Part shown: positions 1 to 24,000 of the stretch, in pieces
How positions within the stretch are numbered: the stretch's first letter is position 1
How the letters are laid out: every line of letters starts with the position of its first letter
DNA from: Candidatus Saccharimonadota bacterium
Lineage (GTDB): Bacteria > Patescibacteriota > Saccharimonadia > Saccharimonadales > Saccharimonadaceae
Direction: 5' to 3'
Assembly: GCA_012270305.1 (NCBI GenBank)
Contig: JAAXIO010000050.1
Span: 9,078 to 33,077 of the forward strand
Length of the DNA stretch: 24,000 bases
Notes under the pieces: generated by a model
The model's database searches: none
Seen by the model: only the letters and a program-made list of their open reading frames with translations
What the model was told of the DNA's origin: nothing
Made by a program: the position numbers and the translations under genes

Positions 1-515
1 TTCCAGGCACTCACAATCATGCGACGTGAGTCTGGCGTGGTTTTGATCATGTCGATGACATTACCGATTTGATCAATTTTTTGGCCGTTCGCACCAGGCC
101 AGGCGCGCCACTGGACACCATATACCGGGCCTAAATCTCCCCATTTCATTGCAAAGTCATGGTCACTTGCTACCTTAGCTATGAAATCTTTCAGCTGAGT
201 CTTCCACTCTTCAGAGTCCACTTCGGGAATAGGTAGGTTATTTTTTTCAAGGTACGCCTTAAATGGCCACTCGTCCCATATATGTACATTGTTTTGTGCT
301 AAGTATTCAATATTACCGGTGCCTTTTAAAAACCAGAGTAGCTCGTGTACTACAGAATTAAAATACAGTTTTTTTGTAGTAACTGCTGGAAATCCATCGG
401 ATAGATCGTATCGTACTTGCCTACCAAACACACTGCGGGTGCCAGTTCCGGTACGGTCGGATTTATCTATGCCATTGTTTAGTATATCTGTAAGTAATTC
501 GTGGTATTGTTTCAC
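1..515 (-). CDS. thyA: Thymidylate synthase ThyA, N-terminal ~171 codons; the 3' end runs off the left edge
   Basis: Absent from the ORF track because it has no in-window stop. My own minus-strand translation from GTG at 515 gives [80 protein letters not shown], which are canonical ThyA motifs. AGGGGA lies 9 nt upstream of the GTG. Confidence 0.9.
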
Positions 516-534
516 AGTCTCGTGTCCCCTGTCT

Positions 535-1383
535 TTATTCCACTATACCACGAGATTTAAGTAGCTGATCAACAGCAATAAACGTGTCGACTGTACCAAA
601 TTGTTGAGCTACCCGTGTAACTTGTTTAGTATGTTCGAGGGGTTCATTCCAGGCATATGCGGGCATATAGATGAGAGTGTCTTCGGCGCTTTCGACGTAT
701 TGTTCTGCATGGTGCCGAGCGTCTTCAATGGCTATCGTTGGTGTGTCGTGGAGCGAAAAGCCGGTGTAATCATAAATAGTCTGTTTAGTATGTGAAAGTA
801 TACCTGCTTTTGTAAGTGTGCCGTTACCATCGTAATTTCGCGGGAATAAGATCCCCCTGAATGAATCAGCATAGTGCTGCGCTAAAAACTCAGTTGTACT
901 TAGTTCGCAGCCCGGCAATGTTGATGTGTTGGCAATAACATATACTCCCGCTTGTCGCCAGCGTTGTAGCAGTGCTTGAATTGACTGAGCGTACGGTACG
1001 GCTTTTACAGCCTGCGCACCCATTAGTTGCGGTAGCATTAATTCGCGCGAGAGCTGTTCACGACTGCCCAGATAGCCGTCACCATAGTACACTCCATAAT
1101 CATGGCTTGTTGCGTCAGTCTCCTCGGTATACATCCTGGTGATTGATGGCCCTGTTTCACGTAGTACTTCGCACAAGTCTAGTGAGATTATAGCGCTAGG
1201 TTGTTCTGTAGGTAGTTCACAAACCCCAAGCACTTGTGGAAGCGTGACCATGTCTGCATTTGCATGAAAACTATTCCAGATATCGAGAAGCTCGTAGCTG
1301 TCCGGAATGTCTGAAGCATCAATAGGATGAGTATCTAATGTCCATAATTGAGCCTCATTCGGTCTAGGGGTATGTTCGGTCAT
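535..1383 (-). CDS. Hypothetical protein, 282 aa. A weak HAD/nucleotidase-like impression only ([15 protein letters not shown]); no clean DxD motif.
   Basis: Long ORF packed 19 nt upstream of thyA. A -10 box lies 8 nt upstream of its ATG. No family motif that I can name with confidence. Confidence 0.55.
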
Positions 1384-1391
1384 GTGTTTTT

Positions 1392-1400
1392 ATTATACCA
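1392..1400 (-). promoter_or_regulatory. Extended -10 box TGgTATAAT, 8 nt upstream of ATG 1383 (leaderless-type)
   Basis: Minus strand reads ttgGTATAATaaaaacacATG, and there is no SD in the gap. Confidence 0.4.
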
Positions 1401-1402
1401 AT

Positions 1403-1434
1403 AAAAAATGCACCCTAGGTCAAGGTGCATTTTT
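1403..1434. terminator. Rho-independent terminator downstream of rplA (bidirectional shape)
   Basis: AAAAA-ATGCACC-ctaggtcaa-GGTGCAT-TTTT. This is a 7-bp stem and 9-nt loop, with a U-run on the minus-strand reading. Confidence 0.6.
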
Positions 1435-1450
1435 GTATATTCGCAGTATT

Positions 1451-2422
1451 TTAGTTAACTACGTTCTCTACTTTTATGCCAGGTCCCATTGTAGTGGTGA
1501 TAGCGGTAGATTTTACGTACCCACCTTTGAGAGTGCTAGGCTTTTGAGCTTGCAGGCTATCAAAGAATGCTTTGGCATTCTGGTGTAGCTTTTCGGCACC
1601 AAATGAAACCTTACCAATGCTTAGGTGTACAATAGCCTGCTTATCTACGCGGTATTCAACTTTACCAGCCTTAGCCTCTGTAACTGCCTTTGCTACATCG
1701 GTTGCAACCGTGCCACTCTTAGGGTTTGGCATTAAACCACGAGGGCCAAGCAAGCGTGCGTATTTACCAAGCTTAGGCATGTACTGCGGAGTAGCCACAA
1801 GAACATCAAAGTTCAACTCTTCTTTATCGAGCTGCTTAATGAACTCATCGTCACCTACAATATCAGCACCGGCTTTTTTAGCGGCTGCGTGGTCACCTTC
1901 GGGTGCAAACACAGCTACGCGAACAGTTTTACCAGAACCATTAGGTAGCACTACGGTAGAGCGAATGTTCTGGTCGGCTTGACGAGGGTCAACACCGAGG
2001 CGTACGTGGACTTCTACGCTCGCATCAAACTTAACAGGGTTAGTTTTTACAGCAAGATCAAGTGCTTCTGATAGCGGATATACTTTGCCAGCTTCTAGCT
2101 GTTCGGCTACCTTACGGTAGTTTTTACCGCGGCGCTCTAGCTTTGAGCGAACCTTGGGAGCAGGACCCTTTTTTCGCACTTCTTCTGTTCCGTCAAGTGG
2201 TGTAGTGTCGCCTGCTTCTTTGCGAGCTTCTTTTTCGGCCTTGGCTTCGGCTTCATCGATTGCTTTTTGACTTCGCTTGCCAGCTTTCGCTGGAGCAGCT
2301 TCTTTTACTTCGTGCTTCTCAGCTGTCGCAATCGCTTCTTCGATTTCAGCGATTGTATTCTTTTCTGAAACTTCTAGCTTCAGTTCTGCTGCTTTTTCGA
2401 GCAACTCGGCTTTCTTTGCCAT
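1451..2422 (-). CDS. rplA: 50S ribosomal protein L1 with a ~95-aa Lys/Glu/Ala-rich N-terminal extension
   Basis: The C-terminal ~225 aa carry L1 motifs (GKNYRKV.., VEVHVRLGVDPRQADQ, VLPNGSGK, GPRGLMPNPKSGTV). SD AAAGGA lies 9 nt upstream of ATG 2422. Confidence 0.9.
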   Translation of the reverse strand: MAKKAELLEKAAELKLEVSEKNTIAEIEEAIATAEKHEVKEAAPAKAGKRSQKAIDEAEAKAEKEARKEAGDTTPLDGTEEVRKKGPAPKVRSKLERRGKNYRKVAEQLEAGKVYPLSEALDLAVKTNPVKFDASVEVHVRLGVDPRQADQNIRSTVVLPNGSGKTVRVAVFAPEGDHAAAKKAGADIVGDDEFIKQLDKEELNFDVLVATPQYMPKLGKYARLLGPRGLMPNPKSGTVATDVAKAVTEAKAGKVEYRVDKQAIVHLSIGKVSFGAEKLHQNAKAFFDSLQAQKPSTLKGGYVKSTAITTTMGPGIKVENVVN

Positions 2423-2450
2423 AGGTAATAATCCTTTCTGTGGTACAAGC

Positions 2451-2480
2451 GGACGGAGTATATATACTCATTGTCCTCCC
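2451..2480 (-). promoter_or_regulatory. Structured element in the rplA 5' leader (candidate L1 autoregulatory site)
   Basis: Minus-strand RNA reads GGGAGGAC-aau-GAGUAUAUAUACUC-c-GUCC. A perfect 14-nt palindrome (2456-2469) is nested inside a GGAC/GUCC stem. Confidence 0.3.
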
Positions 2481-2501
2481 AGCATTGATAGTTGTGAGAT
2501 T

Positions 2502-2510
2502 ATTATAGCA
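2502..2510 (-). promoter_or_regulatory. Extended -10 box TGcTATAAT for rplA (leader of about 70 nt)
   Basis: Minus strand reads tttaTGcTATAATa. The same 14-mer TTTATGCTATAATA recurs at 13524-13537. Confidence 0.5.
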
Positions 2511-2541
2511 TAAACTCTCTACTGGAGCAATTTGAGACTGG

Positions 2542-3582
2542 CTAGTCTACTGCTTCAGCTCGTGAAGCGGCTATTGAACTTACTACCGATAAGCTTATGA
2601 TAATCAATCCGGCAACACCAGCAATAATTTCAGGAATATCGAAGAATATGCCAGTAAGTAACACCGTGGCTAATACACCGATTGTGTAGTGCGCTCCATG
2701 CTCTAAGTATCTATAGGCATGTAGTACCTTATGCTCTACCATAAAAATGGTCAGGCTTCGTACCCACAAGGCCCCTATCCCAAGTCCAATGGCAATGAGT
2801 ACTACGTCTTTTGTAACGGCAAATGCGCCGATGACGCCGTCAAAACTAAAACTGGCATCGAGTACTTCTAAGTATAGAAATGCCATAAAGCCTGCCATGC
2901 CAGTTTTCAACACCGCATCACCGGCTTTTTGCTCCTGTGACTTAGCGAATAACTCTGCGAGGCCATGTATTAGTACGTATGTGATAATACCAACCAGTCC
3001 TGCAATAAATGTTTCTTGCGGGTCATGATTGGCCGGCAATAGTGTAAGTACAACGAGAATCATTAGGCTTGTAGCTGTATATAGCCACCATCGGCTCATA
3101 TTCTGTAATGGTTTTTCAATAATGTTAATCCAATGAATTTTTCGTTTCGCATCAAAAAAGAAATGCAGACACAACATAAGAAGAAACATTCCACCAAATG
3201 CAGCGATTGATACGTGGGCTTCGTTTAGCTCCGCAGCGTATAAGTTTGGGTTGTTCAGTGCCAGATCGACAACCGCCCCCATCGGTAGCCCTGCGGTGAC
3301 GGCTACTATGACAATCGGGAATACGAGGCGCATACCAACGACAGCAATTAGTATGCCTATAGTAATAAAAATTTTTCGCCAGAACTCGCTTACACCAGAT
3401 AGTACTTTGGCATTAATAATAGCGTTTTCAAAGCTAAACGTGATTTCTACTAAAATAAGCACGGCGGCGACAAAAAGCGCTTCAGGCCCTAAGAAACCGC
3501 CAACACCCGCTAGGCTGAGAATGGTAATGAGTGCGCTAATGAAAAATATACGAACAGGATGTTTTTTTGGTGTTCTAGACAT
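2542..3582 (-). CDS. Polytopic integral membrane protein, DUF475/TerC-like
   Basis: 346 aa and very hydrophobic. It has paired motifs EITFSFENAIINAKVL and LDASFSFDGVIGAFAVT, which I recall as typical of DUF475. Confidence 0.6.
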   Translation of the reverse strand: MSRTPKKHPVRIFFISALITILSLAGVGGFLGPEALFVAAVLILVEITFSFENAIINAKVLSGVSEFWRKIFITIGILIAVVGMRLVFPIVIVAVTAGLPMGAVVDLALNNPNLYAAELNEAHVSIAAFGGMFLLMLCLHFFFDAKRKIHWINIIEKPLQNMSRWWLYTATSLMILVVLTLLPANHDPQETFIAGLVGIITYVLIHGLAELFAKSQEQKAGDAVLKTGMAGFMAFLYLEVLDASFSFDGVIGAFAVTKDVVLIAIGLGIGALWVRSLTIFMVEHKVLHAYRYLEHGAHYTIGVLATVLLTGIFFDIPEIIAGVAGLIIISLSVVSSIAASRAEAVD

Positions 3583-3591
3583 ATGGTAATA

Positions 3592-3597
3592 AGTATA
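3592..3597 (-). promoter_or_regulatory. -10 box TATACT, 9 nt upstream of ATG 3582
   Basis: Minus strand reads cagcTATACTtattaccatATG, with no SD. Confidence 0.35.
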
Positions 3598-3732
3598 GCT
3601 GATAACGTGTAGACTGCACTATAGCTGCTCTGTGTTGAATTTGGTACTTTAAGCAATTGTTGATGTAGCTGGCTAGGTATAGCCCAGCTCTCATTGACTG
3701 AAGTTGGTTTGGCCATACGTAGCCATGTGGTT

Positions 3733-3738
3733 TATACT
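3733..3738 (+). promoter_or_regulatory. -10 box TATACT, 8 nt upstream of ATG 3747
   Basis: The sequence is ggttTATACTagaaatacATG, with no SD. Confidence 0.3.
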
Positions 3739-3746
3739 AGAAATAC

Positions 3747-5945
3747 ATGCGTTCGTACAAACTAGTCGTAGTATCAAATCGACTACCCGTAAGTGTCTCA
3801 AAACGTGATGGCGAGTTGGTGTTTGAAGCTAGCTCAGGTGGCCTAGCTACAGCAATGTCATCACTTGATCAACCTGAAAGAATCTGGGTTGGCTGGCCTG
3901 GTATTGCCTCCGATGACTTAACCGCAGCGGACAAACGGCATATTACAACTGAATTAGCCAAACACGATTGCTATCCGGTCTATTTAACAAAAGAGCAGAT
4001 TGAGCTCTTTTATGAAGGCTACTCTAACGATACACTATGGCCACTGTTTCATTATTTTCAGTCACTCACTCGGCATAAAGACGAGTATTGGCAGGCCTAC
4101 GTATCTGTAAATAAATTATATAGCGCTGCGGTGCAGAAAGTTGCGTCGTCTACCAGTTCTGTTTGGGTGCATGATTACCAACTTATGCTTTTGCCAGGTA
4201 TGTTGAGAGCGGCAATCCCACAAAGCGCGATTGGATTCTTTCTGCATATACCCTTTCCGTCTTTTGAAATTTACCGTTTACTACCCCAGCGCAAAGAGCT
4301 GCTGGAAGGGTTGCTCGGTAGCGACTTAATTGGATTCCATATTTTTGACTATGCGAGGCATTTCCTATCAAGCACGCTTCGGTTGCTCGGAGTAAGTAAT
4401 CAACAGGGTATGTTGGAATATCAGGGGCGAACAATTAAAACCGACGCATACCCTATCGGTATAGACTACGAGAAATTCAAGCACACACTGAGCAACCCTG
4501 AGACAAAAGATGCAATGAGTTCTCTATCTCAGCATTATAAGGGAATGAAGCTGATTCTATCGGTTGACCGGCTAGATTATACAAAAGGAATTATAGAACG
4601 ACTTGATGCGTTCAAATGTTTTCTTGATACCTACCCTAAGTGGCGCGGTAAAGTAAAGCTTATTATGGTGGCGGTGCCATCGCGAACTGATGTTGGCACA
4701 TATCAGCAGCTGCGCGATCGTATTGAACAAGCCGTGAGTCGAATTAATGGGGAGTTTGGAACGGTAGACTGGACTCCAATTTCGTATCAATTTCAAAATC
4801 GCCCATTTGCTGAAGTTGTTGCGCTATATGCAAGCGCAGATGTTGCATTAGTTACTCCTATACGCGACGGTATGAACTTAGTAGCGAAAGAATACATTGC
4901 GTCGAAGCAAAACCGACCTGGCGTATTGCTACTCAGCGAAATGACTGGTGCTATTGATGAGCTACCGGAAGCACTGAGTATTAACCCGCATAACACAAGG
5001 TCTGTTGCTGAATCGATGAATGAGGCGCTTACAATGAATAAGCGCGAGCAGCAACGACGCATGAGAGATATGCAGCGCCGACTTAAATCATATACGGTGC
5101 AAACTTGGGGCCGTGAGTTCATGGGCGACCTTGAAGCAACGGCACATAGCCGCGGTAAACATTATCGTAAACACATGAAGGGCGAACACAGAAATGAGGT
5201 TCTAGATGCATATGCAAAAGCGACTTCTCGATTAATCATCCTTGATTACGACGGAACGCTAAAAGACTTTGTTGCAAGCCCGCGTGCGTTGTTAGCAAAG
5301 CCGTCATTAAAACTTCGTAGGCTTATTAAGAGGTTAGTAGATGATGAGCGCAATCATGTAGCAATCGTTAGTGGACGCCCTAAAAAAGCACTTGATAAAT
5401 GGTTTAAGGGCATCGATGTCACGCTCATTGCAGAACACGGCGCTTGGTCGAAATACGACGGCAGATGGTCGCGTGTTGAGAGTGGCTTTCCGTCGACTAA
5501 GAAAAAGCTAAAGCCTATTTTAGAAAAATATGTTTCTAGAACGGCCGGAGCCGAAATCGAAGAAAAAGACTACTCGTTAGTATGGCACTATCGTAACGTC
5601 ACGCCAGAGCTTGCCTACGTACGAGCCGGTGAATTAAAAAGAGAATTAATTCATGCAATTGACGACGATGAGATTGGTGTATATACCGGTGATAAGATTA
5701 TCGAGGTGAAACCAGTAGAAATAAGTAAAGGTGCCGCCGCAAGTGAGCTTGATGCAATTTACGAGCCAGACTTTACTCTGGTAGCTGGTGACGATTACAC
5801 TGATGAGGATATGTTTAGGGAGCTCGCACACCAAGCTGTTACTGTTAAGGTTGGACCGGGGCATACTCGTGCGCGGTATCGATTGAACACCGTTGCTGAG
5901 ATGAATCAGTTACTCGAAGAGTTATCGAGACAGAAGAATAATTAA
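3747..5945 (+). CDS. otsAB: Bifunctional trehalose-6-phosphate synthase (GT20, OtsA-like) fused to trehalose-6-phosphate phosphatase (HAD, OtsB-like)
   Basis: N-terminal motifs: VVSNRLP, GGLATAM, WVGWPG, FYEGYSNDTLWPLFHYF, VWVHDYQLMLLP, LHIPFPSFEIYRLLP, DLIGFH, LSVDRLDYTKGI, PIRDGMNLVAKEY. The C-terminal ~250 aa carry LDYDGTL, SGR and GDDxTDEDMF HAD motifs. Confidence 0.9.
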   Translation: MRSYKLVVVSNRLPVSVSKRDGELVFEASSGGLATAMSSLDQPERIWVGWPGIASDDLTAADKRHITTELAKHDCYPVYLTKEQIELFYEGYSNDTLWPLFHYFQSLTRHKDEYWQAYVSVNKLYSAAVQKVASSTSSVWVHDYQLMLLPGMLRAAIPQSAIGFFLHIPFPSFEIYRLLPQRKELLEGLLGSDLIGFHIFDYARHFLSSTLRLLGVSNQQGMLEYQGRTIKTDAYPIGIDYEKFKHTLSNPETKDAMSSLSQHYKGMKLILSVDRLDYTKGIIERLDAFKCFLDTYPKWRGKVKLIMVAVPSRTDVGTYQQLRDRIEQAVSRINGEFGTVDWTPISYQFQNRPFAEVVALYASADVALVTPIRDGMNLVAKEYIASKQNRPGVLLLSEMTGAIDELPEALSINPHNTRSVAESMNEALTMNKREQQRRMRDMQRRLKSYTVQTWGREFMGDLEATAHSRGKHYRKHMKGEHRNEVLDAYAKATSRLIILDYDGTLKDFVASPRALLAKPSLKLRRLIKRLVDDERNHVAIVSGRPKKALDKWFKGIDVTLIAEHGAWSKYDGRWSRVESGFPSTKKKLKPILEKYVSRTAGAEIEEKDYSLVWHYRNVTPELAYVRAGELKRELIHAIDDDEIGVYTGDKIIEVKPVEISKGAAASELDAIYEPDFTLVAGDDYTDEDMFRELAHQAVTVKVGPGHTRARYRLNTVAEMNQLLEELSRQKNN

Positions 5946-5960
5946 TTAGTTATGCATAAA

Positions 5961-5989
5961 AAACACCCGCTACGAATAGGCGGGTGTTT
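5961..5989. terminator. Bidirectional terminator between convergent otsAB and rplK
   Basis: AAACACCCGC-tacgaatag-GCGGGTGTTT is a 10-bp stem. An A-run sits upstream, giving a U-run for the minus-strand rplK transcript. Confidence 0.7.
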
Positions 5990-6010
5990 AATAGTGTAGT
6001 CAGCGAAAGT

Positions 6011-6436
6011 TTATTCAGTTACTTCTACGCCCATTGAGCGCGCTGTACCAGCAATAACTTTTACTGCGCCATCAAGGTCGATTGCATTGAGTTGGCCGCG
6101 CTTTGCTTCGGCAATTTCCTCAAGCTGTGCACGAGTGATTTTACCAACTTTTTCTGAGTGAGGCTTACCGCTGCCCTTTTGGATGCCAACTTTTTCACGA
6201 ATCATGTCATCTACTGGTTGACCAAGACTCTTCCAGGTAAATGAACGATCTTCAAATACCTTAACGTGTACAATTACATCTTTGCCCATTAGGTCTTTGG
6301 TTGCGTCGTTAAAAGGGTTGATGAAATCCATCATGTTAAGCCCCCACTGACCCAGAATTGAACCTACCGGAGGACCGGCGGTAGCACGACCAGCTGGAAT
6401 GCGTAATTTAAGATTACCAATTACTTTTTTTGCCAT
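6011..6436 (-). CDS. rplK: 50S ribosomal protein L11
   Basis: 141 aa with PAGRATAGPPVGSILGQWGLNMMDF and a typical L11 C-terminal domain. SD AAGGAA lies upstream. Confidence 0.95.
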   Translation of the reverse strand: MAKKVIGNLKLRIPAGRATAGPPVGSILGQWGLNMMDFINPFNDATKDLMGKDVIVHVKVFEDRSFTWKSLGQPVDDMIREKVGIQKGSGKPHSEKVGKITRAQLEEIAEAKRGQLNAIDLDGAVKVIAGTARSMGVEVTE

Positions 6437-6497
6437 ATATTTCCTTATAGAATTACTGCTAAATTGTTGAAGCTATTTCGCAGTGCGTAACTTTAAT

Positions 6498-6506
6498 ATT
6501 ATATCA
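6498..6506 (-). promoter_or_regulatory. Extended -10 box TGaTATAAT for rplK (leader of about 55 nt)
   Basis: Minus strand reads gttagTGaTATAATatt, directly after the stop of the small upstream ORF. Confidence 0.45.
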
Positions 6507-6782
6507 CTAACAGCTTCTGCTTGCAATGGTTCCCAAAGCTCGAGCTGCGTCTTCGCGCGAAATTTTGTTTGCTTCGAGCGCTTTAAGTATGTTTCGCTGC
6601 TCGTCGCTAAGTCCACTCCAGTGATCTGATGAGGTGCTCGCTTCGTGACTAGAGCTATAGCTTTTCTGCGCACTCATGCTCAATTGCTGGGCATTTGTTG
6701 CAGCTAAGTCTCCGTCATCCCATTCCGAATAGGTGTTGATCACCGCGTCGTACTCAGCGACTTGTTGGTAAGTTTCAGCCAT
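6507..6782 (-). CDS. Small acidic/Ser-rich hypothetical protein (91 aa) inserted between nusG and rplK
   Basis: Its ATG overlaps the nusG stop (TAATG), which indicates translational coupling. No recognisable family. Confidence 0.45.
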   Translation of the reverse strand: MAETYQQVAEYDAVINTYSEWDDGDLAATNAQQLSMSAQKSYSSSHEASTSSDHWSGLSDEQRNILKALEANKISREDAARALGTIASRSC

Positions 6783-7327
6783 TAAACTTTTTTCACCTGT
6801 AGGGCATCGAGCTCAACTGGCGTGTCGCGGCCGAACATACTTACCATAACGCGAATTTTGCCTTTTACTGCATCAATTTCAGCAATCGCGCCATCGAATC
6901 CCTTGAATGGACCGTCGGTAATAGAAACTACCTCACCTGCGGTAAAGTCAATGTGGTGTTTTGGATCCTCGACACCCATTCGTTTCTTAATTTTACTTAT
7001 TTCACTCTCAGATACCGGAGTTGGCTCAGTTCCACTGCCAACGAACCCTGTGACACCTGGTGTATTACGCACGATGTACCACGTTTCATCTGTGAGCTTC
7101 ATCTCTACGAGTACATAGCCTTGAAAGATCTTGCTTTCAACGACTTTTCGCTTACCATTCTTGATTTGAATCTGCTTCTCTTTAGGAACCATTACGTCAA
7201 AAATTTTGTCAGCCATGTCAACAGCGTTAATTCGCTGGCGGATGTCGTCGCCTACTTTTTCTTCGTAGCCACTGTAGGTATGTACTGCATACCATTGGCG
7301 AGTTGAGTCATATCGATTATTTGTCAT
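6782..7327 (-). CDS. nusG: Transcription termination/antitermination factor NusG
   Basis: 181 aa with WYAVHTYSGYE, the NGN domain, and a KOW region (GEVVSITDGPFKGFDGAIAEID). Confidence 0.95.
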   Translation of the reverse strand: MTNNRYDSTRQWYAVHTYSGYEEKVGDDIRQRINAVDMADKIFDVMVPKEKQIQIKNGKRKVVESKIFQGYVLVEMKLTDETWYIVRNTPGVTGFVGSGTEPTPVSESEISKIKKRMGVEDPKHHIDFTAGEVVSITDGPFKGFDGAIAEIDAVKGKIRVMVSMFGRDTPVELDALQVKKV

Positions 7328-7348
7328 TAGTTCTTACCTTTATTGTTC

Positions 7349-7684
7349 TTACTGTAAAATTTGCTCAAATAGTAGTTTAAAGCCTGCATCTAGTAGCGTA
7401 ATCAGTACTACGAAGAAAGTGGCAAATAGAAGCACTGCCCCAGTGAGGCTCCAGGTTGCTTTACGGGTTGGCCAGTGTACTTGGCGTAGTTCTCGCCATG
7501 ATCCCTTGAAGTAGCCACCGATCTTTCCGAGTATGCCCCACGATCGTTTCTTCTTTGTAACTTCGTTCGTCGTTTTCTTTGTTTTAACTGTACTTAGCTT
7601 TCGCTTTTTTGGCGTAGTGTTAGCCACGCTCTCATCACTAGCGGTGATGCGCGTCACTTTTGTGTTGCTTTGCTTTTTAGCCAC
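7349..7684 (-). CDS. secE: Preprotein translocase subunit SecE with a Lys-rich N-terminal tail; start reassigned to GTG 7684
   Basis: The C-terminus reads ELRQVHWPTRKATW followed by a single TM. GGGAG lies 9 nt upstream of GTG 7684. The track's TTG start at 7732 falls inside the promoter/hairpin region. Confidence 0.8.
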   Translation of the reverse strand: MAKKQSNTKVTRITASDESVANTTPKKRKLSTVKTKKTTNEVTKKKRSWGILGKIGGYFKGSWRELRQVHWPTRKATWSLTGAVLLFATFFVVLITLLDAGFKLLFEQILQ

Positions 7685-7707
7685 GCGGTAATTCTCCCAA
7701 TTTAAAT

Positions 7708-7727
7708 AGTCTGCTTGAAAGCAGACT
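7708..7727. repeat. Perfect 7-bp inverted repeat AGTCTGC-ttgaaa-GCAGACT in the secE leader / divergent promoter region
   Basis: Read directly from the sequence. It could be a leader hairpin or an operator. Confidence 0.3.
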
Positions 7728-7737
7728 GTCAATACGT

Positions 7738-7767
7738 ACTATAGCTCATAAGAGGCCAATACGTCAA
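7738..7767 (-). promoter_or_regulatory. Sigma70-like promoter for secE-nusG: TTGACG, 18 nt spacer, TATAGT
   Basis: Minus strand reads TTGACGtattggcctcttatgagcTATAGT. Confidence 0.5.
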
Positions 7768-7776
7768 TGATACAAT
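7768..7776 (+). promoter_or_regulatory. Extended -10 box TGaTACAAT, 6 nt upstream of ATG 7783 (leaderless-type)
   Basis: The sequence is aaTGaTACAATgggattATG. Confidence 0.45.
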
Positions 7777-7782
7777 GGGATT

Positions 7783-8922
7783 ATGCTTATTATACTCTTG
7801 CTATCGCTAGCCTCCATTGCCACATTTTTGTTATTAATACGGACTGTATGGGCTATCAGGTACTACAAAGATAAAACTGTAACAAGCAGTAGCCAAAACC
7901 AAAATTTACCAACTGTATCGGTTTGTATTGCAGCCAGAAACGAAATGCACGCATTAGCTCACTGCCTTGAAGCAGTGTTGGCGAGCGACTATCCAAAGTT
8001 AGAAATATTAGTGTTAGATGACAGTATTGAAGACAAGACGCCCCTTATTATAAAATCGTTTGCTCAAGCTGGCATACGGTTTATAGCGGGCTCCGCTTTG
8101 CCCGATGGTTGGCTGGGTAAAAATCACGCCTATCAAACACTGTTAGCGGAATCGAGCGGAGAGCTGGTGTTATATATCGATGTTGACACCACACTCTCGG
8201 TGAGCTCAATTAGCCGGGTCGTCGACATTCTCCTATCGTCGAACGTTGACATGGTGTCGGTACTACCGCAACGTACTGACGGATATAGGTCAAGCTCACT
8301 TTTCGGCACTCTTCGCTACTATTTGGAATTATTGCTAGGTACGCATGCAAAACCACCGGCGGCAAGTGCATTTTGGATGGCACGTCGTAGCACAATAGAG
8401 TCTGTCGACTTTACGTTTAAAAATTATGCATTGTCGGTTCGCCCCGAGCGACACTTGGCAAAACAGTTGCAACATCTTGGAAGGTATAAATACCTGCTGA
8501 GTGCTACAGCCATCGGGGTTGGTTACGAAAAACAGATTCATTCGCAATACGAAACCGCTCAACGGCTGTATTATCCAATAGTCGGTAGAAGTATCGCTGG
8601 TTGGCTGATAGCCACAGTTCTGTTGTTGGTACTTTTGTGGCCATATGTAGTACTACTAGTGCCCGGCGTGTCTACTGAAGTAGCGATGTGGGCCCTGGTT
8701 ACTAGCTTGGGTATATTTGTTTCGCTGGCGATATTCAATACAGCAACGTGTGGACGGCATGTGTGGGTAATACGCACGGTATTTACTCCCCTATTACTTA
8801 TACAAGAACTCATTCTGATGCAGGTTAGCTTCGTTCAATATGCACTAGGCAGGGTCACCTGGAAGGGGCGTATCGTGACTGCAAACACGAAACGCCATGA
8901 GGCGATATCTATCGATGAATAA
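7783..8922 (+). CDS. Membrane-anchored family 2 glycosyltransferase
   Basis: It has an N-terminal TM, then VSVCIAARNE..LEILVLDDSIEDKT..YIDVDT (GT-A DxD-type), and multiple C-terminal TMs. Confidence 0.75.
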   Translation: MLIILLLSLASIATFLLLIRTVWAIRYYKDKTVTSSSQNQNLPTVSVCIAARNEMHALAHCLEAVLASDYPKLEILVLDDSIEDKTPLIIKSFAQAGIRFIAGSALPDGWLGKNHAYQTLLAESSGELVLYIDVDTTLSVSSISRVVDILLSSNVDMVSVLPQRTDGYRSSSLFGTLRYYLELLLGTHAKPPAASAFWMARRSTIESVDFTFKNYALSVRPERHLAKQLQHLGRYKYLLSATAIGVGYEKQIHSQYETAQRLYYPIVGRSIAGWLIATVLLLVLLWPYVVLLVPGVSTEVAMWALVTSLGIFVSLAIFNTATCGRHVWVIRTVFTPLLLIQELILMQVSFVQYALGRVTWKGRIVTANTKRHEAISIDE

Positions 8923-8930
8923 GTAACTAT

Positions 8931-10022
8931 CTAAGAATCTACCGCACACGGTAGTGTAAAGCTGAACGTAGAGCCGTGATTTAGCCGACTCTTTAGTTCA
9001 ATAACGGTACCCATTTTTTTAGCGAGTTTTCTGGTTACGTATAGTCCTAGTCCGGTACCGCTTGTCTCGCGGGTTCTATAGTCCTCTGAGCGGTAGAATT
9101 TATTAAATACCTTGGCTTGATCACTTTTTGATATGCCAATACCGGTATCGATGACTTCAAACAGCAGCTGATTGTTATGTCGGTGAATACTGAGCGTAAC
9201 ACTACCCTCCTTTGTGTATTTCAACGAATTGGTGATGAAATTCTGCAGTAGTTCATGCAAGTAGAGTCTACTTACTAATACAGAGCCTAAGCGCGTGCCG
9301 AGTTTTAGGTTTAGGTGGAGGTCTGCTTTTTCTGCTTCTGGATGATAGTCGTTGTATAAGTCATGAGCTAGCGCAGTTACATCTATAAGTTCCGGTTCGG
9401 ACGCCACCCCACGCTCGGCGCGCGATAGAGTACTTAAATCGTTTACCATTTTTGCTAGGTATACAACTTGTTTGTGTGCCTCTTCTAGGTTTTGTTCTAA
9501 GGCTGCTATGTCTGATGAGTTTCGCTCTAGCATCACCTGTGCATTGCTAATTGTGCCTTCGGCAACAGTTACAGGTGTGCGCAGTTCGTGGCTCACCACA
9601 CTAATGAATTCATCACGTTCTTCCTCGAGGCTTTTAATGCGGGTGACGTCACGAGCAATGATTACGAAGCCCTTTTGATTAGAGCTCGGGTTGGCGGCTG
9701 AAAAGCCGCTACGAATCGGAGCATAGGTAAATTCAAGTCGCATAATGTCGTCGCCGCTTCGCATACGCAGGGAATCGTTTACAGTAACTAGTTCGGCTTT
9801 TTTCACTTCGGAGAATAGATCAACAGGTTGCCCGTTTTCGTCTTCTAATGCAAATACTTCGCTCAGCTTCTTGCCATTTATGCCTGCATTTGTGTCGAGT
9901 AGGTTTAAGCCGGCTGCGTTGTATAAACGAATAACGCCCGATTCATCAACACTATATACTGCGTCTGCCAAATTATTAACGATGGTAAGTATTTCTTCGT
10001 GTTCGGTTGTTACTGGGCTCAT
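8931..10022 (-). CDS. Cytoplasmic sensor histidine kinase (PAS + HisKA + HATPase_c), with no cognate response regulator in the window
   Basis: H-box SHELRTPVT, an N-box-like region, and G-box GTGLGLYV. No TM segments. Confidence 0.85.
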   Translation of the reverse strand: MSPVTTEHEEILTIVNNLADAVYSVDESGVIRLYNAAGLNLLDTNAGINGKKLSEVFALEDENGQPVDLFSEVKKAELVTVNDSLRMRSGDDIMRLEFTYAPIRSGFSAANPSSNQKGFVIIARDVTRIKSLEEERDEFISVVSHELRTPVTVAEGTISNAQVMLERNSSDIAALEQNLEEAHKQVVYLAKMVNDLSTLSRAERGVASEPELIDVTALAHDLYNDYHPEAEKADLHLNLKLGTRLGSVLVSRLYLHELLQNFITNSLKYTKEGSVTLSIHRHNNQLLFEVIDTGIGISKSDQAKVFNKFYRSEDYRTRETSGTGLGLYVTRKLAKKMGTVIELKSRLNHGSTFSFTLPCAVDS

Positions 10023-10028
10023 AGGGTA

Positions 10029-10037
10029 ATTATAGCA
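10029..10037 (-). promoter_or_regulatory. Extended -10 box TGcTATAAT, 6 nt upstream of ATG 10022 (leaderless-type)
   Basis: Minus strand reads aaTGcTATAATtaccctATG. Confidence 0.5.
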
Positions 10038-10065
10038 TTAGCACAATCACATACCTGAGGCATAC

Positions 10066-10752
10066 TTAAATGTGTGGACTGTATTTCTTTAGCATTTTGC
10101 GGTGCTGCTTGTAGAGCGGGTCGCATACTGCAACTGTATTCCAAAACTCCTGCGAGTGATTCATATGTTTGGTATGCGACAACTCATGAATGATAACGTA
10201 GTCTATAAGCTCATACGGAAGATTCATTAGCGCAATGTTTAAGGTGATAGTTTTTTGGCTACTGCAGCTCCCCCACCGACTACTGGCGTGACTAAATTTG
10301 ATTGTGTTGTAGGAAAACCCGTACGTAGAAGCCGTGTGTGCCATGCGTGCTGGTAGGTGTTGCGATGCTTCGCGTCGAAGTACTTTAATTATTTGCGTAC
10401 GAACAAGCTGTAGAATGTCAGGTTTTTTCAGGTCACTCATATGAGCTGCGGTAACAATCACCTGATAGCCTATTCGCTTTACTGAGAACGTACGCCCTTC
10501 TCGAATATGAAGGGTGTGAGCCTTGCCGATACTCATGCCGTCAATCAATTTCAAAACTGGTCGTTGGCTAAATAATTCCCGAATGTCATTACGTGAAGTC
10601 GACACCATACGTTTAGCCATAAATATGGGTACATAGCTCGGTATAGAGATACGGAGATTACCCGAAGGTGCTACGCTCGCCTTCATAGACTTTGCTAGGC
10701 GTGACTTGCGTACGTCGACTGTGCCGAACTCCTTATCGATGAATGATGGCAC
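10066..10752 (-). CDS. YgjP/DUF45-family (M48-like) metal-dependent hydrolase
   Basis: Contains SSRWGSCS and the HExxH motif IIHELSHTKHMNH..FW, the characteristic DUF45 layout. Confidence 0.8.
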   Translation of the reverse strand: MPSFIDKEFGTVDVRKSRLAKSMKASVAPSGNLRISIPSYVPIFMAKRMVSTSRNDIRELFSQRPVLKLIDGMSIGKAHTLHIREGRTFSVKRIGYQVIVTAAHMSDLKKPDILQLVRTQIIKVLRREASQHLPARMAHTASTYGFSYNTIKFSHASSRWGSCSSQKTITLNIALMNLPYELIDYVIIHELSHTKHMNHSQEFWNTVAVCDPLYKQHRKMLKKYSPHI

Positions 10753-10766
10753 AGTTGGAAGTTACC

Positions 10767-11327
10767 CTAGCTTACAGTGATGTTGCCGCGGTGACGTGCA
10801 GGTACTACCCCTCGGCTTTCTGCTTTTGGTAGCGGGCGCCCATCACCTGATAACTTTTTCAATACAGTTTTTGCCTGAGTGGCAAATGTATGCTTTCCGC
10901 TAATCACTAAGGCCTGTTCTACGCCAGATGGTGCACTGAATCGCTTTACGTTATCTTCAAACTCTTCTTTTGTAGCAGATGTTTGTTTGCGCACGCGCCC
11001 CATGGCTGTATTAGTATCAGTCTGCACCCACACAAGGAGAACTTCGTAGCCTGCTTTTTTAACAAGCTGCGATAACTCAACTCTATCCGCTTTAGACCCA
11101 CTTGATTCTATAACAACGGTAGCTTTTGTTTTTAACACTTCTTTTAATACATGGTTTGTTATCGATTTAGAGGCTGATTCATCGTGAGCGAATGTAGCGA
11201 ACGCTGATTCATCAATAAATGGCGCCGAGAATGTATCGGCAAACTTTTCGGCAAAAAACGATTTACCACTCCCCTGTATACCTATCACCACGATGGCATG
11301 CGGTTTTTCTAACTGCAGTGATTTCAT
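10767..11327 (-). CDS. P-loop NTPase / small kinase-like ATP-binding protein (AAA_33-like)
   Basis: Walker A is VVIGIQGSGKSF near the N-terminus. At 186 aa the size fits nucleotide/polynucleotide-kinase-like folds. Confidence 0.6.
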   Translation of the reverse strand: MKSLQLEKPHAIVVIGIQGSGKSFFAEKFADTFSAPFIDESAFATFAHDESASKSITNHVLKEVLKTKATVVIESSGSKADRVELSQLVKKAGYEVLLVWVQTDTNTAMGRVRKQTSATKEEFEDNVKRFSAPSGVEQALVISGKHTFATQAKTVLKKLSGDGRPLPKAESRGVVPARHRGNITVS

Positions 11328-11336
11328 ATATAGCTA

Positions 11337-11345
11337 AGTATAGCA
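11337..11345 (-). promoter_or_regulatory. Extended -10 box TGcTATACT, 9 nt upstream of ATG 11327
   Basis: Minus strand reads ttTGcTATACTtagctatatATG. Confidence 0.4.
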
Positions 11346-11363
11346 AATAATCAGCCATAGGTG

Positions 11364-12113
11364 TTAGTAGTCGGAGTCGTTGCCAAGTTCGAGCAGTGTT
11401 TTTACTAACTCTTTTCGCCCTAAATGCGACGTGTCAATTTGATTATGTTGAGCAATTACATATCCTTGGATTAGTTGTTTGAGATAAATAGCATCTTTGC
11501 GCCAGAAATAATCAATTTCGTAGTGGTCTGTAGAATTCATAATGCGACTCGATATAGTTAAAGATCCAAAAATCGGCCCCGTACTGCAAGCCACGTTTAA
11601 TACGTCTTCAATCCGAATACTGATTACGCTTGATGTCCAGAAGAACGTACGTTTTGTGATAGTTACTTTTGTGCGGTCGATGGTAACTGAGTCTGGGAAT
11701 AGATTAATTGGCAAAATGACTGTTTGAGCACTAGCCAGCAACTGATGAGATTTGCGTACTAGTTTACGTAAACCTTCGCGCGGATCGAGTGTTTTCGCAT
11801 CGCGTTCACCTGCTTCGCGGTCGCTATCTTGTATGCGGGCTTTTTCTGCCCTTGATAGCACATCGTTGTCTGACACATCTTTTATAGCGATTTTACGCCG
11901 TGAACCCGAGTTTGCGGCGCGTCCGAACAGAATTTTGTCGGGGTGAAGTGCGCTTACGTCTTGTTTTAGAAACTCTTTGGTTACATCGTAGGTGCGTGTA
12001 GCTAGCCCACCCATTTTGCGGCTTTGTCGCATAAGCATTTCGTAAGGTGTTGCCTTTTTTGGGCCAAAGTCATCGGAGATTGTGCCTTGGGTCAGAGTTT
12101 TATCTTCTTCCAT
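11364..12113 (-). CDS. Hypothetical protein with a bacterial PH-like C-terminal region; start reassigned to ATG 12113
   Basis: A strong SD (GGAGG) lies 5 nt upstream of ATG 12113. The candidate -10 at 12138-12146 lies inside the track's longer ORF. The C-terminal segment VTIDRTKVTITKRTFFWTSSVISIRIEDV resembles bPH/YdbT-type domains. Confidence 0.5.
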   Translation of the reverse strand: MEEDKTLTQGTISDDFGPKKATPYEMLMRQSRKMGGLATRTYDVTKEFLKQDVSALHPDKILFGRAANSGSRRKIAIKDVSDNDVLSRAEKARIQDSDREAGERDAKTLDPREGLRKLVRKSHQLLASAQTVILPINLFPDSVTIDRTKVTITKRTFFWTSSVISIRIEDVLNVACSTGPIFGSLTISSRIMNSTDHYEIDYFWRKDAIYLKQLIQGYVIAQHNQIDTSHLGRKELVKTLLELGNDSDY

Positions 12114-12137
12114 ATGAGCCTCCGTATTTCTGTTTAC

Positions 12138-12146
12138 ATTGTAACA
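12138..12146 (-). promoter_or_regulatory. Extended -10 box TGtTACAAT for the 12113 gene
   Basis: Minus strand reads caTGtgTTACAAT, i.e. gTGtTACAATgtaaacag, followed by GGAGG and the ATG. Confidence 0.4.
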
Positions 12147-12215
12147 CATGTAGTGTCATGTACAACTAGCTTTCACCCGAGTATAGGTACCGATCCTGAA
12201 AAAATGCTGAAATAA

Positions 12216-12563
12216 TCAACTTTTTTTGATTGCTTGTTTTTTGTATAGGGTTTCGGATACAGTGCGACGGTCACGGCTATCGTGAATTGCATATACATCT
12301 ATTATGGTAAGAAATAAAATAAGGACTGTTATTGTGTAGGCGATCATTTCTTCGGCTGTTTTTGTTAAAAAGCTTTCGTTTTCAACGGTAATAGATACGA
12401 TGTTGTACCAAGTTGGGAAAAACTCAATCTTCTGAATGTGTCCGGCGTGTACGAGTAAATGAAATAACTCGTGTGCTACAAGACTCATCAATACTCCAAA
12501 AATTGTATACCAAATACGTATATCAATCAGATACTGAATAAACCTATGAGCATGCGCAACCAT
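12216..12563 (-). CDS. Small membrane protein with an HExxH motif (possible zincin-like, DUF3267-like)
   Basis: 115 aa with two or three hydrophobic segments and HELFHLLVH at the end of the first. Confidence 0.5.
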   Translation of the reverse strand: MVAHAHRFIQYLIDIRIWYTIFGVLMSLVAHELFHLLVHAGHIQKIEFFPTWYNIVSITVENESFLTKTAEEMIAYTITVLILFLTIIDVYAIHDSRDRRTVSETLYKKQAIKKS

Positions 12564-12569
12564 GAATGG

Positions 12570-12578
12570 ATAGTAACA
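12570..12578 (-). promoter_or_regulatory. Extended -10 box TGtTACTAT, 6 nt upstream of ATG 12563 (leaderless-type)
   Basis: Minus strand reads ttttTGtTACTATccattcATG. It overlaps the U-run of the upstream terminator. Confidence 0.35.
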
Positions 12579-12603
12579 AAAAAAGACTCACTGGGTAAGT
12601 CTT
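12576..12603 (-). terminator. Weak rho-independent terminator closing the ribozyme-containing transcript
   Basis: Minus strand reads AAGACU-uacccagug-AGUCUU-UUUUU, a 6-bp stem, 9-nt loop and U-run. Confidence 0.45.
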
Positions 12604-12665
12604 AATATCTCGATATGGCGGGGGCTCAAGGATGATTACCGAACCTGGTGTGGTGTAATATAGTT

Positions 12666-12720
12666 TTCGCTTTTCGTCCTTTCGGACTCATCAGCATGAA
12701 TACACATTCATGTAAGCGAA
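12666..12720 (-). ncRNA. Type III hammerhead self-cleaving ribozyme (complete core and three helices)
   Basis: Minus strand reads UUCGCUU-A|CAUGAAU-GUGU-AUUCAUG-CUGAUGA-GUCC-GAAA-GGAC-GAA-AAGCGAA. Stem III is 7 bp and open; the cleavage triplet UUA obeys NUH. Stem I is a 7-bp hairpin and stem II is 4 bp (G10.1-C11.1) with a GAAA loop. All invariant core nucleotides (C3-A9, G12-A14, A15.1-U16.1) are present. Confidence 0.88.
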
Positions 12721-12722
12721 TA

Positions 12723-12735
12723 TGACAAGCAGACA
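12723..12735. repeat. Left copy of a perfect 13-bp inverted repeat (TGACAAGCAGACA)
   Basis: It is the exact reverse complement of 13465-13477 and ends 2 nt from the hammerhead. Confidence 0.75.
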
Positions 12736-12823
12736 TGGAGTTAAGGAAAACATCACGGGGATCGTGAACCTAGGTTGTAACCCATATCCACTTGCCACAT
12801 TCGCCGTTCTGTACGAGACGACG

Positions 12824-13375
12824 TCAGTCGTCAGCCAGACCCACTTCGTTGGGGCCAGCACTGCGCGGCTGCGGTTCCCTCCGGTGCGGAGACTCACCGA
12901 TGAACGAGCTCTCGCTCTCCATCACGCCGCCCGGCTTGGTTATCTCGTCCTGACACAGCGCCACGATCCAGCGCAGCATGGTGCCAGCGATGGCCTCATC
13001 GAAGACTGCCTGAACACCGCTGAAAGCGACGATCAGTCCGTTCTCGATGACGGAGCCACCCCACTTGGTCATGCCGGGCCGGTAGAGGTGCGGAGCGTCC
13101 TGCTGAACCTTGCGGCTTGACAGTCCGGTCTCCCAGCTCACCTTCGCCTTCTCGACGGCGATGCGCTCATACTTCTCCTTGTCGGGGTGGTTCGGGTCGG
13201 CATCGGCGATGAAGATCATGTCGAACTCGCTACCCGGGTAGGTGTGCGGGAAGGCTACGACGATGGTGCCAGCGAACTTGTTGGTGACACCGTCCTCGTG
13301 AGCGGCATCAGCAGTGACGGAGACGATGTCCCACGCCTTCTTGCAGATCTTGGTGGTCAATCCGGTATAGGCCAT
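12824..13375 (-). CDS. GC-rich foreign-looking ORF (183 aa) with a possible GlcG/DUF336-like fold; start reassigned to ATG 13375
   Basis: SD AGGAAGAG lies 7 nt upstream of ATG 13375. The segments YERIAVEKAKVSWETGLSS and WGGSVIENGLIVAFSGVQAVFDEAIAG resemble the GlcG pattern (..KA.TA.. / GG.P...G..iGAiGVSG...De.iA). The C-terminal ~35 aa look disordered. Confidence 0.65.
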   Translation of the reverse strand: MAYTGLTTKICKKAWDIVSVTADAAHEDGVTNKFAGTIVVAFPHTYPGSEFDMIFIADADPNHPDKEKYERIAVEKAKVSWETGLSSRKVQQDAPHLYRPGMTKWGGSVIENGLIVAFSGVQAVFDEAIAGTMLRWIVALCQDEITKPGGVMESESSFIGESPHRREPQPRSAGPNEVGLADD

Positions 13376-13404
13376 GAGGCTACTCTTCCTAGTACTCAAC
13401 TGCA

Positions 13405-13457
13405 TAGCAGCGAGATGAAATGTTCCGCTTTGTGCCGAGCACTTAATCTCACTGCTA
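13405..13457 (-). promoter_or_regulatory. Stem-loop in the 5' leader of the GC-rich ORF
   Basis: UAGCAGUGAGAU pairs with AUCUCGCUGCUA over 12 contiguous pairs, one of them U.G. On the opposite strand that position would be an A.C mismatch. The stem encloses 29 nt containing the hairpin GUGC-ucg-GCAC. Confidence 0.4.
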
Positions 13458-13464
13458 ATTAGTT

Positions 13465-13477
13465 TGTCTGCTTGTCA
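13465..13477. repeat. Right copy of the perfect 13-bp inverted repeat (TGTCTGCTTGTCA)
   Basis: It is the exact reverse complement of 12723-12735. On the minus strand it reads uUGACAAGCAGACA, which contains TTGACA. Confidence 0.75.
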
Positions 13478-13524
13478 AAGTGCTTCGGAAACGAAGAATA
13501 CTCCCGCTTCAACGAAACAGGAGT

Positions 13525-13533
13525 ATTATAGCA
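13525..13533 (-). promoter_or_regulatory. Extended -10 box TGcTATAAT, 22 nt downstream of the tRNA-Trp 3' end
   Basis: Minus strand reads tttaTGcTATAATa. This is the same 14-mer as the rplA promoter. Confidence 0.45.
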
Positions 13534-13554
13534 TAAAATATGTAAATTGTCTAC

Positions 13555-13631
13555 TGGCAGGAGTGGAGGGACTCGAACCCCCGACACCCGGTTTTGGAGA
13601 CCGGTGCTCTAGCCACCTGAGCTACACTCCT
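13555..13631 (-). tRNA. tRNA-Trp (anticodon CCA), CCA-3' encoded
   Basis: Reverse complement: AGGAGTG-TA-GCTC-AGGTGGCTA-GAGC-A-CCGGT-CTCCAAA-ACCGG-GTGTC-GGGGG-TTCGAGT-CCCTC-CACTCCT-G-CCA. This folds as a cloverleaf with a TTCGAGT T-loop. Confidence 0.95.
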
Positions 13632-13668
13632 ATACTCGATTGATTGTACTAAATTACAGATGAAAAGG

Positions 13669-14622
13669 CTACTTATTTTGTTGAATACGAACAGCACGGC
13701 GGAATTTACGCTCTGTATCTGGGTCGGCGTAGCGAACAATTGGCTCTGCCGCAAGTAACCGATCTTTTTTGAGTAATTTCGCATTATCTTTCTCTAGGGT
13801 ACTCACAAAGTAGCGCTCAATTAGCCATTCCCTACCGGGTACAGTTTTTCCTTGCACGGTCATCATCCACAAATCATCCGACCACTGAATGGTATCTACA
13901 ATTCTCAGTTTGCCTGCGAGTGTCATAGGCCCTGTTGGTAATTTAGCAATCGATTGCCGAATGAGCTTTTCACCCAGCTCTTTATTATTTACGAGCACAT
14001 CGACAGCCATTGTTCGTACGCCATTTGGTGTTACCTGAACGGCATCGATTTTTTGATTATGTATCCAAATTATTTCACCACTCAGTGAGCGAAGTTTCGT
14101 GGAGCGAAGTGTCAATCGCTCCACCACCCCAGTAACATCAAGAAATGGCTCCACCTTAATATAATCACCTACCGTAAACCAGCGCTCAGCAATGATAGTT
14201 GCGCCCGCAGTGATGTCTCGAAGTAGTGGCCCCACGGTTTGTCCGGCAATTACAATAAATATTGCACTGGCACCAATCGCTGCCGCCCCACTACTTCTAA
14301 TTGCAGCGCTACCCTCGGGGCTCAAGATACGCCATGCTGCATATGCTACAACCGCTACTATCACTACGCGTACCGCAGCTACAATCACCCCTAGGTATGT
14401 TTCAACCTGTCTCAGTCGAACTGCTTTTATTGCGTCCGACTCATTATCTGAACGCACCGCTACCTTTTGAGCTATAAAGATAATAAATCGAGCTACATAC
14501 TTACTTAGCCAGTAGCTCACAGCAATGGCCCCGATAAGAATAAGTAATGATCGGTATGGGTTGGCCTGCGTAAAAATATCGCTCAGCTCACGGCTGAGCA
14601 TAGGAAGAAAGTCATTTGTCAT
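13669..14622 (-). CDS. Small-conductance mechanosensitive channel (MscS family)
   Basis: It has three N-terminal TMs, then GQTVGPLLRDITAGATIIAERWFTVGDYIKV..GVVERLTLRSTKLRS..G..IWIHN, the MscS pore/beta-domain signature. Confidence 0.85.
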   Translation of the reverse strand: MTNDFLPMLSRELSDIFTQANPYRSLLILIGAIAVSYWLSKYVARFIIFIAQKVAVRSDNESDAIKAVRLRQVETYLGVIVAAVRVVIVAVVAYAAWRILSPEGSAAIRSSGAAAIGASAIFIVIAGQTVGPLLRDITAGATIIAERWFTVGDYIKVEPFLDVTGVVERLTLRSTKLRSLSGEIIWIHNQKIDAVQVTPNGVRTMAVDVLVNNKELGEKLIRQSIAKLPTGPMTLAGKLRIVDTIQWSDDLWMMTVQGKTVPGREWLIERYFVSTLEKDNAKLLKKDRLLAAEPIVRYADPDTERKFRRAVRIQQNK

Positions 14623-14632
14623 CGTTCTTATT

Positions 14633-14638
14633 AGTATA
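14633..14638 (-). promoter_or_regulatory. -10 box TATACT, 10 nt upstream of ATG 14622
   Basis: Minus strand reads cagcTATACTaataagaacgATG. Confidence 0.3.
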
Positions 14639-14656
14639 GCTGGTGAAAATGGCCAA

Positions 14657-14680
14657 TTTCAAGATAGAAACCTCTTGAAA
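14657..14680. repeat. Perfect 8-bp inverted repeat TTTCAAGA-tagaaacc-TCTTGAAA between the divergent MscS and glucan-cluster genes
   Basis: Read directly from the sequence. It is an operator-like palindrome with no flanking U-run. Confidence 0.3.
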
Positions 14681-14764
14681 AAACCATAAGCGACTCGGTA
14701 TACTACAGGCAGACAAAACAAAAGGAGGCCGCTAGCGTCTGATAGAAGATGCTCGGAACGTCAA

Positions 14765-15988
14765 ATGAATATACTGATGCTCGGGTGGGAGCTGCCACCA
14801 CATAATAGTGGTGGACTCGGTGTGGCATGTTATCACATGTCAAAAGCGCTTGCGATGGCCGGCTCTTCAATCGACTTCGTACTTCCTTACAAAGCTCATC
14901 ATCCAAAAACTGAGTTTATGCGGATTCATTCTGCTACTCAGTTGCAGCCGCTACACCGTAATGGTATGGGTGCATATGACACACCTTCTACAATTACTGA
15001 TGCCTTGCACCGAAAGCCAACCGATAGGCTTACGACAATCCGTGATGTACAAGCGCGATATGTAGAGTTTGTTGATACGTTGGTTCAATCAACTAAGCCA
15101 GATGCCATACACGCTCACGACTGGCTCACGATTGAGGCAGGCATTCGCGCAAAGGAAATCACCGGGGCCCCGCTGATTGTACATGTGCATGCCACAGAGT
15201 TTGATCGTGCCGGGAATGGCTACGGAAATCCAATTGTGCATGAAATTGAAGAACAAGGCCTGCTAATGGCAGATAGAATTATTGCTGTGTCGGAGATTAC
15301 GAAGGGCTTGATTGTCCACCGTTACGGAATACCAGCAGATAAAGTTGAAGTGGTTTATAACGCCTTAGATACAGCCACATTAGACGACGGCTACCAGTAT
15401 GATCACCGTACTTACAAATACTTAGAGTTTTTAAAACAAGAGGGCTACACTGTTGCAGCTACGGTTACGCGTTTCACGTTGCAAAAAGGCCTGTTGCAGT
15501 TCATGCGTGCAGCAGCAAAGGCGTGTGAGCGATACGACAAATTAGTATTTTTACTAGCGGGCGATGGTGAACAACGTGATGAGCTACTGCAGCTGTCGGC
15601 AGACTTTGGCATCGCTGATAAAGTATTCTTCACTGGATTCGTTCGTGGCCAGCAGTGGCGCGACGCGTACACGGTTGCCGACATATTCGTTATGAGCTCA
15701 GTTTCTGAGCCATTTGGCTTAACGGCGCTTGAAGCCGCGCATCACGATAATGCACTCATTATCACCAAACAATCTGGCGTAGGTGAGGTACTATCGCACA
15801 TATTCAGGTATGACTTCTGGGATACCGATAAGCTCGCCGATCAATTAGTTGCAATCGCAACATCGAAGGCCCTGCAGTACGAACTTACCGAGAATGTGAA
15901 GCGTGAGTATACGCGAATATCGTGGGACGCTGTAGCCAAGCAATGTATGTCGATGTACGCTACGCTTAAAACCGGAGTGACAGCATGA
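14765..15988 (+). CDS. GT4/GT5-type alpha-glucan (glycogen-like) synthase
   Basis: The N-terminus MNILMLGWELPPHNSGGLGVA is typical of archaeal-type glycogen synthases. The C-terminal EPFGLTALEA motif (E-x7-E) matches retaining GT-B enzymes. Confidence 0.8.
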   Translation: MNILMLGWELPPHNSGGLGVACYHMSKALAMAGSSIDFVLPYKAHHPKTEFMRIHSATQLQPLHRNGMGAYDTPSTITDALHRKPTDRLTTIRDVQARYVEFVDTLVQSTKPDAIHAHDWLTIEAGIRAKEITGAPLIVHVHATEFDRAGNGYGNPIVHEIEEQGLLMADRIIAVSEITKGLIVHRYGIPADKVEVVYNALDTATLDDGYQYDHRTYKYLEFLKQEGYTVAATVTRFTLQKGLLQFMRAAAKACERYDKLVFLLAGDGEQRDELLQLSADFGIADKVFFTGFVRGQQWRDAYTVADIFVMSSVSEPFGLTALEAAHHDNALIITKQSGVGEVLSHIFRYDFWDTDKLADQLVAIATSKALQYELTENVKREYTRISWDAVAKQCMSMYATLKTGVTA

Positions 15989-17211
15989 GCCAAAAAGGTA
16001 TAGTACTTTATCTTCATGTTCACCAACCATGGCGAGTATCTGACTACTCAATATTCGACACCGCTAGTAACCATGACTACTTTAATGATCAGAGTGAAAC
16101 GGATCGTAACAATCAAAAAGTATTTAACAAGGTTGCCGACAAATCCTATAGGCCAATGAACCGGGTTTTGAAAGAACTACTCGATTCAACCCCTGACTTT
16201 AAAGTGTCTTTAAGCATTACCGGCACCTTTGTTGAACAGGCCGAAAAGTATGCGCCTGATGTACTAGAAGACTTCAAAGCACTAGTAGCAACTGGTCGGG
16301 TAGAGATTGTCGCCGAAACATATTATCACTCGCTCGCCTTTTTCTATTCTCGTGAGGAGTTCGAACGCCAGGTAGCAATGCATGCAGATATGGTGAAGCG
16401 TGTGTTTGGCGTAAAGCCTACCTCGTTTAGAAATACCGAGCTATCATATTACGATGACATCGGCTCATGGGCGGAGCAAGCTGGCTACAAAGCAGTGCTT
16501 GCCGAAGGGTGGGATCCAATTCTTGCAGGGCGAACACCAAATCGACCATACCAGCCACCAGGAACAGATAGTATACGGTTACTTACTAAAAACTACCGAT
16601 TGAGCGATGATATCGCATTCCGTTTTGGCAATAAAAATTGGGAGCAATACCCACTCAGTGCCAGCAGTTATGAGCAGTGGCTCAATGCCGCCTTGAACGA
16701 TGGTGACATTATTAACTTGTTTATGGATTATGAAACATTCGGTGAGCACCAATGGGAAGATACCGGTATATTTGAATTTTTCAAATCACTCATACTAAAT
16801 TGGTCGAATCGCAGTGATGTTAGCTTTTATACGGTAACTGAAGCCGCAGAATCGTTCAGCTCAGCTGGCGAACTGTCTATGCCTCATACGGTTACCTGGG
16901 CAGACTCTGAGCGAGACTTAAGCGCCTGGCTTGGAAACACTATGCAGCATGAAGCGATGCGCTACATATACGGGTTAGAGCACGATATTATACGTTCCGG
17001 TGACATGCAGTTAATTGGCGATTGGCGGAAACTACAGACATCAGACCATCCGTACTATATGTGTACAAAATGGTTCCACGATGGCGATGTTCATGCCTAC
17101 TTTAGCCCATACGACTCGCCGTACGACGCCTTCTTGTATTACATGAATGCTGTTCGTGATGTTCGATATAGGTTAATGGCTTACCACAATAGTTCACACG
17201 GGGGCTTTTAG
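15985..17211 (+). CDS. Glycoside hydrolase family 57 enzyme (alpha-amylase / glucan-processing)
   Basis: The N-terminal YLHVHQPWR motif and the MDYETFGEH region are GH57 signatures. The ATGA overlap with the upstream gene indicates coupling. Confidence 0.85.
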   Translation: MSQKGIVLYLHVHQPWRVSDYSIFDTASNHDYFNDQSETDRNNQKVFNKVADKSYRPMNRVLKELLDSTPDFKVSLSITGTFVEQAEKYAPDVLEDFKALVATGRVEIVAETYYHSLAFFYSREEFERQVAMHADMVKRVFGVKPTSFRNTELSYYDDIGSWAEQAGYKAVLAEGWDPILAGRTPNRPYQPPGTDSIRLLTKNYRLSDDIAFRFGNKNWEQYPLSASSYEQWLNAALNDGDIINLFMDYETFGEHQWEDTGIFEFFKSLILNWSNRSDVSFYTVTEAAESFSSAGELSMPHTVTWADSERDLSAWLGNTMQHEAMRYIYGLEHDIIRSGDMQLIGDWRKLQTSDHPYYMCTKWFHDGDVHAYFSPYDSPYDAFLYYMNAVRDVRYRLMAYHNSSHGGF

Positions 17212-19154
17212 TGGGCAGACCTGTTGTACTATCAAATGGCGAAATGCATGTTGGTTTGAATAAATTTGGCCTAGTTCATGATTTTTATTTTCCGTATGTA
17301 GGACTAGAAAACCACTGTGCGGGTAGAAATATGCGTCATAAGCTCGGCGTATGGGTGAACGGCACTCTTAGCTGGCTGGATGATGAAGTGGCATGGCGAA
17401 CAGAGTCATGGACAGCTGATGGTGCACTGATAGGCCACACCCGTGCTGTGAACGATACTCTTGGCGTGATGCTGGAGTTTGACGACCTAGTAGCAACAGA
17501 TGTAAATGTGTTTATCCGCAATATTCATATAGTGAATCTCTCAGGTGATGCAATTGATTTACGCTTATTTACACATCAGGCATTTGCCATTGGAGACTCT
17601 CGTAGCAATACAGATACCGCGCAGTATTTGCCTGATTCGAATGCTATACTACATTACCGCGGACGGCGAGCGTTCGTCATTAGTGGCACAGCAGAAAACT
17701 TGCCATTCGATCAATTCTCGGTTGGTCTTTTTGGCATTGAAGGGCGCGAGGGTACGTACAGAGATGCGGACGACGGGGAGCTATCATGCTCTGTTGTTGA
17801 GCATGGTCGAGTTGACTCGACGCTAAGGTTTAAGATAGAAATGCCTGGATTTAGCTCATCTCGCGTTCATTACTGGATTGCCGCTGGGCGGTCAACCAGA
17901 GACGCATTGTCAGTTCATAAAGCGATAGAAGACAATGGAGTGGATTCATTTTTATCTTCGTCAGCCGAGTGGTGGCATCAGTGGCTCACTCCTGCAAAGC
18001 AAGCAAGCAAGTCCTTGCCAGTTGCCGAGCGAAGGTTGTTTTTACATAGCGCATTAATAGTTAAATCGCACATTGATAAACGAGGCGCTGTTATAGCTAG
18101 CACCGACACGACCATGTTGAACTATTCACGCGATGCCTATGGATACTGCTGGCCCAGGGATGGTGCCTACGCGCTATGGCCACTGATTCGCATGGGATAT
18201 AAGGATGAACCACTTCGATTCTTCGAATTTACGAAACGTGGTCTGCATCCTTCTGGGTATCTAATGCACAAATATCAAGCCGATGGAGCATTAGGATCAA
18301 GCTGGCATCCATACGTACATGACCAAACCAGTGCACCGCCAATTCAAGAAGACGAAACGGCGTTAACACTATTTATGTTCGCTCAGTTCTATGCCATTCA
18401 TAAGGATTCTGCCCTACTTGAAGAATTCTACTCCGACTACATTAAACAGATGGCTGATTTTATGGCTGGGTACGTAGATGAAGTGACTGGTCTTCCGAAA
18501 CCCACTTATGACTTATGGGAAGAGAAATTCATGACCACCACCTATACTACTTCAGTGGTGTATGCTGCACTTCTGGCTGCCGCAGACTTGGCTGAAGCTG
18601 CCAATGACTCTGATTCTGCTGTGTCATGGCGTGCAGTCGCTGATGACATTCAGCGTAATGCGCAAAAGCACTTATTTAGTCATGAACGCGGGCATTTTTA
18701 TAAAGGTCTAAATATATTGGAGGATGGATCATTAGAGTATGATCAGACGATTGATCTTTCGAGCTTCTTCGGTGCGTACATGTTTGGCTTGTTTTCCATC
18801 GATAGCGATGAGCTTTTGCGATCGTTTGAAACTATCAAGCAACAATTCTTTGCTGGTGACAGTTACGGCCTTCCTCGCTATGAACATGACGATTATCACC
18901 GCGAGGCAACGACTGGACTCGGTAACTACTGGTACATAGCATCATTATGGGTGTCCCAGTATGCTCGTGAGACTGGCGACGAGGGCTTGGCTGATACGAT
19001 TCTTGCATGGATTCACAGTACTTTCGATAACTCATTGATGCTGGCGGAACAATTGAACCCTATTAGCCTTGAGCCACTGTCTGTATCACCACTTGTATGG
19101 AGCCATGCCGAATATATGGCAACACAGTTAGATAGAATAGAAAGCCAACGGTAG
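17211..19154 (+). CDS. Glycoside hydrolase family 15 enzyme (glucoamylase / glucodextranase / trehalase-type)
   Basis: CWPRDGAY and YDLWEE catalytic-region motifs sit in an (alpha/alpha)6-type C-terminal domain after an N-terminal beta domain. The GTG start overlaps the upstream stop by 1 nt. Confidence 0.85.
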   Translation: MGRPVVLSNGEMHVGLNKFGLVHDFYFPYVGLENHCAGRNMRHKLGVWVNGTLSWLDDEVAWRTESWTADGALIGHTRAVNDTLGVMLEFDDLVATDVNVFIRNIHIVNLSGDAIDLRLFTHQAFAIGDSRSNTDTAQYLPDSNAILHYRGRRAFVISGTAENLPFDQFSVGLFGIEGREGTYRDADDGELSCSVVEHGRVDSTLRFKIEMPGFSSSRVHYWIAAGRSTRDALSVHKAIEDNGVDSFLSSSAEWWHQWLTPAKQASKSLPVAERRLFLHSALIVKSHIDKRGAVIASTDTTMLNYSRDAYGYCWPRDGAYALWPLIRMGYKDEPLRFFEFTKRGLHPSGYLMHKYQADGALGSSWHPYVHDQTSAPPIQEDETALTLFMFAQFYAIHKDSALLEEFYSDYIKQMADFMAGYVDEVTGLPKPTYDLWEEKFMTTTYTTSVVYAALLAAADLAEAANDSDSAVSWRAVADDIQRNAQKHLFSHERGHFYKGLNILEDGSLEYDQTIDLSSFFGAYMFGLFSIDSDELLRSFETIKQQFFAGDSYGLPRYEHDDYHREATTGLGNYWYIASLWVSQYARETGDEGLADTILAWIHSTFDNSLMLAEQLNPISLEPLSVSPLVWSHAEYMATQLDRIESQR

Positions 19155-19159
19155 CACAC

Positions 19160-19813
19160 ATGCTCCGATCACTCGTATCGAGCCAGCTTGGACTACGAAA
19201 TCGTGAGATGAAACGTATTGTCCGACGATTCACAGATGAATCAGGGCTTGTTTATTTTGGGCACGTTAGTCAGCGCGATGACGAACATCACATTGTGCGA
19301 GGGTTTACAGTAAGCCTGCAACATACGGATGATCACTATTGTATAGGCACCTACGATGATTACGATGTTATTTTCGTAGAACGCCGAGACGTACTGCAGG
19401 GAGGCAAACCGCACGCATGGCATATTATTGAAATAGACTTACTGCATGCTCGCGACGTACCGCATATATTTATAAGCTCTGCGTCTCGCCTGCCTGGCTT
19501 TCATGAACTTCTTGAGACAAAATACCCAATGATGTTACCGCATACACTGCAGCATCGTAACGAGTACCCGGCTCAGTTCACAGATAATTTTGCACTACAT
19601 ACCGTGCCGGCTAATTCGACTGAGGCCGAGTCTCTGTTTAGCCCTGAAATTACACAAGTACTCGCCAAACACTGCAAAGGCTTGGCAATCGAAGTTATCG
19701 ACGACAATTTATACGTGTATAGTGAGCGCCCAATACCGTCAGCAAAACTATTGCACACGATGCTTACAAACGGCGTGTGGCTGGCGCGTGAATTAGATAA
19801 AAAATATCGCTAG
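19160..19813 (+). CDS. Hypothetical protein (217 aa), last gene of the glucan cluster
   Basis: The ORF starts 5 nt after the GH15 stop. No motif that I recognise. Confidence 0.5.
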   Translation: MLRSLVSSQLGLRNREMKRIVRRFTDESGLVYFGHVSQRDDEHHIVRGFTVSLQHTDDHYCIGTYDDYDVIFVERRDVLQGGKPHAWHIIEIDLLHARDVPHIFISSASRLPGFHELLETKYPMMLPHTLQHRNEYPAQFTDNFALHTVPANSTEAESLFSPEITQVLAKHCKGLAIEVIDDNLYVYSERPIPSAKLLHTMLTNGVWLARELDKKYR

Positions 19814-19831
19814 CGTTGCTGCTAGCGATAT
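19804..19831. terminator. 11-bp perfect hairpin between convergent genes
   Basis: ATATCGCTAGC-gttgct-GCTAGCGATAT includes the TAG stop of the 19160 ORF. There is no strong U-run. Confidence 0.5.
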
Positions 19832-19856
19832 ATACCTTCTGGCTAATCGGTTTCAA

Positions 19857-20063
19857 TTAACTCTTACGCGCCTTTACTTCGTTACGACCGAGGTTCTTTT
19901 TAGTCTCGGTGTATAGAGCGTGCTTACGAGCGATAGGATCGTACTTTTTTACTTCTAACTTTTCTGGGGTGTTTTGAGTATTTTTTGTAGTGTAGTATGT
20001 GCGATGACCACTTAAACTACTTACTAAACCAACCAGCTTACGCTTTGTATTCTTCTTTGCCAT
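19857..20063 (-). CDS. rpmG: 50S ribosomal protein L33 (Cys-less form, short basic C-terminal extension)
   Basis: [50 protein letters not shown] matches the L33 pattern. Confidence 0.85.
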
Positions 20064-20104
20064 TATATTTCCGTTTAAAGATTAATATTTGGTGTATTGT
20101 TATC

Positions 20105-20113
20105 ATTATAGCA
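20105..20113 (-). promoter_or_regulatory. Extended -10 box TGcTATAAT for rpmG
   Basis: Minus strand reads aataTGcTATAATgataac, about 40 nt upstream of ATG 20063. Confidence 0.45.
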
Positions 20114-20144
20114 TATTCCTTACGAAAATGCTAGAAGGCGTGAA

Positions 20145-20220
20145 TGGAGCCATCGTCGGGGCTTGAACCCGAGACCTCATCCTTACCATGGATGCGCTCT
20201 ACCAGCTGAGCTACGACGGC
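20145..20220 (-). tRNA. tRNA-Thr (anticodon GGT), CCA encoded
   Basis: Reverse complement: GCCGTCG-TA-GCTC-AGCTGGTA-GAGC-G-CATCC-ATGGTAA-GGATG-AGGTC-TCGGG-TTCAAGC-CCCGA-CGATGGC-T-CCA. Confidence 0.93.
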
Positions 20221-20276
20221 GTTTCAATCGTTAATTGTACCAGATATACGGGTTTATTTATAGAGGTATTAAGCAG

Positions 20277-20540
20277 TTATTTTCGCTTTTGGTTTCGCGG
20301 GAGCTTGTCAATAATAAATGATTTTGTGAGCGCCCAAGCGATTGCATTCACGAAAAATAAAACTGATAAGAAGAATGTTGCTTGCAATAAATACGAACTT
20401 ATCGCGGTATTAACGAGCCCCAGTAGTCCCGCGATAACGAGCAATGTAACCGCACCAATGGCGTATACATACTGTAGTTTAGCGCGATCGTCGTGTCGTT
20501 TATTCCATACCACTACTGCATCAAGAATCGCTTGTACCAT
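20277..20540 (-). CDS. Small two-TM membrane protein with a basic C-terminus (87 aa)
   Basis: SD AGGAG lies 4 nt upstream of the ATG. It has two hydrophobic helices and a C-terminal PRNQKRK. Confidence 0.5.
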   Translation of the reverse strand: MVQAILDAVVVWNKRHDDRAKLQYVYAIGAVTLLVIAGLLGLVNTAISSYLLQATFFLSVLFFVNAIAWALTKSFIIDKLPRNQKRK

Positions 20541-20550
20541 ACATCTCCTA

Positions 20551-20739
20551 CTAGTTATCTAACGTTAAATCGAACGTTGATAAATCAATGTTCTTTAAAT
20601 TAGTTTTCTTAGCTTTTTTTGTAGCATTTCCAGTTGCAGCTATAGCCTGCCTTTTATTGTAAAGTTCGTTCAGCTCACCGTGCTTAATACGGATTTCTTG
20701 CTCTATAATATCGAGTGATGGGTTTTTTGTGACTTTCAT
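20551..20739 (-). CDS. Small hydrophilic, helical hypothetical protein (62 aa)
   Basis: SD AAGGTG lies 5 nt upstream of the ATG. The gene begins 2 nt after the upstream ORF. Confidence 0.5.
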   Translation of the reverse strand: MKVTKNPSLDIIEQEIRIKHGELNELYNKRQAIAATGNATKKAKKTNLKNIDLSTFDLTLDN

Positions 20740-20741
20740 GA

Positions 20742-20996
20742 TTACACCTTTCGCTCACGTTTGATTCGGCCAGTGTCCTGAGAGGCAGACATTGGAGCCG
20801 TTGAATAAAAATGAGAACGAGACTTTGGCTGAGGTAAAACAGTGTCAATACGAGGCTCATGCGCTAGCACTTGTTTCATTCTGTCCTGATAGCTTCTTTT
20901 TGACTCACTTCGAGCCTTTTGCTGCTGCATACTAAACATGTTCCACACGACAGTAGGATCGGTATGTTTTCGGTCTACAGATCTCTTCCCAAACAT
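20742..20996 (-). CDS. Small basic hypothetical protein (84 aa)
   Basis: It is the first ORF of a tightly packed three-gene unit. TAGTAT lies 9 nt upstream of its ATG. Confidence 0.4.
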   Translation of the reverse strand: MFGKRSVDRKHTDPTVVWNMFSMQQQKARSESKRSYQDRMKQVLAHEPRIDTVLPQPKSRSHFYSTAPMSASQDTGRIKRERKV

Positions 20997-21050
20997 ATGT
21001 TGATCATACTACAAATTATCTAATTAGTCAATAGACTGGTATAGTATACT

Positions 21051-21081
21051 AAATAAAAAATAACTCCGTTAAAGAGGAGCT
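21051..21081 (-). terminator. Terminator-like hairpin directly after tRNA-Tyr
   Basis: Minus strand reads AGCUCC-ucuuuaac-GGAGUU-AUUUUUUAUUU, 6 pairs including one G.U. Confidence 0.45.
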
Positions 21082-21082
21082 A

Positions 21083-21167
21083 TGGTACCGGAGGTAGGAC
21101 TCGAACCTACGAACCTAAAAAGGGGGAGATTTACAGTCTCCTGTCATTGCCACTAGACGACTCCGGC
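21083..21167 (-). tRNA. tRNA-Tyr (anticodon GTA), class II long variable arm, CCA encoded
   Basis: The anticodon stem-loop is GGAGA-CTGTAAA-TCTCC and the T-arm is GTAGG-TTCGAGT-CCTAC. The acceptor pairs GCCGGAG with CTCCGGT. Confidence 0.9.
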
Positions 21168-21174
21168 AGGTACT

Positions 21175-21251
21175 TGGAGCCGCTTCACGGATTCGAACCG
21201 TGGACCTACTGTTTACAAAACAGTTGCTCTAACCAGCTGAGCTAAAGCGGC
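21175..21251 (-). tRNA. tRNA-Thr (anticodon TGT), CCA encoded
   Basis: Reverse complement: GCCGCTT-TA-GCTC-AGCTGGTTA-GAGC-A-ACTGT-TTTGTAA-ACAGT-AGGTC-CACGG-TTCGAAT-CCGTG-AAGCGGC-T-CCA. Confidence 0.93.
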
Positions 21252-21321
21252 ACATAATTGTAAGGTACTGAGTTATTTTAACGGAGTATACTCGTTTTTT
21301 CAAGGGGATCTGTAGGGATTA

Positions 21322-21975
21322 CTACATGACGACGCGCCGAGGTTGTTTTACTCGTTTTGGCTGGCCTTCTGGCACTATCATTTTAGAGGCTTGCAAACGT
21401 AGTTCAGTTGAAAGGTCTGATTGGCCGGCCCGATCATATGCGTCTGCCAAAATAGTGAGCGTTTGCGGATTTTTTTCGAGTTCGACCGCTCGCTCTAGTG
21501 CGGTTAACATTTTCTTAGTATTGCCTACTTTCTCGTGCGCCTTAGCGTATGCTATGTGGCGAGCCGCTAGGTCTTCTTCAATTTCGAGCGCCTGTTCAAA
21601 TGCGAGTATCGCCTTGTCGTACTGTTCTGTTTCGTAATAAATCAGCCCTACATTATGAAGACTACTGGCACTTGGTTCGAGACTTTGGGCGATCTCAAAG
21701 CATTCAATTGCGTCTTCGTACGCTTGCTGCTTAGCATATAGGATTCCAAGTCGGTTGTAGGCTGTAGCATTTCGCTCATCCACACGCAGGATCGTGAGCA
21801 GTGCCTTTTCAGCTCGTAAATATTTCTTATCTTTGAGACTTTCTTGAGCAATTTCCCACAAGCGATCAAGTTTATGTGTTACTCGAGAAGGTAACTCGAG
21901 GGCTACTTCTGCGATAGTTTGTTTTTGATATAGCGCCCATGCTGCCGCTAACGCTAGTAAAAGTAATCCAAGCAT
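21322..21975 (-). CDS. Membrane-anchored tetratricopeptide-repeat (TPR) protein
   Basis: An N-terminal hydrophobic anchor (MLGLLLLALAAAWALY) is followed by several 34-aa TPR-like units (AYNRLGILYAKQQAYEDAIECFEIAQSLEP and others). Confidence 0.75.
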   Translation of the reverse strand: MLGLLLLALAAAWALYQKQTIAEVALELPSRVTHKLDRLWEIAQESLKDKKYLRAEKALLTILRVDERNATAYNRLGILYAKQQAYEDAIECFEIAQSLEPSASSLHNVGLIYYETEQYDKAILAFEQALEIEEDLAARHIAYAKAHEKVGNTKKMLTALERAVELEKNPQTLTILADAYDRAGQSDLSTELRLQASKMIVPEGQPKRVKQPRRVVM

Positions 21976-21985
21976 TCTATTCGTA

Positions 21986-21994
21986 ATTATACCA
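21986..21994 (-). promoter_or_regulatory. Extended -10 box TGgTATAAT, 10 nt upstream of ATG 21975
   Basis: Minus strand reads ataTGgTATAATtacgaatagaATG. Confidence 0.4.
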
Positions 21995-22007
21995 TATAAA
22001 ATACTAC

Positions 22008-22829
22008 TTATTTTGTGATGGCACGCAGGAATTGCACACGAATATTGCCGTTAGCACGAATTGATTCGCTGCAGGACATCAGATTGTCAATCATTCTGAT
22101 TGTATGGCTGTGATTCATAGACCCAATAGACTTTCTCAACATCAAAAGTATGACTTCTATCAGCTCAATTGCTCCCGATCGGTCATCTTTTAAACTAGAG
22201 ATTATCACCATTCGTTGGTAGGTATTACCTTCAACGAATGCCTTTGCGGTAGCTGCACGCTCGCCGAGTACTTTAAAGTCAGCTGGTGAATCGGCCATTC
22301 GGCATAGTTCTGCTGGTAACCCTGAAGCAATGAATAGGAGACGTCGCACTACAAGCTCATCGTTCACTCCCAAGGACTTCAGTAGTTCACTACTCGCTTG
22401 CTGGCTAATTGGGGGAACTGCGAAATGTCGTACTCTTGAGCGTATGGTAGGTAAAAGTTTTTCAACGGAATGGGTAGTTAGAATAAAGTGAATTGTCTCA
22501 TTCGGCTCCTCGAGAAGTTTCAACAGTGCGTTCTGAGCTGAGTGATTCATTGTGTCGGCATCGTCTATCACAATAAAATGTGGGCCATTGAGTCGTGTTC
22601 TTGCCCGCTCATATAGCGACCGTATCTGCTCCACGCTAATTGAAGGTAACGAAGTTGGTGTTTTGCGAATGGGCGTAACGGTATTTAGTAGTGTCCCAGA
22701 CTGACTCACTAGCGACGCAGCTAACGTATGGAGTCCGCTGCCCTTCGGCCCGCTTATTAATTGTGCCTGTGGAGCGGCTGCCTTAAATTGCGACACAAAT
22801 GCTTTTGTTGATTCGTTGAGCACTAGCAT
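22008..22829 (-). CDS. holB: DNA polymerase III delta-prime subunit (clamp-loader AAA+)
   Basis: Contains GPKGSGLHTLA, VIDDADTMNHSAQNALLKLLEEP and LPTIRSRV (sensor/SRC-like) motifs. Confidence 0.8.
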   Translation of the reverse strand: MLVLNESTKAFVSQFKAAAPQAQLISGPKGSGLHTLAASLVSQSGTLLNTVTPIRKTPTSLPSISVEQIRSLYERARTRLNGPHFIVIDDADTMNHSAQNALLKLLEEPNETIHFILTTHSVEKLLPTIRSRVRHFAVPPISQQASSELLKSLGVNDELVVRRLLFIASGLPAELCRMADSPADFKVLGERAATAKAFVEGNTYQRMVIISSLKDDRSGAIELIEVILLMLRKSIGSMNHSHTIRMIDNLMSCSESIRANGNIRVQFLRAITK

Positions 22830-22832
22830 AGC

Positions 22833-23657
22833 TTAGGCTACTTGGCTCTTAAATGAAGCGGGTAATGGAGAGCTAAATACTTTTCTTTCACCGCCGGGGA
22901 GTGTTACTTCGAGTGAAGCAGCATGAAGATACATCCGATCCGCATCCACTGATCCATACACGGGATCACCAACTATGGGTGTACCTAGATAGGCCATATG
23001 AACGCGAAGTTGGTGAGTGCGCCCGGTCTTAGGCTTAAGATCTATCAAGCTCTTTTCATCATTGCTCGTGAGTACTTTATAGTAGGTTTCTGCAGATTTA
23101 CCACCAGGGCCAACGCGAAACGTACTGGGTGCACTTGGGTTTCGTTCAATCGGTAAATCAATCATAGCCTCAAGTTGATTTGGTACTCCTGAAACTACCG
23201 CCATGTAGTGCTTTTTTGTTGTGCGGTTCGTAAATTGCTTTGCTATATACGCAGCAGCCTCATTTGTTTTTACACAAAGTAGTACGCCGGACGTAGCCCT
23301 ATCAAGTCGATGAATGATACCGGGCCGATTCGTTTCCTGCTTATAGTCCGTAAGCGGTCGTACGAACTCTGCTACCGTGAATTCCTGATTTACGGCACCT
23401 TTACTGTGCGTAAGTACACCCACAGGCTTATCAATAACTATCACCGAGTTGTCTTCATATATAATCGGCAGCTTCATATCATCGTAGGAAGGTTGTTGTG
23501 GCGGGGTGGCTTCGATACTATCTGTCTCTGTTACGTCGCGCTTTATCTGTTTCTCAACCTTACCGTTTACCCTCACATAGCCAGCTTGAATCAACTTCTG
23601 CCAAGTAGACCGCGACTGCTCTGGCCATTGTTTTGCAACATACACATCAAGACGCAT
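22833..23657 (-). CDS. RluA/RluD-family 23S rRNA pseudouridine synthase (S4 domain + catalytic domain); start set to ATG 23657
   Basis: HRLDRATSGVLL is the catalytic Asp motif, with GRTHQLRVH and an N-terminal S4-like RLDVYVA. The track's TTG start at 23681 overlaps trpS, whereas ATG 23657 has GAAGGT 8 nt upstream. Confidence 0.85.
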   Translation of the reverse strand: MRLDVYVAKQWPEQSRSTWQKLIQAGYVRVNGKVEKQIKRDVTETDSIEATPPQQPSYDDMKLPIIYEDNSVIVIDKPVGVLTHSKGAVNQEFTVAEFVRPLTDYKQETNRPGIIHRLDRATSGVLLCVKTNEAAAYIAKQFTNRTTKKHYMAVVSGVPNQLEAMIDLPIERNPSAPSTFRVGPGGKSAETYYKVLTSNDEKSLIDLKPKTGRTHQLRVHMAYLGTPIVGDPVYGSVDADRMYLHAASLEVTLPGGERKVFSSPLPASFKSQVA

Positions 23658-23664
23658 GGCTATA

Positions 23665-24000
23665 CTACCTTCGAAGGCCAACTGCCTGCTGTACGGCCTG
23701 AAGCGTTCTGTTTGCCTGCACGTTCATAGCTTTTTCAGACGATTCTAGCTTTTCAAGTACTGCGGCCTCGTCGACATTCTTCAGCTTATGTTGAAAATCA
23801 GTTAAGAAGCGCCTTACCTCATCCGCTACAATCTTTTTAAATTCACCGTAGCGAGTTTCGCCCTCAAATTCTTTAGCGGTATCTACTACCGATGTGTTTC
23901 GTAGCAGTGCGAGAATTTCTAGCAAATTACTGATGCCTGGCTGGCTTGCACGATCAAACGCTACATTTGCCTTATCGTCGGTGGTAGCACTCATAATTTT
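23665..24000 (-). CDS. trpS: Tryptophan--tRNA ligase, C-terminal part; the 5' end runs off the right edge
   Basis: DDKANVAFDRASQPGISNLLEILALL..YGEFKKIVADEV..RTLQAVQQAVGL matches the TrpRS C-terminal anticodon-binding region. The reading frame stays open to position 24000. Confidence 0.85.
   Translation of the reverse strand, partial: KIMSATTDDKANVAFDRASQPGISNLLEILALLRNTSVVDTAKEFEGETRYGEFKKIVADEVRRFLTDFQHKLKNVDEAAVLEKLESSEKAMNVQANRTLQAVQQAVGLRR

Follow-up and report, generated by a model that had tools for sequence, protein, structure and literature searches.

A 3'-UTR hammerhead ribozyme tied to one conserved Saccharibacteria gene family, adjoining a covarying 5'UTR-3'UTR helix and probably processing the mRNA 3' end

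Introduction

Hundreds of bacterial hammerhead ribozymes have been described since 2011, and their biological roles are still open (PMC3088659, PMC6155905). Those that occur in clusters in phages have been proposed to cut long transcripts into gene-length mRNAs, although their function was noted to be unclear (PMC3088659). Most bacterial hammerheads lie in phage sequence with little conservation, which makes their function difficult to deduce. In mammals, hammerheads have reportedly been found by Martick et al. (2008) in the 3' UTRs of Clec2-type genes; that ribozyme is said to be discontinuous and to lower expression by removing the poly(A) tail.

A separate body of work concerns pairing between the two untranslated regions of a single mRNA. 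The Bacillus subtilis hbs transcript contains a 14-bp 5'UTR-3'UTR pairing (PMC5737220), and icaR and RNAIII of Staphylococcus aureus are also paired in this way, as covered in a review that makes no mention of ribozymes (PMC7821165). The interactions in hbs, icaR and RNAIII modulate RNase access or translation (PMC5737220, PMC7821165).

Here, we describe a hammerhead ribozyme found in a stretch of 24,000 nucleotides (hereafter, the window) from a Candidatus Saccharimonadota genome. In the literature searched, we found neither a report of hammerheads in Saccharibacteria nor a description of a hammerhead combined with 5'/3'-UTR pairing. The papers that name both "hammerhead" and "Patescibacteria" deal, by title and abstract, with unrelated topics.

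Results

The minus strand encodes a complete type III hammerhead

A first-pass annotation of the window, made from its letters alone, had proposed that 12666-12720 encodes, in minus orientation, a complete hammerhead of type III. The reverse complement of this segment is exactly as transcribed there, and the class assignment is confirmed by a full-model RF00008 alignment, by the fold and by conservation and covariation in the family (see below). Read 5' to 3' on the minus strand, the motif consists of the first strand of stem III (12720-12714, paired with 12672-12666), H17 (A12713), stem I (12712-12706 with 12701-12695), the core strand CUGAUGA (12694-12688), stem II with its GAAA loop (12687-12676) and the core strand GAA (12675-12673). 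Stems I and II are closed by loops and stem III is open, both in the minimum free energy (MFE) structure and in the full-length alignment. The core is complete (C3 U4 G5 A6 N7 G8 A9 and G12 A13 A14), the pairs U16.1/A15.1 and G10.1/C11.1 are present, and H17 is an A. Cleavage is predicted between 12713 and 12712, that is, after A12713 as originally proposed, which is the correct position in the motif layout. The MFE structure of the 55-mer is the three-way junction (-17.1 kcal/mol, z=-3.96), and none of 200 shuffled sequences equalled it. As a type III hammerhead, 12720-12666 would be expected to cleave itself, leaving 2',3'-cyclic phosphate and 5'-OH ends.

A default Rfam scan of the window returned four tRNAs only and missed the hammerhead, because its score of 40.3 bits falls short of the 48.5-bit gathering score of RF00008. 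The match required a permissive local Rfam scan of 12500-12900; in this 401-nt search, RF00008 (Hammerhead_3), the model that the first-pass annotation had suggested, covers 12666-12720(-) end to end (1-54/54, E=1.8e-7). Viroid-like records (43.8-44.2 bits) and phage copies (45.6-47.1 bits) of the same architecture are likewise below 48.5 bits, so the cut-off drops a whole short-loop subgroup and not the window copy specifically. Judged by the default Rfam scan and by the family covariance model described below, there is one ribozyme within the 24 kb.

This subfamily is abundant in viral contigs. The string CUGANGAGNCC-NAAA-GGNCGAAA is found in at least 120 stretches of such contigs, and the family model finds 128 sites (E<=0.01) in 80 of these loci, many of them full-length with 50-70 bits and often several per contig. 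Two further records of 366 and 377 nt contain GGAUGUGUAUCC...GUCC(G/A)AAAGGAC, with the loop 1 of the window copy and the same type of loop 2; their sizes match, we presume, those of known plant virusoids. Phage, bacterial and viroid-like type III hammerheads have in common with the window copy the core, the topology, a stem I of 6-7 bp with a UGNGUN-type loop and a stem II of 4 bp with an NAAA loop. The segment 12720-12666 is therefore an ordinary member of this known class, and the ribozyme itself is not new.

The ribozyme lies downstream of a GC3-rich gene of conserved family

The ribozyme was said to lie in the 3' UTR of a GC-rich open reading frame (ORF) on the same strand, 103 nt from its stop codon. 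This placement holds: the coding sequence (12824-13375, minus strand) ends at 12824, and the ribozyme follows the same gene in more than 20 loci. The ORF encodes 183 amino acids. Its start is likely ATG 13375, which opens a conserved MxxGL N-terminus, and not the upstream ATG 13405, which lies inside the conserved leader. Searches of Pfam, NCBIfam and a PDB sequence profile gave no match for the ORF, and the fold was assigned through AlphaFold and Foldseek alone. The model (pLDDT 86) resembles proteins of DUF336/GlcG/HbpS/EfgA-like fold, namely the DUF336/GlcG-type ORFY (2a2l), EfgA (6bws), HbpS (3fpv) and PduO-C (5cx7), with E values from 5e-5 to 2e-3. Homologs form 89 clusters; among those with a name, the nearest are from Candidatus Saccharibacteria/Saccharimonadales MAGs and the remoter ones (about 35-40% identity) from Demequina and other Actinomycetota.

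The GC3 of the gene is 0.81, against 0.34-0.48 for its neighbours in a genome of about 44% GC, and the ORF had been called foreign. That label is an oversimplification: the gene is no recent insert but belongs to a conserved Saccharibacteria family in which every homolog is similarly GC3-rich. The window is otherwise ordinary chromosome, with genes for a histidine kinase, YgjP, a P-loop kinase, MscS, GT4 and GH57 proteins and a tRNA cluster, and shows some synteny with one Saccharimonadales MAG. A megablast search of 6 kb against a phage collection matched a tRNA only. The single ribozyme of the 24 kb has chromosomal neighbours, and we found no clustered ribozymes flanking genes as in a prophage region.

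The gene behaves as a stand-alone unit: its neighbours differ in each of the loci L085, L086, L089 and L092. What travels with it is a promoter, a leader that measures about 140 nt and comprises a 5' hairpin region, box A and the long hairpin P2, a motif ahead of the ribosome-binding site and a structured 3' UTR. In the window, a promoter-like site (TAGACA, 17 nt, TG-n-TATAAT) is present at 13525-13553(-), and its "tatgcTATAAT" element is kept at the start of the module in relatives. P2 occupies 13406-13456(-), with arms at 13456-13446 and 13416-13406, and 12 of its 20 pairs show compensatory changes. It is followed by the conserved single-stranded leader motif CAGUUGAGUACUAGGAAG at 13385-13402(-), which includes the Shine-Dalgarno-like AGGAAG (13390-13385); the motif CAGUUGAGUAC is conserved ahead of the ribosome-binding site. 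Scanning the 5' UTR against Rfam gave chance-level matches and no family. At the other end, a hairpin resembling an intrinsic terminator, with its U tract, covers 12576-12603(-) and would close the predicted 3' cleavage fragment of about 137 nt. The hairpin proper (12603-12583) begins 62 nt from the ribozyme, in agreement with the 60 nt or so first reported. On sequence grounds, the mRNA is monocistronic and has its own promoter.

The ribozyme is conserved, covaries and is natural

The ribozyme follows the same gene family in over 20 independent loci from genomes and metagenomes, 29-314 nt past the stop codon of homologs with 45-94% protein identity. A strict hammerhead descriptor, run over both strands of about 420 kb of related loci, matched at homologous positions only, in line with the earlier statement that the motif cannot plausibly be due to chance. 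In these loci the ribozyme is restricted to this position, a second module in L048 being the one exception. A covariance model trained on 14 family ribozymes retrieved 21 copies (57-81 bits) downstream of the same gene family, with extra copies in loci fetched later, and no copies in the actinobacterial loci.

The search for the motif and for stem I-III covariation in relatives, which had been advised at first pass, supported the assignment. Paired bases fill 97.7% of the cells of the model-based alignment, and compensatory changes occur at 13 of the 17 stem pairs. Covariation scores 0.629, compared to 0.213 for shuffled alignments (none of 500 reached the observed value) and at most 0.085 for slid ones; in stem III, covariation partly reflects a one-pair register difference between copies. 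Position 7 (U, C or A) is the sole variable core position among the 14 family members, and H17 is A, C or U across the family, never G. Both loops are conserved as well: loop 1 is UGUGUA and loop 2 GAAA or AAAA, with U15, G16, G18 and the adenines of loop 2 nearly invariant. The remark that the stems lack obvious loop-loop contacts was not justified, as both loops, besides being conserved, agree with their counterparts in type III hammerheads of phages and viroid-like records. Some lineages have lost or damaged the ribozyme (deletion in L051, U4C in L042, a U.U at 10.1-11.1 in L048b), which indicates that it is dispensable.

The first-pass annotation had also warned of synthetic or vector contamination and of a chimeric join, and the core and stem II string does resemble engineered minimal hammerheads of sTRSV origin. 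As CUGAUGAGNCC-NAAA-GGNCGAAA is common in natural viral contigs and viroid-like records, this resemblance is no warning. Moreover, 1,300 bp running from the end of the MscS gene through tRNA-Trp and the module to the next gene are 100% identical, both junctions included, in three independent assemblies from different samples, which removes the concern. From the sequence record, we conclude that the hammerhead is natural and not synthetic. Many of the homolog-bearing contigs are about 0.9-1.0 kb long. The idea that such contigs are circular or RNA-derived was dropped: L040 and L041 hold DNA from upstream of the promoter, are not circular and do not end at the cleavage site. The contigs L216 and L217 break inside tRNA-Trp and are hence uninformative about insertion polymorphism.

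A long-range helix joins the two UTRs next to stem III

Just upstream of the ribozyme, box B (UGUCUGCUUGUCA, 12723-12735, minus strand) ends 2 nt before stem III. Its perfect 13-nt complement, box A (UGACAAGCAGACA, 13465-13477, minus strand), is located in the 5' UTR, 729 nt away. In the window, some 90 nt separate the end of box A from the ATG, and the A-B helix does not overlap the ribosome-binding site. The two boxes vary in concert between loci, the corresponding pairs being TGACATGTAGACA with TGTCTACATGTCA in L047, ATTGACAAGTATTGAG with CTCAATACTTGTCGAT in L002, TGATAAGTAGAAAG with CTTTCTACTTATCA in L048b and TGATAAGCAGAC with GTCTGCTTATCA in L092.

All ribozyme-bearing loci but L032 have an A-B helix, of 12-19 bp, ending 1-3 nt from the ribozyme. 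In an ungapped alignment of 19 loci, the 13-bp core is almost always paired and compensatory changes are seen at 9 of the 15 pairs tested, with a covariation score of 0.282 versus 0.137 for shuffled (0/500) and at most 0.083 for slid alignments. The helix is part of the MFE structure of 12 out of 12 full-length transcripts of about 800 nt, with mean pairing probabilities of 0.65-0.99. Complementary segments in both UTRs are thus maintained in evolution. Taken one locus at a time, the ungapped helix scores do not differ significantly from those of shuffles; it is the consistent position and the covariation that carry the argument. Running RNAduplex on whole UTRs, own against other loci, proved too permissive, with giant loops, and was abandoned.

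The helix is also found in loci that lack the ribozyme (L092, L049, L056, L046 and L003). In L056, L046 and L003, it is of unrelated sequence and box B lies at most 3 nt from the stop codon, even overlapping it in L003. In L051, the ribozyme is cleanly deleted and the A-B helix, the hairpin and the 5' strand of stem III are retained. This distribution indicates that UTR pairing is a general feature of this mRNA, with a role independent of the ribozyme, and that the hammerhead is an addition in a subset of lineages. In the ribozyme-less L049, L046 and L056, a terminator follows shortly after box B, so that the ribozyme occupies the place of an element that forms the 3' end.

Stem III and the A-B helix face a competing local hairpin

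The 3' UTR of the window can also fold into a local hairpin (12715-12805, minus strand) with a small apical hairpin at 12767-12753. Its 5' arm (12805-12778) comprises GGCGAA, an anti-stem III segment, and A', a look-alike of box A; its 3' arm (12743-12715) comprises box B and the 5' strand of stem III. This hairpin and stem III exclude each other, and the hairpin also competes with the A-B helix. It contains 5 G.U pairs and no A.C mismatch, all its departures from complementarity being G.U in the sense strand, and the local hairpins of 8 loci together contain 39 G.U against 4 A.C. This strand-specific excess shows that selection acts on the RNA, and it speaks against a repeat that matters in the DNA only.

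According to nearest-neighbour folding of the isolated window 3' UTR, the local hairpin is favoured over stem III by 2.2 kcal/mol and the probability of stem III is about 0.06. When the full window transcript includes the terminator tail, the MFE structure keeps the local hairpin. A full-length fold that ends right after the ribozyme contains the A-B helix together with the active ribozyme, with a probability of 0.63 for stem III.

Discussion

A probable role in 3'-end processing

We propose, with a probability of roughly 0.6, that this is a selectively maintained natural 3'-UTR hammerhead which processes the mRNA 3' end of a DUF336/GlcG/HbpS-fold gene. The transcript would start at its own promoter with a structured leader (P1, box A and P2) and would end with box B, the ribozyme and the intrinsic terminator. 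Box B has two potential partners, the local arm A' and the 5'-UTR box A, of which the latter would bring the mRNA into a loop; either helix would stop 2 nt from stem III. Cleavage after A12713 would then remove the unconserved tail of about 137 nt bearing the terminator, and the mature mRNA would be left with a 2',3'-cyclic phosphate about 10 nt past a stable, protective helix. In the window, the local hairpin could subsequently extend over the former stem III strand, covering the new 3' end save for two nucleotides, and would thereby prevent reversal of the cut and protect the end. As the sequence between ribozyme and terminator is not conserved among loci, the released fragment is probably waste. 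Cleavage in vivo is predicted and may alter mRNA stability, in either direction, or expression.

Phage relatives of the same subfamily point to a similar arrangement. A stable hairpin lies within 2 nt of stem III in 74% of these copies, compared to 14% of control windows. Processing of the 3' end is the best-supported reading; in the recurring design, a helix, a tail of about 8 nt and the cut would yield a structured upstream end with a 2',3'-cyclic phosphate. One argument against 3'-end processing is the presence of a terminator just 62 nt or so downstream, which makes it hard to see what an end made by a ribozyme would add. The preference of the folding models for the local hairpin, the loss or damage in some lineages and the sub-threshold Rfam score count against it as well.

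Could the A-B helix gate the ribozyme?

The competition between structures allows another explanation, in which the local hairpin sequesters the 5' strand of stem III and pairing of box A with box B frees it, switching cleavage on. Cleavage at the 3' end would thereby serve as a readout of the 5' UTR, such as of a leader that is intact, unoccupied or correctly folded. Stem III is energetically unfavourable, by 1.4-7.1 kcal/mol, in the isolated 3' UTRs of 8 out of 10 loci. For the window, L041, L085 and L002, the probability of stem III rises from at most 0.08 in isolation to 0.63-0.91 in the full-length folds, where the A-B helix and the ribozyme form together. Addition of the own box A oligo in silico lifts this probability from at most 0.17 to 0.61-0.97 in 7 of the 15 loci, scrambled oligos being mostly inert, and an anti-stem III segment occurs in two different types of 3' UTR (GGCGAA.. 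and GCGAAC).

However, the window itself is unaffected by the box A oligo (0.056 vs 0.044), and its MFE structure with the terminator tail retains the local hairpin. L086, L059 and L047 are predicted to be active without box A, and in L086 the full-length fold even reverses the effect. The energy models also omit tertiary loop-loop contacts and co-transcriptional folding, and the ribozyme-independent role of the A-B helix suggested by the ribozyme-less loci speaks against gating too. We therefore consider gating unlikely. Comparably unlikely is its full version, a hammerhead acting as an RNA switch over about 730 nt that would be efficient only with A-B pairing and would couple 3' maturation to the state of the leader.

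Passenger, inverted repeat or artefact?

The ribozyme could instead be a passenger or relic, derived from a cassette of phage type and persisting without a function for the host. Its abundance in viral contigs fits this explanation, as do the Saccharibacteria copies that are deleted or have core or stem II defects and the recombination of UTR modules independently of the coding sequence (L085 compared to the window). In contrast, the core is invariant and all three stems are compensated across hosts whose proteins are 45-94% identical, the spacing to box B is fixed at 1-3 nt, and the ribozyme does not spread beyond its position in the 420 kb but for the second module of L048. A passenger is accordingly improbable. 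That second module holds a different cargo, an orphan without homologs; a degraded copy of the same gene was ruled out by tblastn. The stretch from promoter and box A to box B and ribozyme might thus be a portable expression module, an idea that rests on this single case. Inverted repeats of about 100 nt bracket the module in L044/L041 and are absent from the window and all other loci.

Boxes A and B might also be DNA inverted repeats bounding an invertible segment, as in phase variation, with their co-variation caused by recombination. Perfect inverted repeats of 13-16 bp do enclose a segment made up of leader, coding sequence and the greater part of the 3' UTR, the promoter lying beyond them, and covariation alone cannot separate DNA repeats from RNA pairing. 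Yet every examined locus with an A/B pair has the identical orientation, and the surroundings are different each time and do not consistently include a recombinase. G.U pairs prevail over A.C in the sense strand, by 6 to 2 for the A-B helix as by 39 to 4 for the neighbouring hairpin, and the proximity of box B to the stop codon in L003, L046 and L056, with overlap in L003, is a further argument against inversion. This explanation is very unlikely. Finally, an artefact, whether a synthetic, vector or chimeric sequence or a misassembled circular RNA of viroid, Obelisk or retrozyme type, retains next to no probability and is refuted as far as sequence data can show, given the identical junctions with ordinary chromosomal flanks, the covarying ribozyme in many MAGs and metagenomes, and the presence of one ribozyme per unit with none on the opposite strand.

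Comparison with known systems

Returning to 3'-end processing as the preferred reading, the locus combines features of several known systems. Phage hammerheads share with it a stable helix directly 5' of stem III. They are clustered and flank several genes, whereas the copy described here is single per unit, chromosomal, outside any prophage and tied to one conserved host gene family. In addition, the helix abutting stem III in the phage copies is a local hairpin only, while the one found here can span about 730 nt to the 5' UTR. Compared with viroid-like, Obelisk or retrozyme circular RNAs, our locus differs by its single ribozyme embedded in a chromosome, with flanks that agree among assemblies.

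With hbs, icaR and RNAIII, the mRNA has in common a leader-3' UTR helix (12-19 bp here), a monocistronic transcript and an organism of Gram-positive type. By analogy with hbs and icaR, the A-B helix plausibly governs ribonuclease access. It differs from these cases by its covariation across species, by leaving the ribosome-binding site free and by the self-cleaving ribozyme predicted to make the 3' end. As with the Clec2-type ribozymes, a 3'-UTR hammerhead would sever the message from its downstream end, although the ribozyme described here is continuous and bacterial. Engineered 3'-UTR or insulator ribozymes such as RiboJ likewise place a hairpin beside the cut.

Significance

What is new is the context in which a known ribozyme class appears here, an architecture linked to one gene in which a covarying long-range helix abuts stem III. 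In contrast to the phage regions in which most bacterial hammerheads are found, a single conserved chromosomal gene is concerned here. The fixed position beside a covarying helix, together with natural "knock-outs" in sister lineages, where the ribozyme is deleted or mutated and the helix kept, offers a rare handle on what a hammerhead does. The A-B pairing is also among the few bacterial 5'/3'-UTR interactions with cross-species covariation support. The system measures about 950 nt and could be moved into a reporter, where it could separate the making of a protected 3' end from a gated switch. If gating were true, this would be a natural self-cleaving ribozyme under long-range conformational control in a bacterial mRNA. 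The host lineage belongs to the candidate phyla radiation, whose RNA biology is largely unexplored.

Modular organization and possible mobility of the ribozyme-bearing unit

Locus L085 (5700-6700) encodes a protein 94% identical to that of the window (12560-13560). The two loci nevertheless differ in the 5'-UTR hairpin P2, in the type of 3' UTR (L085 has no A' arm, the local look-alike of box A) and in stem I of the ribozyme. Since the proteins are nearly the same but the UTR parts are not, the UTR parts recombine independently of the coding sequence.

Locus L048 carries a tandem pair of modules (700-1600 and 2250-3150); promoter, box A, P2, box B and hammerhead are present in both. The cargo of the first is an unrelated 144-aa orphan ORF without homologs, and in the ribozyme of the second a U.U replaces the G10.1-C11.1 pair. 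In one lineage, represented by locus L044, the module is enclosed from promoter to ribozyme between two inverted repeats, imperfect (85% identity) and about 100 nt long (L044 2195-2310 and 3156-3271; L041 11-31). This repeat was not found in the window or in any other fetched locus. Such a repeat-bracketed arrangement recalls a mobile cassette of the MITE type.

Natural variants and viral copies of the hammerhead

Three loci carry lost or decayed ribozymes: in L051 (2927-3030) the ribozyme is deleted, with the hairpin and the 5' strand of stem III retained; L042 (3072-3125) shows the core change U4C; and stem II of L059 (3052-3104) contains a mismatch.

The same 53-nt type III hammerhead is present in 3-5 copies per contig in many IMG/VR contigs (loci L093-L172, for example L122, L111, L158 and L097). 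Each viral copy lies 3' of a GC-rich hairpin and is followed by an AT-rich spacer and then the start of the next gene. Two sequences of 366 and 377 nt filed among these contigs (L146 and L171) look like viroid-like satellite RNAs.

Leader motif and surroundings of the module

Between P2 and the start codon, the leader contains a strongly conserved motif, CAGUUGAGUAC(C/U)AG(A/G)AA (window 13385-13402, minus strand), and a related GUUGAG occurs in the first hairpin region (13518-13481). Rfam returned no match. The leader motif could be a binding site for a protein or a ligand.

Upstream of the module lies a tRNA cluster, Thr-Tyr-Thr ... Trp (window 13555-13631, 20145-20220 and 21083-21251, minus strand). 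At the Saccharimonadales locus L032 (1522-2288) the homolog is likewise preceded by tRNAs in this order, and in other lineages the DUF336-fold gene stands in unrelated contexts. On the other side, a 17-nt inverted repeat (12552-12568 with 12705-12721), 76% complementary, joins the 5' part of the ribozyme to the region around the start codon (ATG at 12563) of the 115-aa ORF that lies downstream; it is probably due to chance.

Annotation and base composition of the DUF336-fold gene

Public annotation of three sequences identical to window 12401-13700 (L213-L215) does not call the conserved DUF336 gene and gives instead two antisense ORFs on the plus strand, of 91 aa (13187-13462) and 132 aa (12722-13120). 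The gene was presumably overlooked because of its GC-rich composition. Its GC3 is 0.81 (12824-13375, minus strand), against 0.34-0.48 for every gene around it.

In all Saccharibacteria genomes the family has a high GC3, 0.55-0.87 (homologs in L001, L003, L005, L041, L047, L086, L089 and L092), and its members there share just 45-94% identity. Distant homologs are present in high-GC Actinomycetota; a single recent transfer from this group would not account for the persistently high GC3 across the family. Selection on synonymous sites and repeated transfer are each a possible cause of the high GC3 of the family.

Follow-up and report, generated by a model that had tools for sequence, protein, structure and literature searches.

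Viroid hammerheads are inactive within the native fold of the RNA that carries them, be it a rod or a branched structure. In rodents, Clec2 mRNAs contain in their 3'UTR a discontinuous hammerhead that has a long insert between its halves and lowers expression. Long-range pairing between the 5' and 3' regions of an RNA is known from the cyclisation sequences of flaviviruses, the panhandles of bunyaviruses and influenza virus, and the 3'UTR-5'UTR interaction of Staphylococcus aureus icaR. To our knowledge, bacterial hammerheads are numerous and almost none has a known job, and we found no paper tying hammerheads to Saccharibacteria or TM7. Finally, the function of the RAGATH-10 RNA (RF03147), which is carried by several relatives of the locus described here, is unknown (PMC11061315), and the motif is not mentioned in the main text of Weinberg 2017 (PMC5737381).

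In the window analysed here (the whole stretch of DNA, 24,000 nt), a hammerhead occupies a fixed place in a defined mRNA, and its conserved pairing partners suggest how and when cutting might occur. Like the type III hammerheads of viroids and satellite RNAs, it has an intact core and three stems, of which stem III is open and the other two covary, and, as in viroid hammerheads, a conserved alternative pairing sequesters a strand of the ribozyme. Unlike them, it occurs once, at the 3' end of a protein-coding mRNA of a bacterium, and not in a replicating circular RNA; its release, as proposed, would be brought about by a helix with the mRNA's own 5'UTR ~740 nt away, and its score (40.3 bits; E=6e-7 locally, 1e-5 window-wide) is under the Rfam gathering score of 48.5. 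Related hammerheads score 32-41 bits against the same model. As in the flavivirus, bunyavirus, influenza and icaR cases, short (~10-16 nt) complementary boxes lie near the RNA ends with a coding region between them, and they covary. However, this is not a viral genome, the 5' box lies ~75 nt upstream of the ribosome-binding site and leaves it unmasked (unlike in icaR), and the 3' partner is here fused to a putative self-cleaving ribozyme and faces a competing internal decoy. The likeness to Clec2 is that of a hammerhead in the 3'UTR of a protein-coding mRNA, removing the normal 3' end; unlike in the eukaryotic mRNAs, the ribozyme here is uninterrupted, and the long-range part is an accessory helix beside stem III.

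Parts of the cassette

The minus strand of the window holds, in this order, a promoter, a 5' hairpin, the 5' box, a structured 5'UTR, an ORF, a structured 3'UTR, the 3' box, 2 nt and the hammerhead. These parts and their neighbours are, in the direction of transcription:

13555..13631, minus strand: tRNA-Trp(CCA), the upstream edge of the variable region
13525..13553, minus strand: predicted promoter, TAGACA, 17-nt spacer and TGcTATAAT (extended -10), with 11/12 consensus matches plus the TG
13483..13524, minus strand: 5' leader hairpin(s), directly past the -10 element
13465..13477, minus strand: 5' box, UGACAAGCAGACA, putative 5' strand of a long-range helix
13393..13457, minus strand: structured 5'UTR element ("class B"), a long hairpin (13405-13457) followed by CAGUUGAGUA
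12824..13375, minus strand: cargo ORF of 183 aa, GC 62%, GC3 81%
12778..12804, minus strand: 5' arm of hairpin B, made of GCGAAU and the 5'-box look-alike
12799-12804, minus strand: GCGAAU, a duplicate of the 3' strand of ribozyme stem III
12781-12797, minus strand: 5'-box look-alike, UGGCAAGUGGAUAUGGG, in the 5' arm of hairpin B
12753..12767, minus strand: small hairpin, UCACGAUCCCCGUGA, in the apical loop of hairpin B
12723..12735, minus strand: 3' box, UGUCUGCUUGUCA, whose partner may be either the 5' box or its internal look-alike
12666..12720, minus strand: type III hammerhead ribozyme, Rfam Hammerhead_3 (RF00008)
12583..12603, minus strand: terminator-like hairpin with a U run, ~60 nt past the ribozyme and directly before the next gene
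12216-12563: the next gene, a 115-aa ORF beyond the terminator-like hairpin

The promoter starts 2 nt beyond the 3' end of tRNA-Trp, T(A/G)TGCTATAAT recurs at the equivalent place in related loci, and transcription of the cassette would presumably start just downstream. The leader belongs to a family with the motif stem, G-UYGAG...CUC-C, stem, of which the window carries a rearranged two-hairpin version (the leader hairpin folds over 13527-13497); its outer stem covaries, with compensatory changes at six of eight pairs in the family alignment (A11). The possibility that the leader is a known 5' ribozyme was rejected, as it has no Rfam match. Farther downstream, the class B hairpin shows compensatory changes at 13 of its 20 pairs across 13 loci and is followed by the invariant CAGUUGAGUA (13393-13402). 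A search of window positions 12300-13700 gave no Rfam match for this 5'UTR element, RAGATH-10 included, even at E<=10. The relatives L001 (52.6 bits) and L004-6 (42.8 bits) have RAGATH-10 itself at the equivalent position (gathering score 41.2), between the 5' box and the start codon and with a hammerhead at the 3' end; unlike them, the window has the class B hairpin and CAGUUGAGUA instead. The 5' box is excluded from the Rfam model of RAGATH-10. An orphan Rfam motif thereby gains genomic and structural context, and two further covarying RNA elements, absent from Rfam, are defined.

The cargo protein has 89 homologues; the window's member has no Pfam match of its own, and PF03928 is matched by 6 of 41 family members. 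Its AlphaFold2 model (pLDDT 87) matches 2a2l, 6bws (EfgA) and 3fpv (HbpS) in Foldseek (E 3e-5 to 3e-4, TM ~0.6 on the target), so that, as modelled, the cargo has a DUF336/GlcG/HbpS-like fold. Judged by base composition the gene is foreign, and it probably originated in actinobacterial hosts. L064 gives a hint that the RNA parts may accompany other cargo genes as well. The cassette would bring its own promoter, end protection and 3'-end formation, and may show how a foreign GC-rich gene stays expressible in the small genomes of Saccharibacteria.

The hammerhead core is complete (CUGAUGA, GAAA, and the triplet UUA before the cleavage site), in agreement with the consensus CUGANGA ... GAAA with an NUH triplet, and invariant in 20 related copies. 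The architecture is that of three helices, with loops capping stems I and II and stem III open. Among the 20 related ribozymes, compensatory changes fall at 8 of the 11 pairs of stems I and II, and the strands of stem III co-vary by eye (UUCGCUU/AAGCGAA, AUACUUU/AAAGUAU, GUUGUU/AACAAC). The 5' strand of stem III, UUCGCUU, occupies 12714-12720 of the minus strand, and cleavage is predicted after A12713, between 12713 and 12712. The window's hammerhead is predicted to cleave itself. The earlier note on this DNA spoke of a terminator-less mRNA, a description that suits the cleaved product; the uncleaved transcript has the terminator-like hairpin at 12583-12603 downstream of the ribozyme.

The inverted repeat and its conservation as an RNA helix

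TGACAAGCAGACA (12723-12735) is the exact reverse complement of TGTCTGCTTGTCA (13465-13477), with a spacing of 729 nt, and is part of the sole perfect inverted pair of at least 12 nt within 1.2 kb in the 24-kb window. The earlier note had located this repeat correctly, together with the 2-nt gap between the 3' box and the ribozyme and the predicted cut 10 nt past the box. Its estimate that such a match would arise by chance with a probability below 1% is right only for a 1-kb interval chosen beforehand; across the 24-kb window, first-order Markov shuffles give an average of 0.49 perfect 13-mer inverted pairs, with at least one in 28% of shuffled windows. That is, the 13-bp repeat by itself is within chance expectation for the window and constitutes weak evidence, and we judge it to be real because it is conserved and covaries in related loci.

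In an ungapped alignment of 21 distinct Saccharibacteria loci, the two boxes are kept together and pair with each other (hereafter, helix A) in 84.8% of cells, compared to 26-47% in slid-register controls, a comparison that favours the structure because the alignments were anchored on the hypothesised register. Both sides have changed at 10 of the 16 pairs, although the loci are related by descent and the independent compensatory events are fewer than the cell counts suggest. The covariation score was 0.213 vs. 0.085, and none of 500 shuffles reached the observed values. Examples of the variants are GCAGA/UCUGC, which becomes GUAGA/UCUAC, GACAUG/CAUGUC, GAUAAG/CUUAUC or GUAUUGAG/CUCAAUAC. The gap between the 3' box and the type III hammerhead is 2 nt throughout the 21 loci. 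Further, relatives that lack a hammerhead keep complementary boxes of unrelated sequence, one at the equivalent 5' position and one directly after the stop codon (p=0.0002, 0.008 and 0.0002). These comparisons support the view that each 13-mer supplies one strand of a conserved RNA helix that links the start and the end of one minus-strand mRNA, which was the core of the RNA-level reading in the earlier note.

Alternatively, the match might be due to chance or be a functionless by-product of common descent. About 0.5 such perfect 13-mers are expected per 24-kb window, and most close relatives share the identical box sequence, as this explanation would have it. However, it does not account for the compensatory double changes at 10 of 16 positions, for wholly different box sequences that still pair in distant relatives, or for the unvarying position of the boxes relative to the ribozyme and to the leader hairpin; the explanation is already disfavoured on these grounds, and we regard it as very improbable. 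The 5' box contains the hexamer TTGACA and was also considered as a promoter, which was rejected since no -10 element lies downstream and the hexamers of L063 and L064 differ, with compensating changes in the 3' box.

Folding calculations gave a pairing probability for helix A above 0.87 in 9 of the 11 loci tested as full-length transcripts, and, for most loci, above 0.96 once the mRNA is cleaved; in the window's cleaved mRNA, helix A is absent from the minimum-energy fold and has a probability of 0.35. When the 5'UTR is folded alone, the 5' box falls in a single-stranded linker and is mostly unpaired (mean P(unpaired) of 0.6 in the window). Global RNAduplex energies of the 5'UTR vs. the 3'UTR were uninformative against shuffles (z between -3 and +0.7) because the program stitches together long, loop-rich duplexes, and contiguous-helix scoring and anchored alignments were used instead. 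The boxes also persist in loci with apparently damaged ribozymes (the L058 core reads CCGAUGA, the L066 ribozyme is lost, and L102 has A15.1 changed to G), and the helix therefore has some role that is independent of cleavage.

Competition for the 3' box and a proposed gate on the hammerhead

The earlier note pictured a simple panhandle without a competitor, a picture that is unlikely to hold in the window's lineage, where a stronger local partner for the 3' box exists inside the 3'UTR. There, a look-alike of the 5' box offers a second partner to the 3' box and the 6 nt that follow it. The result is a G·U-rich hairpin of ~28 bp (hairpin B), in which the 3' box is buried together with the 5' strand of hammerhead stem III. 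Its run of 17 bp, with 4-5 G·U pairs, is found in the window, L102, L059/60 and L103. When aligned across loci (A7), 83.8% of its cells are paired compared to 37-47% in slid controls, and one G·U pair is retained in 9 of 10 loci; such G·U pairs are meaningful only in RNA of the sense strand. Inside helix A, the corresponding wobble asymmetry is weak (3 G·U vs. 1 A·C). The base of hairpin B covaries with the lineage-specific strands of stem III (A8; 88.8% paired vs. 34-47% in slid controls), and the duplex energies in the window are -29.8 kcal/mol for hairpin B vs. -22.6 kcal/mol for helix A.

One strand, 12714-12743, is common to helix A, hairpin B and hammerhead stem III, and the 3' box with the following UAUUCGCUU has three conserved partners: the 5' box ~740 nt upstream, with 13 Watson-Crick pairs (A); the internal look-alike together with the upstream GCGAAU, in the window's lineage (B); and the ribozyme's own 3' strand, which gives stem III (C). 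A and C are compatible, whereas B rules out A and, through its base, also C. Competing pairings of a single strand are thus each backed by covariation, as in a conformational RNA switch.

Alternatively, the boxes might simply pair after cleavage to protect or juxtapose the mRNA ends, the folding of the hammerhead being unaffected; as a variant, helix A stacked on stem III would form a processing site of ~20 bp for RNase III, comparable to the stems that flank rRNA precursors. The covariation of helix A is in line with this explanation, as are its probability above 0.96 in most cleaved mRNAs and its retention where the ribozyme is damaged or lost and in relatives that have no hammerhead. In addition, loci that lack the look-alike (L008, L107, L010 and L064) have a 3' box and tail that are locally unpaired, the 5' box as sole partner, and the longest helices A (13-16 bp). 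In the window's lineage, however, the more stable hairpin B already seals the 3' end (the cleaved end is closed by hairpin B with an overhang of 0-4 nt in all mimic-bearing loci), which would make a panhandle redundant, and still the 5' box is perfectly complementary. The strand shared with stem III and the conserved upstream copy of the stem III partner also suggest more than protection of the ends, and 13 bp is short for RNase III. We consider static end pairing a rather unlikely explanation.

Further clues came from folding the RNA in parts and with its 5' box replaced. For the window's 3'UTR and ribozyme alone, the minimum-energy fold contains hairpin B and lacks stem III, with P(stem III) of ~0.06 and an energy difference of 2.2 kcal/mol. 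When the full-length transcript is folded, stem III has a probability of 0.54 and helix A one of 0.56, all these ~800-nt thermodynamic folds ignoring co-transcriptional folding, ribosomes and proteins. Replacement of the 5' box, by its complement or by three other sequences, reduced P(stem III) to 0.000 in the window and L060, to 0.007-0.032 in L011 and to 0.001-0.004 in L063. Since the complement of the box creates new pairings, neutral and shuffled replacements were added as controls: with neutral ones, P(stem III) in the four mimic-bearing loci went in silico from 0.47-0.97 to at most 0.03, and for loci that lack the internal look-alike these controls weakened the dependence on the 5' box. 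Nor was the dependence general: L001, L004 and L106 showed little or none, L008 a partial one (0.85 to 0.42) and L107 the reverse; in L102, no stem III is predicted whatsoever. For the window's lineage, the modelling suggests that hairpin B opens, and lets the ribozyme fold, only with the help of the distant 5' box.

We hold with moderate confidence that the boxes form a conserved long-range helix in the mRNA of a self-contained cassette, as part of a putative switch that controls the hammerhead or seals the 3' end that it makes. Under this model, hairpin B would fold first during transcription and keep the hammerhead inactive. Pairing of a free 5' box with the 3' box would then open hairpin B, stem III could form, and the ribozyme would cut 10 nt past the 3' box. 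The new end, with its 2',3'-cyclic phosphate, might be held either in the 5'-3' panhandle or in a re-formed hairpin B (with a 3-nt overhang), and either structure might protect an mRNA whose terminator cleavage has removed. If the 5' box does release the ribozyme, the locus would represent natural long-range allosteric control of a small self-cleaving ribozyme, as well as communication between the 5' and 3' ends within a bacterial mRNA. All parts of the cassette are short and directly testable in vitro.

End pairing could also serve circularisation, an RtcB-type ligase joining the cleaved 3' end to the 5' end. Hammerhead-generated ends are substrates of RtcB, RtcB-type ligation operates in viroids and retrozymes, and helix A would place the 5'-end region beside the ribozyme-made 3' end. 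However, there is only a single ribozyme, an Rfam search found no 5'-processing ribozyme, and the 5' end would carry a triphosphate and lie ~45 nt upstream of the helix, past a stable hairpin; we consider ligation very improbable. The idea that the 3' tail left by cleavage pairs continuously with the leader hairpin's 3' strand was dropped as well, as such pairing comprises only 3-5 bp and is inconsistent across loci.

Genomic setting and explanations at the DNA level

The neighbourhoods of the cassette differ in nearly every locus, with no sharing of the flanking genes, and because the cassette occurs in different gene neighbourhoods, some DNA mobility or recombination of the cassette as a whole is likely. 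In L112, MscS, tRNA-Trp, the homologues of the 112-aa and 261-aa proteins and AAA_33 are kept, and four unrelated ORFs replace the cassette; a clean empty site, sought by means of the conserved 261-aa neighbour, was not found, this syntenic site being filled with other genes. The L112 backbone is syntenic and its intergenic DNA is too diverged for defining junctions. A more specific and more tentative proposal is that of a portable cassette that carries a GC-rich, actinobacteria-like gene among Saccharibacteria, with the hammerhead gated by the 5'UTR-3'UTR helix and so sensing the ends of its mRNA, and with a decoy that would first block the ribozyme and then seal the end; taken as a whole we regard it as possible but doubtful.

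The extent of homology bears directly on the second reading of the earlier note, in which the 13-mers are the terminal inverted repeats of a 755-bp cassette, that is, of a MITE-like element with one cargo gene and a transposase elsewhere. The locus does resemble MITEs in having a short inverted repeat around a small segment, no internal transposase and variable genomic contexts (different genes at nearly every locus, in a region beside tRNA-Trp), and the cargo is of foreign composition. High identity with L102 even starts exactly at the 5' box, and it ends ~20 nt past the hammerhead. However, homology with L059/L060 starts in the -10 region and continues beyond the hammerhead, the right-hand limit lies ~57-80 nt past the 3' box, never at it, with the whole hammerhead included, and outside the 5' box the promoter and leader hairpin recur with the cassette. 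Unlike a MITE end, the repeat on the right side lies within the conserved unit; the 13-mers are not the ends of a mobile unit. In addition, G·U is tolerated in the pairing and a third, wobble-paired copy lies inside the 3'UTR, which disfavours a DNA repeat because G·U wobbles are meaningless at the DNA level.

No target-site duplication was found beside the 13-mers (flanks on the plus strand: ...gcgaata before 12723 and aagtgct... after 13477; on the minus strand: ...GAAGCACUU before the 5' box and UAUUCGC... after the 3' box), and no transposase, integrase or recombinase within ~6 kb of the cassette. As for further copies and empty sites, by which the earlier note would have recognised MITE-like spread, there is a single copy in the window, usually one locus per genome in a species-representative collection, and an L112 site that is not empty. 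The cassette was not found in viral contigs (DNA pattern and protein searches) or in phage genomes (DNA search), and a plasmid collection, queried solely with the cargo protein, gave only distant homologues and no cassette. On this evidence, we consider the MITE-like explanation improbable.

A still less credible alternative is an inverton, in which a site-specific recombinase would flip the segment from 5'UTR to ORF relative to the promoter, switching expression off, and recombination would keep the repeats identical. The size and spacing of the repeats do resemble those of known invertons, and recombination between the repeats would make both change together. Against this, no recombinase was found within ~6 kb, and flipping would explain neither the wobble pairs, nor why the inner end of the helix varies, nor why the ribozyme always lies 2 nt away. 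Moreover, the promoter, 5' box, ORF, 3' box and ribozyme have the identical orientation in all of the at least 21 loci.

Cassette organization and cargo gene

The two inverted 13-mers that flank the cargo ORF (the 5' box and the 3' box) are confirmed from the sequence as perfect reverse complements at the positions where the earlier note had placed them, and the 3' box lies 2 nt from the hammerhead and 10 nt from the predicted cleavage site, as claimed there. The note's estimate of how improbable such a match would be by chance was too generous: shuffles give an expectation of 0.49 perfect 13-mer inverted pairs within 1.2 kb per 24-kb window, so the repeat by itself proves nothing. Another inverted repeat in the window (15 nt, 87% complementary, 12173-12187 and 13629-13643), overlapping the 5' end of tRNA-Trp with its right arm, is probably a chance match. 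All cassette elements and tRNA-Trp lie on the minus strand of the window, with the transcription start placed from the promoter.

Elements of the cassette, in order along the minus strand of the window
13555-13631 (-): tRNA-Trp, start of the ordered series
13553-13525 (-): near-consensus promoter with extended -10 element, starting 2 nt after tRNA-Trp
13483-13524 (-): leader hairpins, directly after the -10 element
13477-13465 (-): 5' box
13393-13457 (-): long hairpin and CAGUUGAGUA, followed by a ribosome-binding site
13375-12824 (-): cargo ORF, 183 aa
between ORF and 3' box (-): structured 3'UTR
12735-12723 (-): 3' box
12666-12720 (-): type III hammerhead (Rfam type III model)
12603-12583 (-): terminator-like hairpin, 3' of the hammerhead

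The cargo ORF (GC 62%, GC3 81%; neighbourhood GC 44%) encodes a protein with a DUF336/GlcG/HbpS-like fold, whose 89 homologues come from Saccharibacteria MAGs and from Actinomycetota (Demequina, Rhodococcus, Mycolicibacterium) at 31-46% identity. Outside Saccharibacteria, its nearest homologues belong to Actinomycetota, which usually serve as hosts for these epibionts. A GC3 of 0.75-0.90 is kept in the window ORF and ~35 related ORFs (flanks, 0.44-0.55 GC) and persists across lineages diverged to ~50-60% protein identity; it could stem from repeated transfers or from selection favouring GC-rich codons.

Related loci (L numbers, from other genomes) were retrieved via the cargo protein and show a recurring order: a TGCTATAAT promoter, a leader hairpin with a bulge, a box of the UUGACAAGCAGA type, a structured 5'UTR, the ORF, a box of the UCUGCUUGUCA type and, after a 2-nt gap, a type III hammerhead, in most cases with a terminator behind it. 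The 5'UTR element takes two forms in this family: RAGATH-10 (RF03147), above its gathering score in L001 and L004-6, or a hairpin not in Rfam, with compensatory changes in 13 of 20 pairs in the window group. The latter motif (window 13393-13457, minus strand) comprises a long hairpin, GCAGYGAG...CUCGCUGC, and then the invariant CAGUUGAGUA just upstream of the ribosome-binding site; it also occurs in L059, L060, L063, L011, L013, L037, L062, L068, L070 and L102-104, and stands in for RAGATH-10 in part of the family. Its UUGAG word is also found in the leader hairpin (window 13483-13524, minus strand, and its equivalents in 18 loci), whose core, G-UYGAG...CUC-C, is conserved and whose outer stem covaries freely, the window leader being a rearranged two-hairpin version.

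Pairing of the two boxes across related loci

The window hammerhead is real; it has an intact CUGAUGA...GAAA core and scores 40.3 bits, under the gathering score of 48.5. The core is invariant in 20 related copies, and stems I and II carry compensatory changes in 8 of 11 pairs.

Both boxes are kept together across 21 distinct loci, the joint conservation in homologous loci that the earlier note had looked to. When the two box regions of these loci were aligned without gaps, 84.8% of the cells in the 5' box/3' box helix (helix A) were paired and both sides had changed in 10 of 16 pairs. Here, as in the other alignments, the anchor was the hypothesised register, and since the loci are phylogenetically related, the cell counts exceed the number of independent events. 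The covariation score was 0.213 vs. 0.085 in shuffles (reached by 0 of 500), and sliding the partner by 1-3 columns lowered pairing to 26-47%. At its inner end the helix varies from 11 to 16 bp across loci, both strands changing to match. Folded on its own, the 5'UTR leaves the 5' box mostly single-stranded; when the complete cleaved mRNA is folded, the long-range helix has a probability >0.87 in 9 of 11 loci but just 0.35 in the window. Of the 5'-3' panhandle that the earlier note had proposed at the RNA level, the pairing stands by its covariation, while in the window itself a local hairpin competes with it.

In three loci with neither a hammerhead nor such a box sequence (L009, L062 and L070), complementary pairs of unrelated sequence occur instead, at the same 5' position and directly downstream of the stop codon (p=0.0002, 0.008 and 0.0002, respectively). 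These loci end in ordinary terminators; their 5'-3' complementarity spans 10-14 bp, with a 3' strand that begins at the stop codon or directly behind it, where a terminating ribosome would unwind the helix.

The boxes also remain perfectly complementary in several relatives whose hammerhead is probably inactive or deleted (core CCGAUGA in L058, GAAG for GAAA in L102, ribozyme missing after the 3' box in L066). Because the boxes persist in these loci, the role of the helix extends beyond triggering cleavage.

A second partner of the 3' box and a possible switch

Within its 3'UTR, the window lineage has a 5'-box look-alike, UGGCAAGUGGAUAUGGG (12797-12781, minus strand), that forms 17 contiguous pairs with the 3' box, five of them wobbles. 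It departs from the 5' box by transitions only, each of which swaps a Watson-Crick pair with the 3' box for G·U. Directly upstream, GCGAAU (12804-12799) copies the 3' strand of ribozyme stem III and pairs with the 5' strand of that stem, AUUCGC; with the look-alike pairs, this makes one continuous hairpin of ~28 bp (hairpin B; 3'UTR, -46.8 kcal/mol). Across ten loci of two sub-lineages, 83.8% of hairpin B is paired vs. ~40% in slid controls, with one G·U pair kept in nine of the ten, and its base covaries with the lineage-specific stem III variants UUCGC, CUCGC, UCCGC and CGCCGC (88.8% paired vs. 34-47%). Short-3'UTR loci lack the look-alike but have a GCGAAC...GUUCGC hairpin around the 3' box; in a third group, with neither, the 5' box is the only partner. 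Divergence confined to wobbles is a hallmark of sense-strand RNA. No other argument against a DNA-level reading, of whatever kind, is as strong.

The strand 12743-12714 therefore has three conserved partners, namely A, the 5' box; B, the local arm; and C, the ribozyme (stem III). Formation of B rules out A, and the base of B is incompatible with C. For the window 3'UTR and ribozyme alone, the minimum-energy fold keeps B without stem III, forcing stem III to form costs 2.2 kcal/mol, and its equilibrium probability is ~0.06. A simpler alternative is that breathing of the hairpin B base suffices for cleavage and that the 5' box serves end protection only. In the full-length window transcript, stem III reaches 0.54 and helix A 0.56; when the 5' box was replaced (by its complement, one neutral sequence or two shuffles), stem III fell to 0.000 for the window and for L060, to 0.007-0.032 for L011 and to 0.001-0.004 for L063. 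Loci that lack the look-alike responded inconsistently: stem III was kept in L001, L004 and L106, went only from 0.85 to 0.42 in L008, and the effect was reversed in L107. These values, like those of the other folds, are equilibrium predictions for ~800-nt RNAs, with ribosomes and proteins left out. For the window, the best-supported picture is a three-step order in which hairpin B would form first and hold off the ribozyme, the 5' box would then open hairpin B, and the ribozyme would cut, its new end lying in the panhandle or being re-sealed by hairpin B with a 3-nt overhang.

The type III hammerhead is of a known kind, RAGATH-10, carried by relatives, is a known orphan motif, and 5'-3' RNA pairing like that of the boxes is known from viral cyclisation sequences and icaR. 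What we did not find described in the literature is the combination: a helix between 5'UTR and 3'UTR that covaries and abuts a hammerhead, together with a wobble-paired internal decoy that sequesters stem III as well. The cassette should interest ribozyme and RNA-structure specialists, and short constructs allow direct tests.

DNA-level readings and exchange of modules

The boxes as terminal inverted repeats, the other reading of the earlier note, are not supported. Homology between the window and L059/L060 starts in the -10 region and extends past the ribozyme, and that with L102 (85% identical) begins exactly at the 5' box and ends ~20 nt past the ribozyme; box pairing tolerates G·U; there is no target-site duplication at the 13-mers and no transposase (both as the note had said) or integrase near the cassette in the window; and neither a second copy in the window nor a phage or viral copy was found. 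Hence, the 13-mers are not the ends of the unit. A protein-level search of plasmids gave distant homologues only. An invertible switch is disfavoured, with the segment inverted in no locus.

Cassette neighbourhoods differ in nearly every locus, with no flanking genes in common, except for a ClpC-cassette-NusA setting common to two diverged cassette versions. The window backbone (MscS, tRNA-Trp, gap, 115-aa and 261-aa genes, AAA_33, YgjP, histidine kinase, GT2, SecE, NusG) is conserved in L111 and L112. For the mobility considered in the earlier note, the syntenic site in L112 is not empty but holds four unrelated low-GC ORFs (window 12564-13554 vs. L112 315-3555). Because neighbourhoods vary and L112 has other ORFs at the site, some mobility or replacement at the DNA level is likely. 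The stretch from tRNA-Trp to the 115-aa gene is a variable spot within an otherwise syntenic backbone.

A 90-nt inverted repeat (79% complementary) surrounds the whole cassette in L060 (1211-1300 and 2166-2255), its arms ~30 nt outside promoter and ribozyme; L059 and L103 have the left arm too, L103 lacks the right one, and the window has nothing like this repeat. As a candidate DNA-level boundary in the L060 lineage, it is preferable to the 13-mers.

Modules are shuffled among the window, L001, L102 and L104. Between the window and L102 the leader hairpin region is wholly replaced, the remainder being ~93% identical; the proteins of the window and L001 share 94% identity, yet their 5'UTR classes and 3'UTR types differ, and L104 combines the window's 5'UTR class with an L001-type 3'UTR. 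Recombination breakpoints seem to fall at the conserved boxes. Finally, L064 (JADKLW010001815.1, 1-560) has a second 3' box and type III hammerhead (CCUGUCUGCUUGUCGUAGUUGUU|C..., core 526-548) 3' of another GC-rich ORF, immediately 5' of the homologous cassette, and because of this the framework may carry other cargo genes too and cassettes can occur in tandem.

Follow-up and report, generated by a model that had tools for sequence, protein, structure and literature searches.

A GC-rich island in a Saccharimonadia genome is probably the coding segment of an old single-gene cassette with a ribozyme-processed mRNA

We analysed a 24,000-nucleotide stretch of a Saccharimonadia contig (the window) and observed on its minus strand, in the order of transcription, a native promoter, a 5′ box followed by a covarying stem-loop, a GC3-rich open reading frame (ORF), a 3′ box, a hammerhead ribozyme and, in this copy, a terminator (Table 1). 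On balance, we favour the reading that the GC-rich island of this region corresponds to the coding segment of a one-gene expression cassette, which is ancestral and widespread in Saccharimonadia and the mRNA of which is processed by the ribozyme. The GC-rich patch appears to be an old and actively maintained feature rather than a fresh import from a host. The initial annotation of this DNA had described the island as a candidate horizontal acquisition. Its observations were correct in every detail, whereas its interpretation is partly supported: the actinobacterial codon style stands, but the hammerhead ribozyme and the paired boxes of the untranslated regions (UTRs) had been missed. An apparent ‘foreign island’ becomes a defined, widespread RNA–protein module of an uncultivated, host-dependent phylum.

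Table 1. Features of the cassette and of its upstream neighbour, in the numbering of the window
Feature	Position	Strand	Basis
tRNA-Trp (CCA), upstream neighbour outside the cassette	13555..13631	-	ARAGORN; Rfam tRNA 64.7 bits
Sigma-70-type promoter: TAGACA, 17-nt spacer, TATAAT, extended -10 TG	13525..13553	-	11/12 matches
5′ box UGACAAGCAGACA, arm of a 13-bp long-range helix with the 3′ box	13465..13477	-	100% complementary inverted repeat
‘Type A’ 5′UTR stem-loop: UUAGCAGUGAG ... CUCGCUGCUA around a variable hairpin	13405..13458	-	RNAalifold
Conserved single-stranded tract (..CAGUUGAGUAC..), then Shine-Dalgarno AGGAAG	13385..13404	-	Sequence; conserved alignment columns
GC3-rich CDS, 183 aa, divergent GlcG/HbpS-like (DUF336 fold) protein	12824..13375	-	ORF, alignment, fold search
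C-terminal tail, residues 159-183, lineage-specific	12827..12901	-	Alignment; pLDDT about 72; no predicted secondary structure
Long 3′UTR hairpin (predicted only)	12715..12805	-	MFE of whole transcript and of 3′UTR alone, -47.6 kcal/mol
3′ box UGUCUGCUUGUCA, complement of the 5′ box, 2 nt ahead of the hammerhead	12723..12735	-	Inverted repeat
Type III hammerhead ribozyme	12666..12720	-	RF00008, own covariance model, covariation
Intrinsic terminator-like hairpin and T-tract, downstream of the ribozyme	12573..12603	-	Sequence prediction

The hand counts of G+C, on which the island had been proposed, were all exact (37, 37, 27, 20 and 30 per 60 nt). The shift coincides, as claimed, with the ORF 13375-12824(-), the coding sequence of which has a GC content of 0.618, and the UTRs around it are of the native, AT-richer composition that had been ascribed to them (5′UTR, 0.455; 3′UTR plus ribozyme, 0.462). 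The GC content of positions 12901-13200 is 0.627 versus 0.452 for the whole window. Third codon positions carry nearly all of the excess (GC1/GC2/GC3 = 0.59/0.45/0.81), and the GC3 of 0.81 compares with 0.417±0.038 in 22 other genes of the window (maximum 0.50; z=10.3). The codon skew is also as it had been reported, with AAG for 11/11 Lys and ATC for 11/12 Ile; the preference called overwhelming for three other residues amounts to ACC in 10/11 Thr, GAC in 9/12 Asp and TTC in 7/7 Phe. This usage is truly of the actinobacterial style: its RSCU values correlate with those of Mycolicibacterium genes (r = +0.81) and of Demequina-type homologues (+0.72), and the coefficient is -0.31 for the other genes of the window. 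GC islands are scarce in these genomes. We observed 3 further GC3-rich ORFs in ~129 kb of flanking sequences, none of them with a Pfam match, and the idea that such islands are a common trait was dropped on this count.

One source of biased codons would be ordinary selection for translation, acting on a native gene of extremely high expression. The near-consensus promoter with its extended -10 element is consistent with this, as are the preference for NNC codons at Phe, Asn, His, Ile and Asp and the use of GCT and GGT besides GCC and GGC for Ala and Gly, so that the preference does not simply maximise GC; rplA also mildly prefers NNC for Asn, Tyr and His. However, the GC3 values of rplK, rplA, nusG and secE span only 0.35-0.46 (0.35 for rplK and 0.38 for rplA), and their RSCU is uncorrelated with that of the cassette gene (r = +0.02). 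These four genes favour GAA, AAA, CCA/CCT and GTA/GTT, whereas the cassette takes GAG, AAG, CCG and GTC. From this comparison, native high-expression bias was rejected, and we consider it improbable. RNA structure specific to the coding sequence is likewise unsupported as a cause of the high GC3, since shuffling of its synonymous codons gave z-scores of +0.7 to -3.7 and no consistent excess of structure. The dS was only 0.48 at 72% amino-acid identity, a low value that is to some degree expected under extreme codon bias and does not single out the selective agent, and 4-fold sites were 72% identical versus 36% expected from composition alone. These sequence comparisons indicate that the synonymous sites of the gene are constrained.

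Codon usage of the actinobacterial type characterises the entire low-GC-host branch of the family. The GC excess of the gene ranges from +0.06 to +0.19 across about 30 low-GC-host loci (denoted here by L numbers) and about zero in 24 high-GC-host loci; in the former, the named ones of which are Saccharibacteria, the spike persists down to about 35% identity. A few members of the family, most being without an organism name, could be assigned, and all of these come from Saccharimonadia or from Actinomycetota (Demequina, Mycolicibacterium and Rhodococcus), the latter being the phylum of the known Saccharimonadia hosts. In a neighbour-joining (NJ) tree, which is in effect unrooted and drawn from a sample biased towards low-GC-host sequences, the window clade contains low-GC-host sequences only (bootstrap 92), and the high-GC-host sequences are not monophyletic but nested among low-GC-host ones. 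The cassette proteins of the window and of L005 are 80% identical, and RplA is 81% identical to that of P0411; if the tentative pairing of P0411 with L005 is correct, the divergence of the cassette protein between the two genomes would be similar to that of ribosomal protein L1.

These relationships bear on the idea that the gene was recently acquired by horizontal transfer from an actinobacterial host of high GC and inserted next to tRNA-Trp. Such an event would be in line with the actinobacterial type of the codons, with the existence of Actinomycetota homologues that have the native composition of their genomes (30-46% identity) and with the position of the gene directly 3′ of a tRNA. However, the nearest relatives are low-GC-host copies having the same UTR modules and 70-94% identity, whereas the best actinobacterial match reaches only 46%. 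The closest homologues are CPR genes of the same composition, which the initial annotation itself had named as speaking against a host-to-epibiont import. The sister genomes point the same way: the spike is found throughout the low-GC-host branch, in the same about 30 loci, and every strain-level relative found has the gene. Moreover, the UTRs hold conserved Saccharibacterial RNA elements, and these modules are absent from all high-GC-host copies. We therefore hold a recent import to be very unlikely; what survives of the transfer idea is an ancient epibiont–host exchange, which is plausible. An exchange of the family with Actinomycetota, in either direction, probably took place long ago. Simple amelioration models do not predict that host-like codon usage should last over deep divergence, and its persistence bears on gene flow between epibionts and their hosts.

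The tRNA gene lies directly upstream of the ORF, as had been stated (ARAGORN), and the cassette promoter begins 2 nt past its encoded CCA end. The suggestion that this tRNA served as a landing site does not generalise, as only one other subclade follows a tRNA, namely tRNA-Asp. We rejected the tRNA as a general integration site because the copies of most relatives are away from tRNAs and att-like repeats are lacking; neither these nor flanking direct repeats were found around the cassette. The reported lack of an integrase was confirmed by a Pfam scan of window ORFs, in which no integrase, transposase or recombinase domain was seen. These points also weigh against a recent acquisition. For the neighbouring 261-aa protein no record was found.

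The abrupt change of composition at the ORF boundaries might also come from an assembly chimera or a contaminating high-GC fragment. This was ruled out by independent assemblies that span both ends: a Logan contig matches both junctions with 100% identity, and three further assemblies of 98.5-99.8% identity show the same arrangement at the same site. Similar islands lie within low-GC flanks in about 30 unrelated contigs, and the UTRs are native in composition and signals, all of which makes an artefact practically inconceivable. Presence/absence polymorphism among close strains was looked for and discarded, as every strain-level contig found carries the cassette.

A mobile element, or a pool of cassettes moving within and between Saccharibacterial genomes, deserves more serious consideration. 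Here, the composition would be that of the pool, and mobility would involve the inverted boxes or the RNA ends. The genomic context of the cassette differs at nearly every locus, even between the window and L004, the proteins of which are 94% identical; homology of these two runs from the promoter to the end of the ribozyme and then stops, and L056 and L059 part shortly before the -35 box. The ORF is flanked by inverted repeats. In L014, three GC-rich ORFs are clustered, and the 3′ box and hammerhead sit behind an unrelated GC-rich ORF. On the other hand, transposase, integrase and reverse transcriptase were not found nearby, nor were target-site duplications, and the window has a single copy of the cassette. 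The promoter and the ribozyme lie outside the inverted boxes, unlike what is seen with terminal inverted repeats, and the site is stable among strains, the L021/L030/L032 subclade being syntenic. Relatives were not found on viral contigs, and a phage origin was rejected after these contigs had been scanned with the exact ribozyme pattern and the protein profile. We regard mobility as a possible explanation, although a doubtful one, and prefer that of an ancestral expression cassette.

The promoter box is indeed shared with rplA, as had been noticed, in the form of the 11-mer TATGCTATAAT, which is also present upstream of rplA at 2502-2512 and recurs at 20105. Equivalent extended -10 promoters precede the gene in L003, L004, L005, L009, L010, L012 and L013, and in the window transcription would start near 13518. 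The Type A stem-loop of the 5′UTR covaries over 9 loci, 10 of its 20 pairs having compensatory changes (RNAalifold), and had no Rfam match at E<=10. The Shine-Dalgarno sequence stands 9 nt ahead of the ATG. At the position of Type A, four other cassette lineages have the Rfam motif RAGATH-10 (RF03147) at or above the gathering threshold of 41.2 bits (L004, 52.6; L008, 52.2; L015, 49.0; L057/L058, 57.5 bits), and the window gave no match to it over 12500-13560 even at E<=10. This orphan motif is now placed in the 5′UTR of a specific gene family, and a second, so far unlisted 5′UTR motif has been identified at its position.

On the 3′ side, the hammerhead matched RF00008 over its full length (model positions 1-54) with 40.3 bits (E 4.7e-7). 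This is below the Rfam gathering threshold of 48.5 bits and counts against the cassette model; L004 and L003 scored 41.0 and 29.2 bits, respectively. The departures from the seed consensus are a short stem II with a tetraloop and the loop 1 UGUGUA. A covariance model built here scored the same sequence with 81.6 bits. Stem III (UUCGCUU/AAGCGAA) is open and closed at the core by an A-U pair, while stem I (CAUGAA/UUCAUG) and stem II (GUCC-GAAA-GGAC) are loop-capped, as in the type III topology, and the core CUGAUGA ... GAA is present. Over 10 loci, 95.3% of the cells pair and 12/17 pairs show compensatory changes, as compared to 34-44% pairing in slid controls. The cleavage triplet is U-U-A in the window and UUC, CUC, UUU or GUC in relatives, conforming to NUH in most ribozyme-bearing loci, and from it cleavage is predicted after A12713, i.e. 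between 12713 and 12712. In the window, standard pairs occupy 1.1-2.1 (C-G) and 10.1-11.1 (G-C), the latter being replaced by U·U in L014 and L057. The ribozyme occurs in all 7 sampled members of the window clade, the core of L008 being mutated (CCGAUGA). Most other loci with a ribozyme have an intact catalytic core, and L017 has a remnant only. A hammerhead was not detectable in roughly half of the low-GC-host loci, which nevertheless have GC3 values of 0.73-0.93; therefore, the ribozyme does not explain the composition.

The two boxes would pair with a free energy of -22.6 kcal/mol versus -14.8±2.1 in shuffled sequences. Over 10 loci, 96.2% of the cells of this helix pair and 8 of its 13 pairs show compensatory changes. 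The 3′ box also takes part in the long hairpin predicted for the 3′UTR, the 5′ arm of which is an ‘anti-box’ (12805-12778) and the 3′ arm of which consists of the 3′ box and the 5′ strand of ribozyme stem III. According to the folding model, this hairpin would enclose the 3′ end made by the ribozyme, leaving a 2-nt overhang, and the 5′ box and the local anti-box would be mutually exclusive partners of the 3′ box. Equivalent hairpins of differing sequence, which likewise bury the end left by cleavage, are predicted in distant members of the family (L003, L013, L009, L010, L056 and L059). A terminator follows the ribozyme in only 5/13 instances and was for this reason discarded as a fixed part of the cassette. 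Ribozyme cleavage would cut it off the mRNA, and loss of its hairpin could destabilise rather than stabilise the message.

A type III hammerhead on a transcript of about 800 nt, the 5′ region of which is joined to the 3′ region by a helix and which folds as a whole with a z-score of -3.15, recalls a circular RNA of the viroid-like or Obelisk-like kind, about 0.8 kb in size, of which this DNA would be a copy or template. However, there is one ribozyme only, with none at the 5′ end, the cassette is chromosomally encoded in many assemblies with a promoter and often a terminator, and the protein has an ordinary DUF336 fold. Many Logan contigs with the gene measure 920-1060 bp; those that we inspected enter unrelated flanks and have no terminal overlap, on which grounds both a circular RNA and a discrete ~1 kb element were rejected. 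We judge a viroid-like origin to be exceedingly unlikely and retain the chromosomal cassette as the preferred reading.

For the encoded protein, the start at 13375 was favoured over that of a longer ORF from 13405, because the homologues begin at the same M-x-x-G-L. The weak resemblance to GlcG/DUF336 proteins that had been noted is genuine. The window protein itself is below every Pfam and NCBIfam threshold and has no match to PF03928 even at E<=1; among 50 family members, 10 matched this profile at E<=0.01 (best E-value 4.6e-8). A sequence-profile search of the PDB found no solved structure and gave only a spurious match to Mediator Med6, and a fold search was therefore needed. The AlphaFold2 model (mean pLDDT 92, pTM 0.82) retrieved DUF336-type structures as all of its top 13 Foldseek matches in the PDB, with probability 1.00 and TM up to 0.64, including 2a2l, 4nkp, 6bws, 3fpv, 9jth, 5cx7 and 4clc. 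Invariant residues of the family include C11, K104, W105, G107, D126 and C141. Homologues cover about 86-88% of the query. The out-of-context C-terminus, put at the last ~35 residues in the initial annotation, was recovered as the last ~25, which are variable, of lower confidence and common to the closest relatives only. Automatic gene callers annotate antisense ORFs instead of the real gene, and the family is under-annotated in public records.

Putting these elements together, we propose self-cleavage of the primary transcript after A12713, by which a tail consisting of the ribozyme and the terminator would be lost. The new 3′ end, a 2′,3′-cyclic phosphate, would be tucked either into the long local hairpin of the 3′UTR or into the 13-bp helix with the 5′ box. 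The outcome would be a defined monocistronic message that is not coupled to the downstream gene and probably withstands exonucleases, and the 5′UTR element probably gates its translation. The composition would be kept by selection on this mRNA or on its translation and would not be a residue of recent import. The module thereby offers testable predictions, namely the cleavage site, the sequestered 3′ end and the 5′/3′ helix.

A more speculative view, which we offer as a long shot, is that of a host-tuned, so far undescribed class of epibiont genes, in which actinobacterial codons and ribozyme-made, paired mRNA ends go together because the RNA, gene or protein acts in the host or is exchanged with it. 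If this were true, the set would be small and comprise the GlcG-like family together with further genes, for example those of L014, and the native-composition copies of Demequina, Mycolicibacterium and Rhodococcus, nested in the tree among Saccharibacterial sequences, would be traces of epibiont-to-host transfer. A weaker version would be an RNA-defined mobile gene pool common to both phyla. Our preferred model remains the ancestral Saccharimonadia cassette, and we compared its parts with known systems.

Bacterial hammerheads flank single genes or short gene blocks and have mostly been described in prophages, near integrases and often with several ribozymes (Perreault et al. 2011, PMC3088659). 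The present ribozyme likewise has a canonical core and lies beside an individual gene, so that cutting would give a gene-length mRNA. Unlike those cases, it is of type III, occurs singly and lies at the 3′ end of a chromosomal one-gene cassette of Saccharimonadia that has a promoter, its post-cleavage 3′ end has covarying pairing partners, and the ORF has foreign-looking codons. In the literature that we searched, no paper ties hammerheads to Saccharibacteria, Patescibacteria or DUF336. Bacterial hammerheads are without an agreed function, and this module provides a setting of one ribozyme and one gene.

RAGATH stands for RNAs Associated with Genes Associated with Twister and Hammerhead ribozymes (Rfam RF03147), and the name records the known tie to ribozyme-associated genes. 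Its position directly upstream of the start codon of the gene family in the four lineages above makes it a part of the same cassette; the window copy differs in having another covarying stem-loop there. In the literature accessible to us, we found only the Rfam entry and no function for RAGATH-10. Tethering to a tRNA brings to mind the islands and integrative elements that target tRNA genes, which are also compositionally deviant and immediately 3′ of the tRNA; the window differs from these in having one gene and neither an integrase nor an att repeat of the tRNA 3′ end.

The modelled protein has the same fold as GlcG, HbpS, EfgA, PduO-C and NahX (DUF336, PF03928), and we take its G-G ... S-G-V ... 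D-E core to resemble the signature of that family. The subfamily of the window is set apart by its own invariant Cys11 and Cys141 and by a K-W-G-G motif.

Ribozymes within the UTRs of mRNAs include glmS in bacterial 5′UTRs and the discontinuous hammerhead in the 3′UTRs of mammalian Clec2 genes. In these, as is predicted here, a self-cleaving RNA in a UTR sets an end of the mRNA and thereby its fate. Cleavage by the glmS and Clec2 ribozymes lowers expression; in contrast, the conserved helices that would enclose the new 3′ end of the cassette mRNA suggest a role in defining or protecting this end.

The G+C excess that the initial annotation had placed beside tRNA-Trp was confirmed: its five 60-nt counts were reproduced exactly, and in a 300-nt profile the G+C content reached a maximum of 0.627 at 12901-13200 vs 0.452 for the whole window. 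The spike coincides, as had been stated, with the ORF 13375-12824 (minus strand). The excess is restricted to the coding sequence (G+C 0.618; 0.455 in the 5'UTR and 0.462 in the 3'UTR with the downstream RNA element), where it is located at the third codon positions (GC1/GC2/GC3 of 0.59/0.45/0.81). As the GC3 of the 22 other window genes was 0.417±0.038 (maximum 0.50), this ORF lies 10.3 SD out. The codon counts given for it were also correct (AAG 11/11, ATC 11/12, ACC 10/11, GAC 9/12 and TTC 7/7).

An assembly artefact, which the initial annotation had proposed to check by junction-spanning reads, was ruled out as the source of the island. An independent Logan contig (run SRR9182858), 100% identical to window 13584-12150, spans both junctions, and the gene order MscS, tRNA-Trp, cassette, 115-aa gene is the same in three more assemblies at 98.5-99.8% identity. 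Several Logan contigs start or stop within tRNA-Trp (L064 and L065 finish at window 13582, and L060 begins at 13584), which points to a branch in the assembly graph at this conserved tRNA, beyond which co-occurring genomes differ. When the window was compared with L061, a close-strain assembly (98.5% identity overall), only 6 differences were observed in the ~2.75-kb block (12000-14750) that holds the 115-aa gene, cassette, tRNA-Trp and MscS; most lay outside it in clusters, with 8-19 in some of the flanking 250-bp bins on either side. This mosaic pattern is consistent with recent recombination between strains.

Neither Pfam nor NCBIfam gave a match for the 183-aa product. It has ~89 homologues in a 90%-identity collection, and an exhaustive search returned 34, 388 and 787 cluster representatives at E<=1e-30, E<=1e-10 and E<=1e-3, respectively. 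PF03928 (HbpS-like/GlcG) was matched by 10 of 50 family members (best E 4.6e-8), and Foldseek ranks 1-13 for the AlphaFold2 model of the protein (pLDDT 92, pTM 0.82) were DUF336 structures, each with a probability of 1.00 (Klebsiella ORFY, HbpS, EfgA, NahX, PduO-C and Ybr137w). From these two results, the modelled protein is a divergent member of the GlcG/HbpS fold, which bears out the weak GlcG/DUF336 resemblance noticed initially. C11, K104, W105, G107, D126 and C141 are invariant in the subfamily. The odd C-terminal stretch is indeed a variable tail, without predicted secondary structure and common only to the closest relatives, though it spans ~25 residues rather than ~35. The GC-rich coding sequence also creates two long antisense ORFs on the plus strand, one of 132 aa (window 12722-13120) and one of 91 aa (13187-13462); in three public close-strain assemblies (L061-L063) the gene callers took these and not the real GlcG-like gene, and the family is therefore under-annotated.

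We collected the loci of 54 relatives and split them into low-GC-host and high-GC-host groups. In the low-GC hosts (~30 loci, flanks of 0.41-0.53 GC) the gene was always above its flanks (+0.06 to +0.19), and its GC3 was mostly 0.65-0.93 (weakest in L001, 0.58, and L036, 0.48). In the high-GC hosts (24 loci, flanks of 0.62-0.72 GC) the gene equalled its flanks (−0.05 to +0.03). All named members of the former group are Saccharimonadia (Candidatus Saccharibacteria, Saccharimonadales, Saccharimonadaceae) and all those of the latter are Actinomycetota (several Demequina species, Mycolicibacterium, Rhodococcus and 'Actinobacteria bacterium HGW-4'); in a Mycolicibacterium MAG, the family gene shares 4 nt with the end of a short-chain dehydrogenase gene and has native composition.

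The RSCU of the window gene correlated with that of Mycolicibacterium genes (r = +0.81), Demequina-type homologues (+0.72) and other Saccharibacterial copies (+0.81), vs −0.31 for the other window genes and +0.02 for rplA/rplK/nusG/secE; the pooled Saccharibacterial copies gave 0.90-0.93 with the actinobacterial sets. The native highly expressed genes prefer GAA, AAA, CCA/CCT and GTA/GTT, whereas the cassette gene uses GAG, AAG, CCG and GTC. The 'actinobacterial-style' label given at the outset is therefore accurate. Ordinary translational selection in the window organism was rejected as the reason, since its highly expressed genes do not have a high GC3 (rplK 0.35, rplA 0.38) and prefer other codons. 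Excess structure in the coding sequence was rejected because synonymous shuffles gave z of +0.7 to −3.7, and the ribozyme because ribozyme-less members keep a GC3 of 0.73-0.93.

The island had been read as a candidate horizontal, possibly host-derived, acquisition. Under the refuting condition that the initial annotation had set for it, a recent transfer from an actinobacterial host is excluded by the composition of its kin, the tree and the synonymous constraint, the closest relatives being low-GC-host copies that also have the GC-rich gene. In the NJ tree the window clade (window, L004, L005, L008, L009, L010 and L056; bootstrap 92) holds low-GC hosts only and is nested in a larger low-GC-host clade (bootstrap 87). 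High-GC-host sequences were monophyletic in 0 of 100 replicates and formed ~3 groups nested among low-GC-host branches. The window and L005 versions of the cassette protein share 80% identity, and the window RplA is 81% identical to P0411, a protein record putatively from the L005 genome. Between the window and L009 (72% amino-acid identity), dS was 0.48 and 4-fold sites were 72% identical, vs 36% predicted from composition alone at saturation; judged from these substitution patterns, the synonymous sites are under constraint. A high GC3 persisted whatever the depth of divergence. An ancient gene exchange with Actinomycetota is plausible.

Downstream of the ORF, in an RNA architecture that the initial annotation had missed, RF00008 aligned end to end with a hammerhead at 40.3 bits (E 4.7e-7), under the gathering score of 48.5. 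This hammerhead has a canonical core (CUGAUGA, GAA, A15.1-U16.1 pair), a UUA cleavage triplet and standard core-adjacent pairs. Our own covariance model, trained on ten copies, detected 18 ribozymes in 17 loci, all in low-GC hosts, 17 of the 18 lying directly downstream of the GlcG-like cassette gene. Covariation of the hammerhead was strong: its pairing was kept in 95.3% of cells vs 34-44% in slid controls, with compensatory changes in 12 of 17 pairs (stem II, GUCC/GGAC to GCUC/GAGC in L050; stem III, UUCGCUU/AAGCGAA to UUCACUU/AAGUGAA in L025). Two copies are decayed (core CCGAUGA in L008; truncated in L017).

Pairing between the 5' and 3' boxes, complementary 13-nt stretches of the two UTRs, is kept in 14 of 15 ribozyme-bearing loci, and the duplex (−19 to −25 kcal/mol) is mostly 1.5-4 SD better than shuffled controls. 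In this helix 96.2% of cells pair vs 28-49% in slid controls, and 8 of 13 pairs show compensatory changes, as seen from UGACAUGUAGACA/UGUCUACAUGUCA in L013 and UGAUAAGUAGAAAG/CUUUCUACUUAUCA in L014. The 3'UTRs of the window and several relatives also contain an internal 'anti-box'; the distant L003 and L013 are among them, although their sequences differ. This segment is predicted to pair with the 3' box and the 5' strand of stem III, with many G·U wobbles, and the energy of the resulting hairpin is −44 to −48 kcal/mol. The window hairpin (12805-12715) would leave only 2 nt unpaired at the 3' end of the predicted cleavage product. The fold of the 806-nt transcript had a z of −3.15 (only 20 shuffles).

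RAGATH-10 (Rfam RF03147) was matched in L004, L008, L015 and L057/L058 at 49-57.5 bits (gathering 41.2), with the Shine-Dalgarno within its closing helix; the window has no match. After the window 5'UTR element come a conserved ..CAGUUGAGU.AC.. tract and then the SD, and the element shows compensatory changes in 10 of 20 predicted pairs across nine loci, which include hammerhead-less cassettes. No hammerhead, boxes or 5'UTR elements were found in the actinobacterial loci. In the RAGATH-10-type cassettes (L004 5870-5994; equivalents in L005, L008, L014, L015 and L057), an upstream ACAAGAUGAGAUUUU... complements the RAGATH-10 5' strand AAAACCUCAUCUUGU, and in MFE folds a long hairpin rivals the Rfam consensus outer stem holding the SD. 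As modelled, this leader resembles a switch with three parts (anti-anti-SD, anti-SD and SD).

Coordinates of cassette elements and neighbouring features (window positions unless L014 is named)
Feature	Position	Strand	Remarks
rplA	1451-2422	minus	
DUF475/TerC membrane protein	2542-3582		between rplK and rplA
Trehalose-6-phosphate synthase/phosphatase fusion	3747-5945	plus	between rplK and rplA
rplK	6011-6436	minus	
Type III hammerhead ribozyme	12720-12666	minus	Rfam RF00008; ~100 nt past stop codon
3' box	12735-12723		UGUCUGCUUGUCA; directly 5' of ribozyme
5'UTR element	13458-13405		11-bp stem UUAGCAGYGAG/CUCGCUGCUAA around variable hairpin
5' box	13477-13465		5'UTR; perfect complement of 3' box
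Promoter	starts 2 nt past tRNA-Trp CCA		near-consensus; TAGACA, 17 nt, TATAAT, extended -10 TG
tRNA-Thr	20148-20220	minus	
L014 partial GC-rich ORF	2-376		then own 3' box GTCTGCTTGTC and hammerhead 500-554
L014 lipoprotein-like GC-rich ORF	697-1140		147 aa

The order of promoter, structured 5'UTR, GC3-rich ORF, 3' box and hammerhead is conserved, every RNA helix covaries, and the codon usage is family-wide and constrained. A terminator follows the hammerhead in 5 of 13 instances. We propose that the hammerhead would cut the transcript after A12713, shedding the ribozyme and terminator tail, and that a helix, formed locally or with the 5' box, would hold the new 2',3'-cyclic-phosphate end. The outcome would be a defined monocistronic mRNA, probably shielded from 3' exonucleases, with ribosome access probably gated by the 5'UTR element.

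The cassette neighbourhood differs among almost all genomes, even at 94% protein identity, and the window/L004 similarity begins at the promoter and stops at the ribozyme. Yet no mobility genes were present among the ORFs scanned, in line with the reported lack of an integrase, no att or target-site repeats and no second copy within the window were found, and mobility of the cassette is therefore possible but unproven. No relatives were found on viral contigs. The tRNA-Trp (13555-13631) does lie directly upstream of the ORF; its reading as a landing site did not hold generally, since tRNA adjacency recurs in just one subclade, after tRNA-Asp, and att repeats are absent. In L014 three GC-rich ORFs stand in a row, and one of them, unrelated to the GlcG-like family, also precedes a 3' box and hammerhead. 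The two additional ORFs (L014 1-1200, contig JADKLW010001815.1), upstream of the GlcG-like gene and separated by AT-rich spacers, have no Pfam match. GC3-rich ORFs are rare elsewhere (3 in ~129 kb of flanks). The downstream flank of L056 (..CCCCGGGGTCTGGGGTATCTGCAG..) holds the reverse complement of an upstream-flank segment of L059 (..AGATACCCCAGACCCC..), which could be a shared repeat or a cassette inverted relative to its flank.

The promoter motif said to be common to rplA is present upstream of both genes as the 11-mer TATGCTATAAT. A third exact copy lies at 20105-20115 (minus strand), ~30 nt downstream of tRNA-Thr; the minus strand has no sizeable ORF beyond this copy, so its transcript may be a small RNA or carry a small ORF. 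The secE-nusG-rplK-rplA cluster (1451-7732, minus strand), usually contiguous, is interrupted in the window, with 3.6 kb between rplK and rplA; tRNA-Trp is 5.8 kb away from secE. The window belongs to a Patescibacteria/Saccharibacteria genome, and its RplA (323 aa) shares 87% identity with a 'Patescibacteria group bacterium' entry. The L1 domain of RplA is limited to residues 126-314. Its N-terminal extension of ~125 aa appears to be conserved, as relatives have 322-359 aa at 78-92% identity. A 186-aa P-loop kinase (10767-11327, minus strand) matches the Zeta_toxin and AAA_33 families.

We found no paper linking hammerheads with Saccharibacteria, Patescibacteria or DUF336 proteins, and nothing on RAGATH-10 besides its name; this Rfam orphan motif stands directly before the start codon in the cassette relatives. 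Hammerheads next to single bacterial genes are known mainly from prophages and were proposed to process long transcripts (PMC3088659); the cassette resembles them in having a ribozyme that flanks one gene. What is new here is the taxonomic setting of the hammerhead-bearing gene, the predicted sequestration of its mRNA 3' end combined with the 5'/3' helix, the 5'UTR motif that stands in place of RAGATH-10, and the persistent host-like codon usage.
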